The notes under the pieces were generated by a model. That model had not been told where the DNA came from. It made no database searches and saw only the letters and a list, made by a program, of their open reading frames with translations. Both the position numbers and the translations under genes were made by a program. From NCBI GenBank assembly GCA_038213625.1, contig JBBQST010000001.1, forward strand, positions 1 to 50,734: a DNA stretch of 50,734 nucleotides. Direction: 5' to 3'. Of this stretch, positions 1 to 50,734 are shown piece by piece; positions within the stretch are counted from its first letter, which is position 1, and each line of letters begins with the position of its first letter. This DNA comes from Thermoflexales bacterium. Lineage in GTDB: Bacteria > Chloroflexota > Anaerolineae > J036 > Brachytrichaceae.

Positions 1-461
1 TTCCGGCCGAAGCGGGAGGATAGCACAGGCCGTTCCGGAGCGACAATCGAGGGCTCGATCGGGCGGGCGTTATGGGCCACCGGTGGGTGCCCGCCGTGAC
101 CCTTGCCAGCCCGCACACGCCCGCCGCTGCGACACCTTTAAGGGCCGATCATGAGTGACAGTCTTATCTCCCGGGCTTCGACCCCCACAAGGGACGGGAA
201 CGCCGCCGTTCCACGCTCGAATCGGCTTGAAGAGAGCACGATCTGCACCCCTGATCGGGCGATGTGGCACCCGATACCCAGGCCCTAAGCTTGCCAGTCA
301 TATCCGCCCGGGTTACGTACATGGCCGGCCGTGCTCTCTCTACTGGCCAGACGCCGGTCCTAGTTGCACAAAGAGGCCAACTGCCTGAGCGGGTCAGCCG
401 CCTTCAGGTTCTGGGCTCGGCAAACGGGATGCCGATCTCGGCAAGACCGCGAAATGTCGCC

Positions 462-2315
462 TCAGTCGACGCGGCGGGCGCGCGACTCCTCGGCCAGGCG
501 GTCGGCCAGTTCCTCCCACGGAACGGCCTCCTGCTGCTCCCCGCGCGCCGCGTTGCGTGCCCGCGGCGCGACGGTCCGTGCCTCGATCTCGCGATCGCCA
601 AGGACCAGCATGTGCGGGACCTTCTGCTCCTGGGCCAGCCGGATCTTGTTCTGCATCCGGTTGTCCGAGCCGTCCACCTCGACCCGCAGCCCGCGCGCCC
701 GCAGCACCCCGGCCAGCTCGTTGGCGGCATCGATGTGCCGGTCGGCGATCGGGATGACGACGGCCTGCACGGGGGCCACCCACAAGGGAAACGCCCCCGC
801 GATGTGCTCGACGAGGATGCCGATGAAGCGCTCGAGCGAGCCGTAGATGGCACGGTGGATGGCGATCGGCCGCTGGGGCTGGCCATTCTCGTCGATATAG
901 GTAAGGTCGAACCGCTCGGGCAGCATCACCAGGTCGACCTGGATGGTCGCCATCTGCCACTCGCGTCCCAGCGCGTCGTCGATGTAGATGTCGATCTTGG
1001 GCGCGTAGAAGGTGCCGTCCCTGGGCTTGAGCGTGTAGCTGATATCGGCCGCCGCGAATGCCTCGCGGATGAGCTGCTCGGCCCGCTCCCAGAGCGCCGG
1101 ATCGCCGATGGCCTTGTCTGGTTTGGTCGCGAACGCGAATCGAGGCTCCAGCCCGAACCAGCTGTAGGCCTCCTTGACCTCGCCGAGGAGCGCCTGGATC
1201 TCGTCCATCAGCTGGTCTGGCCGCACAAACAGGTGCGCGTCGTCCTGGATGAACTGGCGGACCCGGGTCAGGCCGCTGAGCGTGCCCGACCGCTCGTTGC
1301 GATGCAGCCGGCCGAACTCGCTGAACCGTAGCGGCAGGTCCCGGTACGACCGCAGGTGCGAGCGGTAGATGAAGGTGCTCTCGGGGCAGTTCATCGGCTT
1401 GAGGCTGAACAGCTGGTTCTCGGACTCGACGATGAACATGTTGTCCTTGTACAGATCCCAGTGACCTGATTGCTTCCACAGTCGCTCGGAGACGACGATC
1501 GGCGTGCTGACCTCCTGGTAGCCGCGCCGTCCCTGGAGCTTGCGCATGGCGCTCTCGAGCGTCCGCCAGATGACCTGGCCCTTGGGGTGCCAGAAGGCAG
1601 AACCGGGCGCGACGTCGTGGAAGCTGAACAGGTCGAGCTTGACACCGAGCCGGCGGTGGTCGCGCTTCTTCACCTCCTCGCGCCGCCACAGGTATTGATC
1701 GAGCTCCTCCTGGGTCGCCCAGGCAGTGCCGTAGACGCGCTGGAGCATCGGTCGCTTCTCATCGCCACGCCAGTACGCGCCGGCCGTGCCGAGCAGCTTG
1801 AACGGACCGATCGCCCCGGTGCGGGCGACGTGCGGTCCGCGGCACAGGTCGATGAACGGCCCCTGCCGGTAGAAGGTGGTCCGGGGCATCGCCGTGCCGT
1901 CGCGCTCGGCCGCGGCGAGCAGGTCGTCGACGATCTCGAACTTGAATGGCTGGTCCTGCTCGACAAGGAACGCGCGGGCGTCGGCCGGCGAGATCTCGCT
2001 GAGCTCGAACGGGTGGTCGGCGACGATGCTCTCGCGCATCCGGGCCTCGATCGCGGGGAGGTCGTCCGGCGTCAGCGGTCGGGGCAGCTGGAAGTCGTAG
2101 TAGAAGCCGTCGTCGATGACCGGCCCGATTCCGAGCTTCGTGCCGGGGAACAGATCAAGAACGGCCTCGGCCAGGACGTGGGCCGCGGAATGCCGCATCG
2201 GGCCCAGATCGCCAGCCGCGCCGTGATCCATCAGCTCATCGGCCGACCCGCGCTCGGGCGCCTCGAGACCGATCTCATCGACCGCGATGTCGTCCTCGGC
2301 GCGTTCGTCGCTCAT
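462..2315 (-). CDS. thrS: threonine--tRNA ligase (ThrRS)
   Basis: ORF track 462..2402(-). The translation carries ThrRS/class II aaRS hallmarks (N-terminal TGS/editing region, ...RLHRNERSGTLSGLTRVRQFIQDDAHLF..., C-terminal anticodon-binding domain). I moved the start to ATG 2315 (MSDERAEDD...) because AGGGAGG lies 8 nt upstream and the sequence further upstream looks like a T-box leader. Confidence 0.95.
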   Translation of the reverse strand: MSDERAEDDIAVDEIGLEAPERGSADELMDHGAAGDLGPMRHSAAHVLAEAVLDLFPGTKLGIGPVIDDGFYYDFQLPRPLTPDDLPAIEARMRESIVADHPFELSEISPADARAFLVEQDQPFKFEIVDDLLAAAERDGTAMPRTTFYRQGPFIDLCRGPHVARTGAIGPFKLLGTAGAYWRGDEKRPMLQRVYGTAWATQEELDQYLWRREEVKKRDHRRLGVKLDLFSFHDVAPGSAFWHPKGQVIWRTLESAMRKLQGRRGYQEVSTPIVVSERLWKQSGHWDLYKDNMFIVESENQLFSLKPMNCPESTFIYRSHLRSYRDLPLRFSEFGRLHRNERSGTLSGLTRVRQFIQDDAHLFVRPDQLMDEIQALLGEVKEAYSWFGLEPRFAFATKPDKAIGDPALWERAEQLIREAFAAADISYTLKPRDGTFYAPKIDIYIDDALGREWQMATIQVDLVMLPERFDLTYIDENGQPQRPIAIHRAIYGSLERFIGILVEHIAGAFPLWVAPVQAVVIPIADRHIDAANELAGVLRARGLRVEVDGSDNRMQNKIRLAQEQKVPHMLVLGDREIEARTVAPRARNAARGEQQEAVPWEELADRLAEESRARRVD

Positions 2316-2570
2316 GTGGCTGGCCTCCCTGAGAATCACAAAACCTCGCGTCCCTCGACAGGACGAGAGGTTCTCTCCCGCGGTCCCACCCGCCTTCACC
2401 ACCGTGGCGGTGGCGCACTCGTGGTCGCGCTAACGGGCGACACCCGGGCCGGTTCGCCGGCCGCTCACGGGTGGTACCGATGCAAAGATGATCGACGGGC
2501 TTCCAGCCTCGGCCCGGCTCTCTGGCGATCCGCTCCGCGCGGCGCGTCCCGCTCGACGCACGTTCTTCGG
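2316..2570 (-). promoter_or_regulatory. T-box leader (tRNA-sensing riboswitch) of thrS, candidate Thr specifier ACC
   Basis: Read on the minus strand, the tRNA-Val to thrS spacer contains AGAGAG and then a GGUACCACCCGUGA segment offering ACC codons. The T-box core GGGUGGGACCGCGGGAG follows (plus-strand ccgcggtcccaccc at 2378..2391). It runs straight into a terminator hairpin with a U-tail, then the thrS RBS. Confidence 0.6.
2336..2372 (-). terminator. leader (attenuator) terminator of the thrS T-box
   Basis: Minus-strand AACCUCUCGUCC-UGUC-GAGGGACGCGAGGUU pairs at 11 of 12 stem positions and is followed by UUUGUG. The 5' arm overlaps the T-box core, as expected for terminator/antiterminator competition. 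Confidence 0.6.
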
Positions 2571-2574
2571 GATG

Positions 2575-2651
2575 TGGTGGGCGACACTGGACTCGAACCA
2601 GTGACCTCTTGCATGTCAAGCAAGTGCTCTAACCAGCTGAGCTAGCCGCCC
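2575..2651 (-). tRNA. tRNA-Val (anticodon GAC), CCA encoded
   Basis: The reverse complement folds by hand into a 77-nt cloverleaf: GGGCGGC/TA/GCTC-AGCTGGTTA-GAGC/A/CTTGC-TTGACAT-GCAAG/AGGTC/ACTGG-TTCGAGT-CCAGT/GTCGCCC/A/CCA. The anticodon loop TT-GAC-AT gives Val. Confidence 0.95.
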
Positions 2652-2814
2652 GCGTCGCGAGCCATCTCGCGGCGGTGAATCTACCAGACGCGTCCACGGC
2701 CGTCCCGGGCCATCGCGCTCGATATGGCTTCGGTGCCGATTGCAAGGGCACTGCAAGCGGGCTCGGGGGTTTTCATCCTGCCCAGGCCCGGTGGTCCGTG
2801 GCTACGGTCTCGTC

Positions 2815-3030
2815 ATGGCGCACGAGGCCTCGCGGCACGACCGGAAGATGACGATCAGCGACGCTCTGAAGGCCCTGCGCACGGCATCGCGGGATCGTCA
2901 TGCGGCCCTGCCCGGCACGCCGGAGTACGAACGAGCCGACGCCGAGGAGCGGCGCCTGGGCCGATTGGTCTGGACTCTCGCCGACGTCATCGACGATCGC
3001 ACCGCGGCACCCGCCCTGCCGCTCGACTGA
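2815..3030 (+). CDS. small hypothetical protein (71 aa)
   Basis: Internal ATG of ORF 2740..3030(+). Third-codon positions are almost all G/C, as in the genuine genes of this GC-rich segment. No recognisable family. Confidence 0.4.
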   Translation: MAHEASRHDRKMTISDALKALRTASRDRHAALPGTPEYERADAEERRLGRLVWTLADVIDDRTAAPALPLD

Positions 3031-3321
3031 TCCGCGGGCCGTCGCCCGATCGGGCATGACAAGGCCCACGACACCTGTCGTGGGCTAACGTCGCCGGTCC
3101 TCGTTCCGATGGCCACGGATCCGCTTGGTTCACGAGTGTTCCACGTCCGTGCCGAAGCCGTGACCGCCGGATCGAGGAGCCAGCGGCGACGCGCATCATA
3201 CCCCGAGGGCTCGATGAGCGATAGCGCCCCGGCGGCCGCGGTCGCAGCGCAGGTCCGGGCCGCGCCCGGCCCGGATCCTGTGCTAGCCTCGGTCGGTTTG
3301 CACGGAGGAGCACCACCAGCG

Positions 3322-4579
3322 ATGGCCGTCTCGACACCGATCGATGCCCGCCTCGGGCTGATCGAACGCGGGCGCGCGAGCGTCAGCGCCACGGATCTGG
3401 CCGCCATCGCGTCGTTCGCGATCGCCGCCATCGTGTACATCCGGACGCTGCTGCCCGGGGTCAGCTTCGGCGACTGGGCGGAGGCCGAGATGATCCCCTC
3501 GCGGCTCGGGATCCTGCACCCGACCGGCTATCCGCTCTATTCGCTGCTCGGGACGCTGTTCAGCCTGCTCCCGGTCGAGTCCGTGGCCTACCGGGCCAAC
3601 CTGCTGTCCGCGGTCGCCGCGGCGGGCGTGGTGGGGATGGCCGTCCTGATCGCCGCGCGGCTGGGCGTCCGGCCGGTCGTCGCCGCGGGTGCTGCGCTCA
3701 GCCTGGCGTTCACCGGGACGCTCTGGGAGGAGGCCACCTTCTCCGAGATGAACGGGCTCCATCTGCTGCTCGTGGCCTTGCTCCTCCATCGGGCGCTCAT
3801 CTGGCGGGCCGAGCGTCGCGACCGCGATCTGATCCTCGGCGCGTTGCTTGGCGGGCTGTGCATCTCCAACCACGGGCTGGCCATCACGGTCGTACCGATC
3901 GTCATCATGTTCGTGCTCTTCGATGCGCGGCGGGAACTGCGCACGCACCCGCTGACCATCGTCAAGGCCGCTGCAGCCTTCGTCATCGGGCTGCTCCCCT
4001 ACCTCTACCTGCCGCTCCGGTCGCTGGCCGGGCCGACCGAGGTGTATGGGGCGTTCCTGACCTGGGATGGCTTCTTCGCCCACGTCAGCGGCGCGCAGTT
4101 CCGGGGCGACATGCACTTCACCTCGATCGAGAGCTTCCAGGCGGCCTGGGCGGCGATGCCCTTGGTCCTCGAGCATCTGGTCGAGCTCTCGAACGTCGTC
4201 TTCTTCCTGGCCGGGCTGATCGGGGTCGCCATCCTGTTCGTGCGCGATCGCTGGTTCGGGTCGCTGGTACTCCTGCTCGGCGCGGTCAACGTCTACTTCT
4301 ACGCGAACTACCTGGGCGACCTCGCGCATTACCTGCTGACGACGTGGCTCATCCTGGCCATCGGCGTCGCGTACTACTGGGAGGCCGTGGTCGCCCTCCT
4401 GGTCGAACGGCTCGGGTCGCGGGCGGCGCCGGTGGCCTACGTCATCCTGCTGCTGCCGGTCACCCTGCTCGCCTCGAATTGGGCGGTCCATGACCAGTCG
4501 GCAAACCAGGACGGCCGACGATTCACCGCCGAGGTCTTCGCCGCGCTGCCGCCCGACGCGGTGCTGCTGACCTACTGGG
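3322..4579 (+). CDS. DUF2723/TMEM260-like polytopic membrane protein, 3' end truncated at the ~4579 breakpoint
   Basis: ORF track 3109..4614(+). Multi-pass membrane protein with the N-terminal ...LLPGVSFGDWAEAEMIPSRLGILHPTGYPLYSLLG... motif typical of DUF2723. The start is uncertain (ATG 3214 or 3322). After ...DAVLLTYW the frame reads 11 unrelated codons and stops. Confidence 0.65.
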
Positions 4580-5430
4580 TTCATCAACAGCGGCAGATAA
4601 ACCGCCTGGGGTGAGAACGCCTGGAGCATGAGCACGCTCTCATCACCTAGATCATCCTCGGGGGCAAAGATGGTCACCAGCACAAACGGATGGCCGGACT
4701 GCGGCACGATATCGTTGTGGGTGCCGAATTGCACAGTCATTGTTTGCGATGTGCCGGGAGCCAGCGTGAGCACGTCTTCGCCCAGATTCGCCACCGGCTG
4801 CAAGCCTGTCGTGGCATCCAATGTCATCTCGGCCGGGGTCAGCCCATCGGCAGCGTCATATAGCCACAGTGAGGTCACACCCAACGTGATGGCCTGCTGA
4901 TTGGTTAGGGCCACAGTGAGCTGGCCCAGCTTCGACCATTGCCAGATGACGCCGAGCGTGCGCGGCGCGGGCTGGGCATCACCACTACCTCCCTTCCACG
5001 AAAACTGAGCTGCGGTATCGCCGGTGTGCCGACAAAAACCGACTCGCGCCTCGTCCGATGCCGGCACCACACCACCGCTGTAGTTGATGCGGGTTGCGGC
5101 TGCGCCAGACGGCTCTTGTGAGCGGGTGAGAACGACGCTGCTGAACGGGTGGCCGGTGTCGGTGTAGACCTCGCTCACACTGCCACTCCCGCTTGCATCG
5201 GTGAAGTTCGCTGTCAGGCCATCGGCATCTATGGCCGTGTAGTTTCTGAAAGTCCAGCTGTAGCAAAACGGATTCACCGGCACCTCGGCCGCCCTCGGTG
5301 CAGCATGGGCCACAGATGGCGCGGCCCATGCTGATAAACCCCACACGGATAGACCCGCCACCATTGCAACCACAAGCACACGCGACCGCACAAGCACGCC
5401 TCGTCTGAGCCGCATTGCAGACCCATTCAT
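4580..5430 (-). CDS. secreted hypothetical protein, 3' end missing (no native stop)
   Basis: This is the upper part of the 729-aa ORF 3283..5472(-). AGGAGG lies 6 nt before ATG 5430 (MNGSAMRLRRGVLVRSRVLVVAMVAGLSVWGLSAWAAPSVAHA = signal peptide). Below ~4579 the same frame is only antisense read-through of the GC-rich gene. Confidence 0.55.
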
Positions 5431-5485
5431 AGTGTCCTCCTGGCAGGTGCTGAATTCATGTTTTGAACTCAACTACTGCCATGTG

Positions 5486-5530
5486 TTGACCGGTATTGAC
5501 CGGTATTGACCGGTATTGAGTGAATTGACC
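5486..5530. repeat. 10-bp tandem repeat TTGACCGGTA x3 plus two degenerate units
   Basis: ttgaccggta occurs at 5486-5495, 5496-5505 and 5506-5515, followed by ttgagtgaa and ttgacc. The array lies between the stop of 5530..6213(-) and the start of the 5430 gene. Confidence 0.85.
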
Positions 5531-6213
5531 TATGGATTTTGTGCGCCGCTGGCGAAATGATTGGGATTGAACTGCACGCGTTTGGCTGGGATGCGCTCTA
5601 CATCAATCGAGACATTTTCGGACTCGATGGTCTGGGGCTGACCCGGCGTTTGCCCGACACGCACGGCAGCCGAGGTGTAAACGGCATCGATGTCCAATTC
5701 CTGCAAGCTGTTGATGACCAGATAGCCAATCAGCAACGAATTGGCCGGCGGCACCGGCGGCGCAAGCTGGGTCATCTTCCACAGCAGATCGCAGTCATCC
5801 ATGGTGGCATAGCCACTCCTCAAGACCATGGTCGCCGTCATCACATGGGTCACGCTTTCCGGCTCTTTCACCGCTTTGCCGTTGCGCACCAGCGTGATGA
5901 AGCGTTTGCGCAAACCCAGCTCCTTGAACTGTGGGTTGAAGATGTTGATCTCGGTGGCGTAGTTGCCGGGCTTTACGGGCGGCTCGGTGTAGGAGTTGGC
6001 GGCCGTGGTGATTTGAATGGGCGGCTGATAGCCACACACAAACTTGATCGCGTAGCTGTAGACGTATTGCGGCGCAACAATCTGGTTTGTTGCGCTGGCC
6101 GGAGTGGCGGCGGTGGCAACTTGAGGTGGGCCTGCCAGACCTGTTGCGCAGGACAGCGCAGTCATCAACACAGTCAAACCAGCCGAAATGGGACGATGGA
6201 TAGAAACTCGCAT
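5530..6213 (-). CDS. secreted hypothetical protein (227 aa)
   Basis: ORF track 5530..6420(-). AGGAGG lies 7 nt before ATG 6213 (MRVSIHRPISAGLTVLMTALSCATGLAG... = signal peptide). No family recognised (motifs ...YAIKFVCGYQPP... and ...GNYATEINIFNP...). Confidence 0.7.
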   Translation of the reverse strand: MRVSIHRPISAGLTVLMTALSCATGLAGPPQVATAATPASATNQIVAPQYVYSYAIKFVCGYQPPIQITTAANSYTEPPVKPGNYATEINIFNPQFKELGLRKRFITLVRNGKAVKEPESVTHVMTATMVLRSGYATMDDCDLLWKMTQLAPPVPPANSLLIGYLVINSLQELDIDAVYTSAAVRVGQTPGQPQTIESENVSIDVERIPAKRVQFNPNHFASGAQNP

Positions 6214-6385
6214 GTGAATACCTCCTGATGTCCGAAAACCAATATACGTGTGATCAAGCCTGAACCGGCTTGCAGGTAAGTTGGCGGCTGGCTGCTGGCA
6301 GTTAGCCGCTAGCAGCCAGCCGCCAATCCCGCCATCCACTTCCTTCCCTATTGCTAATAAACGGGTGAACGGTAAGATTTGCGGC

Positions 6386-7795
6386 ATGAGCACGACTTTG
6401 ATCAAAAACGGGCGGATCATTACGGCGTCAGATAACTACCTGGGCGATTTGCTGATCGATGGCGACAAGATTGCGCTGATCGGCGACGGGTTGATGGACA
6501 AGGGTGCGGACGCCGTCATCGACGCCAAAGGCAAATATCTGCTGCCCGGCGGCATCGACGTGCACACCCATCTGGACATGCCGTTTGGCGGCACCGTCAG
6601 CAGCGATGATTTTTTCACCGGCCACAAAGCCGCGCTCTTCGGCGGCACCACGGCCCACGTGGATTTTTGCATTCAGCCCAAAGGCGCCAGCCTCAAGGAA
6701 TCACTGGATTTGTGGCATGCCAAGGCCAACGGCAAGGCCGCGATGGACTACGGCTTTCACATTGCCATTACCGATTTAACAGACGAAGTGATGATGGAGA
6801 TTCCCAAGCTGCCGAGCTACGGCGTCACCAGCATCAAACTGTTCATGGCCTACAAAGGCGTGCTGCAAGTTGATGACACCTCACTGTTCAAGTGCTTGCA
6901 AGTGGCCAAGCAAAGCGGCGTGCTGACGATGGTTCATGCCGAGAACGGCGATGCGATTGATGTGTTGATCAAAGAAGCACTGGCAGCCGGCAACACCGAC
7001 CCGATCTACCACGCCCTCACCCGCCCACCCGAATTGGAGGCCGAAGCCACCTACCGCGCCATTCAACTGGCTCGAGCGGCCGGCGACGCGCCCCTATTCG
7101 TCGTGCACCTGACCAATGCCGGTGCGTTGGCGGCGATTAGCGAAGCGCGCGCGCGTGGGCAGCACGCCTACGCCGAGACGTGCGTGCAATATTTTTATTT
7201 CACCAAGGACAACTTGAACGGCACCACCGGTGAAGGCGGTGATGAGTTCAACGGCGCCAAGTGGGTGTGCAGCCCGCCCTTCCGCGAGACCCACGATCAG
7301 GCAGCCCTACTGCGCGGCATTCGCACGGGCGACCTTGTGTCAGTGAGCACCGATCACTGCCCCTTCAAATACGCGGGGCAGAAAGATTTGGGCAGGGGCG
7401 ATTTCTCCAAGATTCCCAATGGCGTGCCTGGGATCGAAGACCGCATGATGATGCTGTGGAATGCGGCCGTGAGCACGGGCCAGATTACGCCGAGCCGGTT
7501 TGTGGAATTGACAGCGACGAACCCGGCCAAGCTGTTTGGCATTTACCCGCAGAAAGGCACGCTCTCGGTGGGCAGCGACGCCGATATTGTGATCTGGGAC
7601 CCCAAGGCCAAATACACGATCAGCGCAAAGACCCACCACATGAACATCGACTACAACTTGTATGAGGGCATCAGCGGCGTCGGCAAGCCGAGCAAAGTGT
7701 TACTGCGCGGCGAGTTGGTCGTGGATGGCAAGCGCTGGCTGGGCAGCAAAGGCAGCGGTCAGTTCTTGCAGCGCAAGAGCCCGACGATGATCTAG
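6386..7795 (+). CDS. D-hydantoinase / dihydropyrimidinase (cyclic amidohydrolase)
   Basis: ORF track 6281..7795(+). I moved the start to ATG 6386 (MSTTLIKNGRII...). Metal-binding signature GGIDVHTHLDMPFGGT and overall amidohydrolase layout. Confidence 0.9.
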   Translation: MSTTLIKNGRIITASDNYLGDLLIDGDKIALIGDGLMDKGADAVIDAKGKYLLPGGIDVHTHLDMPFGGTVSSDDFFTGHKAALFGGTTAHVDFCIQPKGASLKESLDLWHAKANGKAAMDYGFHIAITDLTDEVMMEIPKLPSYGVTSIKLFMAYKGVLQVDDTSLFKCLQVAKQSGVLTMVHAENGDAIDVLIKEALAAGNTDPIYHALTRPPELEAEATYRAIQLARAAGDAPLFVVHLTNAGALAAISEARARGQHAYAETCVQYFYFTKDNLNGTTGEGGDEFNGAKWVCSPPFRETHDQAALLRGIRTGDLVSVSTDHCPFKYAGQKDLGRGDFSKIPNGVPGIEDRMMMLWNAAVSTGQITPSRFVELTATNPAKLFGIYPQKGTLSVGSDADIVIWDPKAKYTISAKTHHMNIDYNLYEGISGVGKPSKVLLRGELVVDGKRWLGSKGSGQFLQRKSPTMI

Positions 7796-7909
7796 AGCGG
7801 AGAGCGATGAGCTGGGAGCTTAGAGCATGAGCGGAGGTCGCCACCGTCTTGATTCAACTCTTTGCTCCTCGCTCACAGCTCACAGCTCTGTGCTCATCGC
7901 TCTCCGCTC
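7795..7909. repeat. heptamer-periodic long inverted repeat filling a convergent intergenic gap (bidirectional terminator-like)
   Basis: Left arm gagcggagagcgatgagc (7795..7812) is the exact reverse complement of gctcatcgctctccgctc (7892..7909). The left half is GAGCNNN x6 and the right half NNNGCTC x7. The arms overlap the stop codons of the hydantoinase gene and queA. Confidence 0.85.
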
Positions 7910-8993
7910 AGGCTATGAGCATCGCATCGCCGAAGGAATAGAAACGATAGCGCTGGCGGATGGCTTCGGCGTAGGCGCGTTGCATCGGCTCCAGACCCAT
8001 GAAGGCACCGACCAGGGCCAGCAATGTGGAGCGCGGCAGGTGAAAGTTGGTGATGAGCGCGTCGCAAACTTTGAACTGAAATCCCGGCGTAATATAAATA
8101 TGGGTGAAGCCGCTCCAACCGGCTTCGGGCTGGCCCTGCTCGCCCCAGGTTTCCAGCACCCGCAGGCTGGTGGTGCCAACGGCGATGATGCGGCCACCTC
8201 TGGCGTGAGTCTCACGAATGGCCAGCGCCGTTTGCGGCGTAATCTCGCACCACTCGGTGTGAATCTGATGCGCTTCAACCTCGGCCTCGTCAATGGGCTT
8301 GAACGTATCCAGGCCGACGTGCAAGGTGACAAAGGCGACGCCGACACCGTTGGATTGCAGTTCGCTCAGCAAGCGCGAGGTGAAGTGCAGGCCGGCGGTG
8401 GGTGCGGCGGCCGAGCCGGCCATACGCGCATAGACGGTCTGGTAGCGCGCTGGGTTTTGTAGCTTTTCGTGGATGTAGGGTGGCAACGGCATCTCGCCGA
8501 TGGCACTTAAGTAGGGTTCCACAGGTTCGCTGAAACGAACGATGCAGGTGGGGCCGTCGCGCCGCTCGATCACATCTGCTGTGAATGGGTGATCTGTGAC
8601 GCCATCAAACAGCACCTGCTCCACCCGCCGGCCGCCGACCAAACATTCCCAATCGGTCGGGTTGAGCTTGCGCAACAACAGCACCTCAGCTTTGCCACCG
8701 CTGGGCTTGTGGCCGGCGAGGCGGGCATTGAGCACACTGGTGTCGTTGGCCACCAATAGATCACCAGGCCGGAGCAACTGGGCGATATCTAAAAACTGCC
8801 TATGCGATATTTGGCCCGAGGATCGCTCAATCCCCATCAGCCGCGAGCTGTCGCGCGGCTCGACAGGGGTTTGGGCGATCAGGTCAGATGGAAGGTCATA
8901 CGCGAGTTCCGATGTTTGCACAGTGCCTGGATTGTAGCGAACTGGTTTCGATTGGGTGGATTCGCGAAAAGGGGCAATGGACGGCTCGGCCAC
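7908..8993 (-). CDS. queA: S-adenosylmethionine:tRNA ribosyltransferase-isomerase
   Basis: ORF track 7908..8993(-). QueA motifs ...YDLPSDLIAQTPVEPRDSSRLM... and ...TLHVGLDTFKP.... The listed start is a GTG. A shorter start (GTG at 8921, VQTSELAYDLP) is equally possible. Confidence 0.9.
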   Translation of the reverse strand: MAEPSIAPFRESTQSKPVRYNPGTVQTSELAYDLPSDLIAQTPVEPRDSSRLMGIERSSGQISHRQFLDIAQLLRPGDLLVANDTSVLNARLAGHKPSGGKAEVLLLRKLNPTDWECLVGGRRVEQVLFDGVTDHPFTADVIERRDGPTCIVRFSEPVEPYLSAIGEMPLPPYIHEKLQNPARYQTVYARMAGSAAAPTAGLHFTSRLLSELQSNGVGVAFVTLHVGLDTFKPIDEAEVEAHQIHTEWCEITPQTALAIRETHARGGRIIAVGTTSLRVLETWGEQGQPEAGWSGFTHIYITPGFQFKVCDALITNFHLPRSTLLALVGAFMGLEPMQRAYAEAIRQRYRFYSFGDAMLIA

Positions 8994-9095
8994 ATTGGCG
9001 CGAGAGAATTTCGTGCCTATAGTAGTCTGTCAACGCAAAGACTTTAAGTTGGTCCAAGGGCGAACCTGAGACTTGATGCAAACAATTAGCCCAAG

Positions 9096-9125
9096 CCGTT
9101 CATTTGCGGCCCGTTCATTTGCGGC
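9096..9125. promoter_or_regulatory. 15-bp direct repeat, operator-like, upstream of the Zn-ADH gene
   Basis: ccgttcatttgcggc occurs at 9096-9110 and again at 9111-9125. The second copy runs into the near-palindrome catttgcggcaaatg. Confidence 0.35.
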
Positions 9126-9156
9126 AAATGCAAGCATCGCTATCATCGAGCGTGTC

Positions 9157-10197
9157 ATGATGCACGACCTGGGCGATACCATTCGCACGGCCACTCTCTA
9201 CAACACGCTCGACGTGCGGGTGGATCGCGTCACACTGCCCAATCACCTGCGGCCCGATGAAGTTCTGGTTCAGGTTTCACACGCCGGCATTTGTGGCTCG
9301 GAGCTTCACGCCATCGAAGGCTACGAGATCGTTGCTGGCAACAAACCCAGCGCGCCATCTCAGCTGGGCCACGAGTATGCCGGCATCGTCACGCGCATTG
9401 GGGCGGACGTGACTGGCGTGCGCGTGGGGCAACGGGTTACGGCATTGCCGCGCGGCAATTGTGGCACGTGCGAACTGTGCCGCAACGGCATGGCCGCGTT
9501 GTGCCGCAAGGTCGTACCACGGGGCGGAGCCTGGGCCGACGCCATCATCCTGCCAGAATCGATGCTCTATGGGTTGCCCGATGATGTGCCGCTGAACATT
9601 GGCGCACTGACCGAGCCGATGTCGTGCGCGCTTCGGATTGTGGATCGCGCCGGCGTGCGACCCGGTGTGAATGTGTGCGTGATCGGGGCCGGCCCTATTG
9701 GCTTGTTCTCGGCCGTGCTGGCAAAACATGCCGGGGCGGCCAAAGTGATCGTGAGCGAACCTCGCGCCAGCCGCCGTGAAAGCGCCAGCCGCATGGGCAT
9801 CGACATCGTGGTGAATCCGAAGGAAACCGATCTGGTCGAGGTGGTGCGGCAGCATACAAACGGCCGCGGCGTTGAGTGCAGTATTGAATCGGTGGGGCTG
9901 GAGCCGGCACTGTCCCAGGCGATTCAGGTTGTGGCCATCGGCGGCACCGTGTTGTGGGGTGGCGTCGCACCTACGAGCGTCAGTGTGCCCATCTCACCCA
10001 ACGACATGTTTATGCGCGAATACACCCTGCGCACCTCGTGGGGCGGTATTCTGGAATATGAGCGCACCATTCGCATGCTTCAGGCGATTGACTGGTCGCC
10101 GTTGGCGCATGAGATATTTTCACTCGACGACGTGATGACCGCCGTGAACTATTCTCGAAAAGAGGCAGCCGGTAAAGTGCTGCTGAGCATGCAATGA
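9157..10197 (+). CDS. zinc-dependent alcohol/polyol dehydrogenase (MDR family)
   Basis: ORF track 9073..10197(+). I moved the start to ATG 9157 (MMHDLGD...). Catalytic Zn motif GHEYAG, structural Zn cluster GNCGTCELCRNGMAALC, NAD fold VIGAGPIGL. Confidence 0.85.
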   Translation: MMHDLGDTIRTATLYNTLDVRVDRVTLPNHLRPDEVLVQVSHAGICGSELHAIEGYEIVAGNKPSAPSQLGHEYAGIVTRIGADVTGVRVGQRVTALPRGNCGTCELCRNGMAALCRKVVPRGGAWADAIILPESMLYGLPDDVPLNIGALTEPMSCALRIVDRAGVRPGVNVCVIGAGPIGLFSAVLAKHAGAAKVIVSEPRASRRESASRMGIDIVVNPKETDLVEVVRQHTNGRGVECSIESVGLEPALSQAIQVVAIGGTVLWGGVAPTSVSVPISPNDMFMREYTLRTSWGGILEYERTIRMLQAIDWSPLAHEIFSLDDVMTAVNYSRKEAAGKVLLSMQ

Positions 10198-10895
10198 AAA
10201 TTTTCTCAATGAACTCACCCGCTGATCAGGTGTTGTGCGACACGCCCGTTTGCTACACCGAAATCCGCCACATCCACACCGGCGAGACATTTGATGGAGC
10301 CGCTGAGGCGCACACCGAAACGGTGTTGTGCATCGTGTCCGGCAGTCTGCATATCAAAGCGGATATTGGCGGCAAAATCAGCCACGCAAACCTGACGGAT
10401 ATGCAAGGGGCACAACTCCCGGCAGGCAGTTCCTGGTCGGCCAGCGCCACGTCCAAAACGGTCAAAGTGTTGCGGATCGACAGTCCCCATCCCAATCACA
10501 CCGCAGAACAAAATCTCATCGCACCGTTGCGCCAGTTACACACGTTCAAAGTCGCGGCCCAACAATCGCTGGTGTATACCGACTACGTTCGCGGTGGGGT
10601 ATTGAAGTTTGCGCCGCGCTTTGCGGCAGACAAGCACTATCACGAACGCGCGGATGAAATCTTCTGGTTTTTTGAGGGTACCTGTCACATCACCACAGTC
10701 AAAGAAGATAGGCTGTTGCCGGCCGGCAGCATCGTTTACACACCCGCCGATGAATGGCACATCATTGCCAATGATGGGGGCACGCCCTTGCTCATGTTTC
10801 TAGCTGTCACACCCAATGTCGTGCCCAGCCACACGTTCTTCAACCCCGACGGCACACCCTATGCGCGCAGTATGGAGCCGCTGACACACATTTAG
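10194..10895 (+). CDS. bicupin-like cupin domain protein
   Basis: ORF track. ATGA start/stop overlap with the ADH gene. Two cupin-like halves; the second carries ...HYHERADEIFWFFEG... and ...YTPADEWHII.... Confidence 0.65.
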   Translation: MKIFSMNSPADQVLCDTPVCYTEIRHIHTGETFDGAAEAHTETVLCIVSGSLHIKADIGGKISHANLTDMQGAQLPAGSSWSASATSKTVKVLRIDSPHPNHTAEQNLIAPLRQLHTFKVAAQQSLVYTDYVRGGVLKFAPRFAADKHYHERADEIFWFFEGTCHITTVKEDRLLPAGSIVYTPADEWHIIANDGGTPLLMFLAVTPNVVPSHTFFNPDGTPYARSMEPLTHI

Positions 10896-10898
10896 CGA

Positions 10899-11780
10899 TC
10901 ACGAATTGGCGTTGGCAATTTCGCCGAACCAGTGCTCGACGTTGTAGCCGGTCCAGTTCTTCTTCTCGCCAGCCTGAAAAATGGCCGCGCCGCGCAATGG
11001 GCTTGAATTTGTGACGCCGTTGATTGTCAACGGCAAACTATTCACCTTGATAAATTCACGGCACCACGCGTTGACCTCGGCATTACCCGCTTGATGGGCT
11101 GGGAACCCACCGACGCCGCCCTCATCCACACCGGTCTCATCACAGTAGATACCCAGCAAACGTGGATCAGGGTCGAAGCCACATTTGGTGAACAGGAACT
11201 CCCACCGGCGTTCGAACCAGATGCGCTGATCGCCCTCGCCGATGGCACGTTCGCCGCCGTAGTCAACCGTCGCTATGTGACCATCGCGGCCCACCGGCAA
11301 CCGCAGCACGCCGTTCTCATCCAGGGGGTTATTTGCGAGGTCGGTCAAATCGATGGCCTTGTTGCGGCCAAAAATCCAGCCCATATTGGGTGAATACAAA
11401 TGCATGTTCAGGGCGAAAATGCCGGCGTTGTAGGCTGGTGCATAAAAGCGGCGCATCGCATCGCAGATGGCAGGATTGGTAAAGTCGGGAGTGCCCATGC
11501 TAAATCCGCCGGCCGCATAGAGGGTGCCGTGGGTTTTGCACCGCTCGCCCATCGCCACATCAAATTTGGCGCGCTGTTCAATCTCGCCAGGTGAGCCGTA
11601 GCAATAACTATCGCACTCGTTGAGCGGCGAGACGAACACCACGCCGTTGCCCATCTTGGTTTCACCGCTAAACAAATCCACACTGGGGATACCGCTGCCG
11701 TGCGGCAAAAACCGGCGATACATGACGACGGCGTCCGGATGCTTCTGCTTGAACTCGACTGCGGCCAAAAGCCCTTCCAT
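10899..11780 (-). CDS. TIM-barrel glycoside-hydrolase-like domain (probable 3' part of a frameshifted gene)
   Basis: ORF track. Upstream of its ATG the same frame stays open and reads ...FAGAAYQAGIRSFLIMEGLL.... See the frameshift finding. Confidence 0.6.
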   Translation of the reverse strand: MEGLLAAVEFKQKHPDAVVMYRRFLPHGSGIPSVDLFSGETKMGNGVVFVSPLNECDSYCYGSPGEIEQRAKFDVAMGERCKTHGTLYAAGGFSMGTPDFTNPAICDAMRRFYAPAYNAGIFALNMHLYSPNMGWIFGRNKAIDLTDLANNPLDENGVLRLPVGRDGHIATVDYGGERAIGEGDQRIWFERRWEFLFTKCGFDPDPRLLGIYCDETGVDEGGVGGFPAHQAGNAEVNAWCREFIKVNSLPLTINGVTNSSPLRGAAIFQAGEKKNWTGYNVEHWFGEIANANS

Positions 11781-11782
11781 GA

Positions 11783-12148
11783 TCAGGAATGAGCGTATGC
11801 CAGCCTGATAGGCGGCTCCAGCAAATGATGATTGACGAGGACGCTGATGCCTAATTTGAAGGCCGTTCGCTTCATGGGCTCAGGTTGAGGGACCGGCACA
11901 GGAGCGTCCGAAGTTCGAATAAGCTCGGTGTCTCCGTCTTGAAGAATCGAGTAGAGCAATTCCTGACGTTGACCCTCACGTGCGTAGATTACATAGCGCG
12001 GATCGCTGTAAACGAACCAGCCATTGACCACTTCGCCACTCAGGACCTGGCCGGCCCTAAGCACCAGCGGGGTCCAGGATGCATCGGATACCTCGGGCAA
12101 AGTTCGAACACGCACTTCATTAATGACACTGGCTTTGATCGGTGACAT
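11783..12148 (-). CDS. SH3b-like domain plus Pro-rich linker (probable 5' part of the same frameshifted gene)
   Basis: ORF track. ...VRVRTLPEVSDASWTPLVLRAGQVLSGEVVNGWFVY... looks like a bacterial SH3 domain. It is followed by APVPVPQPEP and the beginning of a barrel (FKLGISVLVNHH). Confidence 0.55.
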   Translation of the reverse strand: MSPIKASVINEVRVRTLPEVSDASWTPLVLRAGQVLSGEVVNGWFVYSDPRYVIYAREGQRQELLYSILQDGDTELIRTSDAPVPVPQPEPMKRTAFKLGISVLVNHHLLEPPIRLAYAHS

Positions 12149-12309
12149 TGGTTTTTACCTCCGCTACATAGCATGAGCATGCCAACCAGAATATTGTTAA
12201 ATGCATCTACCAGCGCTGCTGCAGAACCACTTTATTAAATTCGATGCGTGTCAGGCGATGCTGTATGCAAACTCGCCAATCGCTGGCGTTGATGCGATCT
12301 GAACGTGTG

Positions 12310-13137
12310 CTAGCTTGCCGAGGCGGCCAACGCCGTGTTTGGCACGCCAATGTCCTTCCTCGGATACAGCCACAGGATACCGGCAATGATGATGGCTTGA
12401 ATACTCCACTGGACGAATGCCACCGACAATGGGATCGTGCCGACAAAAACTTCGTAGGCAGAATTCAGGCATCCAAATGCCTGGCTGCTGATGACGACCC
12501 AGATAAAGATGCGGTAGCGCCGAACATCTTTAGCGGCCAGCAAGCTACTCAGACCAATGACCAGAAAGGCAATACCTTGCTGTTTGGTGGTATAGCTGTC
12601 GATCACCGGGTAATTCAGCAGCCAGGAACCCAGCGGAATGATGATGGTCGAGGCTACGGCCCAGAACACAAAAAGCACGCCAAACCCCAGCATAATCCGG
12701 CGCATCCAGCGCAACCGCCCAGTCGACGGGCCAGGTAACCATGGCGCATCATGGATCCGACTGTTCAGCACCACCAGAGCTGCTGTGATCAATAACTCAC
12801 CTGTAAGCACCACCAAAAACACGGGCACAGACAGATCACCGACGATCAAGTCATTCAGGGCCAGAACGGCCGCTGTGGCATGTTGCGCCACACCCACCCA
12901 GAGTAGCCGGGCATATCGCTCTGGATCACGGGCGAGCAGGGCATAAAACAGTGCCACGGTCAGCAGAAAGATACCATATTGCCGGGTGATCACGGGATCT
13001 ACAATCGATCTTCCCAGTGCAGAATACAGCCACGACTGTTGAGTTAAAAACAGAACCGCGCGCAGCAAATCGACCACTGCCAGTACGATGAGAAGTGTTC
13101 GCAAGACGCCGCGAAGTGAGGATGGCTTTCTATCCAT
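12310..13137 (-). CDS. polytopic membrane protein, internally duplicated, unknown function
   Basis: ORF track 12310..13203(-). I moved the start to ATG 13137 (MDRKPSSLRG...). Eight predicted hydrophobic helices in two similar halves. Confidence 0.6.
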   Translation of the reverse strand: MDRKPSSLRGVLRTLLIVLAVVDLLRAVLFLTQQSWLYSALGRSIVDPVITRQYGIFLLTVALFYALLARDPERYARLLWVGVAQHATAAVLALNDLIVGDLSVPVFLVVLTGELLITAALVVLNSRIHDAPWLPGPSTGRLRWMRRIMLGFGVLFVFWAVASTIIIPLGSWLLNYPVIDSYTTKQQGIAFLVIGLSSLLAAKDVRRYRIFIWVVISSQAFGCLNSAYEVFVGTIPLSVAFVQWSIQAIIIAGILWLYPRKDIGVPNTALAASAS

Positions 13138-13253
13138 TTGGGTCAGAATTTTATGAATATAACATAGGAGAACGACCCTGCTAATGACGCATCCGGCCCC
13201 CACGCAACGCCGAGGTGATAAGCCTCAAATGACAGGCAAACCAAGGTGCATGC

Positions 13254-13284
13254 AAAAAAATCAGCCGCACGTCAGGTGCGGCTG
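13254..13284 (-). terminator. Rho-independent terminator closing the puf-pucC operon
   Basis: Minus strand: CAGCCGCAC-CUGAC-GUGCGGCUG (9-bp stem), then A followed by seven Us. It sits 63 nt after the stop of 13347..13823(-). Confidence 0.7.
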
Positions 13285-13346
13285 AAGCTCAGCATCGATA
13301 AGCCGCCGCTGATTTTAACGAAAGCGACTGGCATCCCGAGCAAGGC

Positions 13347-13823
13347 CTAGGCCTGTGAGGCCGGCATCGCTTGCAAGTTGGACTCAATCTTTTCGGCCCA
13401 ACGTTGGGGGGAGTCTGTTTGAAAACCGATCCACTCGCCTTGTTTATTTTGAATGGCGAGAAATGGGCCCCCGCCCCAACGGCCATTGAATTTGCGCACC
13501 AGTCGAACGGCCGTGATGTCCGCCAGTCGGATGACAATTTCGCGGTTGGGGGCCAGTTGGGCAAAGCGAACATCCTGCTGCGTCAACACCAACGCACCAT
13601 TGCCGCGCATACTGAAGAGACGGCGCTGATTCAAGAAATTGGCCAGCGAAGGGCCCTGCTCAAACTTCATGTTTTGCATCGACCAGCTCTGCACTGTCAC
13701 TCGAAAATGCTTGCGCAGATCTCGAATGGTCAGCGAGGTTGCCAGAGCAACCAGAATGAGCACGACGATGATGCCGGCCACCAGCAAAACAATGGGGTAA
13801 ATAATTGGGTTGAACGGTGCCAT
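13347..13823 (-). CDS. membrane-anchored protein with bacterial PH/GRAM-like domain
   Basis: ORF track. N-terminal TM helix (IIYPIVLLVAGIIVVLILVALA), then a soluble domain (...NGALVLTQQDVRFAQL...GEWIGFQT...). Confidence 0.55.
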   Translation of the reverse strand: MAPFNPIIYPIVLLVAGIIVVLILVALATSLTIRDLRKHFRVTVQSWSMQNMKFEQGPSLANFLNQRRLFSMRGNGALVLTQQDVRFAQLAPNREIVIRLADITAVRLVRKFNGRWGGGPFLAIQNKQGEWIGFQTDSPQRWAEKIESNLQAMPASQA

Positions 13824-13830
13824 GATTCAG

Positions 13831-13986
13831 TTAGTCGTCGTTGGGATTATGCTCGCCACCCTCTTTCTGGATCACGGACTTGGGCTTAAAGCTATCGAAA
13901 ACGGCATTTGAATCGGTAAAGGCAAATGCCACGAACAGGCCAACTGAACCCAGAAGCAACAGCGAAAAGCACAGTAGAGATTCCAT
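13831..13986 (-). CDS. unannotated 51-aa single-TM protein
   Basis: Hand translation: MESLLCFSLLLLGSVGLFVAFAFTDSNAVFDSFKPKSVIQKEGGEHNPNDD. GAGGTG lies 3 nt before the ATG. The stop is 7 nt before the next gene. Too short for the ORF track. Confidence 0.35.
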   Translation of the reverse strand: MESLLCFSLLLLGSVGLFVAFAFTDSNAVFDSFKPKSVIQKEGGEHNPNDD

Positions 13987-14051
13987 ATACACCTCTTACA
14001 CTTTTACAAAGTGAAGTGATATCGACTTATTAAGCCGACTGATTGACTTGA

Positions 14052-15383
14052 TTAACTTCCCGGAATATCCGTAAGTCCACTAAACGCGCTATCGCCGGTA
14101 TGCCGGGTGACCAGTTTATTACGCCTCAACACGCCCAGAAAAATTAGCGCAACCACGATCAGCACCATCTCAGCCACATACACGGCCGCGTAACCATTTG
14201 CCACACTGTTGGTTGAACTCGCGATGACGTCGCGAACGTTACTACCAATCAGGCTTCCCAGACCGGAGGCCGTGGTTTGAGTCAGACCCCACAAACCGAC
14301 GTACAGACCGGCTGTCTTCAAATCGGCCAACCCCATGATCATCGATAAGGTTGAGATGAGGAATAGGCCATTGGCTACGCCGATAATGGCAGCACCCGTT
14401 GCAAACATCTCGACCGATTGAGCCACGCTGGCATAGGTGATGAGACCAAAGCCGACCAGCCCAACCAGACACCCCCAGATCACAACGACCAGAGGTGAAC
14501 GCACCCGTGTTAATGCCCGCCACGCGATCAACATCGCCACCAGCATGCCGATGCCCCATAGCGCCGTGAGCCCACTGGTCTGGCTCACCGTCATGCGTAA
14601 AACCTCGCCGCCATAGGGTTCCAATAAAATATCTTGCGACGTGAGGCCCAGTGTGCCGAAGAAGACAATGGCAAAAAACAACCTGACTCGATTCGACGCA
14701 AAAACCTTCATCACCTGACCGGTGAGCATCTCATCCTCTTCAGTGATGATGACCGGTTTGTCCTGCTTCCAGATGGCTGTGATGGCCAGTGCAACAAAGA
14801 CAATCGACGACGTTTGCATGACCTGAACCAGCTTAAACGGGCTGAAGTCAACCAGCCACAGACTCAAGATCACTGAACTAATAATCTGGCCCAGAATCAA
14901 CATCGTCCACAAAAAGGCTACTGCACGGCTGCGTTCATTTTTTGGCACCAGATCGGTCACCAGCGCCAGATAACCTGTTTGAGAGATGTGCACACCCAGC
15001 GCGTATACCAGAAAGATAATCGTGCAGGCGACGATGGCCAGACCAAACGGCGTGTGATCCTGCCCGATCGTCGATGATTTGCTGAGTAACAGTAATGAGA
15101 ATGGCGCCGAGGCCAGCGCACAGAACACCATCATCATGCCGTACCAGATGTAGGGCAGACGCCGGTAGCCAAACGTTTTCTTCTCGCGATCCGAGCGAAT
15201 GCCCATCAGCGCACGCACCGGCGCAACGAACAAACCCAGGCTTAGAAGCCAGCCAATGATGCCGGCGGGAACCCCCTCTTCGGAGATCAGCACACGATTC
15301 AACGCGCCATTAAAGATGACAACGGCAAACCCCAGACCAAATTGAAACAAGCTCAGTCGAAACAGCTTCTTGTTAATAACCAT
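14052..15383 (-). CDS. pucC: PucC/LhaA-family (bacteriochlorophyll delivery, BCD) MFS protein
   Basis: ORF track. N-terminal signature ...FRLSLFQFGLGFAVVIFNGALNRVLISEEGVPAGIIGWLLSL...RALMGIRSD...GYRRLPYIW... and 12-TM layout. Immediately downstream of pufC. Confidence 0.85.
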   Translation of the reverse strand: MVINKKLFRLSLFQFGLGFAVVIFNGALNRVLISEEGVPAGIIGWLLSLGLFVAPVRALMGIRSDREKKTFGYRRLPYIWYGMMMVFCALASAPFSLLLLSKSSTIGQDHTPFGLAIVACTIIFLVYALGVHISQTGYLALVTDLVPKNERSRAVAFLWTMLILGQIISSVILSLWLVDFSPFKLVQVMQTSSIVFVALAITAIWKQDKPVIITEEDEMLTGQVMKVFASNRVRLFFAIVFFGTLGLTSQDILLEPYGGEVLRMTVSQTSGLTALWGIGMLVAMLIAWRALTRVRSPLVVVIWGCLVGLVGFGLITYASVAQSVEMFATGAAIIGVANGLFLISTLSMIMGLADLKTAGLYVGLWGLTQTTASGLGSLIGSNVRDVIASSTNSVANGYAAVYVAEMVLIVVALIFLGVLRRNKLVTRHTGDSAFSGLTDIPGS

Positions 15384-15588
15384 GACGATTCAAACGGAAT
15401 TCCAAACCCTGCACTGACGCTTTATCAATTTCATTTGACAGATAAAGCGCGCTGTATGTTTTGGGTTCGACGTACTCTGCACATACACAACCAACTGATG
15501 AATGTGCAGAGCATATCGAACTCATCAGCCTGCCTACTATGAGCAAGCCATTACCCTACTTCGATCTACTGAAAAGTCGGCCACCGTT

Positions 15589-16752
15589 CTAGGGTTTCGG
15601 CAGCACCGAAATTGGAATTGGAATGTCTTGAAGCGGCGCAAGTAACGGCGCAGCTACCTTTTGAATAGGCTCAGTCGGAGCGATATCTCCCGGTGGAACC
15701 ACATATCCGCGATGGCACATGTAGCAATTCGGCGCAACGGCTTGATCCGGCGCGGCGACTGAATTTGCATCCAGAGGCGGAAGCTGGGGAAGCCAGTTCA
15801 CTGTGAGATCTTGCAACATGCCCAGCATATGTCGCGCCTGGGCCTTTGGATACTTGTAAGTCCCATCGGGCAGGCTGTATGAACGGAAGTAGCCGCCGTA
15901 GTGACAGAAATCGCAGCCAACGCCCAGCGCTGTATTCATGTGATACATCGCATTTTGATTGCGAGCGGTATCGTTCAGACCCGGCGGCGTGGTCCTGTCG
16001 GCAATGACCTGGAAGTAATTCACACGGCCATCTGCGTCCGGCAGGCTTCCCAGGAAGCGCTCGTCGGCGAAGGTGTAGTCATAGGGCATGCCGCCACCGG
16101 CAACGCCAAACGACTCCTGTGATTTTGCCTTCAGATCTTTATTCCAGAATTTGGCGACGCCGTTGTGACAGCTCGCGCACTGCAACTGATAGATCACCTG
16201 ACCTTCCGGTCTGGGGATACTTTCCACCCATTTGTTCTGCACCTCGAACATCATCACAAACATGTTCCGTGCATTCAACTTGGTGGGCTTTTCATCCGCC
16301 GAGAAGTCCGCGAGGTTGTGGCAGTATTCGCAGCTCTGCCCCAGGCCCGTCGTGACATACTGGCTCATATAGCCAAATATGGCAGCCGTATCCTCGTATT
16401 TGGCCCCAAGATACTTGGTCAGCACCTGCACATTCTTGGTCTTGGGATTAGCAGCCGCCCAAACGCCATAGGCTGCGGCAGCCTCCGGGCTAATCTGGGT
16501 GGGCGTTATATTTTTGGACGTGAGATATTGAAGGAAGTTAACCTTCTGAACACCCGCATAGTTGTACTCATACTCAGCCCGAAAGCCTTCCGTTGCACGA
16601 GTCTCGCCCTGCCATACTGAGATGACAATGACACCGACCAGCGCCATAACCGTAAACGCAATCAGGCCAACCAGTTCACCACGCAGAATTTGTCTTTGGC
16701 GATCGTTATAACCAGCGATGGGACCATCGACGGTTTCATGCACATTCCTCAT
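15589..16752 (-). CDS. pufC: reaction-centre tetrahaem cytochrome c subunit
   Basis: ORF track. N-terminal TM anchor and four CxxCH haem motifs (CEYCH, CASCH, CDFCH, CYMCH). Directly downstream of pufM. Confidence 0.9.
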   Translation of the reverse strand: MRNVHETVDGPIAGYNDRQRQILRGELVGLIAFTVMALVGVIVISVWQGETRATEGFRAEYEYNYAGVQKVNFLQYLTSKNITPTQISPEAAAAYGVWAAANPKTKNVQVLTKYLGAKYEDTAAIFGYMSQYVTTGLGQSCEYCHNLADFSADEKPTKLNARNMFVMMFEVQNKWVESIPRPEGQVIYQLQCASCHNGVAKFWNKDLKAKSQESFGVAGGGMPYDYTFADERFLGSLPDADGRVNYFQVIADRTTPPGLNDTARNQNAMYHMNTALGVGCDFCHYGGYFRSYSLPDGTYKYPKAQARHMLGMLQDLTVNWLPQLPPLDANSVAAPDQAVAPNCYMCHRGYVVPPGDIAPTEPIQKVAAPLLAPLQDIPIPISVLPKP

Positions 16753-16818
16753 AAATACCTGCTTTAACCTGGCTTACCTCATTTGCTTAATTTTTAAGAT
16801 GAAGCAAACCAGATTTGT

Positions 16819-17718
16819 TCAGGGCAGCGGCACACATGCCGCAATGCCACCGGGGGTAATTCCTGCGCGACAAGCCCAGAGATACCAGTTGGGCTCGGCA
16901 GGACCAGATGTAATGACACCAATACCACCGGCAACGGCCGCCAGTGTGGCCAACCCCAACGCCCATACGTGAATGGAGTGCGGGGTCGCATTGAAGCCCA
17001 TGATCCAACGCCAGATCAATTGCGCGCGATGCGTGCCTTCGGTGCTATCTTCAATTTCATCCAACTCGCGATGCGACTGATATTGCACCGTTGCCAGAAT
17101 GGTCGCGCCGTGCATGGCCAGCAACACCGTACTGCCTAACAGGCCAAAGATCGACACCATGTGAAACGGGTTGTAGTAGAAATTGCCATATTTGATACTG
17201 AAATTGTTGGCCCAGACCAATTGTGCACGCAACCCATGTCCCGGCGCTTCATTCCACGATCCCATCGAAATGGGATGAATGATGTAGATGGCCGAGAACA
17301 GAAACAGTGCGGCCCCAAAAGCAATTGGCAACAACGGTCGAACGCCGTTGGCGGTCGCTCGCGACCAGATGCGAATGGTCCAGAACACCAGCGTCAGTGT
17401 CAGAAACAAGGTCGCAATCTGCCAGAACCCGCCCTGTGCCAATGGGGCAAACTGCAAACCATAGGACGGGGCCGGCGGCTCCACACCCAACACAGCAAAT
17501 TCACGCATGAACCGGATGGGGTTCCAGCCCACTTGCAGACCGTAACCGATGAAGATCATCAGCACAGTAATCGCAAATGAGCCGATGGCCAGCAGACCCC
17601 ATATCCCCAAATAAATGGGGCCGATTTGTGTATCACCAAAACCCTGTAGTGCTTTGATGTGAAAAGACTTCTTGGCACGACGCTCAATGCCTTCGGGATA
17701 AAGTGCTTCAGCTTCCAT
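16819..17718 (-). CDS. pufM: type II photosynthetic reaction centre M subunit
   Basis: ORF track 16819..17808(-). I moved the start to ATG 17718 (MEAEALYPEG...), 11 nt after AAGGAG and 19 nt after the pufL stop. L/M-family helices and His ligands (...NPFHMVSIFGLLGSTVLLAMHGATIL...). Confidence 0.95.
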   Translation of the reverse strand: MEAEALYPEGIERRAKKSFHIKALQGFGDTQIGPIYLGIWGLLAIGSFAITVLMIFIGYGLQVGWNPIRFMREFAVLGVEPPAPSYGLQFAPLAQGGFWQIATLFLTLTLVFWTIRIWSRATANGVRPLLPIAFGAALFLFSAIYIIHPISMGSWNEAPGHGLRAQLVWANNFSIKYGNFYYNPFHMVSIFGLLGSTVLLAMHGATILATVQYQSHRELDEIEDSTEGTHRAQLIWRWIMGFNATPHSIHVWALGLATLAAVAGGIGVITSGPAEPNWYLWACRAGITPGGIAACVPLP

Positions 17719-17737
17719 AATCTCTATAACTCCTTTG

Positions 17738-18592
17738 CTAGAAACCGAATCCGCTCCAAATAGGAAGCTTGTTCCAGAAGTCCCAGAAACGGCTCCAATC
17801 TTGAACAACAGTTCCGGAAAGCACCAGGCATAGATTGCTCAGCAACACACACAACACGGAGAACAAAAAGGCCAGCCGATGCACGCCAATTTCTCCAACG
17901 CTATAACCGAAGAAGTCCCAGTAGAACCGGTTGATATTGTCTTCGGTCACACCCTTGTTGCGCAGTCCGGATGCGCTCAAAATAGTTGCGCCGTGCAATG
18001 AGAGCACAAAACCACTACCAAACAACAGGGCTACACCCAACGCATGAAACGGGTTGTAGTAGAAGTTGTAATAGCGGTAACCAAATGCCGATAGCCAGTC
18101 CAGGTGCGCTAGCACGCCCAGAGGAAACCCTTCGGCCCAATGACCCAACAATGCAGGTCGAACGATCTGGATGGTGACCCAGGAGGATAGAACGGCCGCA
18201 TACGCCACCGGAACGTGATAGCGCATCTTGAGCTGCCGTGAGATATCAACCTGTCTTAGCATCCATGCAAGAAAAGTGATGGTGGCGCAAAATACGACCA
18301 CCTGCCACCACAATCCATCTGCACCCGTTGTGGCGATACCCATACCCAGACTTGCCTTGGGTACCGGAATCTGACCGGCGACAAAATTTCGGAGCGGATT
18401 CCCAGTTTGGGTCGGGTCGAGAATCACCACCTGCCAAAGCCAGACCGCGGAGCCGATCGTGCCCATAAGCACCCCAACGATTCCCCACAATCCCAGATAA
18501 AACCGACCAATCCAGGTCTTAAATAATCCAAAAGAAGCACGGGCGGGAACACCCATTGCCTCTCGGCGGTAATCTGCCTCATACGAAAGCAT
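17738..18592 (-). CDS. pufL: type II photosynthetic reaction centre L subunit
   Basis: ORF track. AGGAGAGGG precedes ATG 18592. Signature ...YYNFYYNPFHALGVALLFGSGFVLSLHGATIL.... Own TAG stop at 17738-17740. Confidence 0.95.
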   Translation of the reverse strand: MLSYEADYRREAMGVPARASFGLFKTWIGRFYLGLWGIVGVLMGTIGSAVWLWQVVILDPTQTGNPLRNFVAGQIPVPKASLGMGIATTGADGLWWQVVVFCATITFLAWMLRQVDISRQLKMRYHVPVAYAAVLSSWVTIQIVRPALLGHWAEGFPLGVLAHLDWLSAFGYRYYNFYYNPFHALGVALLFGSGFVLSLHGATILSASGLRNKGVTEDNINRFYWDFFGYSVGEIGVHRLAFLFSVLCVLLSNLCLVLSGTVVQDWSRFWDFWNKLPIWSGFGF

Positions 18593-18883
18593 ATGCCCTC
18601 TCCTGTTTTAAATGATGCGTCCCAATTTAATCTAGTTAAGTGCGGCAAAAGACTGCCAACGATTGCGTGCAGGAAAGGCCGCGCGCCGCGTCTTACTAAT
18701 GAATTCTGCGACAAGAGGCTTGCGCCTCCGCGTACTGTATCTTTCTTTAAACCGGTGCGCGGCACCGGAACGAACTGACCCTGATGTTGCTCTTGTTTCC
18801 TGCCTGCGCTACATCCACAACACACTTTGGCAAAGAGCACTCTGATCAGCCCAATTCAGCTCAGCGTCGCGCACCGTTGCGAC

Positions 18884-19012
18884 CTACTTGAGCCAGAATG
18901 TGTTGTAGCTCGAGCTCAACACCACGAAGTGGATGAGCAGAGTGGTCAACACCATTGCGACAACGTAAAGACTCAGCGCCGTTTTGAAGTCAATAAACTT
19001 GGGTTCTTTCAT
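18884..19012 (-). CDS. pufA: light-harvesting (B806-866-type) alpha polypeptide, 42 aa
   Basis: Hand translation: MKEPKFIDFKTALSLYVVAMVLTTLLIHFVVLSSSYNTFWLK. Single TM helix with the conserved ...LIHFVVLSS... BChl-His context. AAGGTG lies 6 nt before the ATG. Too short for the ORF track. Confidence 0.85.
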   Translation of the reverse strand: MKEPKFIDFKTALSLYVVAMVLTTLLIHFVVLSSSYNTFWLK

Positions 19013-19080
19013 CGAATGCACCTTTGAACCTGACCAGCCTCCAGTGGAAATCAGTCAGATCCGAATTTAAAAACAACTCA

Positions 19081-19239
19081 CTACCTCGCGGGGATCCACG
19101 GCTTGTACGATGCGATGATGATGTGGTTCACTGCCGCGAGCGCAAAGAAGATCCACGATCCCAGCACAACCAGCTGATGTTGCAGCCACTCTTCGTTGGT
19201 GAATAGCGCCTTGTATCTCTCCGGGACTTTGTCATTCAT
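19081..19239 (-). CDS. pufB: light-harvesting beta polypeptide, 52 aa
   Basis: Hand translation: MNDKVPERYKALFTNEEWLQHQLVVLGSWIFFALAAVNHIIIASYKPWIPAR. Beta-type ...H...KPW(I/L)P C-terminus. GGAGG lies 9 nt before the ATG. Confidence 0.85.
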   Translation of the reverse strand: MNDKVPERYKALFTNEEWLQHQLVVLGSWIFFALAAVNHIIIASYKPWIPAR

Positions 19240-19321
19240 TTTTGATTGCCTCCTAACTTAAGCCACGGCGAGTTTCATGCCGGGGCATTGATTGATGTAG
19301 AGCAACAGGAAATCTTTGCGG

Positions 19322-19349
19322 ATTTTAGTAGGGGCAATCAAATTGTCAA
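19322..19349 (-). promoter_or_regulatory. sigma-70-type promoter candidate for the puf operon
   Basis: Minus strand reads TTGACA (19349..19344), 16 nt, TAAAAT (19327..19322), ~75-80 nt upstream of the pufB ATG. Two ATATATCAA direct repeats lie just upstream of the -35. Confidence 0.5.
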
Positions 19350-19832
19350 ATTGATATATACGGCTTGATATATGTGATGTCCAGACACCACTTTGGGCGT
19401 CGTCAAACAGCCCAACTCATGACGCCCCTCACCCCTTTCACACCCTTCAGAACGCCACCTGATAGGGAGCGAGCCTGTTGAAGAGCCCCTGACACAAGCC
19501 GTTTGCCCAAGTCTCTCCACAAGCGAACGCTTCACCAGGCGGGAATCTACACCGAACCTTGCATTCGCCATCGACAAACTTTGATGGCGAATGCAAAGTC
19601 GGTTCGCATCTGATGCGCGACAGCCACGAACGTCCAGCGGTCAATCGCTGGCCTACAGGTTGACACCCGATCAATCGGGCTAAAAACCGGCCTCAGCCAG
19701 TGTCGTGGTGTAGCCCGGCGATGCTGATGCCGCATTGGACTATCGCTGGGCAACTTGGCCGGCAAAACCTGACTTTGCATTCACCATCACACCCTCGGCC
19801 CTCAAGTGGCAAATAATGCGGTCTCATAGATA

Positions 19833-20807
19833 ATGCCCACACTTCGTTGTGTCTGGCTCAGCTTATTTGTAAGAGATCACAGCGATAGTGGCGGGTTAAT
19901 ACTTGTGCCCCTACAGAACATCGACCTCGATCTTGCATATGCGCAGTGCGCTCGAATGACTCGGCACCACTCCAAGTCGTTTTATCTGGCTACCGATTTT
20001 TTGCCGCGCGCCAAACGCAAGGCGATTCGCGCCTTCTATGCGTTTTGCCGCGTCACCGACGACATCGTCGATGTGCCGCGCACTGGCCTGATTGATCTTC
20101 AGGAATGGCGTCTGGCTGCTCGGCAACGTGCATCCACTCAAACGAATCCTGTGTTGCAGGCCTGGACCGACACCCAGATGCGCTATGCCGTGCCACAGCA
20201 ATACATCGAGGAGTTGATGGACGGCTGCGAGCTGGATTTGCAGGTCAATCGCTACAAATCATTCCAGCAACTGCGGCGCTATTGCTATCTGGTGGCCAGC
20301 ACCGTAGGCCTGGTTTCCATGCACATCATTGGCGCAGCCGATGGCAGCAACCAATTTTCAAGTGACACCACGCACTCGGCCATCGAGTTGGGCATCGCCC
20401 TGCAACTGACCAACATTCTGCGCGATATCGGCGAGGACCTGACCCGCGGCCGCATCTATCTGCCCCTGGAAGACCTGGATGCATTTGGCTACCCCGAACC
20501 CATGTTGTGCGATCGCCAGATCAACGATTCATTTCGAGCGCTCATGCAATTTCAGATCGCGCGCACGGATACGCTTTACGAACAGCATCTACCGGCGCTC
20601 GCGCAATTGCAGCCCGATGGACAAATGGCCGTGGGTGCCGCCTCCCTGTTGTATCGCGGGATTCTCGGGAAGATTGCCGAGAACGGCTTTGATGTCTTCA
20701 ATCGACGGGCTCATTTGAGTGGCTGGGAGAAACTGCGCCGGTTGCCCGGCATCTACTTGAAAGTTCGCCAGTTCTCCCGAGAGCAAAAGCAAAATACCCA
20801 AGTCTGA
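19833..20807 (+). CDS. crtB: phytoene synthase
   Basis: ORF track. ...HHSKSFYLATDFLP..., Asp-rich FCRVTDDIVD, ...GIALQLTNILRDIGEDL..GRIYLP.... The start codon is uncertain (an internal GTG is possible). Confidence 0.9.
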   Translation: MPTLRCVWLSLFVRDHSDSGGLILVPLQNIDLDLAYAQCARMTRHHSKSFYLATDFLPRAKRKAIRAFYAFCRVTDDIVDVPRTGLIDLQEWRLAARQRASTQTNPVLQAWTDTQMRYAVPQQYIEELMDGCELDLQVNRYKSFQQLRRYCYLVASTVGLVSMHIIGAADGSNQFSSDTTHSAIELGIALQLTNILRDIGEDLTRGRIYLPLEDLDAFGYPEPMLCDRQINDSFRALMQFQIARTDTLYEQHLPALAQLQPDGQMAVGAASLLYRGILGKIAENGFDVFNRRAHLSGWEKLRRLPGIYLKVRQFSREQKQNTQV

Positions 20808-20957
20808 CACTCCGGCACTGTATCAGCGAAAGGCGACACCCATACTGAAGAACCCACAAAAACGTCATTCGTCAGCATTGGCTGTTTGGTGTATATTTTT
20901 GCGAATATTGAATTCGTGCGATGTCGCAATAACGATTAGACCCCTACCCGAAGAAAG

Positions 20958-21920
20958 ATGATCGAACAAACCAAAACTTCTGGCGTGCCGGGCCTCGGTG
21001 TTGACAATATGCCTTCAACATCGCGTTCGGTAAAGAAGCCCGCGCAATCCTGGGTTGTCACGTTGATGAAACCCCACACTTGGTTTGCACCGGCCTGGGC
21101 TTTTCTGGTTGGCGCTGTCGCCAGTGGACAGCTGGGATTCAACCTGGAAGCCGGCATCTGGCACAACGTGCTGTGGATTGGCCGGCTGGCCATCGGCATC
21201 GGCATGGCCGGGCCATTGCTCACCGGCTTCTCGCAAGTGCTCAACGACTACTTCGACCGTGATGTGGACGCGATTAATGAGCCCAATCGGCTGATCCCCT
21301 CAGGCAGGGTCACCAAAAGCCAGGTCATGCTGCTGATCGTGGTGTTGCTGGGCGCTGCGCTCGTCGTGGCTGCGGCCCTTGGCATGCAGGTGTTCTGGGT
21401 GGCGTTCCTCGGCGTCGTGCTGGCCATTGCCTACTCTGCCCCGCCCTTAAGGCTGAAGCGAAACGGCTGGATCGGCAACTTCGTCGTCGCCATTGCCTAC
21501 GAAGGGTTGGCCTGGATTGCCGGCCATTTCACCTTTGCCTCCACCCTCACCTCAACCAGCCTCATCTTCGCCCTGTTGTATTCCCTCAGTGTGCACGGCA
21601 TCATGACCATCAACGATTTCAAAAGCGTGACCGGCGACCGCAAGATGGGCATCAACTCGATCCCGGCGCTGTATGGTGAGCGCCGCGCGGCCTGGATCGC
21701 TGTCATCAGCATTGATGCAGCTCAATTCATTGTGGTGGGCCTGTTACTGCTGTGGGGACACTACATCTCCGCCGCCATTGTGCTCGGCCTCATCGTGGTG
21801 CAATTCTTTCCCCAGCGCCAACTCATTCAGAATCCCACCAACGCCATGGCAATTCGGTACAACATCATCGCCATCCCACCTCTGGTGTGGGGCATGCTGG
21901 CGGCGGTATTGCAAATTTAA
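20958..21920 (+). CDS. bchG: bacteriochlorophyll a synthase (UbiA-family prenyltransferase)
   Basis: ORF track. UbiA motif NDYFDRDVDAINEPNRLIPSG, ~9 TM helices, second Asp motif ...INDFKSVTGDRKMG.... Located in the bch/crt context. Confidence 0.88.
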   Translation: MIEQTKTSGVPGLGVDNMPSTSRSVKKPAQSWVVTLMKPHTWFAPAWAFLVGAVASGQLGFNLEAGIWHNVLWIGRLAIGIGMAGPLLTGFSQVLNDYFDRDVDAINEPNRLIPSGRVTKSQVMLLIVVLLGAALVVAAALGMQVFWVAFLGVVLAIAYSAPPLRLKRNGWIGNFVVAIAYEGLAWIAGHFTFASTLTSTSLIFALLYSLSVHGIMTINDFKSVTGDRKMGINSIPALYGERRAAWIAVISIDAAQFIVVGLLLLWGHYISAAIVLGLIVVQFFPQRQLIQNPTNAMAIRYNIIAIPPLVWGMLAAVLQI

Positions 21921-22013
21921 GTTGGGCGTGTTGATTAACTTGGAAGCTCCGAAGCTCCATAGAAGTAAAAAGTGGTTGTAAATGGTTAAAGATAGTTACA
22001 AGGAGGACAAACG

Positions 22014-23282
22014 GTGGCACATGTAATCGTAGTGGGCGCATCAGTCGGTGGCAGCATTGCAGCCGATACATTGCGCGATTTAGGAATCGAAGTGACGTTG
22101 CTGGAGCGGGATCTGAACTACATCAAGCCCTGTGGCGGTGCCGTGCCGCCATTGGCCTTCAGCGAATATAACCTGCCCGAATCTCTGATTGATCGCAAGG
22201 TCTCCATCGCCGTCGTCGCCTCACCTCGCACCATTACCGAGTTCCCCGTCGTCAGCACCAAGCCCAGTGATCAGGACTTTATCGCCATGGTGCGGCGCGA
22301 GATATTCGATCATTACATCCGCGACCGCGCCGTATCCAAGGGCGCCCATCTCATCGAAGGTAAGCTGAACGCACTTGAAGTCACAGCCAGCGGCGTGCGC
22401 ATCACCTATGCCGACCGGGCTCAACACGAGCATGTAATTCAGGGCGATGCCATCATCGGGGCAGACGGTGCCTACTCCACCGTCGCCAAGTTGTTGGGGC
22501 TGGAGCGGTTGGACATGGCGGTTGCGTATCAGGAGCGCATCATGTTGCCCGAGGCGGCCATGAAACACTGGCAAAACCGGGCCGCCATCTATCTGGCCGA
22601 TGAGGTCAGCCCGGATTTGTATGCGTGGGTGTTTCCAAAATATGACCACGTAGCCGCTGGAATTGGGGCCGGGGCCGGCCATACCAAACAAGCGCGTCAG
22701 CTGCTCACCAATCTAAAAACGCGTTTGCGGGATTACCTGGGCGAGGGCTCGACCATCAAGTTTGAAGCGCATCATCTGCCGATGTACCCGCGCAAGGTGT
22801 TGTCCTATGATCGCGCGGCATTGATCGGCGACGCGGCCGGTCTGGTGCAAGCCACCTCCGGCGAGGGCATCTACTGGGCTATGAAGTCGGCAGAGATGGC
22901 GGCGCGCGCAATTGCCAAACATATCGAAGCACCCACCGCAGCCAACCTTCGCAAGAGCTACGACCGGCCGTGGTGGAAGCGTTTTGGAGCCACCTACACC
23001 TTCCTCCAGTTTCTACAGCGCATCTCGTACAACAGCGATGTGCAACGAGAGATTTTTGCAAAAATGTGTGCCGATGCCGATGTGCAACGGCTGACATTTG
23101 ATAGCTACTTGAGCAAGCAGATTGTGCCTGCGCCGTGGATGGTGCAAATGCGCATGACCAAGAACTGGCTCACCACGGCCGGGAAGATATTGATCGAGAG
23201 CCGCGCAAAACCATGGCGGCAAGATCCGACTTGGGGAAAGACGACGGGGATCGTGCCAAAATTAGGCTCAGAGATTGAATAG
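22014..23282 (+). CDS. bchP: geranylgeranyl diphosphate/bacteriochlorophyllide reductase
   Basis: ORF track. GTG start 7 nt after AGGAGG. FAD fold VIVVGASVGGSIAA..., ...RAALIGDAAGLVQATSGEGIYWAM.... Follows bchG. Confidence 0.88.
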   Translation: MAHVIVVGASVGGSIAADTLRDLGIEVTLLERDLNYIKPCGGAVPPLAFSEYNLPESLIDRKVSIAVVASPRTITEFPVVSTKPSDQDFIAMVRREIFDHYIRDRAVSKGAHLIEGKLNALEVTASGVRITYADRAQHEHVIQGDAIIGADGAYSTVAKLLGLERLDMAVAYQERIMLPEAAMKHWQNRAAIYLADEVSPDLYAWVFPKYDHVAAGIGAGAGHTKQARQLLTNLKTRLRDYLGEGSTIKFEAHHLPMYPRKVLSYDRAALIGDAAGLVQATSGEGIYWAMKSAEMAARAIAKHIEAPTAANLRKSYDRPWWKRFGATYTFLQFLQRISYNSDVQREIFAKMCADADVQRLTFDSYLSKQIVPAPWMVQMRMTKNWLTTAGKILIESRAKPWRQDPTWGKTTGIVPKLGSEIE

Positions 23283-23414
23283 TTCTTGAATTCTCAATTC
23301 GGTGTGTCTTTGCTAAACAGCAGATGATCAGTGCACCATTTCACGGCTTCAAAAGCACAGCATAATCCTGCACAGCTTTGTCAGCCTCAACATATCCATC
23401 CAAATATCACCCAA

Positions 23415-23458
23415 TGAGAACCATTTGAGAACCATTTGAGAACCATTTGAGAGCCATT
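23415..23458. repeat. 11-bp tandem repeat TGAGAACCATT x3 plus one variant, immediately upstream of a start codon
   Basis: tgagaaccatt occurs at 23415-25, 23426-36 and 23437-47, and tgagagccatt at 23448-58. The ATG of the next gene is at 23473. Confidence 0.85.
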
Positions 23459-23472
23459 AAAGAGACCCTCAT

Positions 23473-24177
23473 ATGAAAGTGTTTATTGTTCTTGCCCGGT
23501 TACTGGCCGCCTTCTGTGTCTGCGCAGGCCTACAGTCTCCCCAGTTTGCACAGGCCGAGACGCCCATTCTTGAGCCCGGTGATTACGGCATGTTTGATCG
23601 GCCGCAATGGGTCCCAGAAGCACACTTCATGTGGTTTGTGATGGGAGAACTGAGCTCAGTGGATGATCATGATGCCGTCACGTTCGACTATAACGCCGGC
23701 GAGCTTTTCAAAGCCGAAATGTACATCCCCGCACACGATGAGCTTCGGCTGTTTAAACCATCCATCGTTCTGGTCGGCCCCGGCCTGCCACAGCCTGCCG
23801 AGCCGCTTCCTTTTGTGTTGCCGGCCGGTATGGGCGCGATCGTCGCCCACCACACGCGCAATGATACTTATTTCGATATTTTTACCGGTATGACCTTTTA
23901 TCCCGGTGCCAAGATCGAAACCATCATGCCGCAAACCGCCCGCTATTTTGTCGTGACCTATGGACAGCCGGTTGGGATTGCCCGCTATGCGCTCGATATC
24001 GGTGTGATGGAGGACTTTCGCATCGGCACCATCAGCCGCTACCCCATCAACTGGTATGAAGTGCGCGATTTTCTTCGCTGGGGACATCAGCCCATGCCCT
24101 TCATCATCCTGGGCCTGATTGGGTCAATCGTTTTTGCAGTGCGATTTGTGCTGCGCCGGCGCCGGATGGTTGCATGA
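23473..24177 (+). CDS. exported protein with C-terminal membrane anchor, unknown function
   Basis: ORF track. Signal peptide MKVFIVLARLLAAFCVCAGLQSPQFAQA and C-terminal TM helix FIILGLIGSIVFAVRFVLRRRR. Confidence 0.6.
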   Translation: MKVFIVLARLLAAFCVCAGLQSPQFAQAETPILEPGDYGMFDRPQWVPEAHFMWFVMGELSSVDDHDAVTFDYNAGELFKAEMYIPAHDELRLFKPSIVLVGPGLPQPAEPLPFVLPAGMGAIVAHHTRNDTYFDIFTGMTFYPGAKIETIMPQTARYFVVTYGQPVGIARYALDIGVMEDFRIGTISRYPINWYEVRDFLRWGHQPMPFIILGLIGSIVFAVRFVLRRRRMVA

Positions 24178-25133
24178 CAAATGCTGTCATCGTTCTCGTC
24201 GTGCTGGCTTTGGCGTTCATTGCAGCGGCCTATTTGCTAACGCCGCTCCGCGAGAAATATGACCTGCAAGGGTATGTGCAAACCAACCACCGGCAGCCAT
24301 GCTTCCTAACGGTGGACGGCCATGTGTTGCATTACAGCGATTCCGGCCCACCCACCGCCCCAGCAATTTTGCTCCTGCATGGTTTTGCCGCATCAGACTT
24401 CACCTGGCGTCAGCAGGTGCCGGCCCTGCTAAACGCGGGGTTTCGCGTGGTGGCATTGGACCATCTGGGATTCGGCGGATCGGCGCGCGTGGCGGGGCCG
24501 GCCTACTCCACGCAGTCCCATGCCGATTTGGCACTGGGTACGCTGGATGCCTTGAACATCGAGCGAGCCCATATCATCGGGCATTCCTACGGCGCGCGCG
24601 TGGCGATGCAGGTGTCGATTTTTGCGCCGGCGCGGGTGCAATCCATCATCGCCATCGCGCCTGAGGTGTTTGTCAGCGAACGACCGCCCATCGCCAAAGT
24701 GGTCGGCGCACCGGCGATTGGCTACACCCTGGCTTTCTACTCCACCATGCCGGAGTGGACCAACTTCGGGTTGAGGCTGGCGACCGGCCCCGACAAATCC
24801 TGGATCACACCCGAGGTCATTGAGGGCTACGCTGCACCGTTGCGCGTGAAGGGTAATCTAACCGCGCAAATCTGGCAGGCCAAATCTCCCAAGGATGGGC
24901 GGTTGCCAGTGCCGCAGCATGTGCAGACGATTCAGCAGCCCACCTTGCTACTGTGGGGCACTCACGATGCCATCTTCCCGGTTAGCGACGCACAAAGGCT
25001 GCAACAGATGCTTCCCGATTGCGAGTTGCAAATTTTCGACACCGGCCACGTTGTGCATGAAGAGCAGCCAGATGCATTCAATTCGGCTGCGCTTCAGTTT
25101 TATCACTCGCGGTTTGGCCATGGCTCGGCATGA
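24174..25133 (+). CDS. alpha/beta-fold hydrolase
   Basis: ORF track. ATGA overlap with the preceding gene. HGF oxyanion motif (LLLHGFAAS), nucleophile elbow GHSYGA, C-terminal ...DTGHVVHEE.... Confidence 0.85.
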   Translation: MTNAVIVLVVLALAFIAAAYLLTPLREKYDLQGYVQTNHRQPCFLTVDGHVLHYSDSGPPTAPAILLLHGFAASDFTWRQQVPALLNAGFRVVALDHLGFGGSARVAGPAYSTQSHADLALGTLDALNIERAHIIGHSYGARVAMQVSIFAPARVQSIIAIAPEVFVSERPPIAKVVGAPAIGYTLAFYSTMPEWTNFGLRLATGPDKSWITPEVIEGYAAPLRVKGNLTAQIWQAKSPKDGRLPVPQHVQTIQQPTLLLWGTHDAIFPVSDAQRLQQMLPDCELQIFDTGHVVHEEQPDAFNSAALQFYHSRFGHGSA

Positions 25134-25863
25134 TCAAGCGCCGCATCTCATCGGGCTTGAACCAGAAGTTCTGGAACATCTCGATGATGTAGGGCAAATG
25201 ATGGGCCGGGATGGCGACAAACATTTCTGACGACGCCACCTGATTGAAACCACGGCCGCCGCCCTCACCCAATGCATACACCGTGTTCTGGGTCAGCCAA
25301 GGTGCCGCAAACAATGACGAGCACGAAGATGCACCCAGCTCGCCGTGCGGGAAGGTGCCTTCGCGCACGGACACGGCTCCCGCCAGTTGCATCGCGCGCT
25401 GCACATCACAGATACAACACAACAGATCCAGCGGCACATCCGCCGGTAACGCATCCAGCGGCGCGGCCGCAATCGCGCGAATCGTTCCCACCGGCAGGGT
25501 GTGGCTGGTCTGCTTATTAATTTTGGCTGCAACTGGCGTAAAGAAGCCCTGTGCCATCGTCAAATATTCGCCGTCGCAAATCAAACTTCCCGCATCATCT
25601 TTGGGCAGAAACCCCAGGTGGTATTGACCCACATAGCAGTCATGCGATTGCGCGTTTACATAGACGTGCTTTCCCTGCTCGGCCTGATGCAGGATCGCGC
25701 ACGCCGGAATGCGCACCGAGTCATAGCCGGCCGGCGGCCCATCATCGCAATACGTCACCGCCACCGGCTTGCGCTTCAACTTCATCTTGTTGACCAAAAT
25801 ATCGACGAGCAATTCGCGATCCACCGGCTGCGTAGACAGGGAGCGAAATTCTTGAAGGTTCAT
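25078..25863 (-). CDS. DUF169-family protein
   Basis: ORF track. ...KRKPVAVTYCDDGPPAGYDSVRIPACAILHQAEQGKHVYVNAQSHDCYVGQYHLGF... matches my memory of DUF169/COG2043. Confidence 0.7.
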   Translation of the reverse strand: MNLQEFRSLSTQPVDRELLVDILVNKMKLKRKPVAVTYCDDGPPAGYDSVRIPACAILHQAEQGKHVYVNAQSHDCYVGQYHLGFLPKDDAGSLICDGEYLTMAQGFFTPVAAKINKQTSHTLPVGTIRAIAAAPLDALPADVPLDLLCCICDVQRAMQLAGAVSVREGTFPHGELGASSCSSLFAAPWLTQNTVYALGEGGGRGFNQVASSEMFVAIPAHHLPYIIEMFQNFWFKPDEMRRLIMPSHGQTASDKTEAQPN

Positions 25864-25871
25864 TATTTAGT

Positions 25872-25906
25872 GACTCAAGACTCTTGACTCTTGACTCAAG
25901 ATTCAG
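25872..25906. repeat. heptamer tandem array GACTCWW x5 filling an intra-operon gap
   Basis: Units are gactcaa, gactctt, gactctt, gactcaa, gattcag (25872..25906). The array lies between the ICMT-like stop (25907) and the DUF169 start (25863). It contains the local palindromes tcaagaCtcttga and tcttgaCtcaaga. Confidence 0.8.
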
Positions 25907-26512
25907 CTACACCACAAACGGCACAAACCGCTTCGTGCGTGCCATATAACTTTTGTATTCGTCGCCCAATTCACGCACTAGCAAACGCTCTTCAAGCGGT
26001 ATGCGCATGACGTAGGCCGCAATCAGCACGCCACCGGCAATCAGCGCGCCTAACCAGGTCGAGAGCGCCAGCCCAATCCCAATGGCACTGAGCGTGCCGC
26101 CGGTATAACCAGGGTGGCGAATCCATTGGTACGGGCCGCTGGTGATGACGCGATGGCCTTGTTGCACCGCCGCCTCACCCACATACAGCCGGCCCATTTG
26201 CAACTGCGCCCACAAGCGTAACAGCCGGCCACCCACAATGAGCAAAAATCCCAGCACCACGCACACGCCGCGAAACTCGCCGCGTACCACACCGAGCTTG
26301 GCAAAGCCAAAAATCAACGGCACCAACAAACTCACCGGTATGGCAACGGCCAGCGGTAGAAAAGTCTTGCTGCGCTCCCGCACTGCATCCTGCGGCGCGC
26401 GAATCTTGTAGCGCGTCTCCAGCCACATATACAGAAACAGAATGACGCTGAAAGCGATTGCACTGAGCGGCGTATCGAACACGCCAGTGGGGCCAATAAA
26501 ATACTCGTACAT
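25907..26512 (-). CDS. isoprenylcysteine carboxyl methyltransferase (ICMT/PEMT)-family membrane methyltransferase
   Basis: ORF track. Multi-TM with the C-terminal signature ...ITSGPYQWIRHPGYTGG...EERLLVRELGDEY.... Confidence 0.8.
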   Translation of the reverse strand: MYEYFIGPTGVFDTPLSAIAFSVILFLYMWLETRYKIRAPQDAVRERSKTFLPLAVAIPVSLLVPLIFGFAKLGVVRGEFRGVCVVLGFLLIVGGRLLRLWAQLQMGRLYVGEAAVQQGHRVITSGPYQWIRHPGYTGGTLSAIGIGLALSTWLGALIAGGVLIAAYVMRIPLEERLLVRELGDEYKSYMARTKRFVPFVV

Positions 26513-26524
26513 GATGAATCCAGA

Positions 26525-28081
26525 TTAGCCAGCCAATGCCTTCTCAACCACCTCGACCGTCACCTCTTTCAAGTTATTCTTCACCGCATATTGTTCCACG
26601 CCGGTGCGCAATTCGCGGGTGGCGCTGATGCGGCTGAGCCACGGAATGCCTTCGAGGTGCGTCTCCATTTGCTCACGCGCCTCGTCCTTCCACACCAGGT
26701 TGCGCGCCGCAGTCAGCGTGCTGCTCATATCCTTCAGGCCACCGGCATCTTTCACATTGTCAAACGGCAGGAAATTGAACACAACCTCATAGAAGCGATT
26801 CACCATTTCCTGAACGATAAAGATGATGCCGCTATAGCCCATAAACGGCGTGCCCAAGGCGCGGCGCACGGTTGCACCTGGGAATGCCGCAGGGATAAAG
26901 AACGTCGCTTTTGCACCCGCTTCGGTCAAATAGATCTTTTCATTCAAGCTGCCGAACACGAAGCCGGGTTGCTTCTTGTGCAACGTCTCGCGGATGGCGA
27001 TGTTGTCCATGGTGCCGGGCTGATAGGGCCGCGCCGCCGCAAACTGCAACTTCATGCCCAGCTCATCGGCCAGCAATTTCACCAACCCATCGGCATACGT
27101 CTTGCCGGCCACCACCGCAAATTCTGTTGTAGCAAACCAATCGCCCTGTGGGCCGCGCCACAAATCCCACAACGCCGCCAATGTCGTTTTCTTTTCTTTG
27201 GCGATAAAGGCATCGGCCTGCTCCCGCGTGCCCAAAATATTGCCGATTTGTTGAATGAATTCGGTGGTCTCGCGAATGCCCATCGGCGCAAACAAATACG
27301 GCTTGCCCAATTCAACAGCCAGCGCCTCGCCAAACTCGTGGTACATCACGATGTTCAACGCACTATCGGCCAGCCGAGGCGTATCGCTCAGCAACGACTC
27401 AGTCGGATAGACCAGGTTCACTGTGCCGCCGGCCCCTTCGATCAGCCGCTTGATCTCGTGCAAATCTGAGGGCGAGTTGAAGCAGCCCATGGTGGGGCCG
27501 ATGATGTTGACGAGACCGTTGCTGGCGGCTGGCGGCTGGCGGCTGGCGGCTGGATTTTTGCGATACTTCGCGCCAATTGCACCAAATTGTTTCCACAACC
27601 ACACCAGCACGCGCTCGCGGCCTTCGTATTCATCGCCTTCCAGCGATTTACTCCAGAAGAACGGCGTCGGCTGCTCCATGCGGCCCAGCCAGTCGCCATG
27701 ATCACTCGAGATCATCTCGCTCTCCGCCGTGCTGACCACGATGACTTCGCGATCTGGATGAATCTGGCGCAACGCATCGACGGTGCGGCGAACAGCGCCG
27801 GCCGTGCCCGTCATCGTCACCTCTTGCTCGCGCATCACGCTCGGTGTCAGATTCTCGATGTGCGGGATGGCATCGGTGTAATCGGGGACTGCGGTGCCGA
27901 CCAGGTTGAAGCAGCCAATCGGCGCATCGCAAATCACATGCGCATCCGGCATGCAACAAATCGTCCACACCGCCGCCCAATAGCCGCTGGTGCTTTCCAA
28001 ATCGCGTATCAATTGAATCGGCGCATGCTTCTTGCCGCCGGTCGAGACAAACGTTTCTGTATTGAGCTGTGTATCAGACAT
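26525..28081 (-). CDS. bchZ: chlorophyllide a reductase subunit Z
   Basis: ORF track. The N-terminus ...GYWAAVWTICCMPDAHVICDAPIGCFNLVGTAVPDYTDAIP... has the BchZ pattern (GGYWGAVY...V.DGPVGC...YTDA.P) rather than the BchB pattern. Same operon as bchX/bchY. Confidence 0.9.
   Translation of the reverse strand: MSDTQLNTETFVSTGGKKHAPIQLIRDLESTSGYWAAVWTICCMPDAHVICDAPIGCFNLVGTAVPDYTDAIPHIENLTPSVMREQEVTMTGTAGAVRRTVDALRQIHPDREVIVVSTAESEMISSDHGDWLGRMEQPTPFFWSKSLEGDEYEGRERVLVWLWKQFGAIGAKYRKNPAASRQPPAASNGLVNIIGPTMGCFNSPSDLHEIKRLIEGAGGTVNLVYPTESLLSDTPRLADSALNIVMYHEFGEALAVELGKPYLFAPMGIRETTEFIQQIGNILGTREQADAFIAKEKKTTLAALWDLWRGPQGDWFATTEFAVVAGKTYADGLVKLLADELGMKLQFAAARPYQPGTMDNIAIRETLHKKQPGFVFGSLNEKIYLTEAGAKATFFIPAAFPGATVRRALGTPFMGYSGIIFIVQEMVNRFYEVVFNFLPFDNVKDAGGLKDMSSTLTAARNLVWKDEAREQMETHLEGIPWLSRISATRELRTGVEQYAVKNNLKEVTVEVVEKALAG
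27522..27553. repeat. in-frame heptamer array CTGGCGG x4.5 inside bchZ
   Basis: ctggcgg occurs at 27522-28, 29-35, 36-42 and 43-49, then ctgg. It is translated on the minus strand as ...NPAASRQPPAASN.... Confidence 0.85.
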
Positions 28082-28102
28082 AGGTATCCTTTCGTTACTC
28101 CG

Positions 28103-28561
28103 CTAGCGCACAGACAAAACCGCGCACTTGCCATCAAACTTTAGCGTTGCAAGGTCAAAAGACACCCTGGAAATAGCTTGAGGCGCATCATTGAAAGCAG
28201 GATCATTTACGTAGACAACGCCATCATCCATACCCACGACCACAATGGCATGATTGGTGTCTGTCACCCAGTATGGCAAATCCGATGTGCTTACAAAAGC
28301 GATGACTGGAAGACCCATCTGTAACTTTTTGTGCACATCCGATGCCGACAGTTCCTTCAATTCCACACGAACGCCCAATTGTGAAAGCTTTGTGACATTG
28401 TTGGCAGGCGTGCCAAACCACCTGGTCTGGAGCAGTTGTTTGACACGCTCGTAAGTCACATCCTTTCCCAAATAGCGCAAACACATTAGCGCACACGCGG
28501 CTAAGCAATCCGCATCATCCCGCTGCTGCTCGTGCAACACGACGAGCAAGATTTTCTGCAT
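28103..28561 (-). CDS. stand-alone C39-like (papain-fold) cysteine peptidase domain protein
   Basis: ORF track. ...HEQQRDDADCLAACALMCLRYLG... supplies the Gln and catalytic Cys context. ...TNHAIVVVGMDDGVVYVNDP... supplies His and Asn/Asp-Pro. This is the C39/Peptidase_C39_2 layout. Confidence 0.65.
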   Translation of the reverse strand: MQKILLVVLHEQQRDDADCLAACALMCLRYLGKDVTYERVKQLLQTRWFGTPANNVTKLSQLGVRVELKELSASDVHKKLQMGLPVIAFVSTSDLPYWVTDTNHAIVVVGMDDGVVYVNDPAFNDAPQAISRVSFDLATLKFDGKCAVLSVR

Positions 28562-28874
28562 TCCTTTCTATTTCTCTAATCACGTCAGGCAATGTATTTA
28601 ACGCTCCCGAATTAACATCAACCTCGATGTAACCAACCACACCTGCATCGCCAATGGAGGGAAAGGTTAAGTGGATTGGGACGCGCCAGACAAACGACTC
28701 ACCCAGCATCAAGACGGGTTTGCCGCCGTGCATTTGCGAACTTATCTCTCCATGCACATATTTTGAGACATGCCGTTGCGCATCCACATCGGACACATTG
28801 ATTTGCACATCGATTGCAAGACGCAATGACAACAAACCTGAAGCAGGGACAGAAGTTCTCACCAACACATCCAT
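28515..28874 (-). CDS. small protein with PepSY-like C-terminal half, unknown function
   Basis: ORF track. ...GESFVWRVPIHLTFPSIGDAGVVGYIEVDVNSGALN... resembles the PepSY beta-hairpin motif (x-W-x-V...G...v.VDa.tG.v). The ORF overlaps the next gene by 47 nt. Confidence 0.5.
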   Translation of the reverse strand: MDVLVRTSVPASGLLSLRLAIDVQINVSDVDAQRHVSKYVHGEISSQMHGGKPVLMLGESFVWRVPIHLTFPSIGDAGVVGYIEVDVNSGALNTLPDVIREIERNAENLARRVARAAAG

Positions 28875-28898
28875 GACAAAATTTTAATGAAGTCGAAA

Positions 28899-30356
28899 TT
28901 AATCCATCGTGTTCACAGGCTTCACCACACCTTCGGCCTTGGTCCCTTCAAAAAATTCGCGCATCCACTCATAGCGCGGGCTGCGGCCCAACGTATCCTG
29001 GATGAGGCTGATCGTGCCGGCCAACCCCGCGCTCAGGAACAGGGGCCGCACGCTGAGCATGTTGGTGTAATACATGCCAGGGATGCCGCGCTTCTTGGCC
29101 TCGGCGCTGAGCGGCGTCGTACCCAATACCAAATCCGGCGAATACGCATCCAGCGCGCGCGTGTCCTGCTCCAAAGCCTTTTGGTAAATCACTTCTTTGG
29201 TGCCGTGCGCCTTTAACCACGCTTCATCAGACGCGGTGTACAAATTCTTGTTGATCGAGGTGCTGATGTAGGGCACGACCGCACCGGCTTCCACCAGCAG
29301 GCGGGCATAAGTCATCTCATTGCCCTCGTAGCCGCACACATGAATGCGGGGCGCGTCGCCGCGATTGCTTTTAAGCGGCATCGCTGCAATCAGGCTACGG
29401 CACTTGTCGCGCTCTTCAACCGCCACCTGCTCGACCAACTCCTTGTCCAGCTTCAGCGCATTGCCGATGGCTTTGATCCAGGCGTAAGTGCCTTCCGGTC
29501 CCACCGGCGCACCCGAAATAATGGGCACACCCGCTGCACGCAAAGTGGCCACTGTAGCGTTGTAGAACGGATGCACGGCCGCAATTGCGCCGACCTTGCC
29601 GGCTAGCTTGTAATCATCCAAATTGCGCGAAGGCAGATTCGCCGCCAGGCCGCTGCCAATCTTTTTCAAGATCGCATCCACGGTCAATGGGTCAGCGGGA
29701 AAGACCTCGCCGAGCATGATGACTTTCTTCTTCAGTTCATCTTTATCAGCGTCAGCATCGCTGCCATCAAACGTCAACGGCTTCTCCACACCATCGGCCG
29801 TTAGCTCCACCGTATCCTTCTTTCGTGGCACAAACTTTTTCAGCAGCGCATTAATGGCCACATCCTTGGCCTCGGGGTGCGAGTGAATGGCGTAGGCCGG
29901 CACGCGCACCAGAATTGTGTCGATGCCGTTCACTTGCGCTGGAATCATTTCCTCGCTGAGCCCAGCCGTCTCGGCCACGCACAGGCTGATCGCGGCGATA
30001 AGCTTGGTGCCTGGCATCTTGCTCGCCTCTTGAATGCTGGCGATGGCGGCCTCGGCCACATTGCCCGCCACCAATTCTTTGGTGCCGATGGCCGGCGCGG
30101 CAATGCTCTTGCGGCTGGCATAAAAGTGAGTCACGAACGTCAGGCCATACAGACAGCCGGTGTCGGTCACCATCGCCGTTTGCACGCCGTCGATTCGCGT
30201 CAGCACTCGCAAGCTGCCAAAAGCCGGGCACATCGTCTGCGGCGTCAGATTATGGTCGGGGCTGACCGATAAGCCTTCGTGCTTAGTCACAGGCTTACCC
30301 TTGGTTTCGATGATGTCGAAGGTGATGAGATTCCCTTCGGGAACAGTTAGGGACAT
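28899..30356 (-). CDS. bchY: chlorophyllide a reductase subunit Y
   Basis: ORF track. ...PQTMCPAFGSLRVLTRI...TGCLYGLTFVTHFYASRKS... matches the BchY signature (QSMCPAFGSLRV...C.YGLTF.SHFYGARR). Confidence 0.9.
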   Translation of the reverse strand: MSLTVPEGNLITFDIIETKGKPVTKHEGLSVSPDHNLTPQTMCPAFGSLRVLTRIDGVQTAMVTDTGCLYGLTFVTHFYASRKSIAAPAIGTKELVAGNVAEAAIASIQEASKMPGTKLIAAISLCVAETAGLSEEMIPAQVNGIDTILVRVPAYAIHSHPEAKDVAINALLKKFVPRKKDTVELTADGVEKPLTFDGSDADADKDELKKKVIMLGEVFPADPLTVDAILKKIGSGLAANLPSRNLDDYKLAGKVGAIAAVHPFYNATVATLRAAGVPIISGAPVGPEGTYAWIKAIGNALKLDKELVEQVAVEERDKCRSLIAAMPLKSNRGDAPRIHVCGYEGNEMTYARLLVEAGAVVPYISTSINKNLYTASDEAWLKAHGTKEVIYQKALEQDTRALDAYSPDLVLGTTPLSAEAKKRGIPGMYYTNMLSVRPLFLSAGLAGTISLIQDTLGRSPRYEWMREFFEGTKAEGVVKPVNTMD

Positions 30357-30372
30357 GGGTGATTCTCCGGAA

Positions 30373-30471
30373 GGGGAGTAGCGAGTAATCAGTAGTCAGT
30401 AGTTAGTAGTCAGAAATGAACTTAGTCGAGTTTTCATCTGACTACTGACTACTGACTACTCGCTACTCCCC
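30373..30471. repeat. heptamer-periodic (NAGTAGT) hairpin element between bchX and bchY
   Basis: Left arm ggggagtagcgagtaatcagtagtcagtagttagtagtcaga (30373..30414), right arm tctgactactgactactgactactcgctactcccc (30437..30471). The fold is an 11-bp outer stem, a 7-nt bulge, and a 24-bp inner stem with one T:G. Confidence 0.85.
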
Positions 30472-30474
30472 GCT

Positions 30475-31641
30475 CTACTCGTAGTACGGCGCAGCCGTAA
30501 ATCGCAAATCCGCCATCTTGAAGGTTTCGCCGCTATGAGACAGGGCCGACAAAATCGCGATCTTGCTGTCCATCTCGTCGCGCGGGTCGCCGAAGATGGC
30601 GTCCCAGCCGGTATCTGTTGTGACGACGACGCCGCGCTCCGGCTCTTCGACCAATCGCGTCACCGTCAGGCCCATCTCTTGCATGATGCGGCGCACGACC
30701 AGTTTGCTGTCTTCGCTGTACTCGGCGCTATTCAAATCGATACTCTGTGCGGCCAGCGTGGTGTGGCCCATCAGATCGTCCATGCTGGCACCGATCGGCA
30801 AGCCTGGCGGCTCTGATGCGCCAAAAACATCGAGGAATTCGTCGTACTCCAGCGGCGTCACTTTGTCGGGCACGGTGTAATCGCGGCGGTGAATCTTGTT
30901 CACAAATTGATCGAACAACGAATCCATCTCCGGCAAATCGAACAGGAGTTTGCAGCGGTCGCTCAGCGCGCGCGCGGTTGGATTAAACGGCACCTTCACC
31001 AAAATCGGCAGGCCCACCCGCTCGGCAAATTTCTCGGCCACGCCGCTGCCGTCATCGCGGTTCAACACCATGCCAATCACGCGGGTCTTGCCGCCCATGC
31101 TCTGGAAGTAGCTAACGGCGCGGGCGATGTTATTGGCTGCATACAAACTCATCCGGTCGTGGCTGGCGATGATCACGATCTCCTCGGCCAGGCTCTTGGC
31201 AATCGGGGTGGCAAAGCCGCCGCACACCACATCGCCCAGGAAATCCATGACGATGTAATCGAGCGCCCAATCGGCCATGCCGCGCTCTTCGAGCAGACCA
31301 AAGCCAAAGCTGATGCCGCGCCCGCCGCAGCCGCGGCCCACTTCGGGGCCGCCCAATTCGGCACCATACACGCGGGCCTTGTTATCCAGCTCGGTCTTAA
31401 AAATCAAATGCTCAACGCCGAGTTCCTTCTCGCGGTTGGCGTCCTTCATCATGCGCCATTGGTCGCCGATGGTGGGCAGACCACGGCCATCAAACAACGC
31501 ATTACACGAATCGTGTTTAGGGTCACACCCCAATTGCAACACGCGCAATCCCTTCAGCGCCATCTTCGCGCTCAGGTTCGCCGTGAAGAAACTTTTGCCA
31601 ATGCCGCCTTTTCCATAAATTGCAATCATTCTTGGGGACAT
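30475..31641 (-). CDS. bchX: chlorophyllide a reductase iron protein subunit X
   Basis: ORF track 30475..31662(-). I moved the start to ATG 31641 (MSPRMIAIYGKGGIGKS...), 6 nt after GGAGG. NifH/BchL/BchX P-loop, ...GGPEVGRGCGGRG..., ...DFLGDVVCGGF.... Called X because it sits beside bchY/bchZ. Confidence 0.9.
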   Translation of the reverse strand: MSPRMIAIYGKGGIGKSFFTANLSAKMALKGLRVLQLGCDPKHDSCNALFDGRGLPTIGDQWRMMKDANREKELGVEHLIFKTELDNKARVYGAELGGPEVGRGCGGRGISFGFGLLEERGMADWALDYIVMDFLGDVVCGGFATPIAKSLAEEIVIIASHDRMSLYAANNIARAVSYFQSMGGKTRVIGMVLNRDDGSGVAEKFAERVGLPILVKVPFNPTARALSDRCKLLFDLPEMDSLFDQFVNKIHRRDYTVPDKVTPLEYDEFLDVFGASEPPGLPIGASMDDLMGHTTLAAQSIDLNSAEYSEDSKLVVRRIMQEMGLTVTRLVEEPERGVVVTTDTGWDAIFGDPRDEMDSKIAILSALSHSGETFKMADLRFTAAPYYE

Positions 31642-31690
31642 ATAAAACCTCCACAAACACACATCATTTGCAACGCGTTGGGGTTTGCTG

Positions 31691-32671
31691 TTATTGAGCC
31701 GGCCATTCCAACACCATCTTCAAGCAATTCACATCGTTAAATGCCACATCGAACGCCTGTGACGCATCCTCGGCCTTCATACGATGTGTCACCAGATCAT
31801 CGACATTGAGCGCCTTGTCGCGTATCAGGTCGCGTGCAGCGGCCAGATCGCCCGGGGCCCACTGCATGCTGCTGACCAATGTCAATTCTTTTAGAAATAC
31901 GGGTTGATAGGGCAGGTTGATGCAGTCGTAATAACCCAACAACACGACCCGGCCGCCGCGCCCCATGCGCATCAACCACGGCGAGATCGCCTCCATCTTG
32001 CCAGTCGCATCAATCAGCACATCCACACCTTTTATTGCAGCAAATTCAGCTCCAGAAAGCTGCAAATCCGATGCTGTATTCAGTATGGCATCGGCCTTGG
32101 AATAATGCAAACGCGCGTCTTCTTTATCCGTCACAATGAGCTTGAGCGCCTTGTTTCCACGTGCTTTTACGATGCGCGCCGCAAGCTGGCCCACGATGCC
32201 CTGACCAAGTATGACCACCGTTTTTGGCGCGTCCGACGCCACCAGCCCAGCCTGATTCACGCCATGCAGCGCCGTCGCCGCCAATGCCAGCAACACGCCT
32301 TGTTCCGGCGTCAACGTCTGCAAATCAGTCAGGTGCGTTTTCGGCGCAACGATGTATTCGCTCTGTCCGCCAAATGCTGGATTCACGCCGAGGAAGCCGT
32401 AATTGCCGCCGACATAGACTCGCTTGCCCAACCATTCATCTGCGTTGTCACCGGCCTCAATCACCTCACCCACCGTCTCATATCCCGGCACCACCGGAAA
32501 TTGCAACATTGGGTGCGGCATCACCCCTTTCAACAACATGCGCTCGGTACCGGCGCTAATACTGGTCAACTGTGTCCTAATCAGCACATCATCTGCGCCG
32601 ATGGGTTTCAGCTCAACATCCTGCATCTCAATCGTGTTCGCCGCAGGAATCACAATAGCCTTTGTTCTCAT
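31691..32671 (-). CDS. bchC: 3-hydroxyethyl bacteriochlorophyllide a dehydrogenase (MDR family)
   Basis: ORF track. ...LTSISAGTERMLLKGVMPHPMLQFPVVPGYETVGEVIEAG... matches the BchC pattern (SGISTGTE..L..GRMP.FPG..YPLVPGYE.VG). Confidence 0.85.
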   Translation of the reverse strand: MRTKAIVIPAANTIEMQDVELKPIGADDVLIRTQLTSISAGTERMLLKGVMPHPMLQFPVVPGYETVGEVIEAGDNADEWLGKRVYVGGNYGFLGVNPAFGGQSEYIVAPKTHLTDLQTLTPEQGVLLALAATALHGVNQAGLVASDAPKTVVILGQGIVGQLAARIVKARGNKALKLIVTDKEDARLHYSKADAILNTASDLQLSGAEFAAIKGVDVLIDATGKMEAISPWLMRMGRGGRVVLLGYYDCINLPYQPVFLKELTLVSSMQWAPGDLAAARDLIRDKALNVDDLVTHRMKAEDASQAFDVAFNDVNCLKMVLEWPAQ

Positions 32672-32823
32672 AAAAACAATTTGTCAAATTCAATGCACGA
32701 CTAATCGGATTTTTAGACAGAATGAACAGAATTTAACAGAATGAAGACACTTCCCCATTCTGTTAAATTCTGTCTAAAATCCCCGACCGATCAATCAATT
32801 ACACAAAGAATTGGATGGTTAAG

Positions 32824-32991
32824 TCACTGCCCCAACCACGACATCACCATTCCAATCTCAAAAATGATCACTGCCGGCACGCCAATGATGACCGCGATCA
32901 TCACCAGCCGGCACACCGACAACCCCGCCTGTGGCGCATTCACCTTTTTGCTCTCAGCCGAATACGAACGAGACATCTGTTTTGCAATCAT
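32824..32991 (-). CDS. unannotated 55-aa single-TM protein, translationally coupled (ATGA) to the upstream ORF
   Basis: Hand translation: MIAKQMSRSYSAESKKVNAPQAGLSVCRLVMIAVIIGVPAVIIFEIGMVMSWLGQ. GGAAGGA lies upstream. The ATG overlaps the TGA of 32988..33305. Confidence 0.4.
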   Translation of the reverse strand: MIAKQMSRSYSAESKKVNAPQAGLSVCRLVMIAVIIGVPAVIIFEIGMVMSWLGQ

Positions 32992-33451
32992 GACCGTCCT
33001 TCCTTTTCGAGCGCCTGGCCATACACCTGCTCATACACCTCGGCATACGGCTTCAACGCTTCGTAAACGTGATGGGGCACGACACGCCCTTCCATTTTGG
33101 GGAACTTCTCGCGCACGTAATTCAAATTGCGAATGAGCTTGAACTCAATCGCCCAACGCGCAAATTCCAGGCCGCGTGGGCCGGTGGTGCGCTGCATGAA
33201 GGCGATGAATTTGCGCAGCAGCCACGGCGGCATCGTCTGTGGCTTTGCGCCAGAATGGCGGCTGCGCCAGAATGGCGGCTGCGCCACATATTCGGCGACA
33301 AACACGGCTTGTTACCGCGGCTCTCGCGCACTTCATCGGCAGTGCGTGCATCACTGCAAATTTTGGGCCGGCCCTTCAGCCGCTCCTCAGTGTTCAGCAA
33401 GGTCAGTGCGGTGATACCCTTGGTCGGCGCATCCAATTCAATCTCGTTCAT
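32988..33451 (-). pseudogene. unknown-function ORF split by a 17-bp tandem duplication (frames 33122..33451 and 32988..33305)
   Basis: The two ORF-track frames differ by 2 nt. Removing one 17-nt copy joins them in frame into ~148 aa: MNEIELDAPTKG...NMWRSRHSGAKPQTMPPWLLRKFIAFMQRTTGPRGLEF...EKEGRS. Confidence 0.55.
33247..33280. repeat. perfect 17-bp tandem duplication (plus 6 nt of a third copy)
   Basis: gcgccagaatggcggct occurs at 33247-33263 and 33264-33280, followed by gcgcca at 33281-33286. Confidence 0.95.
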
Positions 33452-33457
33452 GTGACC

Positions 33458-33901
33458 TCAAACCGCATAGCCGCTCGGTTTAGCCGGCGTTAATCGTGTC
33501 AGGAAACCCACCACAAACGCGGCGCTGATCAAGTGCATCAATTCAGCCGCGACCACGGTGGCCGTGTCGAAAATCTCGGCCCCCTGCATATACGGTGCCA
33601 TCGCCGCCGATATCGGCCCCAGCGCATACACCACCAACACGATTGCACTAATTGCAATAAAAATCGAGTTGGGTTTGCGGGTGAATCGAACCAACAACGC
33701 ATACACAATGCCACCACCCAACGCGCCAATCAGGCTAAAAACAAGCACTTCGGCCAATGGCACTTTCAGGCCAGCAATAGCATTGCCGATAAACCACACC
33801 ACGCTATTCGCCACCGCACTGCCCACGCCAGCCACAGCCGTCGCTTGCGCAATCTTGCCGAACCCAACCCGTTCACTTTTCATTTCACTGGTCATTGCCA
33901 T
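33458..33901 (-). CDS. small 4-TM membrane protein, unknown function
   Basis: ORF track 33458..33955(-). I moved the start to ATG 33901 (MAMTSEMKSE...), 7 nt after GGAGG and 13 nt after the bchH stop. Confidence 0.65.
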   Translation of the reverse strand: MAMTSEMKSERVGFGKIAQATAVAGVGSAVANSVVWFIGNAIAGLKVPLAEVLVFSLIGALGGGIVYALLVRFTRKPNSIFIAISAIVLVVYALGPISAAMAPYMQGAEIFDTATVVAAELMHLISAAFVVGFLTRLTPAKPSGYAV

Positions 33902-33914
33902 CACTACACCTCCA

Positions 33915-36900
33915 TCAAACCCGCACACCTTCCAACCGATCTTCCAAATCGGCATACAACGCTTTCAGTTGATCCACCGTGTCGTCATCGGCCTTCCACA
34001 ACCCGCGCCCACTCGCCTCCAGCAGCCGGCCCACGATGTTGCGCATGGCCTGGGGATTCGCCTTGGTCAGCCGCTCGCGCATCTCGGCATCCAGCGCAAA
34101 CGTTTGCGCCGCATCCTTGTAAATCCAGTCATCCACGCTGTCGCTCACGGCATCCCAGCCCAGCATGTAGGTAAAGCGGTTGCTAATCTCGGCCGCGCCG
34201 CTGTGGCCGTGCGAGAGCATGCCCTCGTACCACTTGGGGTTCAGCAGCTTGGTGCGGTACTCCACCCGCAACACTTTGTCCACATCCTCAATGCGTGTCT
34301 CGGCTGTGTAGGTCTCGATGTAGTTCAACTTCACCGTGCCACCCGTGCGCTTCTTCGCTGCCATCTGCAACGCGCCGCTGGACGAAAAGTAATGGTCAAT
34401 GTCGGTGACGCCAAACTCCACGCTGTCGATCTCCTGCACCACCCGGCCCACCGTCCCCAACAACTTGCTCAGCATGGGACCGGCCGCTGCACCCGCACGT
34501 CCACCACCGTAGGCGTAGCCGATGCGCCGCACAAACGTGCTGTCCAGATCGTCGGCGCTCTCCCACGCGCTGTCGTCGACCATGTCATCGACATAGGTGC
34601 CATACTGGCCTGGCTGCTGGGTGAACATGCGCGCCGTGGCCGTCTCGAATGCGACGCCACCGCGCATCGCCTCATCCACATGCTTGCGAATGAAGTTCAT
34701 CTCGCACGGCTCATCGGCCCCCGCCGCGCTGCGCACCAGCTTGTCCAAAAAGTCCATCGTGATCTCGAAGGTGTCTCGAAAAATAGGGCTCAACTGCATC
34801 AACACGTCCACGCGCGGCCGCTTCAATTCACCCAGTGGAATCAGCGCATAGTGGCTGATCTTGCCCTGCCCGTCGTAGGCCGGCTTCGCGCCGATCAACC
34901 CCAACACCGTGCCCACGGCCTCGCCCTTGGTCTTGATCGTGTCCAAGCCCCACAGCACTTGCGCAATGGTTTCAGGATACGCGCCAGTCTCCTCCACATG
35001 CTTCTGCAAAATCGCCTCGGCAATGTGCGCGCCCTTGGTGTAGGCCAGTTCGGCCGGAATGCGCCACGGATCAATCGCGTGAATGTTGCGCCCCGTCGGC
35101 AACACGCTCAAGCCATCGCGAATCAAATCGCCGCCGGCATTCGGCAAAATGTAGCCGCCGCTCAGGCCGCGCAACAAGCCATTGATCTCGCCGCGGTTGT
35201 CGCTCAACATCTGCGCCATCTGCCGGCCCTGCCGCACCATCTCATCCAGCGCGTGCAAATCCTCAGATGAACCATGTCCACCAAACGCCTTCTCAACCGC
35301 CGCCGCCAGACTCAAATCCCCAAACACGGCTCCTTCCACAAACTCGCGCGCATGTTCCTCAATCGCCTCGCGCATCCGAATCGCCGCCGCATCACCCTTG
35401 CGCGCCAGTGCGGCCAACTCGGTATAAGACGACGGGAGATGGGGGACGGAAGACGAATCGCCGTCCCCCGTCTCTCGTCTCCCGTCTCTCTCCCACACCG
35501 CCCTCGTCGCAATCGACGTCAGCGAATGCCCATTTCCCCGCGCCTTCATCGCCTCGGTCACCATCGTCATCTGGCTCTGCACCGGCGTCGCCTCGCCAAA
35601 CACATGCAAGGTGCCACTGATCAGCCGTTGCTCAAGGTCACGCAAATACGCATACAGCCGGCTCACATACACATCAAAATGTTCACCCTCGACCCGCGGG
35701 CAATCCGTATCCAGATTCGCCAACTCCACCTTCTTCAATATCGCCTCAGCCCGCGCATCGTCCCCATTTCTGCCTTCTGCCTTCTGCCTTTTGACTTCTC
35801 GATAATCCGCCACCATGTCCTTCAGCGCGATCAATTCTTTATACAAACCGGCTCGCATCATCGGCGGCACGTTGTGCGAGATGATCGTGGCATACCCGCG
35901 CCGCTTGGCAATGTTGGCTTCACTTGGGTTGTTCATCGGGTAGATGTAGAGATGCGGCACCTCGCCCACCATCGCATCGCTCCAGCAACTGCGCGTCACG
36001 CCCAGTTGCAAGCCCGGCATCCACTCCACGCTGCCGTGCATGCCCAGATGCACCAGCGCATCAGCCCCGAAGCAACGGCTGATCCAGCGATAGAACGCGG
36101 CATATTGGTGGTGCGGCGCGTTGTCCTTGTCGAACAGCAGCCGCATCGGGTCGCCCTGCACACCGATGCGCGGTTGCACGCCGATGTAAATATTGCCCAT
36201 GCGCAGGCCGCCCATAAACACGCGGTCGTTGCCCAACGGCGCAACATCCCCAGGGAATGCACCCCAGCGCTCCTCGATGCGTTCGCGCTCGCGCACGCTC
36301 AACACATCCGCAAATTGGGCCCGTGTCATCACATGCTCGCTCTTGTAGGCCGAGGGATGGCCGGTATCGGTGGTGTTCTCGATCAGCTCCAACAGCGCTT
36401 CCGGCGTCTCCGGCAAGCTGCCCACGTTGTAGCCCGCTGCCTGCATCTCGCGCAAAATGTTGAGCAGGCTGCGCGGCACATCTAATAAGGCGGCCGTGCC
36501 TTTTTTGCCGTAGCCGGGTGGATAGTCATACAGCACAATCGCGACCTTCTTGTCGGCATTCGGCGTGTGTCGCAGCTCGGCCCAGCCTTTGGCCAACGTG
36601 GTCAGCCGCTTCAGCCGATCCGGCACCGTGGCGAACTTGCCGTTGTTGATCGCGCCGATGACCACGGGATTAATCGCGCCGTCCATCTCCGGCAACGAGA
36701 ACAATGTCGCGCTCTGCATCGGCCCCGCGCCGTTCTGCGCCCACGAGCGAAAGTCCTGCACAAACAGCGGCTGCGCCACGATATACGGCACATTTAACCC
36801 ACCCAGCACGTCTTCAACCACCTGTTTTTGCAGACCCGGCTTGGTGCTGCCCGCCGGCCCGCCCACAAACGCAAAGCCGATCATGCTCACCAGCACGTCA

Positions 36901-37865
36901 ATCGGCTCCTTGGAAATGAAGTCGCGCACCGCCACGTGGCCCTCGATGCCGGCCACAAACATCGGCAGCACCTCCATGCCCTCGGCCTCAAACGCCCGAA
37001 TCGCATCATCGATATAACTGCGCTCCTGAGCCAGATGCTTGCGAAAGAACATCAGGGCAACCCGGCGAGGCTGGTTACTGGCGGCTGGTTGCTGGCGGCT
37101 GGTGATTTGGACAACACCTGTCCCCGGCTTCCCTTTCTGCCTTTTGCCTTCTGCCTTCTGCCTTTCTCCATCCGCCTTCTGCCTTTGTTTCACCCATCCG
37201 TTGTAGCTCTTAATATCTCGAAAGAACGCCGGCGCATCGGGGTGATACACGCCCATCATCGGCATCTCCACCGCCGCCGGCACGTCTAGTTTCTTGCCAA
37301 AATATTCGTTCAAGATCAGCTTGAACATGCTCGTGATATTCTGCTGCAACGGCTGGTTCCAATACACATTCACCGTCATCCAGTTCTTAAAATCGCGCAT
37401 CTTGGCCGGCATAAAGCGCATGGCCGTTTGCATCACCTTCATCAGCTTGGTGTAGCCATAGAGTGCGTCCTCCTCGCGGCCCTTCACCAGCATCATCGCG
37501 ATCTTCTTCACCGGCTCGGGCATACCCGCCTTCTTGCCACTGTTCGCCACGACATAGTCGCCGACCTTGTTCAGGGCCATGATCTCGGGCATCGACTCAA
37601 ATGCAAAAATAGTCTTGGCGTGGGATTGCGCAATTTGCTCATGCAAAAACTCGGCCGCATCGTGCTGGTGCAACATCGATAAAAATACGCAATCGGCCTC
37701 GCGAATCTGCTGCCCCAACGTCGCATCCTTGCGATCCAGCTCCACATCAGTCCAGCGATTCACTTCGGCAACTTCAGACAGCTCCTGCTGCACCTGCTTC
37801 CACACGCCGTGGTTAAACTGCTCCATCCCCACAATCGCGACAATCTTTGGTTTCATATTCTTCAT
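33915..37865 (-). CDS. bchH: magnesium chelatase large (H) subunit
   Basis: ORF track, 1316 aa. CobN/Mg-chelatase H architecture throughout (...HLGMHGSVEWMPG..., ...YVDDMVDDSAWE...). Adjacent to bchD/bchI. Confidence 0.95.
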   Translation of the reverse strand: MKNMKPKIVAIVGMEQFNHGVWKQVQQELSEVAEVNRWTDVELDRKDATLGQQIREADCVFLSMLHQHDAAEFLHEQIAQSHAKTIFAFESMPEIMALNKVGDYVVANSGKKAGMPEPVKKIAMMLVKGREEDALYGYTKLMKVMQTAMRFMPAKMRDFKNWMTVNVYWNQPLQQNITSMFKLILNEYFGKKLDVPAAVEMPMMGVYHPDAPAFFRDIKSYNGWVKQRQKADGERQKAEGKRQKGKPGTGVVQITSRQQPAASNQPRRVALMFFRKHLAQERSYIDDAIRAFEAEGMEVLPMFVAGIEGHVAVRDFISKEPIDVLVSMIGFAFVGGPAGSTKPGLQKQVVEDVLGGLNVPYIVAQPLFVQDFRSWAQNGAGPMQSATLFSLPEMDGAINPVVIGAINNGKFATVPDRLKRLTTLAKGWAELRHTPNADKKVAIVLYDYPPGYGKKGTAALLDVPRSLLNILREMQAAGYNVGSLPETPEALLELIENTTDTGHPSAYKSEHVMTRAQFADVLSVRERERIEERWGAFPGDVAPLGNDRVFMGGLRMGNIYIGVQPRIGVQGDPMRLLFDKDNAPHHQYAAFYRWISRCFGADALVHLGMHGSVEWMPGLQLGVTRSCWSDAMVGEVPHLYIYPMNNPSEANIAKRRGYATIISHNVPPMMRAGLYKELIALKDMVADYREVKRQKAEGRNGDDARAEAILKKVELANLDTDCPRVEGEHFDVYVSRLYAYLRDLEQRLISGTLHVFGEATPVQSQMTMVTEAMKARGNGHSLTSIATRAVWERDGRRETGDGDSSSVPHLPSSYTELAALARKGDAAAIRMREAIEEHAREFVEGAVFGDLSLAAAVEKAFGGHGSSEDLHALDEMVRQGRQMAQMLSDNRGEINGLLRGLSGGYILPNAGGDLIRDGLSVLPTGRNIHAIDPWRIPAELAYTKGAHIAEAILQKHVEETGAYPETIAQVLWGLDTIKTKGEAVGTVLGLIGAKPAYDGQGKISHYALIPLGELKRPRVDVLMQLSPIFRDTFEITMDFLDKLVRSAAGADEPCEMNFIRKHVDEAMRGGVAFETATARMFTQQPGQYGTYVDDMVDDSAWESADDLDSTFVRRIGYAYGGGRAGAAAGPMLSKLLGTVGRVVQEIDSVEFGVTDIDHYFSSSGALQMAAKKRTGGTVKLNYIETYTAETRIEDVDKVLRVEYRTKLLNPKWYEGMLSHGHSGAAEISNRFTYMLGWDAVSDSVDDWIYKDAAQTFALDAEMRERLTKANPQAMRNIVGRLLEASGRGLWKADDDTVDQLKALYADLEDRLEGVRV
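35431..35479. repeat. in-frame hairpin insertion inside bchH (GACGRRA-type heptamers)
   Basis: A 19-bp stem (35431..35449 pairs with 35461..35479; 17 Watson-Crick pairs and 2 G:T) with an 11-nt loop. Translated on the minus strand as ...ERDGRRETGDGDSSSVPHLPSS.... Confidence 0.75.
35768..35795. repeat. in-frame heptamer array TTCTGCC x3 plus one variant inside bchH
   Basis: ttctgcc occurs at 35768-74, 75-81 and 82-88, then ttttgac. Translated as ...EVKRQKAEGRNGD.... Confidence 0.8.
37071..37183. repeat. compound in-frame repeat insertion in the N-terminal part of bchH
   Basis: ctggttactggcgg/ctggttgctggcgg/ctggtg (37071..37104) and seven consecutive NNNNGCC heptamers, mostly ttctgcc (37135..37183). 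Translated as ...KQRQKADGERQKAEGKRQKGKPGTGVVQITSRQQPAASNQPRR.... Confidence 0.8.
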
Positions 37866-37926
37866 GCCTTGTTTTTAAGGTTTCTAAAGTGGGCAGGTTG
37901 TTAAAGTTTGCGACGCAGTCTCATCA

Positions 37927-37980
37927 ACCTTAAAAACCTTAAAAACTTTACAAACTTTACAAACCTTTTAACCTCTTTAA
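37927..37980. repeat. AT-rich 9-bp tandem array in the bchD-bchH spacer
   Basis: Units are accttaaaa x2, actttacaa x2, accttttaa and cctctttaa (37927..37980). Complementary copies tttttaaggt (37872..37881) and ttgttaaagtttg (~37898..37910) lie upstream. Confidence 0.75.
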
Positions 37981-37983
37981 CCT

Positions 37984-39903
37984 TCAGCCCGCTCCGTCAA
38001 TCGCCGCCACAATCTGCCCGGCTTTGGCATTCGGCAAATACACATATCGCCCGTCCAGCCACTTCGCCAGCCTCGGCGCTTCGCCGCGCGAGAGGTAGTT
38101 CGCCTGGGTGTCAATCACCACCGCGCCCACCCCATCGGCCGCAATCAACGCGCTCAGTTGCTTCAACTCATCCTCAATCTGCTGCTTGGCCGTTGGCTGC
38201 TGGCCGCCAGCCGCTAGCCGCTCTTTGCCCCCCGCTCCTCGCTCTCCGCTGATTCCCACATTCCCCCGCCCATCCGTCATCACAATCAAGGTCGTGTTGG
38301 GAATGCCCTTGCGGCGCGATTGCTGCGCCATGTCCCAGCCCAGCATCAGCGCACTCGCCAGCGGCGTGCCACCGCCAGTCGGCAACACATCCAGTTCGCG
38401 CTTGGCCTGCTCCACGCTCTGGCTCGGGGCCAGCAGCACCTGCGCCTGCTGCCCGCGAAACGACACCAGCGCCACCCGGTCGCGATGCACATACGCGTTC
38501 TGCAACAGCCTGGCCACCGCGCCCTTGGCCTGCCGCATCCGGTTCAACGCCATGCTGCCGCTCGCATCCACCACAAACACAAACAACGTGCCGGCCTTGT
38601 CTCGAAACTTCTTGACGCGAATATCTTCTTTGGTGATGAGGACGGAAGAGAGACGGGAGACGGAGGACGGAGGACGGTTCAGAGAAGGCGTCGGTCGTTC
38701 GTCTCCCGCCGTCTTCCGTCTCCCGTCCTCCGTCTCCCGCCTCATCTTCTGCCACGGCGCCGCCGCCAGCAACGTCGGCAACAACGCCAGCTTGTGGCCG
38801 CGCATCTCGCCCTGCACCGCTCGCACAAACTTGCCACGCTTGTCGTTGAGCTGAACCCCACGGCTACCACTCTTGCCGCGCCGCGAGGTAAATGGCAGAT
38901 TCAACACATCGCCCGGCAATGCCGCTTCCACCGCGCTCAGTAATAGCTCTTCAATTTGGGGTTGCGCTTCAGGCTGAGGCGGCTCCGGCGTGTCCTCGTC
39001 TTGTTGCTGCTGCTCTGGCTTGGGCTGTTGCTCTTGTTGCGGCGGGGGTTGATCGGGCTGCTGCTCCGGCTCAGGCAGTCGCGTCGCACGCGGCATCAGC
39101 ACCAGTTTGGCCGCAGCCTGCAAATCCTCGTCGTCCACGGCATCACGCCCACTCAGTGCGGCATGGGCCAGGGCCGCTTTGGCCGCAAATACATCGGCCC
39201 GGTTGCCCTCCACACCCAGACTCAGCGCCGCCTGCGCAATGCCTTCAAGCTGCTCATCGCTGATCGTGATGGATGACAACTGCTCGCGCGCAAATCCGAT
39301 CATGCCGCGCAGCATGGCCATCTCATCGGTCTCTTGCTCAAGCGAATTAAGTGGCGCTGCAATATTTCGCCGCACGACTTCGGCCCGCGCCTGCGTGTCG
39401 CCGTTCGACACAAACGGCACAATCAGGCCAATGCGATCCAGCAAGCCGCCGCGCACGTTGCCATCGTTGCTGTCGTAGGTGCCCATCAACATGAAGTGGG
39501 CCGCGTGCACGGCACTCAAGCCTTCGCGCTCGATCCGCACTTCGCCCCGGCTCATCGCATCCATCACCTGGGTCACCACTGCGTCATCCAACAAATTCAA
39601 GCCATCGACATTGAGCACGCCGCCATCGGCCTTGGCCAGCAAACCCTGCTCCACCACCCGCTGGCCCGTCGCCAGGGCCGCTTCAAGATTCAAGCCGCCG
39701 ATCAAGCGATCCTCAGTGATATTCAGCGGCAACTCCACAAACGGCGTGCCGTCAGGCAACAGGGCCGCAAAGGCCCGGGCCAGTGTGCTCTTGCCCGAGC
39801 CCACCGCCGCCGCCATGGCCACACCGCCCAGGCTCGGATCCACCGCAAGCAGCAATAGTGCTTGTTTTGCAGAGTCGAGGCCAACGATGTCAGACCAGTT
39901 CAT
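37984..39903 (-). CDS. bchD: magnesium chelatase D subunit
   Basis: ORF track. N-terminal AAA+-like half, acidic/Pro-Gln-rich linker (...EPEQQPDQPPPQQEQQPKPEQQQQDED...), C-terminal vWA domain with MIDAS motif VVDASGSM. Confidence 0.95.
   Translation of the reverse strand: MNWSDIVGLDSAKQALLLLAVDPSLGGVAMAAAVGSGKSTLARAFAALLPDGTPFVELPLNITEDRLIGGLNLEAALATGQRVVEQGLLAKADGGVLNVDGLNLLDDAVVTQVMDAMSRGEVRIEREGLSAVHAAHFMLMGTYDSNDGNVRGGLLDRIGLIVPFVSNGDTQARAEVVRRNIAAPLNSLEQETDEMAMLRGMIGFAREQLSSITISDEQLEGIAQAALSLGVEGNRADVFAAKAALAHAALSGRDAVDDEDLQAAAKLVLMPRATRLPEPEQQPDQPPPQQEQQPKPEQQQQDEDTPEPPQPEAQPQIEELLLSAVEAALPGDVLNLPFTSRRGKSGSRGVQLNDKRGKFVRAVQGEMRGHKLALLPTLLAAAPWQKMRRETEDGRRKTAGDERPTPSLNRPPSSVSRLSSVLITKEDIRVKKFRDKAGTLFVFVVDASGSMALNRMRQAKGAVARLLQNAYVHRDRVALVSFRGQQAQVLLAPSQSVEQAKRELDVLPTGGGTPLASALMLGWDMAQQSRRKGIPNTTLIVMTDGRGNVGISGERGAGGKERLAAGGQQPTAKQQIEDELKQLSALIAADGVGAVVIDTQANYLSRGEAPRLAKWLDGRYVYLPNAKAGQIVAAIDGAG
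38635..38746. repeat. in-frame imperfect inverted repeat of GGNNGAC heptamers inside bchD
   Basis: Left arm gatgaggacggaagagagacgggagacggaggacggaggacgg. Right arm ...gtcttccgtctcccgtcctccgtctcccgcctcatc. The outer 7 bp gatgagg/cctcatc are exact. Translated as ...RRETEDGRRKTAGDERPTPSLNRPPSSVSRLSSVL.... Confidence 0.7.
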
Positions 39904-39918
39904 ATGAATACCCAGGCA

Positions 39919-41025
39919 CTAGAGCGCACGCGCAACGCGCTCATCCGAATCCACAATCTCAAGCGGGTCGCGCCGCAGCCGATGCCGCAATGCCGCGGTC
40001 GCCATCACTTTCACATCGTCATACTTCACGTCGATGGGGCCGTGGGCGGCCTTGGATTGAAACGCCGCGTAGGCACAGGCGGCTCGCGTCACGGTCAGCT
40101 CGCCGCGATGCCCATCGATGCCGAGCTTCATACACAACTCGGCGGCACGCAGCAACACGTCGTCGGGCATCACCACCTCGTGCAAAATCTTTTGGGCGTG
40201 CACAATGCGTTTGCGCAATTGCTGTTGTTGCGGCTCCCACATCTGCATAAACGCGGCAGGGTTCTCGTCAAACGCACGCCGGCGCTTCACAATTTCCACG
40301 CGCTCCTGCACATTCGTAATCGTGGTGATGCGCGCGTGCAGGCCAAATCGATCCAGCAATTGCGGCCGCAACTCGCCCTCCTCAGGGTTGCCGCTGCCCA
40401 CCAAAACAAATCGGGCCGGATGTTTGATGCTGATGCCTTCGCGCTCCACCACATTCCAGCCACTGGCGGCCACGTCCAACAACACATCCACCAAATGGTC
40501 ATCCAGCAAGTTCACTTCATCGATGTAGAGAAAGCCGCGATTGGCCTGGGCCAGCAGGCCCGGCGCAAAGCGCTTCTCGCCCCTGGTTAGCGCGGCTTCA
40601 ATATCAATCGTGCCGCACACGCGATCCTCAGTCGCACCAAGCGGCAGATCAACCACGGGCACGGGGATCTTCTCCAGCTTCTGAGACGACGGACGACGGA
40701 CGATGGACGACCCATCTTGCCGTCGTCCGTCGTCTGTCGTCTGTCGTCTCTGCTTCTGATCCACGTCATCCACCGTCTCTCTGTTATAGACATCCCCTTC
40801 AATGCGCTTGATGGCCGGCAACACATCGGCCAACGCGCGCACGGTCGTGCTCTTGCCGGTGCCACGATGCCCCATCACCATGACCCCGCCAATGCGTGGG
40901 TCAATTACATTCAGCAGCAAACACAGTTTCATCTCCTCCTGACCGACGATGGCGGTGAAGGGAAACGAAGTATTCAATGCATTGAGCGCGTTCAGTTCGG
41001 CATGGGGAGTGCTATGAGTCGACAT
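39919..41025 (-). CDS. bchI: magnesium chelatase I (ATPase) subunit
   Basis: ORF track. ...FPFTAIVGQEEMKLCLLLNVIDPRIGGVMVMGHRGTGKST... (Walker A), ...GFLYIDEVNLLDDH... (Walker B), ...ARFVLVGSGNPEEGELRPQLLDRFG.... Confidence 0.95.
   Translation of the reverse strand: MSTHSTPHAELNALNALNTSFPFTAIVGQEEMKLCLLLNVIDPRIGGVMVMGHRGTGKSTTVRALADVLPAIKRIEGDVYNRETVDDVDQKQRRQTTDDGRRQDGSSIVRRPSSQKLEKIPVPVVDLPLGATEDRVCGTIDIEAALTRGEKRFAPGLLAQANRGFLYIDEVNLLDDHLVDVLLDVAASGWNVVEREGISIKHPARFVLVGSGNPEEGELRPQLLDRFGLHARITTITNVQERVEIVKRRRAFDENPAAFMQMWEPQQQQLRKRIVHAQKILHEVVMPDDVLLRAAELCMKLGIDGHRGELTVTRAACAYAAFQSKAAHGPIDVKYDDVKVMATAALRHRLRRDPLEIVDSDERVARAL
40684..40751. mobile_element. 68-nt palindromic (GACGACR heptamer) element inserted in frame in bchI, flanked by 7-bp direct repeats
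   Basis: Arms 40684..40711 and 40722..40749 pair at 28 of 28 positions (25 Watson-Crick, 3 G:T) with a 10-nt loop. gcttctg occurs at 40677..40683 and again at 40752..40758. 68 + 7 = 75 nt = 25 codons (...QRRQTTDDGRRQDGSSIVRRPSSQK...). Confidence 0.55.
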
Positions 41026-41028
41026 GTT

Positions 41029-41496
41029 TTAGGACTGTGTATCGAGAACCCGAGCTGCCTTGCGCTGTTTGGCGGCCATCAAGCCGCGCCGGCCAAATTG
41101 AATAAAGTTCACTACGTAGGAGATCAATGCCACCAACATCACAGTCATTTGCAGTCGTTCACTGGCCCCAAACAGCCACGCGGCAATAAACGCCAGATGC
41201 AGCACCAGCGAAACCGCATTGATCATGTCTTCCCAGAAAAATTCCTTGGCCAGGAAATACTTGCCATACACATCGAACTCCCAGGCCATGCCGGTGATGG
41301 TGATAAACACCATCATCACGACTTTGATGGATGATGCGATATGCGCGGCCATGTAACCCTGGCCGGTCGCAAAATATTGAATCACCAGAATCAGGCTGAC
41401 AATAAACGTGAGGAATTGCACCGGCGCAGTCACCGCCTGCACCGGCGTCCATAGAGATTCATTGCGTCGCCGCAGTTGATCGGGGGTGTAGTTCAT
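41029..41496 (-). CDS. bchF: 3-vinyl bacteriochlorophyllide hydratase
   Basis: ORF track. ...YTPDQLRRRNESLWTPVQAVTAPVQFLTFIVSLILV...GKYFLAKEFFWEDM... closely follows the BchF pattern I remember (YTPEQRRRRDESRWT.VQ...LQF..F..SL.LV...GKYLFA.PFFWED). Confidence 0.9.
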   Translation of the reverse strand: MNYTPDQLRRRNESLWTPVQAVTAPVQFLTFIVSLILVIQYFATGQGYMAAHIASSIKVVMMVFITITGMAWEFDVYGKYFLAKEFFWEDMINAVSLVLHLAFIAAWLFGASERLQMTVMLVALISYVVNFIQFGRRGLMAAKQRKAARVLDTQS

Positions 41497-41509
41497 CGGA
41501 AGAAAGTAA

Positions 41510-41597
41510 AGAGTATGAAGTAGTCAGTAGTCAGTAGTCAGTAAGCATTGCCGTGCCTGTCTTTACTGGCTACTGGCTACTGACTACTTCATACTCT
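41510..41597. repeat. heptamer-periodic (CAGTAGT) hairpin element between the pucC-like gene and bchF
   Basis: 41510..41544 pairs with 41563..41597 over 35 positions (33 Watson-Crick, 2 T:G). The loop is ~15-18 nt. The repeat unit is the same as in the 30373 element. Confidence 0.85.
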
Positions 41598-41598
41598 C

Positions 41599-43044
41599 CT
41601 ATGCCGCCTCAATCGTCAGGCCCAGTTGTTCACGTGTCATGCGACGGAACTTTTGCACGTCCACTTTGGCCATCAGATTCACGGCCACCACGCACAGCAC
41701 TGTGCTGGTCATGAAAATAGAGGCATAGCTCAATGAGAAATTACCAGTGAGAGCGATACCGGCATCACGAATGCCGCCGCCAACAAATTGCGAGAAGCCG
41801 TTGGCCAGGGCCTGCGACATGCCCCACGCGCCCATCAGCGAGCCAGTCTGGCCCGGCACCGTCATGTCCATCATCATGCTCAGCGCGCCAACATTGAACG
41901 TGCCCATGCCAAAGCCCAGGGTGAGCAGGCCGGCATACAGCAACGGCAGCACTTGGGTGATCGCCGAGGCCGCCAGCAACGCAAATCCAATCATGGAGAT
42001 GATCGCGCCCACATTGGCAATGCTGCGCTTGGGGATGGGCCAGCGGCTGGCCACGATACCCGTGATCAGCATGGCCAGAATCGTCATCCCGCCCATCATG
42101 CTCTGGAAGCTGCTGGTCTGTGAAGCCGACAGCTTGAAGACATCACCGCCAAACGGCTCCAGAATGTTGTCTTGCAGGAACAGGCCAAAAATGGCAATAA
42201 ATATGAAGAAGAAGAACACGCGAGTTTGGGTGTTGCTGAAGATGCCCGTATAGGCTTCCTTTAGATTCAGATGTGGGCGCGCTTGCACGGTCTTGAGTTC
42301 CTCACCGCTAACCTTGCGCTCCAGCCCTAGGAGCGGCAGCAGGCCGATCAGACACACGACCGGGCCAACCAGGAACAGCGATGGCATCAGACTCAGGGCC
42401 ACTTCACTGCGACCCGCCACGCACTGCGCTGTCACGCAGGCTGCTTCGATGCCGGCTTTAAGCTCGGCGTTACGCAACACGATCGACACCGTGATGCCGC
42501 TGGCGACAATGGCAACCAGTTGGAACAGCCACACCGCACTGACCACACCGGGCCGGTTCTTCTTGCCCTCGGTCAGCTCGGCAATCAAAGTGTTGTGGCT
42601 GTCACCGTTCATGGCAAAGCCGAGACCAAACACGACCATGATCAGCAGCATGTACACCAGCGCGAATGTATTGCCCTGAGCAAACATCGGTGCCGCATAG
42701 GGCAGCGGAATCAGCGCAATGGCCGAGAGCATCAGCCCAATGAACATCATCGGAGTGCGGCGCAGACCGAAGAGGGTGCGCCGGTCGGCAATGCGCCCGT
42801 TCACCACCTGGAAGATATTCATCAGGTTGTAGGCGAGATACAACAGGCCGACGATAGTGGCACCGATTTTGAGTTCGGTGATCATCACCCGGTTGTAGAC
42901 CGATAGCAGCATGACGAATAGATAGGCCACACCGGCCTTGGGCAACATCAGCCGCAAAATGTGAATGAAGGGCAAGGTGTCTGCCTGAACTCGTTCAGTT
43001 TTTCCAGACTTGGCTGTCCGAAACCGGGGGAGAGAAAAAGACAT
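41599..43044 (-). CDS. pucC: PucC/BCD-family MFS protein (second copy)
   Basis: ORF track. GGAGG lies 7 nt before ATG 43044. ...YNRVMITELKIGATIVGLLYLAYNL...NGRIADRRTLFGLRRTPMMFIG... and 12-TM layout. Confidence 0.85.
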   Translation of the reverse strand: MSFSLPRFRTAKSGKTERVQADTLPFIHILRLMLPKAGVAYLFVMLLSVYNRVMITELKIGATIVGLLYLAYNLMNIFQVVNGRIADRRTLFGLRRTPMMFIGLMLSAIALIPLPYAAPMFAQGNTFALVYMLLIMVVFGLGFAMNGDSHNTLIAELTEGKKNRPGVVSAVWLFQLVAIVASGITVSIVLRNAELKAGIEAACVTAQCVAGRSEVALSLMPSLFLVGPVVCLIGLLPLLGLERKVSGEELKTVQARPHLNLKEAYTGIFSNTQTRVFFFFIFIAIFGLFLQDNILEPFGGDVFKLSASQTSSFQSMMGGMTILAMLITGIVASRWPIPKRSIANVGAIISMIGFALLAASAITQVLPLLYAGLLTLGFGMGTFNVGALSMMMDMTVPGQTGSLMGAWGMSQALANGFSQFVGGGIRDAGIALTGNFSLSYASIFMTSTVLCVVAVNLMAKVDVQKFRRMTREQLGLTIEAA

Positions 43045-43086
43045 GAAATTACCTCCAATTTGATCTAACTGATCTTGAAACGAAAT

Positions 43087-43142
43087 GGAAAAACAAAAAA
43101 GGCAACAGCGACCCGTTCTGCAAACAGGTCAGTGTTGCCTTT
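43087..43142 (-). terminator. Rho-independent terminator candidate just upstream of the bch gene train
   Basis: Minus strand: AAAGGCAACA(CU)GACC-loop-GGUC(GC)UGUUGCCUUU followed by UUUGUUUUUCC. The 10-bp outer stem is 43098..43107 / 43133..43142. Confidence 0.55.
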
Positions 43143-43649
43143 AATACAAACCGATAAAAAGGGGACGGTGGCACTCCCAGATAATTGGCGCTGCGATACC
43201 AGTAAAGATTCTGTACAGGCACGACCTCAGGGTCTGCCGGCATCAACAAAAGCACTTTGAACCCCATCAATGGCGCGGCCGCGGGGCAGGTGTTTGAAAG
43301 GAACAACACTCCCAGAATGATCAACGCGCATCCACCGGCCGCAAAGAAGAGTATTTGGGATTGAGTGTCCCAGGCGCCCAGAAGCGCAATCAGCCCGCAC
43401 AGCATGGCGGCCGTATGCGCCATACACAGGCGATCCTCATAGTTAGACCTCGCCGCACGATGTGACAAATTCCTTTTCACAGCGGCGCGCCGGCCCAGAG
43501 CAACTTCACACAAAAACCCAAACACACGGTGAGTTTAGAACTGACCCGAAAATTGTCAATTTCAAAAATATCGCGCGTGCGAAACAAAAATATATTGGCC
43601 GGGTAACACTCAGGGCGAAATGCAAATCTTGATGTAAAAGTCCTTCTTT

Positions 43650-44975
43650 TTAGGCATTTCCACGAGGTGTGGGGATTTGCTTTGCCTGTGTCGCCGGGAG
43701 CGCACGCACAGTCAGCAATGCAATCAACGCCATCACCAGGGTGCCATAGACGATGCCGTTGATGAAAAACTGCTGCGCCAGAATTCCGCCAAGGATGCTG
43801 CCGGCCAGTGACCCCAGACTGAGCAGGACGTTGTAAATTCCCATCGCGGCACCACGTCCATTCTGCGCACCCACCACATCGGCCAGTAGCGACAGCGCCG
43901 CGGGGGTGAAGCCGCTCTCAACCATGATCAAGATGGCGGTGATGACTAAAATAACGACACGGACCCAGGCTGGCCACGCACCCGATTGGTTGAGCAGGTA
44001 CAGGCCCAGACAGACCAGCAACATGGCCACCAGCGCCACAGTCAGCACTGTCTTGCGCGCAAAACGATGCAGCACGAAGCTCCACAGCGTGACACCGATG
44101 GCAAACACGACGGCATAACCCAACAGCACGATGCCGACTCTTTCCGGCTCTTTGGCGAACAGGCCAGTGAGAAACTGACCGTGTCGATTGTCGAGCGTAA
44201 ACAGGAAGGTCAGAGTCGGCCCCAGCCACAGGCCCACAATGGCGTTGATGCACAACCACGCCGGTGCAAGCCGCAACAGGGCCGGATCTTTTGCCGCACG
44301 AATCAGTCCACCAAGCGCCTGCGAGGCACCGTGCTTGCGGCTGCCCACCGCGCTGTATGCACACACACCTCCCGCCAGCACATACACGGCGGCCACCGCT
44401 GCGAAGGCACCGGTTCCCAATATTCCCCACAACACACTGCCCACCACCCCACCCAATGCCAACCCAACCAGCAGCGATAGCTCGTAGAAACTCATCGCCT
44501 TGCCGCGCAGGGCCTCGGCACCGTCGGTGACATCGGTGATGTGAGCGAGCAGCGCGGGTCCACCCGCCGCACCCGCCAGACCTTCCAGGGCGCGGGCGAT
44601 GAAGAAGATGCTTAACAAGCCACTCATACCAAACAACTGGGTCGCGATGGCACCGAGCACGGCGCTCAAAACCAGCAATGCGCGCGGTGCCAGCGCATCG
44701 GAAGCCACACCCATCGGCAGTGCCGCGATGAGCTCGATGATGAAGGACACCGAAGCCAGCGCCCCAACCACCAGCGCATCCACAGCCAGCCCACGATTTG
44801 CCAGATCTGCGAGATATAAGCCGATCAGAATGCCGCCTGCAGAACCAGCGACTCGCAGGAGCGCATTGCCCAGCAACACCAGGGGCAGACGTTGCCGGCC
44901 CTGTATCAGTCTGCGGCCGGCTTGTTTCAACCCAGGATCAAGTTCAGCTACCACCATTTCATTCATGTATGCCAC
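43650..44975 (-). CDS. MFS transporter
   Basis: ORF track. 12-14 hydrophobic helices with MFS-type loop motifs. The listed start is a GTG; ATG 44966 is an alternative. Confidence 0.85.
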   Translation of the reverse strand: MAYMNEMVVAELDPGLKQAGRRLIQGRQRLPLVLLGNALLRVAGSAGGILIGLYLADLANRGLAVDALVVGALASVSFIIELIAALPMGVASDALAPRALLVLSAVLGAIATQLFGMSGLLSIFFIARALEGLAGAAGGPALLAHITDVTDGAEALRGKAMSFYELSLLVGLALGGVVGSVLWGILGTGAFAAVAAVYVLAGGVCAYSAVGSRKHGASQALGGLIRAAKDPALLRLAPAWLCINAIVGLWLGPTLTFLFTLDNRHGQFLTGLFAKEPERVGIVLLGYAVVFAIGVTLWSFVLHRFARKTVLTVALVAMLLVCLGLYLLNQSGAWPAWVRVVILVITAILIMVESGFTPAALSLLADVVGAQNGRGAAMGIYNVLLSLGSLAGSILGGILAQQFFINGIVYGTLVMALIALLTVRALPATQAKQIPTPRGNA

Positions 44976-45329
44976 ACAGTCAATTTATGCTCTCATGTCA
45001 TGCTCTCATGGTCGAACAATCACTCCAGCAGGTTTCTGGATGGACAGGATGTACAAGTCCCTATTTTTTAACCTGCCACATTTGTCGGCTTCACACTGTA
45101 AGGGCGCTTACAGATCACACCGACTGTAAGCACTATCGTTAACGCCGTCCAGCGCGACGGTTGATCCAGGAACCGCGTTTATGCGGTTCCGATCTCCGTA
45201 GCACGCTCATCACACCGATTGGAACAGGCCCGCATCGGCCACAACACTTTTGTAAGAATTTGGCGGCAACATCATCGCGTGGGCAATCAGCCTGTGATGA
45301 AACGTCATATTCAGAGGAGTAAACAGATT

Positions 45330-46121
45330 ATGCAAATCAAGCAAACCCAAACGACTCGCCACGCAATATTCATCTACGCAAGTGTGGCCGCGCTGGCGCT
45401 GGCCGCCTGCAGCACAGCCGCACCCGCAGCCACGGCCACGGCTGTCCCCGCAGCCACCAATGCGCCCGCAGCCACCAACGCACCCGCACCAACGGCCGTG
45501 GTCGCAATGGCAGAACCCACTACCGATGCGATGGCCAAGCCCGCCGACAGCATGACCAGCACCGATGCCATGACAAAGACCGAGGCCATAGTGATGACTG
45601 AGGCGATGACTGAGGCAATGACATCGACCGAGGCCATGCAGGACAAGCCAGCCGAAGGCCAAGCGATGACCGACACAGCCCTGCGGCCGGCCTGGCAACA
45701 GGTTCAGCTTACAGATGCGCGCACGGGCAAGGCATTCACCCTGGCTGATTTTGCCGGCAAAACCGTCTATGTGGAACCCTTCGCCACCTGGTGCAGCAAC
45801 TGCCGCGCACAGTTGAACAATGTGCGCACGGCCAAGGGTCAGTTGGACGACCAACATGTATTTGTCGCGCTAAGCGTCGAGACCAACCTCACGACTGAGG
45901 ACATTGCCAAATATTCCGAAGCACAGGGGTTCGATTGGGTGTTTGCGGTGATGACGCCGGAATTGCTCAAGCAGCTCACCGATCAGTTCGGCCTTACCAT
46001 CGCCAACCCGCCCTCCACGCCGCACTTCATCATCCGGGCCGATGGCACCACCACGGACTTGTCCACTGGGATCAAGAGCGTCGAGGATCTCGTCGCCACC
46101 ATTCAGGCTGAACGCAAATAA
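45330..46121 (+). CDS. TlpA/ResA-like thioredoxin-fold lipoprotein with Met-rich N-terminal repeat region
   Basis: ORF track 45219..46121(+). I moved the start to ATG 45330 after GAGGAG. Lipobox ...ALALAAC, CxxC active site FATWCSNCR. Confidence 0.8.
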   Translation: MQIKQTQTTRHAIFIYASVAALALAACSTAAPAATATAVPAATNAPAATNAPAPTAVVAMAEPTTDAMAKPADSMTSTDAMTKTEAIVMTEAMTEAMTSTEAMQDKPAEGQAMTDTALRPAWQQVQLTDARTGKAFTLADFAGKTVYVEPFATWCSNCRAQLNNVRTAKGQLDDQHVFVALSVETNLTTEDIAKYSEAQGFDWVFAVMTPELLKQLTDQFGLTIANPPSTPHFIIRADGTTTDLSTGIKSVEDLVATIQAERK

Positions 46122-46135
46122 TCAGGAGCCCATCC

Positions 46136-46804
46136 GTGAGCCAACTACTGGAAGCGTTCATCCTCGGCAATGCCGCCATTCTCGGCAACGTGTGCATCCT
46201 GCCGCTCTACCCGGGACTGATGGCTTTTCTTGCGGGTAACGCCAGCAACCCTAACACAGCACGAGCGCGCCCCTGGCTGGGCGCGCTCGTGCTGGCAGGT
46301 GTGCTCAGTATGATGATGTTGATCGGCTTACTCGTGTTTATCCTGCAACAGTCATTCGGGGCCATTCTGCCCGTGTTGCTGCCCATCATCTACATCGCCG
46401 TCATCGTGCTGGGTCTGCTGATGCTCAGCGGCCGCAATCCCTTCAATCGGATCAGCACCTCCCAAATCCCCATGCTGCGCAACCCAATGGCTGCGGCCTA
46501 CGCCTACGGCCTGTTGCTGGGGCCGATGACGCTGCCATGCACGGGGCCGCTCATCGTCACCGCCTTCGTGCTGGGCACCACCGGCATCAACTCCCTGCTG
46601 GGTGCCCTGGTTTATTTCCTGGCCTTTGGAGTGGGATTTGGCTGGCCGCTGATCGTGCTGCCGTTGATCACCCTGTCCTTCCAGCGCAAGTTCACCCGCT
46701 GGTTCACCGAACGGTATGCACTGATCGGCCGCCTGTCCGGCCTGCTCCTGATCGCCATCGGCGTGTTTGGGTTTGTCACCGAAGTGCTGCCGAATTTGCC
46801 CTGA
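46136..46804 (+). CDS. ccdA: cytochrome c biogenesis thiol-disulfide transporter CcdA/DsbD-core family
   Basis: ORF track. GTG start after AGGAG. Six TM helices with ...LPLYPGLMAFL... and ...TLPCTGP... motifs. Follows the TlpA-like gene. Confidence 0.85.
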   Translation: MSQLLEAFILGNAAILGNVCILPLYPGLMAFLAGNASNPNTARARPWLGALVLAGVLSMMMLIGLLVFILQQSFGAILPVLLPIIYIAVIVLGLLMLSGRNPFNRISTSQIPMLRNPMAAAYAYGLLLGPMTLPCTGPLIVTAFVLGTTGINSLLGALVYFLAFGVGFGWPLIVLPLITLSFQRKFTRWFTERYALIGRLSGLLLIAIGVFGFVTEVLPNLP

Positions 46805-46808
46805 TGCT

Positions 46809-46920
46809 GTAACTACTCAGGCCTTTTGGACAGGATAAACAGGATTTACAAGATCGGGAGCAGATTTCCAACCTGTACATCTTGTAAATCCTGTCTCAAA
46901 ATCTGAGGCTGAGCAGTTAC
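46809..46920. mobile_element. 112-nt MITE-like element with 13-bp terminal inverted repeats and an 8-bp target-site duplication
   Basis: ctgatgct occurs at 46801..46808 and 46921..46928. TIRs gtaactactcagg (46809..46821) and gctgagcagttac (46908..46920) have 1 mismatch. The internal perfect 16-bp stem is acaggatttacaagat (46839..46854) / atcttgtaaatcctgt (46879..46894). Confidence 0.55.
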
Positions 46921-46964
46921 CTGATGCTTGCAAATAAAGCTGGTTGCCGCCAGATGATGACGAC

Positions 46965-48209
46965 TCAATTTTCAGACTGGTATACCCGAGTATTGGGTTT
47001 GAAGACGGCCCACGAAAACCAGAAATGGTTGATCGCCACCACACGGTTCAGTGATTCGCCGGCCAGCCTGCCCGAGATCGCGCGTCCGAACACCGACCAC
47101 TCGCTGCCGGTTTCCTGGTCCACAATCCGGTTCTGGTCGACCACAAAGGTCAGCGTTATGCCATTCAACTCCCGGGCATAGGCCACGGCCGAGCCCACAT
47201 CGCGCCCGCCGGCGACTGTACCGGCATCGAGCGCAGATGCGGTCTCAGCCTGCCACAACACCACGATGGGCTGTCCACCCACTGATGCATTGACCACGCG
47301 GACGCGTTGTAAAACCTCATAGGGGAAGGCAATTGCATCACCATTGCGCTCCATGGCCAGCACGCGCACCATCGGTTTCAACTGGTCAGGTGTGGCCGGC
47401 CCCTGATACAGGAATGGCGGCTTGTTCACATCGTCATAGCCCACATAGGGATTTGCGCCATAGTTGCGCTGGTAGCCGGTCTCGCGCGATAGCACGCTGC
47501 CGGCAGGGAAGTTGGCTTTGAATTGAGCCCACGCGATGATCGAGGCAGGATGAAACACCAGTTCACGACCCGCCATTTCACCCACAATCGCCCGGCCGGA
47601 AGCCTGCTGCCACCATGACTCGGTCTGCCGGTCGTACATGATCAGGTTGCTGTAACGCAGACGGCCCGTGGTGCCGAAGTCCAGTACCCGCCCCTCTAGC
47701 GCGCGCTCGAATGCGATGGCGGTGTTGCAGAGGGGACAAAACGTGACCACAACCGGCATGCCGCCGACTACGTCGTTCACGATCTCGTGCCACATGAGCA
47801 CCTGGATGGGATAGGCCCGCGCGTCATTGCCCACCTGAACATGAACCACGGGTTCCATTGGCTTCAGCCAGGCGTCAGCCTCGCCCACATTCACGAACGC
47901 AGGTTGATCAATGGGCGGAATACCATCTTTGGATGGCCCGCCCGAAAGAATATCGTCAAACGGCACGGTGCTTTTGCTGAAATCAGTTTTAAATTCATTG
48001 GCGGCACCAGCGGGCGGCGTTTGAGGCGGCAGGAAGGTGGGCGTGGCCGCGCTGACCCCTGATCGCTCAGGAGTAGCCGCTGGCGATGGTTGGGCTGGCT
48101 CAGGTGAAACTTCGGCTGGACCTGGTGTGGCCGGTCTTGACGGCGAAACAGTCTGGCAACTGACCAACCACAGCGCCGCAATCAGCATCAACTGAAGATT
48201 TTTTCTCAT
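46965..48209 (-). CDS. DUF3179-family exported (lipo)protein
   Basis: ORF track. Signal/lipobox MRKNLQLMLIAALWLVSC and the DUF3179 hallmark ...SKDGIPPIDQPAFV.... Confidence 0.8.
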   Translation of the reverse strand: MRKNLQLMLIAALWLVSCQTVSPSRPATPGPAEVSPEPAQPSPAATPERSGVSAATPTFLPPQTPPAGAANEFKTDFSKSTVPFDDILSGGPSKDGIPPIDQPAFVNVGEADAWLKPMEPVVHVQVGNDARAYPIQVLMWHEIVNDVVGGMPVVVTFCPLCNTAIAFERALEGRVLDFGTTGRLRYSNLIMYDRQTESWWQQASGRAIVGEMAGRELVFHPASIIAWAQFKANFPAGSVLSRETGYQRNYGANPYVGYDDVNKPPFLYQGPATPDQLKPMVRVLAMERNGDAIAFPYEVLQRVRVVNASVGGQPIVVLWQAETASALDAGTVAGGRDVGSAVAYARELNGITLTFVVDQNRIVDQETGSEWSVFGRAISGRLAGESLNRVVAINHFWFSWAVFKPNTRVYQSEN

Positions 48210-48391
48210 ATCACCCCACTCAAACTCCCCTGTGGATACAGCGACTATGCACGAAGTCCGCGCATGGCCTGATGCACACTTACTTCATACGACCTGAAAC
48301 ACCTTAGCGCATAAACCGTTTTCACAATGTGCGCATGCTTACATTGGCCTGATTCAACTGTGAATCTACCCAGCCAAAACTTGAACGACAC

Positions 48392-48419
48392 TTGACATCA
48401 ATATATTTCTTGATATATT
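48392..48419 (+). promoter_or_regulatory. sigma-70-type promoter candidate
   Basis: TTGACA (48392..48397), 16 nt, TATATT (48414..48419), ~150 nt upstream of the 48569 start. Confidence 0.4.
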
Positions 48420-48568
48420 CTCAACGTCATTCAGGCAGTGGGTTGATCCAACCTGCCATGGCACACCCCGCCGTGTCACCCACTCCATCAATCCAGGAAG
48501 AATGATGGCGATCTCAATCTTGCTCGTATTGTGATTCGCTCAATTTTTCTGTCGATCAAGGAGGACTT

Positions 48569-49492
48569 TTGTTTCCGCTCACGCTACAACTGGACTGGAA
48601 ACCCAATGCGCAGTTCGCCGGCGTCATCGCGGCGCAGGAACTCAACTGGTATGCCGAGGCCGGCATCGATCTGACCATCTCGCCGTGGCGGCCCTACTAC
48701 AACCAGATGGATGCGTTGGACGACGATGGCGTGAACGACGCCAACATCATCGTTAGCACCGAGGACAACCTGCACATCATCGCCCGCGCGCAGGGCAAAC
48801 CGGTGGTCGCCATCGGCGCGATGATCCAGTACAGCGGCATCGGCTGGATGACCCAGGCCTCAGCCAACATTCACAACATCACCGACCTGCGTGGCAAACG
48901 CATCGGCATCCATGGCGACGGCCTGACAGCGCTACAAGTGACCCTGCGCCAGCACGGCATGACCGACATGGATGTTGAGATTGTCGATGTCGGCTTCAAC
49001 TACGACGAATTGCTCAACAGCGGCGAGTATGCGGCTGTGCAATGTTTTGTCCTGGTTGAGCCGCGAGAGTTGGCGCTGAAGGGATTCGATCTGCACAACC
49101 TGGCCGCTTTTGAATGGGGCTATCAGGTGTATTCGCAGGTGATCTCGACCACCGAGCGCATGCTGACCCAGCGCCAGCCCGAACTCGAGTGCTTCCTCAA
49201 AGTCACATTCGATGGCTGGCGCTACGCCATCGAACACCGGAAAGAGGTGTCTCAGATGATCGTCGAGCACTATTTGCCCGAGGCGGATGCCGAGTCCCAG
49301 GCCTACATGTTGCAAGACATGCAGCCCCATTTGACAGGTGCGGTTGGCCTCGAACGCCTGGGTTGGATGACGGCTGAGCGATGGGCGAAGAGCACTGAAT
49401 ATCTGGCCACAAATGGGCTCATCTCTCGAATGATCCCGCCAGAGGAGTTGATGACCAACGATTTGATGAAAGCAATTTACGCCGTGCCTTGA
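48569..49492 (+). CDS. NMT1/THI5-like (SsuA/TauA-type) periplasmic-binding-fold protein without signal peptide
   Basis: ORF track. TTG start 3-4 nt after AAGGAGGA. ...LQLDWKPNAQFAGVIAAQELNWYAEAGIDL... is typical of the NMT1/THI5 family. Confidence 0.75.
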   Translation: MFPLTLQLDWKPNAQFAGVIAAQELNWYAEAGIDLTISPWRPYYNQMDALDDDGVNDANIIVSTEDNLHIIARAQGKPVVAIGAMIQYSGIGWMTQASANIHNITDLRGKRIGIHGDGLTALQVTLRQHGMTDMDVEIVDVGFNYDELLNSGEYAAVQCFVLVEPRELALKGFDLHNLAAFEWGYQVYSQVISTTERMLTQRQPELECFLKVTFDGWRYAIEHRKEVSQMIVEHYLPEADAESQAYMLQDMQPHLTGAVGLERLGWMTAERWAKSTEYLATNGLISRMIPPEELMTNDLMKAIYAVP

Positions 49493-49945
49493 TGCAGCGT
49501 GTTCGAAACGTCCTGTTGCTGAGCAGCTTGTGCACGCTGGGACCGCGCTGGCTCAGGATTGCGATTCAGGTCGTGGTCGATTTCATTAGAGCAATTCCGC
49601 CGCTCGTCCCAATTGCCTTTATCTACTTTGCCCTTCCCGGCTTCGGCCTGACACTGAGCGAGTTCTGGACCGGCGGGGTTGCGCTGAGCCTGATCGCGGC
49701 GTGCTACACATCGTAGAAATTGTGCGAGCCAGCCTCGAATCGCTGGATCGCGGACAGACCGAGGCCGCCTTGTCCATCGGCATGACGGATGCATGGCGTT
49801 GCGATTCATTCTGTTGCCCCACGCAGTCACGCGCATGCTGACCCGCCTGATCGAATACATGCAGAGCTACACCGATGTATGGTTCGCCACTTCTGCACAA
49901 GTCGCACGCCATGTCACCCAGTTGCTTCAAACACCCAAGCCATGA
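49489..49945 (+). pseudogene. decayed ABC-transporter permease remnant (two or more frameshifts, N-terminally truncated) fused to an unrelated C-terminal fragment
   Basis: Frame 1 (49489..49716) reads ...IRAIPPLVPIAFIYFALPGFGLTLSEFWTGGVALSLIAACYTS*. The next frame reads IVEIVRASLESLDRGQTEAALSIGMT. A third frame (from 49793) reads MALRFILLPHAVTRML and then ...IEYMQSYTDVWFATSAQVARHV.... Confidence 0.6.
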
Positions 49946-50613
49946 TATTGCCACCTCTACTAGACAAGACCGAGTGTTCATTAACTGAGCAAGTCTTTCA
50001 CACGCTCAGACAGGCGATCCTGACCCTGCAACTCAAACCTCGTGAGCATCTGATCATCGGTGACGTAGCAGATCATTACAGCATCAGCCGCACACCAGTT
50101 CGAGAAGCGCTCATCATGCTGGAGCAGGAAGGCTGGGTGATCAGTGATGGCCGGCGTGGCGCGCAAGTGACGGCACCCTCTGAGGTCGATCTGCTCGAAG
50201 TCATCGAGCTACAGGCCATTCTTGAGGCGCACGTGGCCAAACGCGCCGCCACCCTGCTGACCGATCAAGATATTAAAGCCCTGGACGCATTGCTAAAAAA
50301 ATCTGACCAGCTCTTGAAGAGAGGCGATGAAGACGGGCGGCGTATGCTGAGCAAAGAGTTTCACCGGCGGCTGGCCGATTTGGTGGGAAATTCCCGGCTG
50401 ACGGAGCAAATCCGCTCGCACGAGGAATACATCGAGCGGGTGCGGCCACTGGTCTGGCGCTCGGGCGATGCGCCACCCGAAGAATCATCGCGCCAGCACT
50501 GGCAGATATATCAGGCGCTAAAGTCGCGCAATGCTGTTGAGGCTGAACAATTAATGTTTCATCACACCGTGTGGTACGAGAAAGAGTTGTCAGCAGCCGT
50601 CAAATACCTGTAA
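49942..50613 (+). CDS. GntR-family (FadR/FCD subfamily) transcriptional regulator
   Basis: ORF track 49789..50613(+). I moved the start to ATG 49942 (MILPPLLDK...). wHTH ...GDVADHYSISRTPVREALIMLEQEGWV... and a helical FCD-like C-terminal domain. Confidence 0.9.
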   Translation: MILPPLLDKTECSLTEQVFHTLRQAILTLQLKPREHLIIGDVADHYSISRTPVREALIMLEQEGWVISDGRRGAQVTAPSEVDLLEVIELQAILEAHVAKRAATLLTDQDIKALDALLKKSDQLLKRGDEDGRRMLSKEFHRRLADLVGNSRLTEQIRSHEEYIERVRPLVWRSGDAPPEESSRQHWQIYQALKSRNAVEAEQLMFHHTVWYEKELSAAVKYL

Positions 50614-50661
50614 GTGGGTTGTATAGGGTGCATTCTGATTTAGAGGCATTTAAGCCATGTA

Positions 50662-50684
50662 GGGGTGGGTCTCAGACCCGCCCC
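50662..50684. repeat. GC-rich REP-like palindrome
   Basis: ggggtgggtct-c-agacccgcccc has 11-bp arms with one T:G. It sits ~50 nt after the GntR stop and has no U-tail. Confidence 0.5.
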
Positions 50685-50734
50685 ATAGGCACGAAATTAA
50701 GCAGCGTTAGGCTCATCTTGAGCTTCGTCAATGG

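Follow-up and report, generated by a model that had tools for sequence, protein, structure and literature searches.

The window (the whole 50,734-nucleotide stretch of DNA that was analysed) carries on its minus strand an interrupted bchXYZ, in which bchX lies upstream of bchY and two co-oriented open reading frames, ORF1 (119 aa) and ORF2 (152 aa), are located between bchY and bchZ (Table 1). BchX of the window is 80% identical to BchX of two relatives (L019 and L022), and the TIGR02014 score of bchZ, 526.2 bits, falls slightly below the cut-off of 529. The preliminary description of this locus had reported that bchY and bchZ are split by two co-oriented ORFs overlapping by 47 nt, and its coordinates and motifs were verified, as HEQQRDDADCLAAC, HAIVVVGMDDGVVYVNDP, FVWRVPIHL and GVVGYIEVDVNSGALN were all found in the ORF translations. 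The overlap implies that translation of ORF1 and ORF2 is coupled. A scan for promoter-like and terminator-like signals, which included the spacer between bchY and ORF1, detected none exceeding the shuffled background.

Table 1. Features of the interrupted bchXYZ region, listed from upstream to downstream on the minus strand
Feature	Coordinates	Strand	Description	Basis
bchX	30475..31662	-	NifH-like chlorophyllide reductase subunit; opens the interrupted bchXYZ	Pfam Fer4_NifH, E 3.3e-69
bchY	28899..30356	-	flank upstream of the insert	NCBIfam TIGR02015, 441.7 bits vs cut-off 425.15
Spacer	28875..28898	-	24 nt, intergenic bchY/ORF1	sequence
ORF1	28515..28874	-	119-aa acidic soluble protein, partner of C39-like peptidases	profile search, AF2 model
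ORF1/ORF2 overlap	28515..28561	-	3' end of ORF1 and 5' end of ORF2, 47 nt; ORF2 in +1 frame	coordinates
ORF2	28103..28561	-	152-aa stand-alone, predicted cytoplasmic C39-like cysteine peptidase	Pfam C39_2 and C39
Gln13 to Cys19	28505..28525	-	oxyanion Gln13 codon (28523-28525) to catalytic Cys19 codon (28505-28507)	PCAT1 alignment; codons checked
His104 to Asp120	28202..28252	-	catalytic His104 codon (28250-28252) to Asp120 codon (28202-28204); VYVNDP motif	PCAT1 alignment
Spacer	28082..28102	-	21 nt, intergenic ORF2/bchZ; AAAGGA Shine-Dalgarno-like element inside	sequence
bchZ	26525..28081	-	flank downstream of the insert	NCBIfam TIGR02014, E 8.1e-158, 526.2 bits

The GC content of the two-gene cassette is 0.47-0.49 vs 0.58-0.60 for its flanks, and between strains the flanks have diverged 4-5 times more than the cassette (92 of 2556 nt vs 6 of 772 nt, p 8e-6). 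Both features, along with the variable surroundings of related pairs and a tandem array in L016, speak for a foreign or mobile origin. Neither target-site duplications nor terminal inverted repeats bracketing the cassette were found, nor were transposon or integron hallmarks flanking it. Among viral contigs, the close ORF1 alignment had no match and the peptidase alignment had two distant matches (29-30% identity); there is no phage link for the cassette. The PADLOC scan of ORF1 and ORF2 returned no defence-system match. Comparison of both ORFs with a 99%-identical strain identified five synonymous codon changes and one non-synonymous change, which suggests that both genes are under maintenance. 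As judged by this synonymous bias, by the Pfam matches of ORF2 and by the conserved synteny of their homologues, ORF1 and ORF2 are real genes.

ORF2 scored above the gathering scores of two Pfam families, Peptidase_C39_2 (PF13529; 47.6 bits, E 3.5e-12, gathering score 24) and Peptidase_C39 (PF03412; 44.9 bits, E 1.3e-11, gathering score 22). Its catalytic residues, Gln13, Cys19, His104 and Asp120, are aligned with the catalytic residues of PCAT1, and in both proteins the Gln precedes the Cys by six residues. H104, N119, D120 and P121 are invariant across 16 homologues, while the Gln and Cys are present in all intact open frames of ORF2 homologues. Searches of PDB chains with the ORF2 family profile matched PCAT1, LahT and 3ERV, of which 3ERV was the top sequence match (E 1.7e-8). 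The best NCBIfam matches came from bacteriocin and NHLP exporters, namely from their peptidase domains, and the matches to TIGR03796 and TIGR01193 covered only the initial 104-117 or so profile positions, with 27.6 and 19.4 bits vs cut-offs of 853 and 524. An ABC-transporter fusion is absent from the 152 residues of ORF2, which does not have the architecture of a PCAT-type exporter. No signal-peptide-like or transmembrane-like segments were detected in ORF1 or ORF2 (maximum Kyte-Doolittle 19-residue windows of 1.35 and 1.07, respectively), and no double-glycine candidate substrate was found adjoining ORF2. Family scores, the complete Gln/Cys/His/Asp layout, protein length and hydropathy all agree with the earlier claim that ORF2 is a C39-like cysteine peptidase with neither an ABC-transporter fusion nor a signal peptide. 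By its sequence, ORF2 is a true C39/C39_2 cysteine peptidase, stand-alone and with intact catalytic residues.

ORF1, in turn, was assigned to no family in Pfam, NCBIfam or PADLOC. A profile search retrieved 572 cluster representatives (clustering at 50% identity) at E <= 1e-3, and this family is acidic, with a median pI of 5.25; both ORF1 and ORF2 are acidic as well. The AF2 model of ORF1 (pLDDT 91.9, 117-sequence alignment) consists of an extended N-terminus (residues 1-28, modelled in the monomer with neither helix nor strand), a helix (29-43), four strands (48-86) and a second helix (96-118). Near-invariant residues of the family are W63, R64, V65, P66, G75, G78, G81, V85 and D86. Foldseek searches of PDB and BFVD with this confident model returned nothing at E <= 1e-3; a faint resemblance (E 1.9, TM 0.39) was to PDB chain 3nqz_A, a vibriolysin propeptide. 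The PDB sequence search with the ORF1 profile produced no meaningful match. No inhibitor, antitoxin or DNA-binding domain was recognised in ORF1.

The preliminary description had regarded ORF1 as PepSY-like, a claim for which the searches returned sub-threshold signals only. ORF1 of the window had no Pfam match at E <= 1, PepSY included. PF03413 (PepSY) matched 3 of 96 ORF1 relatives, all at E >= 0.018, and matched the family consensus with 13.5 bits (E 0.095) vs a gathering score of 24; in the Pfam scan of the 96 relatives and three family consensus sequences, sub-threshold PepSY matches and noise were all that appeared. PepSY domains occur in M4 protease propeptides and in YpeB. The predicted topology of ORF1, a helix and four antiparallel strands of which the last part is a V-D-x-x-x-G hairpin, is compatible with PepSY, and the sub-threshold HMM matches cover residues 55-100. 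There was no significant structural match, and ORF1 differs in its extra 28-residue N-terminal arm and long C-terminal helix. A further difference is that its partner is a cysteine peptidase and not a metallopeptidase, with both proteins predicted to be cytoplasmic. Of the searches proposed at the outset, those with profiles recovered the C39 catalytic layout in ORF2, and those with profiles and structures gave no PepSY match above threshold for ORF1.

Beyond the window, the pair formed by ORF1 and the peptidase was found in Chloroflexota in about 16 further contexts, with identities as low as 24%, the small gene coming first and the two genes usually being translationally coupled. The hosts of these other pairs are mostly Anaerolineae, Caldilineae and Ardenticatenia MAGs, and the genes flanking the pair differ between loci. 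All close ORF1 homologues have a peptidase gene next downstream, and so do the distant members with 24-40% identity (L026-28, L030, L031-33, L034-35 and L041-43). The reverse look-up, starting from peptidase P0022, identified an upstream 126-aa gene that has no Pfam match and overlaps the peptidase gene by 41 nt. Overlaps of 47 nt also occur in L003, L009 and L031; an overlap of 35 nt was inferred in L026, and in L016, where three tandem pairs with diversified middles are present, two of the three pairs overlap by 4 nt. Across loci the upstream partner is 115-160 aa long. ORF1 and the peptidase are strictly paired, and searches of the literature on the ORF1-C39 pair, on C39_2 neighbourhoods and on Chloroflexi found no description of the pair.

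In several loci (L010, L012, L017, L029 and L038-40), ORF1 is intact while the peptidase is disrupted or missing, and the same holds for the fusion protein P0024. Retention of ORF1 where the peptidase is lost would be an antidote-like asymmetry, one that is biased because most loci were found with ORF1 as the query, and errors in long-read assembly may account for some of the frameshifts, since breaks in L008 and L010 are clearly numerous or suspicious. A programmed frameshift fusing ORF1 and ORF2 was set aside: ORF2 lies in the +1 frame with its own conserved Met-Pro/Gln-Lys start, and full-length fusion proteins were not found, P0024 and P0037 resembling deletion or frameshift products.

The reading that we favour, to which we would give an even chance of being correct, is that of an autonomous, translationally coupled protease-plus-partner cassette that was inserted in bchXYZ, whose partner is likely an inhibitor, antidote or chaperone and which plays no specific role in photosynthesis. 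In the lineage of the window the cassette would have landed in the 3-80 nt spacer that parts bchY from bchZ in relatives, and it is most likely passively read through within the bchXYZ transcript. The small protein would be the dedicated partner of the peptidase, held at a fixed ratio by coupled translation, and would most likely restrain the protease as an inhibitor, antidote or chaperone; the near-invariant WRVP strand and the glycine-rich G75-G78-G81 hairpin form a candidate contact surface. The fallback offered in the preliminary description, a toxin-antidote-like selfish insertion, fits the locus better than a role in photosynthesis does. The mechanism by which partner and protease would act together is one that we infer.

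The neighbourhoods of the other pairs point to a different possibility, namely a DNA-damage or DNA-transaction module that belongs with repair or helicase genes, its peptidase perhaps being activated by damage or stripping proteins from DNA, and its bchY-bchZ copy a displaced one. RarA is the immediate same-strand neighbour of the pair in L001, L002 and L007-L010, with gaps of 0-13 nt. On the same strand as the pair, UvrC adjoins it in L017 (33 nt) and UvrA in L026-28, RecD2 lies downstream in L041 (84 nt) and upstream in L011, and a SNF2/NOV_C helicase and a DUF1156 DNA methyltransferase lie beside it in L003-6. This recurrence of RarA, UvrC, UvrA, RecD2 and the SNF2 helicase is consistent with such a module, as is the frequency of repair-type genes, which account for 6 of about 32 genes that adjoin a pair and for 0 of about 83 that lie further out in those flanks (one-sided Fisher test, rough p of about 3e-4), in a count that is small, was made by hand and draws on contexts that are possibly not independent. 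About half of the contexts, however, are unrelated to repair and contain bchY/Z, rpsB-tsf, OTCase, MFS, an Rpf-like protein or hydrolases. Furthermore, no LexA-type GAAC-N4-GTTC box was found within 350 nt upstream of 20 pairs, and both proteins are acidic and have no nucleic-acid-binding domain detected by Pfam. We consider a DNA-damage module of this kind unlikely, and equally doubtful is its broader form, a hitherto unrecognised, Chloroflexota-wide protease module tied to DNA repair or replication and kept latent by its new-fold partner, for which bchY-bchZ would be a secondary landing site and the recurrent siting beside repair genes a matter of function and not of chance. If the linkage to repair genes were upheld by a proper census, it would point to a hitherto undescribed protease step in DNA-damage handling in Chloroflexota.

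Toxin-antitoxin modules embedded in repair operons are known, such as dinB-yafNOP in E. coli, so the repair reading is compatible with an inhibitor or antidote cassette. The tight operonic siting beside DNA-repair genes, in about six contexts, suggests a housekeeping-linked rather than purely selfish role.

Alternatively, the two genes might encode a protease and its substrate: the C39-like peptidase would free an active fragment from ORF1, which would be a pro-protein or carrier, much as C39 domains process double-glycine leader peptides. C39 enzymes are dedicated processing proteases, and the best NCBIfam matches of ORF2 are exporter peptidase domains of the bacteriocin/NHLP type; strict adjacency and coupled translation would also suit an enzyme-substrate pair, and the N-terminal 28 residues of ORF1 are extended in the monomer model. 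However, the cleavage after Gly-Gly that the preliminary description mentioned for C39 enzymes finds no counterpart in a double-glycine leader of ORF1, because a Gly-[Gly/Ala/Ser] dipeptide is not conserved in the family: the top position reaches only 40% and is located inside a core beta-strand, and H49-G50 is conserved in the close family only and is followed by a variable residue. ORF1 is also a compact folded domain (pLDDT 92), unlike a leader-plus-core peptide. The vicinity of the pair contains neither an exporter nor a modification enzyme, and ORF1 outlasts the decayed peptidase in several loci. A substrate role for ORF1 is improbable, to about the same degree as the repair module.

Far less probable is the role first proposed for the pair, that of a photosynthesis-specific maturation or quality-control protease for RC/LH polypeptides or chlorophyllide-reductase subunits. 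The 24-nt and 21-nt spacers and the absence of a terminator make co-expression with the bacteriochlorophyll enzymes probable, and three independent contigs of the species share the order bchY-pair-bchZ. Nevertheless, the insert is confined to the window and the same-species contigs L023 and L024 (99% identity). A survey of the junction confirmed that the pair interrupts an otherwise tight bchY-bchZ unit: in the four closest BchZ relatives (71-74% identity; loci L019-L022), bchY adjoins bchZ with a spacer of 3-80 nt and the pair is missing. No BchX, BchY or BchZ was found near the pairs in 18 related loci (L001-L018) by tblastn of the fetched flanks, no bch genes were present in the gene tables of loci beyond L018, and in the approximately 16 other Chloroflexota contexts no bchX, bchY or bchZ lies within 5-10 kb of the pair. 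The preliminary description had itself named, as one outcome that would contradict it, a pair scattered randomly across genomes with no link to bch/puf genes and no physical interaction, and a widespread pair with no bch neighbours is what was observed; outside this lineage, the pair is without link to bch genes. The GC dip of the cassette is, in addition, a mark of foreignness to the bch cluster. The insertion between bchY and bchZ is lineage-specific and foreign to the cluster, and the cassette is most likely incidental to photosynthesis, with no specific role there. For photosynthesis research this is a caution that location inside bchXYZ does not make a gene a photosynthesis gene.

That the insertion is an inert hitch-hiker, a neutral remnant with no present function, as the decayed copies in L010, L012, L017, L029 and L038-40 might suggest, is very hard to reconcile with intact window ORFs, complete catalytic residues, five synonymous vs one non-synonymous strain changes and a family kept from 24% to 60% identity with its pairing retained.

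Across Chloroflexota, the stand-alone C39-like protease has its obligatory partner in this family of 572 representatives, which is without Pfam, NCBIfam or structural counterpart. Should that partner act as an inhibitor or antidote, the pair would represent a class of protease-inhibitor or protease-toxin modules that is new, and it would give a first opening onto the function of single-domain C39_2 peptidases, which are poorly understood.

Among known systems, the C39 peptidase domains of bacteriocin/RiPP ABC exporters (PCAT1, ComA and LahT; PDB 4RY2, 6MPZ and 7N87) have the same papain-like domain of about 150 aa, and their Gln, Cys, His and Asp-Pro align residue by residue with those of ORF2. 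In contrast to these domains, ORF2 is neither fused nor adjacent to an ABC transporter and has no evident double-glycine precursor; it scores slightly higher with C39_2 than with C39, and always occurs with an upstream 115-160-aa partner, which is absent from exporter systems. Stand-alone Peptidase_C39_2 proteins (PF13529), such as the putative C39-like peptidase in PDB 3ERV, are single-domain C39-like proteins as ORF2 is, but 3ERV is 236 aa long and matches the ORF2 profile significantly in its C-terminal half only. A 2023 classification tied C39_2 genes to transporter neighbourhoods (PMC10318531), whereas the pair described here has no transporter neighbourhood and its partner gene is not described in that classification. 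Tox-PL-C39 domains, C39-like peptidase domains that act as toxins within polymorphic toxins, are reported also from Chloroflexi, and a small cognate Imm protein neutralises them (Zhang et al. 2012, PMC3482391). They form the C-terminal part of secreted toxins of large size, and the immunity gene follows the toxin gene; ORF2, in contrast, is stand-alone and non-secreted and has its partner gene upstream.

The gene layout is that of type II toxin-antitoxin modules, with two small, co-directional, overlapping genes, the putative antidote first, in about 16 flanking contexts, and the variable contexts, the tandem arrays and the preferential decay of the downstream gene are further points of likeness. 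The differences are that ORF1 has no DNA-binding antitoxin domain, that Pfam, NCBIfam and PADLOC recognised neither an antitoxin domain nor a known toxin-antitoxin or defence profile, and that toxicity is putative; no precedent for a C39-type protease as a type II toxin was found.

In staphopain-staphostatin (ScpA/ScpB, SspB/SspC) and SpeB-Spi, a papain-like cysteine protease is encoded with a co-transcribed small cytoplasmic inhibitor. There the protease gene precedes the inhibitor gene and its product is secreted; staphostatins have a beta-barrel fold, and Spi is similar to the propeptide of SpeB. In contrast, ORF1 and ORF2 are both predicted to be cytoplasmic, the gene order is the opposite, with the small gene in front, and inhibition is putative. 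ORF1 might also be likened to a propeptide supplied in trans or to the antitoxin of a toxin, but the staphopain-staphostatin and SpeB-Spi pairs are the functional analogy that we favour for what ORF1 and ORF2 may do together.

The two small ORFs reported between bchY and bchZ in the preliminary description were found on the minus strand of the window, and all sequence motifs quoted for them were recovered. ORF2, encoding the peptidase, lies in the +1 frame relative to ORF1, which it overlaps by 47 nt, and the pair is separated from bchY and bchZ by spacers of 24 nt and 21 nt, respectively. Since a consensus scan detected no promoter or terminator above shuffled background, the simplest reading of the sequence is that the pair would be co-transcribed with bchXYZ. 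The BchZ protein is divergent and of the Chloroflexota type; its score against TIGR02014 was 526.2 bits (E-value 8e-158), slightly below the curated threshold of 529. Directly 3' of bchZ and co-oriented with the bch genes are two minus-strand genes (25907-26512 and 25078-25863), which encode a membrane methyltransferase of the ICMT/PEMT type and a DUF169 protein.

Genes surrounding the insertion in the window, and DNA-transaction genes next to pairs at other loci
Feature	Source	Position	Strand	Relation to pair
bchI	window	39919-41025	-	
bchD	window	37984-39903	-	
bchH	window	33915-37865	-	
bchC-like dehydrogenase	window	31691-32671	-	
bchX	window	30475-31662	-	
bchY	window	28899-30356	-	upstream flank
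ORF1 (119 aa)	window	28515-28874	-	
ORF2 (152 aa)	window	28103-28561	-	
bchZ	window	26525-28081	-	downstream flank
RarA	L001	2896-4317	strand of pair	neighbour
RarA	L007	10397-11821	strand of pair	neighbour
UvrC	L017	10792-12831	strand of pair	neighbour
UvrA	L026	6164-9055	strand of pair	neighbour
RecD2	L041	5877-8126	strand of pair	downstream neighbour
RecD2	L011	5138-7342	strand of pair	upstream neighbour
SNF2/NOV_C helicase with DUF1156 methyltransferase	L003	6315-9977 and 10769-11791	strand of pair	neighbours

Profile matches and aligned catalytic residues identify ORF2 as a true C39-like cysteine peptidase of the C39/C39_2 family that stands alone, as had been proposed. Its Pfam scores of 47.6 bits for Peptidase_C39_2 and 44.9 bits for Peptidase_C39 both exceed the gathering thresholds. 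In the PDB, a profile of 16 homologues matched the PCAT1 and LahT C39 domains as well as 3ERV, a stand-alone C39-like protein, with the catalytic positions falling on Gln13, Cys19, His104 and Asp120-Pro121. His104 and the VYVNDP motif were invariant among the 16 homologues, and the N-terminus M-P-x-x-L-L-x-V-x-H-x-x-Q-x5-C-L was legible in all intact loci, including some in which gene callers had picked an internal Met. The protein is acidic and contains neither a hydrophobic segment nor transporter domains; the family's profile and catalytic residues are present and a transporter fusion is absent.

ORF1 had no match in Pfam, NCBIfam or PADLOC, and just six relatives were returned by a word-indexed search. 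A full HMMER profile search identified 572 cluster representatives at E ≤ 1e-3 (247 at E ≤ 1e-10); all relatives are annotated as hypothetical, and they belong to Chloroflexota wherever the organism is given. The AlphaFold2 model (pLDDT 91.9, 117-sequence alignment) comprises an extended N-terminal arm (1-28), a helix (29-43), four antiparallel strands (48-50, 54-57, 61-71 and 75-86) and a long C-terminal helix (96-118), and the near-invariant residues are A32, V36, P53, L55, W63-R64-V65-P66, L69, G75, G78, G81, V85-D86 and A106. Foldseek searches of the model against PDB and BFVD gave no match at E ≤ 1e-3. The family is large and unnamed, with a confidently predicted but unmatched fold, and membership of ORF1 in any described family is not demonstrable. 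The earlier suggestion of a PepSY-like protein is not absurd, as both the topology of helix plus sheet and the V-D-x-x-x-G hairpin resemble PepSY, PF03413 (PepSY) gave sub-threshold hits over the same region in one family consensus and in 3 of the 96 relatives scanned, and a vibriolysin propeptide chain was a faint Foldseek match below significance; because none of these tests was significant, PepSY membership is recorded as not demonstrated.

Among the other loci retrieved (L001-L043), close ORF1 homologues (47-59% identity), which came from Anaerolineae, Chloroflexia, Caldilineaceae and other Chloroflexota MAGs, always had the peptidase gene directly 3'. A C39_2 peptidase also followed the distant members (24-40% identity; L026-28, L030, L031-33, L034-35 and L041-43), among which is a subtype of 144-180 aa whose tail is rich in proline, and the reverse look-up from a distant peptidase (P0022) found upstream of it a 126-aa gene that lacks Pfam hits and overlaps it by 41 nt. 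An overlap of 47 nt is seen again in L003, L009 and L031, and other loci have overlaps of 35 nt or 4 nt (ATGA), which indicates that the two genes are translationally coupled. Three tandem pairs occur in L016 (5311-8188), where the first ~45 ORF1 residues and the last 24 peptidase residues are almost identical among copies and the middles have diverged, a pattern that suggests concerted evolution of the ends with diversifying cores. These loci show an intact cytoplasmic cysteine protease that is obligatorily encoded and translated together with a small protein, folded and acidic, and the two move among unrelated loci.

ORF1 was intact and the peptidase broken in L012 (in-frame stop), L017 and L010 (frame breaks), some of which breaks are perhaps assembly errors, and ORF1 stood alone in L029 and L038-40. 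In L038-L040 (3833-5638) it adjoins an IS (rve integrase) gene, with an uncharacterised 76-aa ORF, a possible remnant, in place of the peptidase; in L029 it is followed by a 62-aa ORF. In P0024 (222 aa, ENA contigs) two fused ORF1 domains precede the peptidase's last 14 residues, and P0037 (187 aa) is ORF1 fused to an internal peptidase fragment; both have the look of products of a deletion or frameshift that lost the protease.

The cassette has no specific connection with photosynthesis, and its location between bchY and bchZ is incidental. No BchX, BchY or BchZ was detected by tblastn in the 5-10 kb flanks of any other pair; by the criterion set in the preliminary description, this occurrence elsewhere without a link to bch/puf genes refutes the proposed role in maturation or quality control and favours the alternative, an inserted selfish-like module. 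In the four closest bchZ loci (L019-L022, metagenome collection, 71-74% identity) bchZ follows bchY after 3-80 nt with no insert, and of three contigs at ~99% protein identity the two spanning the junction (L023 and L024) carry the same insert. The GC content of the cassette is 0.47-0.49 versus 0.58-0.60 in the flanking bch genes. Compared with L023 and L024, the cassette has 6 differences in 772 nt (0.78%) versus 92 in 2556 nt (3.6%) for bchY and bchZ (Fisher p 8e-6), which suggests that the insertion allele spread recently by recombination or that constraint is unusually strong; 25 differences are concentrated in ~165 nt (~15%) at the 3' end of bchY beside the cassette (28879-29042), which may be a recombination junction.

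DNA-transaction enzymes were surprisingly frequent as immediate same-strand neighbours, accounting by hand count for 6 of ~32 adjacent versus 0 of ~83 non-adjacent genes (rough Fisher p ~3e-4) and occurring in ~6 of 14 intact contexts. RarA lies at gaps of 0-13 nt in a conserved block M1-peptidase/pair/RarA/Hsp90. No LexA-type box was found upstream of the pairs. The linkage would fit either a genuine functional tie or the settling of TA-like cassettes in operons induced by damage. In one Anaerolineales lineage (L003, 6315-11791; also L004-L006 and L013) the pair is wedged between the SNF2/NOV_C helicase and the D12-class DUF1156 DNA methyltransferase, which it overlaps by 4 nt, with IS110 transposase genes upstream, a setting that looks like a restriction or defence island.

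We infer that ORF1 would be a dedicated partner of the protease, most plausibly keeping it inactive or correctly folded. An inhibitor or antidote would be consistent with the small gene being first and coupled, as in type II TA modules, with the variable genomic contexts and tandem arrays, and with the several loci that keep ORF1 intact and have a disrupted or lost peptidase, an asymmetry biased by the retrieval of most loci with ORF1 as query; against it, no inhibitor or antitoxin domain is known in ORF1. By analogy with staphostatins, which enter the cleft of staphopains, the glycine-rich hairpin (G75/G78/G81), which is invariant, would be a reasonable candidate for insertion into a cleft that admits glycine alone. 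The alternative that ORF1 is the substrate of the peptidase is weakened, because no Gly-[Gly/Ala/Ser] site is conserved across the ORF1 family and because ORF1 is built as a compact domain and not as a leader followed by a core.

In conclusion, the sequences point to a protease with a dedicated partner, a pair for which no description was found in the literature, and the interest lies in the cassette, with its possible link to DNA repair, rather than in the striking bchY-bchZ site. Without showing the full set of defining features of any of them, the module resembles the protease-inhibitor operons staphopain-staphostatin and SpeB-Spi, trans-acting PepSY-type propeptides, and type II TA systems.

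Follow-up and report, generated by a model that had tools for sequence, protein, structure and literature searches.

Heptamer hairpins at the bch locus

The window, meaning the whole 50,734-nt stretch that was analysed (contig JBBQST010000001.1 of a Thermoflexales bacterium), contains the Mg-chelatase genes bchI (39919–41025), bchD (37984–39903) and bchH (33915–37865), which together span 33915–41025 on the minus strand and were assigned by Pfam and homolog alignments. The nearest named relatives of BchI belong to Chloroflexota MAGs and are ~72% identical. Two hairpins built from N-CAGTAG heptamers lie between genes of the photosynthesis operon. E1 (30373–30471), identified as an inverted repeat and by TRF at period 7, occupies the whole bchX–bchY spacer, from 3 nt past the bchX stop codon to 16 nt before the bchY ATG. 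E5 (41510–41597), identified by TRF, inverted-repeat search and pairing, fills the pucC–bchF spacer from 1 nt past the pucC stop codon to 13 nt before the bchF ATG.

Three additional hairpins are translated in frame from the minus strand, and the bchI, bchD and bchH ORFs remain open across them. The bchI hairpin (40683–40750), defined by pairing, translation and homolog alignment, encodes aa 92–115 (QRRQTTDDGRRQDGSSIVRRPSSQ) within a variable loop of BchI; an alignment with ChlI/BchI entries of the PDB shows gaps at this insert, and the hairpin is a derived allele. The bchD hairpin (38650–38743), defined as an inverted repeat and by pairing and translation, encodes aa 387–418 of the BchD linker. 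An inverted repeat in bchH (35431–35486) pairs without gaps and encodes aa 794–812 (DGRRETGDGDSSSVPHLPS) at a variable site of the BchH alignment. TRF and translation also identified a direct (GGCAGAA)n heptamer array in bchH (35768–35799, minus strand, aa 689–700) and two neighbouring, non-complementary heptamer arrays in the same gene (37069–37186, minus strand, aa 227–266). In the relatives L247 and L251 the site orthologous to the direct array is occupied by a GACGAC hairpin. Elsewhere in the window, a GAGCNNN heptamer hairpin detected by TRF, inverted-repeat search and folding lies between a convergent amidohydrolase gene (plus strand) and queA (minus strand) at 7795–7909, with the minus strand being the better folder. 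A short heptamer-like hairpin (GGCGGCT/GGCTGCT; inverted repeat, folding) at 6281–6326 has one G:T pair on the plus strand.

Structurally, these elements are microsatellites that form hairpins, with a tandem heptanucleotide array followed by an inverted array of its complement. The head-to-tail period of 7 is enriched and specific: the window contains 10 perfect lag-7 runs, compared to 0–2 for the other periods from 3 to 15 and none in shuffled sequences, and TRF reported period-7 rows at every element. The five bch elements use different heptamers; the one unit found repeatedly is AGTAGTC, which occurs in many phyla. All 73 CAGTAG-type hairpins have the G-rich arm on the 5′ side, as do 37 of the 45 other hairpins, and this strict arm polarity also appears across phyla.

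Turnover of the arrays between strains

All indels that distinguish the window from 95.7%-identical strains fall in heptamer arrays, and most are 7 or 14 nt long or replace the whole element. E1 and E5 differ from strains L001 and L002 by 7-nt copy-number steps, and in E1 the 7-nt indels relative to L001 occur in either arm. L001 also has a changed N position in E5, a TTGAGAA-type hairpin in place of the bchD hairpin, a compensated unit pair (AGTAATC:GATTACT) and a 14-nt deletion in the bchH arrays at 37069–37186 that causes a frameshift. L005 has another heptamer, CAGATNN, at the E5 site, and the pucC–bchF site holds a hairpin across relatives with about 83% identity. Hairpin sites are kept among relatives while their sequences are not, and the hairpins persist at fixed permissive sites, which are either spacers between cistrons or, within BchI, BchD and BchH, disordered loops and linkers. 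Logan DNA contigs broke at the arrays and added no clean alleles.

We found one cross-gene case. The bchI hairpin of the window aligns over ~95 nt with the bchH hairpin of L247 and L251, and the encoded peptides are nearly identical. Further copies were not found when a 57-aa composite of the hairpin-encoded peptide was used as a query. A 7-bp direct repeat (CAGAAGC) around the bchI hairpin was considered as a target-site duplication and rejected, as ~51 nt of ancestral sequence is also missing at this site; the change in bchI is therefore a replacement.

In four mat metatranscriptomes the locus was represented only by sparse contigs that carry no information on direction, one of which spans E5 (41520–41670). 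E1 and E5 were also considered as intrinsic terminators. This possibility was not supported and was set aside, as a terminator scan called neither of them; E1 lacks a T-run in both directions, and TTACTTTCTT follows E5 only when it is read in the mRNA direction. A search of the window and six related loci against Rfam 15 at the gathering score returned a single match, a tRNA at 2578–2651.

Strand distribution of stem mismatches

A preliminary description of this DNA had listed eight non-Watson–Crick stem positions, all of them G:T or T:G on the plus strand, and had put the chance of such one-sidedness at 1/256. All eight pairs exist. Seven were confirmed in ungapped stems: T35440:G35470 and G35435:T35475 in bchH, where they are A:C in the mRNA, G40691:T40742, G40698:T40735 and T40704:G40729 in bchI, and T41531:G41576 and T41538:G41569 in E5. 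The eighth, T30404:G30447 in E1, occurs in a register with a 7-nt bulge; the ungapped register of E1 instead contains A30388:C30456 on the plus strand. When the minus strand of E1 is placed in the register that suits it best, it likewise shows one G:U pair and a 7-nt bulge, and as DNA both strands of E1 fold with the same energy (−35.9 vs −35.9 kcal/mol). The bchD element, which had not been scored, contains two A:C mismatches (A38653:C38740 and A38671:C38722) and one G:T pair (G38672:T38721) on the plus strand, and both of its strands fold equally well. At these sites a ~96%-identical sister strain has A:A and G:A, plus one sense-strand G:T.

Two N-position mismatches in bchI are separated by 7 nt, and so are the two in E5. 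Each of these pairs represents one variant heptamer duplicated in tandem, so the mismatches are not independent. With the symmetry of E1, these duplications and the two A:C mismatches in bchD, the independent tally in the window is about 6 vs 2 (p = 0.29), and the 1/256 estimate does not survive. Given the bchD element, the statement that no A:C occurs on the plus strand applies only to the chosen subset of elements. When folded as RNA, the plus strand was the more stable for E1, bchH, bchI and E5. Neither of the intergenic elements, E1 and E5, has a genuine strand signal. Which arm departs from its own unit consensus showed no pattern (80 vs 112).

Expanding the comparison to syntenic relatives separated the two settings. 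Across 12 intragenic elements, some of which may share ancestry, ungapped scoring of the stems gave 25 A:C mismatches vs 5 G:U pairs on the sense strand, together with 8 transversion mismatches; counted per element, 10 leaned towards A:C and 1 towards G:U (p = 0.012). Intergenic hairpins of the same lineage were unbiased (8:9), and the difference between intragenic and intergenic hairpins was significant (Fisher p = 0.018). The one-sided pattern therefore holds for ORF-embedded hairpins across relatives and not for intergenic ones. The related proposal that the hairpins are not optimised for the bch mRNA is supported for the intragenic copies, whose sense strand has A:C rather than G:U. The ratio of 8 transversion to 30 transition mismatches is near the background transition:transversion ratio of ~3:1, and hence transversions are not clearly depleted.

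A set of 109 external heptamer hairpins, mostly intergenic according to crude longest-ORF gene calls, leaned weakly in the same direction (80 vs 57, p = 0.06; p = 0.21 for the collapsed counts of 61 vs 47). Such a lean would not be expected from coding constraint alone. Among external hairpins with two events, 15 were concordant and 14 mixed, as expected by chance. A sub-family with the conserved loop core GCTGACGCTGACAC had 5 G:U and 9 A:C, numbers too small for a conclusion.

Coding constraint on stem transitions

The one-sided G:T pattern probably, though far from certainly, reflects the reading frame of the mRNA strand, with the hairpins themselves being heptamer microsatellites. Slippage in 7-nt steps would lengthen, shorten and renew the arrays, as would copying from one arm or locus to another. 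A transition anywhere in a stem leaves A:C on one of the strands and G:T on its complement. Within an ORF, gains of T on the sense strand are limited, as stop codons begin with T and a T at the second codon position specifies a hydrophobic residue. Changes that create G:U would thus be filtered out and those that create A:C would survive, such that the non-coding strand would look optimised as a side effect. A second pressure specific to ORFs probably adds to this effect, in that long uninterrupted RNA helices could hinder translation or attract RNase III.

A reading-frame constraint on sense-strand transitions exists. Restoring pairing with a T would create a stop codon at 6 of 23 sense-strand A:C mismatches, and would introduce Leu, Ile, Met, Val or Cys at ~10 more. 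Conversely, all three sense-strand G:U pairs occur at sites where the examined changes are synonymous or, in one case, conservative (Ser/Pro). Across every paired stem position, the 232 G:U-creating transitions yielded 14 stops and 49 hydrophobic gains, compared to 2 stops and no hydrophobic gains for the 232 A:C-creating transitions. These stops and hydrophobic residues explain part of the bias. A simple codon filter predicts about 58% A:C, compared to the observed 83% (raw P = 0.003, from raw counts that include tandem duplicates and do not provide a clean test). Every mismatch in bchH and bchI of the window is harmlessly repairable on one side, indicating that the constraint biases the direction of change and does not force mismatches. 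Codon constraint would be the main cause of the one-sidedness, and selection against long perfect RNA helices in ORFs may explain the rest.

Alternative explanations

It is also conceivable, although we consider it unlikely, that selection against very stable mRNA structure in ORFs is the main driver, with A:C mismatches breaking the helix to permit ribosome passage and to avoid RNase III cutting. The plus-strand G:T pairs would then be a by-product. The restriction of the bias to ORFs (25:5 vs 8:9) and its excess over the 58% codon-filter expectation are consistent with this explanation, as is the 29-bp bchI stem, in which mRNA helices do not exceed 8 bp and the plus strand has 29 continuous pairs. 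However, transversion mismatches should be favoured equally by such selection and they are not enriched (8 vs 25 A:C). Moreover, the mRNA hairpins are still very stable (−41 to −67 kcal/mol as RNA), and the bchD hairpin folds equally on both strands.

A further reading, which we consider doubtful, would treat the heptamer hairpins as a class of palindromic microsatellites in its own right, widespread, actively propagated and of fixed polarity, whose members can copy in frame between genes (bchH to bchI). Their residual excess of A:C on the sense strand would then come not from coding constraint alone, but from a DNA-level process specific to one strand or from a role of the non-coding strand.

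The preliminary description had favoured the plus strand as the selected folded species, i.e. an antisense RNA or single-stranded DNA bound by a strand-specific protein, with G:T being tolerated on that strand. The greater stability of the plus strand in bchH, bchI and E5, the shared direction in intragenic relatives, the weak trend in the 109 external hairpins and the inability of background mutation to yield the pattern all fit this idea. It was not supported by the remaining evidence and appears improbable: the intergenic hairpins of the lineage are unbiased, E1 is symmetric, bchD is reversed, transversions are not clearly depleted, two-event external hairpins agree only at chance level and a codon-level cause exists. 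A consensus scan identified no promoter-like site adjoining the elements on the plus strand. As control sites show no mutational skew, no HUH/RAYT gene was found among the scanned ORFs of the window and Rfam gave no matching family, selection on the plus strand is not needed to account for the pattern.

A link to REP/RAYT or IS200-type systems, which had also been suggested, is even less probable. In such a scenario the hairpins would be REP-, RPE- or MITE-like elements moved by a HUH enzyme that acts on one DNA strand, and their polarity would reflect that strand. RAYT does act on one DNA strand, GTAG and CGTC are the two REP tags described, and REPs and the RPEs mentioned in the same source occur inside ORFs (PMC3733652). 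Among the present heptamers, GTAG occurs in AGTAGTC, and CGTC in the complements of GACGACG and GGAGACG. The bchI hairpin has a homologue in the bchH hairpin of relatives, and contigs with CAGTAG hairpins also bear GTAG-type REP-like hairpins. However, a Pfam scan of 40 ORFs of the window found no HUH/Y1 transposase domain, including TnpA/Y1_Tnp, and the hairpins stand alone in spacers or inside ORFs. The tags are not a single unpaired foot; they are paired within the stems and recur every 7 nt, and these stems are 19–35 bp long compared to 5–13 bp for REPs (PMC3733652). The sequence changes from site to site, with different heptamers in the five bch elements and unrelated sequences at orthologous sites of sister strains. 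In addition, clean target duplications are lacking, the change in bchI is a replacement and the peptide search yielded no further copies.

Finally, replication- or transcription-linked deamination producing plus-strand G:T is very improbable, as the common orientation of all bch elements and the negative GC skew of the plus strand across the cluster are outweighed by an even balance of polarised substitutions at non-hairpin sites (29 vs 32 for the window lineage and 39 vs 38 for its sister), by a per-base excess of plus-strand G>A over C>T that favours plus-strand A:C, opposite to the pattern, and by the absence of bias from intergenic hairpins of the same operons.

For palindromes in genes, a signature of one optimised strand can thus come from the reading frame alone, and wobble counts should be used with caution as evidence for which strand is selected. 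The objects are noteworthy in themselves, being fast-evolving 7-mer hairpins translated in BchI, BchD and BchH. Their alleles are replaced between ~96%-identical strains, and steps of 7 or 14 nt can disrupt the reading frame. If such disrupted variants are genuine, the arrays could act within a population as on/off switches of bacteriochlorophyll synthesis.

Comparison with known systems

REP/BIME elements with RAYT resemble the hairpins described here in being short palindromes with GTAG or CGTC that lie between genes or in frame within ORFs (PMC3733652). The elements of the window differ in lacking a family consensus, an unpaired tag and a RAYT gene in the window, and in having much longer stems composed of tandem 7-mers.

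Another parallel is provided by heptanucleotide SSRs, namely the cyanobacterial STRR, heptamer SSRs that are over-represented in genomes, TAACTGA of Beggiatoaceae and GGGAATC of Xanthomonas, for which slippage is the proposed mechanism (PMC4679880, PMC4692102). Those repeats mostly adjoin start codons or lie between genes, and occasional inverted pairs can form stem–loops (PMC4679880, PMC4692102). The shared features are the 7-nt unit, the tandem arrays, and copy-number changes in unit steps and sequence variation between close strains. In contrast, the arrays described here are systematically paired into 19–35 bp hairpins with the G-rich arm 5′ and with variable unit positions matched between the arms, and three arrays are translated within essential pigment-synthesis genes.

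In quasi-palindrome template switching (the Ripley model, with a hotspot in E. coli thyA), one arm of an imperfect inverted repeat serves as the template for its partner. Such a mechanism would explain the matched variable positions and the compensated AGTAATC:GATTACT pair in L001. Rickettsia palindromic elements (RPEs) are in-frame insertions of ~100 nt of palindromic DNA in genes for conserved proteins, at positions that correspond to surface loops. Different genes can carry the same element, and the family has a conserved sequence and no heptamer periodicity. The in-frame palindromic insertions of the window resemble RPEs, although here we found one cross-gene copy only (bchI/bchH). The puf mRNA of Rhodobacter has intercistronic stabilising hairpins in a photosynthesis operon. 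E1 and E5 are likewise predicted to be very stable stem–loops that fill spacers in a photosynthesis operon; they differ in the complete turnover of their sequence and in the occurrence of similar hairpins inside ORFs.

The photosynthesis cluster and its heptamer hairpins

The window, a complete metagenome contig of 50,734 nt, carries a photosynthesis cluster of the type-II-reaction-centre kind. pucC (41599-43044), bchF (41029-41496), bchI (39919-41025), bchD (37984-39903), bchH (33915-37865), bchX (30475-31662) and bchY (28899-30356) are on the minus strand, as are an MFS gene, bchC and bchZ of the same cluster; pufLMC, crtB, bchG and bchP are elsewhere in the window. The nearest named relatives of BchI are from Chloroflexota MAGs (about 72% identity), and DNA runs containing this sequence came from freshwater sediment, glacier and microbial mat metagenomes. 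The GC content of positions 1-4000, which contain threonyl-tRNA synthetase, a tRNA (2578-2651) and a TMEM260-like gene, is 67-69% compared to 52-63% over the remaining contig; this stretch could be a genomic island or the product of chimeric assembly.

All hairpins named in the preliminary description consist of tandem heptanucleotides followed by an inverted array of their complement. The unit is AGTAGTC in the intergenic hairpins E1 (30373-30471, bchX-bchY spacer) and E5 (41510-41597, pucC-bchF spacer), each of which occupies the whole intercistronic spacer. The units are GACGACG in bchI (40683-40750), GGAGACG/GGAGGAC in bchD (38650-38743) and GACGGGA-type in bchH (35431-35486). These three ORFs stay open across their hairpins, and the encoded hydrophilic peptides fall where homologs and solved ChlI/BchI structures show variation or gaps. 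Further heptamer hairpins were found between convergent genes (7795-7909) and at 6281-6326, and direct heptamer arrays inside bchH (35768-35799 and 37069-37186). Period 7 is specific, with 10 perfect lag-7 runs in the window, 0-2 runs for each of the other periods between 3 and 15, and no runs in dinucleotide-shuffled sequence.

All elements folded far better than shuffled sequences on both strands (z −3.3 to −11.8). On either strand, the 5′ arm is rich in G or in purines and the 3′ arm is rich in C. This polarity was seen at the window loci (E1, E5, the bchI, bchD and bchH hairpins and 7795-7909), in 73 of 73 CAGTAG-type hairpins, and in other heptamers by 37 to 8. As the search pattern was strand-neutral, the polarity is not a sampling artefact. 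(AGTAGTC)3 is present in at least 120 contigs from metagenomes and at least 120 from GTDB genomes, its hosts including Acidobacteriota, Cyanobacteria, Chloroflexota, Planctomycetota and Firmicutes.

Other repeats were observed in the window. The bchD-bchH spacer (37871-37984) contains a 9-mer array (AACCTTAAA, 4.7 copies) and an imperfect inverted repeat, with small indels between strains. A perfect 18-bp hairpin of 9-10-nt repeats (ACAGAAT...), called terminator-like on the minus strand, lies 5′ of bchC (32712-32778); its sister-strain counterpart (L001 11521-11598) has 9 nt inserted and forms a perfect hairpin of 33 bp. Four copies of the 11-mer TGAGAACCATT (23415-23458) lie 15 nt upstream of an ORF at 23473, and 3.4 copies of the 10-mer TTGACCGGTA lie in a spacer (5486-5519); both may be protein-binding sites.

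Stem mismatches are one-sided inside ORFs

The preliminary description had reported that all eight stem imperfections were G:T on the plus strand, i.e. A:C in the minus-strand mRNA, with a probability of 1/256 if transitions fell randomly. All eight pairs were confirmed at their positions. The claim that no A:C occurs on the plus strand holds only for the subset chosen. In the ungapped register A30388:C30456 is present in E1, and there are two A:C in the bchD hairpin. The latter, previously unscored, also has one plus-strand G:T, and both of its strands fold equally. E1 is symmetric: its arms contain four and three units, each strand bulges its would-be mispairing unit and retains one wobble, and the DNA folding energy is −35.9 kcal/mol on either strand. 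In both bchI and E5, two mismatches are spaced 7 nt apart, each pair representing one variant unit in tandem. On the sense strand of bchI the N positions are A,A,A,G in one arm and T,C,C,C in the other, so a displaced unit boundary, and not a pair of point mutations, accounts for these mismatches. Independent events number about 6 versus 2 (p=0.29). On these four grounds the probability argument fails.

Among 109 non-redundant external hairpins, with gene direction set by the longest-ORF rule, A:C exceeded G:U on the sense strand by 80 to 57 (p=0.06), by 61 to 47 when period duplicates were collapsed (p=0.21), and by 24 to 14 in strict gene context. Concordance within elements was at chance level, and this excess is a weak trend only. 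A second census was confined to contigs with reliable gene calls, namely the window, L001 (sister strain), L005 (83%-identical relative) and L246-L251. On the sense strand, ORF-embedded hairpins contained 25 A:C, 5 G:U and 8 transversion mismatches; A:C prevailed in ten elements and G:U in one (window bchD), and a further element was tied (sign test, p=0.012). At the same loci, hairpins between genes gave 8:9 (Fisher, p=0.018). We therefore conclude that the asymmetry is real for ORF-embedded copies, and that it does not extend to intergenic ones.

Probable selection on the coding strand

At 6 of 23 sense-strand A:C mismatches examined, the pairing-restoring T would create an in-frame TAA or TAG, and at about 10 more it would introduce a Leu, Ile, Met, Val or Cys residue into a hydrophilic loop. 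Base changes examined at the three sense G:U pairs were synonymous, with one conservative (Ser/Pro). Across the stem positions that are now paired, 63 of the 232 possible G:U-creating transitions would yield a stop or hydrophobic residue, compared to 2 of 232 A:C-creating transitions. Because a heptamer array passes through all three reading frames, no unit position escapes this codon filter. Stop avoidance at the mismatches also provides direct evidence for translation of the hairpins. The intragenic asymmetry is best explained as a side effect of coding-strand selection.

The codon filter predicts an A:C share of about 58%, and 83% was observed (raw P=0.003, from non-independent counts). This excess suggests a second ORF-specific pressure, which would most plausibly act against long perfect RNA helices. 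The proposal that the plus strand is the selected folded species gains no evidence from an asymmetry confined to ORF-embedded copies. Strand-biased mutation does not explain the pattern either, since control substitutions outside the hairpins, polarised with L005, were balanced on the plus strand (C>T plus A>G versus G>A plus T>C: window lineage, 29 versus 32; sister lineage, 39 versus 38).

Turnover between strains and loci

The window is syntenic with four contigs from a sister strain of 95.7% identity (L001-L004) and with one from L005. Every indel that separates the window from the sister strain lies within a repeat array or next to one. E1 and E5 differ by 7 nt and bchH by 14 nt, whereas the whole sequence is replaced in bchI and in bchD. 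When L005 serves as outgroup, the window bchI hairpin is derived, an older AGTCAAA-type array being common to L001 and L005, and the derived bchD allele is that of L001. E1 of L001 contains a compensated unit pair, AGTAATC:GATTACT. In L005 the pucC-bchF spacer is occupied by a hairpin built on another heptamer (CAGATNN); here the hairpin site is kept and its sequence not.

The window bchI hairpin and the bchH hairpin of two more distant relatives (L251, 12115-12181; L247, 14981-15040) can be aligned across about 95 nt, and therefore hairpins can be copied between loci. The encoded peptide, RRQTTDDGR...SS..V.RPSS, is nearly alike in these proteins, and a search with it gave no matches beyond them. 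Similarity runs about 15 nt into each flank, which suggests ectopic copying by microhomology between the bchH and bchI sites. The BchI-loop motif SKIxNxKSK of relatives is encoded by direct arrays of AAAATCG, AAATCGC, AATCCAA and AGTCAAA (L247 10268-10297, L248 7282-7304, L246 10287-10306, L251 5192-5222, L001 ~3590-3650). An array has thus long occupied this site, and the apparently conserved motif is repeat-derived.

Several frame breaks were observed in relatives. bchH is split by a 14-nt deletion in L001 (7248-7294, window ~37090-37103) and not in L002, bchD of L005 is split by an in-frame stop in the hairpin (12321-12328, window ~38690), and the bchD N-terminal part lacks a gene call in L246 (11203-12346). 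Such breaks at heptamer arrays could reflect phase-variation-like switching or assembly error.

Transcripts and comparison with known repeats

An undirected 151-nt microbial-mat metatranscriptome contig (window 41520-41670) spans the greater part of E5 together with the 3′ end of pucC, with sister-strain variants at 41569, 41576 and 41583. E5 is probably co-transcribed with pucC; the RNA run may contain residual DNA.

A CAGTAG-hairpin sub-family has a 55-67-nt loop with a conserved, oriented core, GCTGACGCTGACAC (L023 286-385, 11294-11417 and 12409-12537; L044 6722-6847; L087 632-776; L091 5327-5436 and 7860-7984; L165 1736). Most copies stop a few bases 5′ of an ATG ('CTACTTCTCTTATG'), and the sub-family looks like a 5′-UTR or promoter-associated element. 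It had no Rfam match, and the sole Rfam match in the window was one tRNA.

The preliminary description had proposed looking for a RAYT/TnpA(IS200)-like or other HUH gene in the genome; a scan of 40 window ORFs found no HUH/Y1 transposase domain. The two REP tags are GTAG and CGTC (PMC3733652), and the window heptamers contain one or the other. The window tags are paired and periodic, whereas the REP tag is a single unpaired foot, and the window stems are 2-3 times as long as REP stems. These objects are a variant of known heptamer repeats, namely polar, fast-turnover heptamer hairpins translated inside Mg-chelatase genes.

Follow-up and report, generated by a model that had tools for sequence, protein, structure and literature searches.

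A palindrome in the reading frame of bchI is probably one copy of an abundant dispersed family of heptamer hairpins

The bchI gene of an uncultured phototrophic Chloroflexota lineage contains a long palindrome within its reading frame, which raises the question of where such a structure comes from and how the gene can carry it. We addressed this question in a stretch of 50,734 nt (the window throughout this text), in which the palindrome occupies the 68 nt from 40683 to 40750. An earlier note on this DNA had described it as an element made of GACGACR heptamers and inserted in the manner of a MITE. As far as place and structure are concerned, that description is confirmed: two arms of 29 nt each (40683-40711 and 40722-40750), 90% complementary, enclose a 10-nt loop (40712-40721, CCATCTTGCC), and both arms are period-7 arrays of about four units, GACGACG repeated 3.9 times and GTCGTCT repeated 4.0 times (GACGACR and YGTCGTC in general form). 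On the plus strand the stem has 26 Watson-Crick pairs and three G:T pairs (G:T, G:T and T:G), which means that the bchI mRNA strand has A.C mismatches at these three positions. The mRNA-sense fold reaches -50.1 kcal/mol (z = -5.1), a stability equalled in 0/200 shuffles. With at most one mismatch allowed, the window has seven occurrences of GACGACRGACGA, where 0.47 would be expected, and six of the seven lie within the bchI element. An 8-nt direct repeat, GCTTCTGA, stands on both sides of the hairpin (40677-40684 and 40752-40759), and the last two bases of its left copy are shared with the stem.

The host ORF (39919-41025, minus strand, 368 aa) is a BchI/ChlI protein (E = 8e-126 to ChlI 8osf). 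Its frame is intact through the element, which contributes the peptide ...QKQRRQTTDDGRRQDGSSIVRRPSSQKLEK..., and the peptide stretch across the hairpin region is ...QTTDDGRRQDGSSIVRRPSSQK...; both the in-frame translation and the figure of 75 nt for the element plus one 7-nt repeat copy had been given correctly before. When aligned to solved ChlI/BchI sequences, the insert falls in the variable stretch ahead of the (V/M)VDLPLGATEDRV block, which bears out the location previously proposed within the protein. An AlphaFold2 model of BchI built with a 20-sequence alignment had a mean pLDDT of 47.5 and was not usable, so that the argument for a surface loop rests on the alignment to the solved proteins and on the variability of the loop.

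The window holds at least seven heptamer hairpins of differing units, situated in bchI, bchD, bchH and intergenic gaps, and at least six families of heptamer units occur within its 50 kb. A hairpin scan returned eight strong structures against none in five shuffles, five of the eight having period-7 arms, and weaker or one-armed heptamer arrays are present as well. In bchD, a hairpin in frame just ahead of the VWA domain (38626-38748, minus strand) has core arms at 38650-38677 and 38716-38743 built of GAGACGG/GAGGACG units, and bchH carries in frame a hairpin of GACGGGA-type units (35431-35494, minus strand); both had been named as relatives of the bchI element and both are indeed heptamer hairpins. 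Further minus-strand arrays of bchH are a weakly complementary pair, (GGCAGAA)n followed by (CCAGCCG/CCAGCAA)n on the coding strand (37069-37186), and a one-armed (GGCAGAA)4.6 array, also on the coding strand (35768-35799). The stop-containing unit AGTAGTC is found in window hairpins exclusively between genes, where it fills the bchF-pucC gap (41510-41597) and the gap from a BchN-like to a BchL-like gene (30373-30475). Other members are a hairpin made of GAGCGRW/GCTCACA units, located where an amidohydrolase gene and queA converge (7795-7920), a short hairpin of GGCGGCT/GGCTGCT units (6281-6326) and a perfect one-armed array, (GCTGGCG)4.7, in a BchB-like ORF (27521-27553).

Intergenic copies occupy operon gaps immediately downstream of stop codons, a position from which stem-loops commonly act on mRNA. 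This placement would suit a selected structure, that is, an RNA or DNA stem-loop in bchI and bchD kept for pausing, mRNA processing or stability, or protein binding, its sequence being free to change while pairing is kept. We regard this as very improbable: at the three mismatched positions the antisense strand has G:T but the mRNA A.C, many unrelated genes carry hairpins of the same kind, which are found within and between genes alike, and an Rfam scan of the whole window at the gathering threshold gave nothing at the hairpins, its sole match being a tRNA at 2578-2651.

Hairpins of the same type are abundant outside the window. Among 345 strong hairpins in 1.83 Mb of loci, 169 have period-7 arms and every other period is represented by at most eight; the usual build is 3-4 heptamers per arm around a loop of 6-13 nt, about 65 nt in all. 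GACGACR hairpins, searched for as the pattern GACGACGGACGAC-N8-38-GTCGTCCGTCGTC, were found on at least 120 metagenome contigs, a count made per contig and on contigs that are not assignable to one genome. The heptamers AGTAGTC, GTTGCTG, AGATGTC and AATTGAG recur on contigs of window-like GC content from the sample series that gave the close relatives discussed below, and period-7 hairpins are present in Nostocales loci too. A consistent polarity was observed, the 5' arm having more G than C in 53 of 61 hairpins (p = 3e-9). Loops are common to non-orthologous loci (at least 75%) in seven pairs, against 0.5 in shuffles (0/200), a result that depends on loops of 8-13 nt. The loop of the bchI hairpin resembles CGATCCTGCC of L100/L180, located in an aldehyde-dehydrogenase-family ORF, as well as the loop of L201. 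Because loop subtypes are common to unrelated loci, the copy census shows the family to be dispersed.

Genes are frequent hosts, with 42% of the hairpins in long open frames compared with 59% of random positions. On same-lineage contigs, Pfam domains are recognised on both sides of an in-frame hairpin in MetH, tRNA-synt_1 (class I tRNA synthetase), UvrA, ABC-F, SHMT, transketolase-like and DUF512 proteins, and the phenomenon is not restricted to photosynthesis genes. A protein search with the idealised hairpin peptide returned almost solely hypothetical ORFs of 40-80 aa called over hairpins.

The bchI hairpin could in principle have a purely local origin, the native loop having grown by heptamer slippage and arm-copying template switching with no movement between loci. 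In many bacteria no class of long simple repeat is more abundant than the heptanucleotides, for which polymerase slippage has been put forward as the cause (work of Mrazek and colleagues, summarised in PMC4679880); in the window, GAGACGGTGGATGACG just upstream of the hairpin is similar to its arm and shows 81% complementarity to the far one. However, not only heptamers but also loops recur at unrelated loci far above chance, and an identical 13-nt arm core is found on at least 120 contigs, which makes a purely local origin unlikely. In our judgement the bchI palindrome is, with somewhat better than even probability, one copy of a very abundant dispersed heptamer-hairpin family and not a classical miniature transposon.

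The latter reading is that of the earlier note. According to it, a transposase making a 7-8 bp staggered cut would have left GCTTCTG(A) on both sides, the pre-insertion allele would have been ...GATCAGAAGCTGGAG..., and the in-frame insertion would have been kept by purifying selection. The direct flanking of the bchI copy by an 8-nt repeat, with a chance per element of about 0.003, agrees with this, as does a copy of the same 68-nt build (L148, 5631-5698, GAGACGA...TCGTCTC) that also has an 8-nt flanking repeat, its right copy about 10 nt off. Repeats of exactly 8 nt are in excess among 160 period-7 hairpins (5 versus 0.55 expected, p = 3e-4 in a post hoc test), and it may be that a minority of copies arose by an insertion route that makes duplications. 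The duplication is thus real at bchI, where it measures 8 nt, but it is no trait of the family: flanking repeats of at least 8 nt accompany 5/160 hairpins and repeats of exactly 7 nt 0/160, so that 155/160 have none of at least 7 nt, and at that threshold the excess is not significant (5 versus 2.3 expected, p = 0.09). Copies lacking a flanking duplication, which the earlier note had itself named as evidence against its reading, are therefore the rule. The L180 and L201 copies, whose loops are most similar to that of the bchI hairpin, have no flanking repeat, and the other eight window elements checked have none of at least 5 nt within 20 nt; at bchD, a 7-nt AGAAGAT was seen by eye on both sides further out.

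Arm ends differ by whole heptamers, and nothing outside the unit is conserved, i.e. there are no conserved termini. A mobilising enzyme was also looked for, and neither a transposase nor a RAYT gene was found among the roughly 40 ORFs of the window, nor was a matching autonomous element seen in about 1.8 Mb. One same-lineage contig (L131) has a Y1 transposase gene at 743-1177 (Y1_Tnp, PF01797, E = 1e-43) about 130 nt from a GTTGCTG hairpin; on the evidence of this contig, it resembles an ordinary IS200 with its own end hairpins of a different type. Of the MITE reading, the dispersed family and the absence of the element from the closest relative are supported, whereas the duplication is no family trait and conserved termini, an autonomous element and an empty site were not found in the sequences covered; we consider it improbable.

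The availability of close relatives, L081-L083 from samples JGI 3300009083, JGI 3300032420 and ENA ERZ27246970, allowed us to examine the hairpin sites at the strain level. The nearest named relatives of the ThrRS belong to Chloroflexota and Candidatus Limnocylindrales, in keeping with a Chloroflexota-like host, and a scan of a genome collection gave no close relative, the top BchI match being 70%. The closest relative has 93% nucleotide identity in bchI and lacks the bchI element of the window; over the stretch compared, identity to L081 is 98% in the median 100-nt segment. Contrary to the MITE expectation, it does not have an empty site with a single GCTTCTG, and no clean empty site was found among the clade orthologues examined; in the ~98%-identity strain the bchI site is occupied by a decayed heptamer hairpin of another sequence, and the bchD site likewise has a different one. 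A 92-nt bchI segment (40675-40766, minus strand) does not align, L081/L082 having an unrelated 68 nt instead, and because the relative has other sequence at the site the true length difference is 24 nt (368 versus 360 aa) rather than 75. At bchD, the hairpin is replaced in L081/L082 by one of GAATTGA/GAATGAA units, with divergence confined to the hairpin itself. Transition hypermutation was considered for this unit change and dropped, being a partial fit at bchD and none at bchI. Close relatives can therefore have, at one and the same site, hairpins belonging to quite different heptamer families.

At other sites the changes are smaller. The bchH hairpin at 35431-35494 differs from that of L081/L082 by one substitution and is short and degenerate in L084; the paired bchH arrays at 37069-37186 show a 14-nt copy-number difference between strains; the hairpin at 41510-41597 differs from that of L081 by one 7-nt unit and by unit substitutions, and L084 has AGATTTC/AGATGTC units in this bchF-pucC gap with the outer stem retained. 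Settled hairpins thus evolve through the addition or loss of 7-nt units and through point substitutions. Such unit gains and losses are what a local origin would lead one to expect, as is the bchI-site hairpin of L085, where a 5' arm built of the native V-D-D codons GTGGATGAC suggests local inverted copying. Slippage and ordinary point mutation cannot, though, produce a complete change of unit at 2% background divergence, given that changes in the other hairpins of these 12 kb are limited to 0-3 bases.

Within the clade, the DNA of six orthologue loci was examined, and each has some hairpin at the bchI site, in unrelated sequences; the loops of L085, L086, L087 and L209, for instance, fold as unrelated hairpins. 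This speaks for a structure kept by selection, against which stand the decayed hairpins of L081/L082 (-24 kcal/mol, z = -1.5) and L084 (-17.5 kcal/mol, z = -0.1) and the orthologues outside the clade, since in Chlorobi, cyanobacteria and Chloroflexaceae the site is occupied by a conserved native loop without excess structure. The bchI hairpin of L208 has a 24-nt in-frame insertion inside it that L087 does not have.

The strain difference at bchI might also be one of recombination, the loop with its hairpin having been imported from a more distant GACGACR-bearing relative by short-patch homologous recombination, with no insertion or replacement in this lineage. The non-aligning segment is located at the margin of a region in which divergence is raised (~40531-40860): identity to L081 is 62-88% from ~40860 to 40531, a 150-250 nt patch that extends well past the hairpin on its downstream side. 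Similar patches without a hairpin occur at 39231-39430 and 31933-32482, so that import, and not replacement in place, may explain the difference at bchI. In addition, the RETVDD motif of the window is like that of the more distant P0011 and P0069, compared with RETRDG and RETLKD in L081/L084. This reading does not fit bchD, where only the hairpin diverges, no donor allele with this hairpin is present among the 120 best BchI homologues, and the origin of the hairpin is not accounted for. We view import as a possibility of the less likely kind, and one that complements the dispersed-family explanation without excluding it.

How copies of a dispersed heptamer family might be laid down can be sketched from these patterns. 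The process would work on DNA that is single-stranded or folded into a hairpin, at replication forks or breaks, and would prefer sites that already form a hairpin; it would resemble the logic of REPINs and of IS200/IS605-type elements, and would differ from the cut-and-paste of a DDE-type MITE, which leaves a fixed duplication. The arms could then be kept repetitive and complementary by slippage and by template switching from one arm to the other. Selection would act only as a filter on the outcome, and a host function would not be required. GACGACR arrays are stop-free in all frames and encode a hydrophilic peptide (TTDDGRR...VVRRPSS), from which we infer that copies survive when their length keeps the frame and the loop is tolerant. 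In BchI, the tolerant loop would be the variable stretch from the Walker A helix to the PVPVVDLPLG block.

A more speculative idea, to which we give little credence, is that the hairpins are products of repair and end extension, a few G-rich heptamers being added to both 3' ends of a break and the ends then joined. Such breaks would often occur where a hairpin already exists, and the core of the process would be templated synthesis of heptamers. This would account for the polarity, with the G-rich arm first on either strand, for the fixed size of about four units, for short loops that are unrelated to one another, for the usual lack of duplications and for the swap, at exactly the same site, to a hairpin of different units. 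If true, it would be a new route of repeat formation in bacteria.

Regardless of how they arise, this lineage tolerates palindromes of about 65 nt and about -50 kcal/mol in frame in many essential genes, among them those of all three Mg-chelatase subunits, MetH, class I tRNA synthetase, UvrA and SHMT, and hairpin turnover at fixed sites is much faster than in the surrounding sequence. The family connects two separate fields, the unexplained excess of heptanucleotide repeats and the palindromic repeats inside proteins (RPEs and intragenic REPs). On a practical level, hairpin inserts disrupt alignments, yield spurious short 'hypothetical proteins' and flag surface loops in which insertions are tolerated. 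Both the G-first polarity and the four-unit size offer testable clues to how the hairpins are generated.

Several known systems invite comparison. Mazel and colleagues are said to have described heptanucleotide STRR repeats of Nostocales in 1990. Such paired heptameric repeats of Nostocales and Xanthomonas share with our family the tandem 7-nt units, about four per array, the convergent arrangement and the G-rich arm in first place. The Xanthomonas GGGAATC repeats are tandem 7-nt units with a preference for about four, often arranged as convergent stem-loop arrays with the G-rich one first; they occur genome-wide, at positions mostly kept between close species, and vary in length (Rehm et al. 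2015, PMC4692102). They consist, however, of essentially one unit, and 7-11% of them touch ORFs, whereas the window has many units in 50 kb and about 40% of its family lie in long ORFs, essential genes included. GACGACR, unlike what was proposed for the Xanthomonas repeats, can form no G-quadruplex, and the full replacement of units at a fixed site between close strains seen here is a further difference.

Nostoc SDR elements, attributed to Elhai and colleagues in 2008, are reportedly 21-27 nt long, free of duplications and nested in hairpin and heptamer-repeat contexts; they are like the 24-nt insert of L208 and not like the 68-nt heptamer hairpin. The Rickettsia palindromic elements (RPEs) that Ogata and colleagues are said to have reported in 2000 resemble our elements as in-frame palindromes in many unrelated functional genes. 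They differ in being about 100-150 bp long, with a conserved consensus, about ten families and a restriction to Rickettsia, while the elements described here are heptamer arrays of about 65 nt in a Chloroflexota lineage and other environmental bacteria. RPEs lie in frame in many unrelated, functional and often essential genes, their peptides at tolerant surface sites, and a MITE has defined terminal inverted repeats akin to those of a parent insertion sequence and makes a fixed-length target-site duplication (both reviewed in PMC10969869). Like MITEs, our elements are small, non-coding, multi-copy and made of inverted repeats, and can give in-frame fusions, but terminal inverted repeats are trivially met by any palindrome, and most copies here lack a fixed-length duplication and termini shared with an insertion sequence. 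Inverted heptamer arrays and palindromic repeats in ORFs have each been described already (PMC4692102, PMC3733652, PMC10969869).

REPs and REPINs are short dispersed palindromes that form inverted doublets, giving a hairpin of 60-110 nt with a variable spacer and no target-site duplication (PMC3116915, PMC3733652). REPs come in several families per genome, mostly after coding regions and sometimes in genes, and GTAG or CGTC serves as a tag in many of them (Bertels & Rainey 2011, PMC3116915; Di Nocera et al. 2013, PMC3733652). Our elements share with REPINs the inverted doublet, the single long hairpin, the variable spacer and the usual lack of a duplication. A REP is, by contrast, an imperfect palindrome of fixed sequence, whereas the arms here are heptamer arrays that are not self-complementary and vary by 7 nt, and the window and ~1.8 Mb of loci yielded no RAYT gene. 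As for the tag, CGTC is contained in the GTCGTCY units and GTAG in the AGTAGTC units, in each unit and not at one end of the element; GTTGCTG and AATTGAG have neither. On balance, we are inclined to assign the bchI palindrome to a lineage-wide hairpin family whose members pair two inverted arrays, each of about four heptamers (here GACGACR, followed by YGTCGTC), across a short loop. On this view the family stands close to REPINs and to the paired heptameric repeats, and its bchI copy is tolerated in a variable loop of the protein.

The palindrome described in the earlier note was borne out in its arms, spacer, flanking repeat and heptamer build. Its arms (40683-40711 and 40722-40750) are 29 nt each and 90% complementary, both made up of tandem heptamers and separated by a 10-nt spacer, and the direct repeat GCTTCTGA flanks them at 40677-40684 and 40752-40759. 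The three mispairs are G:T, G:T and T:G on the + strand; as the bchI mRNA corresponds to the minus strand, they become A.C mismatches in the message, where the element folds at -50.1 kcal/mol (z = -5.1). The host ORF (39919-41025, -; 368 aa) encodes BchI/ChlI (E = 8e-126 to 8osf), and alignment to solved ChlI/BchI places the insert within a variable stretch N-terminal to the VDLPLGATEDRV block. The element is best explained as a dispersed heptamer-hairpin repeat that a variable loop tolerates.

The window represents a photosynthesis gene cluster: pucC, pufC, pufM, pufL, crtB, bchG, bchP, BchB-, BchN- and BchL-like genes and a bchC-like ADH, followed by bchH, bchD, bchI, bchF and pucC. The nearest named relatives of the adjoining ThrRS, at 82-84%, are from Chloroflexota and from Candidatus Limnocylindrales, and a phototroph with a type II reaction centre from that part of Chloroflexota may itself merit attention.

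We found eight strong hairpins in the window, compared with none in shuffled sequence, and five of the eight have period-7 arms; repeat finders detected additional weaker or one-armed heptamer arrays. The hairpins have a common architecture with differing units: a GAGACGG type in bchD (38650-38743), a GACGGGA type in bchH (35431-35494), which also holds GGCAGAA arrays, AGTAGTC types occupying two gaps, that of bchF-pucC (41510-41597) and that separating the BchN-like and BchL-like genes (30373-30475), and, between convergent genes, a GAGCGRW type (7795-7920). Inverted arrays whose units are 9-10 nt long (AACCTTAAA; ACAGAATKA) lie in intergenic gaps at 37871-37984 and 32712-32778, both polymorphic relative to L081/L082, contigs that encode the closest BchI (9-nt unit indel; replaced centre). 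There is also a perfect tandem repeat, (GCTGGCG)4.7, inside the BchB-like ORF (27521-27553), 18- and 12-nt repeats (45447-45622) within ORF 45210-45857, and an 11-mer x4, a 10-mer x3.4 and a 17-mer x2.4 at 23415-23458, 5486-5519 and 33246-33286.

A metagenome scan recovered the GACGACR arm core in hairpin arrangement on at least 120 contigs, many from the sample series that gave the close relatives and with the GC content of the window; a typical copy has 3-4 heptamers per arm and a loop of 6-13 nt. Seven pairs of loci with unrelated flanks had loops in common, compared with 0.5 in shuffles (0/200), and the loop of the bchI hairpin matches copies in an aldehyde-dehydrogenase-family ORF (L100/L180) and in another ORF (L201). 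AGTAGTC, GTTGCTG, AGATGTC and AATTGAG units were recurrent on contigs of the scan, and period 7 accounts for 169 of the 345 strong hairpins in the 1.83 Mb of loci examined, every other period for at most 8. A purely local origin cannot explain such recurrence of units and loops across unrelated loci, nor the period-7 excess. Near chlI/bchI, period-7 hairpins are likewise present in Nostocales, in MAGs of Blastocatellia and Pyrinomonadaceae and in Oscillochloris (L001-L080), at a density of 1.4 per 100 kb; for the window the figure is ~10 per 100 kb.

The MITE-like interpretation of the earlier note holds for the element's dispersal, recent age and in-frame position, but not as regards a duplication hallmark, an empty site or photosynthesis-gene specificity. 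In all, 155 of 160 unique period-7 hairpins have no flanking repeat of at least 7 nt, so that target duplication is not a hallmark, and the excess of such repeats among the 160 was not significant. A repeat of exactly 8 nt flanks five of them versus 0.55 expected (p = 3e-4, post hoc test), including the bchI copy and L148 5631-5698 (GAGACGA...TCGTCTC), which has the same 68-nt build; a duplication-making route may exist for a minority of copies. No conserved termini outside the heptamer unit were found among family copies and no transposase in the window, and on these grounds, together with the general lack of flanking repeats, a classical MITE was rejected. L131, a contig otherwise unrelated to the window, carries an IS200-like Y1 transposase (743-1177; PF01797, E = 1e-43) with end hairpins of its own, inserted ~130 nt downstream of a heptamer hairpin of the GTTGCTG type (~521-612). 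At 3384-3496 it is 95.6% identical to window 46809-46921 (~113 nt; arms 46824-46850 and 46874-46900), a second dispersed hairpin repeat, non-heptamer.

L081-L083, syntenic with the window, encode the closest BchI (P0002). Along ~12 kb, identity to L081 in 100-nt windows has a median of 98%, and the BLAST alignment breaks at two places only, the bchI (40675-40766) and bchD (38626-38748) hairpins, where the relative has a decayed TTTTGAC/GTCAAAA hairpin, also present in the more distant L084, and a well-paired GAATTGA/GAATGAA hairpin, respectively. Other bchI orthologues of the clade (L085, L086, L087, L209) fold as hairpins at the site with unrelated sequences (units GACGGAA in L086, GGAGATT in L087, at -42.5 kcal/mol, and CGAAAAT in L209), and loops of P0005, P0009, P0012, P0016 and other homologues resemble a translated CAAAATC-type arm (...SKIxNxKSKIEK). 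In Chlorobi, cyanobacteria and Chloroflexaceae, which lie outside the clade, the native loop is conserved and shows no excess structure. As different hairpins occupy the bchI site in clade relatives, the proposed search for an empty site in orthologues fails in its simple form; the site is permanently occupied by hairpins that keep changing. Among the orthologues, L208 (68-979) has a 24-nt in-frame insertion, CCCTTCGACAAGCTCAGGACGCGG, that is missing from L087 (125-1153); it interrupts the GGAGATT hairpin in its 3' arm without flanking duplication, and the two orthologues form a genuine filled/empty pair for a second, very small element within the hairpin.

We infer a mechanism in which heptamer hairpins would spread without regular duplication and then be remodelled by slippage. 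Between the window and L081, the 41510-41597 hairpin differs by one 7-nt unit and unit substitutions, 37069-37186 by 14 nt in copy number and the 35431-35494 hairpin by a single base, while in L084 (80-84% identity) the intergenic hairpin (41510-41597) has different units with the outer stem kept, and the bchH hairpin is short and degenerate. These differences suggest slippage and point change as the slow mode, the fast mode probably being whole replacement. In bchD the divergence from L081 is limited to the hairpin itself. A patch of 62-88% identity (~40531-40860) has the bchI hairpin at its edge, and patches without a hairpin at 39231-39430 and 31933-32482 (81-91% identity to L081, background 98%) look like mosaic recombination between strains; given such patches, a divergent allele imported by recombination may explain the bchI strain difference.

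In 42% of cases a hairpin falls where the frame stays open for 70 or more codons to either side, versus 59% of random positions. On same-lineage contigs, 21 hairpins within long ORFs encode ...TTDDGRRTT...SSVVRRPSS..., and Pfam domains on both sides confirm as hosts MetH, a class I tRNA synthetase (two hairpins), UvrA, an ABC-F protein, SHMT, a transketolase-like protein and a DUF512 radical-SAM protein; photosynthesis genes are therefore not special. GACGACR arrays, found in these housekeeping ORFs, have a stop codon in none of the frames, and in the window AGTAGTC units, which contain TAG, are confined to intergenic positions; selection would thus be a filter. Many public 40-80-aa 'hypothetical proteins' (P0246-P0336), e.g. 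from Chloroflexia MAGs, are translated heptamer hairpins.

The G-rich arm is the 5' arm in 53 of 61 period-7 hairpins (p = 3e-9), a count that leaves out the family used for selection; since the polarity of a palindrome is the same on both strands, this is not a transcription effect. As summarised in PMC4679880, no long simple repeats are commoner in many bacteria than heptanucleotide ones, with polymerase slippage as the proposed cause. Xanthomonas GGGAATC repeats are mainly intergenic, with frequent convergent pairs and a preference for four units (PMC4692102); four-unit arms are typical here as well, but GACGACR cannot form the G-quadruplex proposed for GGGAATC. REPs/REPINs are hairpin repeats without duplication, at times intragenic (PMC3116915, PMC3733652), and Rickettsia RPEs are classic in-frame palindromes (PMC10969869). 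A literature search of limited coverage gave no account of multi-family heptamer hairpins lying within essential genes, nor of such hairpins turning over at one site. The window elements unite traits of heptanucleotide repeats, Xanthomonas GGGAATC repeats, REPs/REPINs and Rickettsia RPEs.
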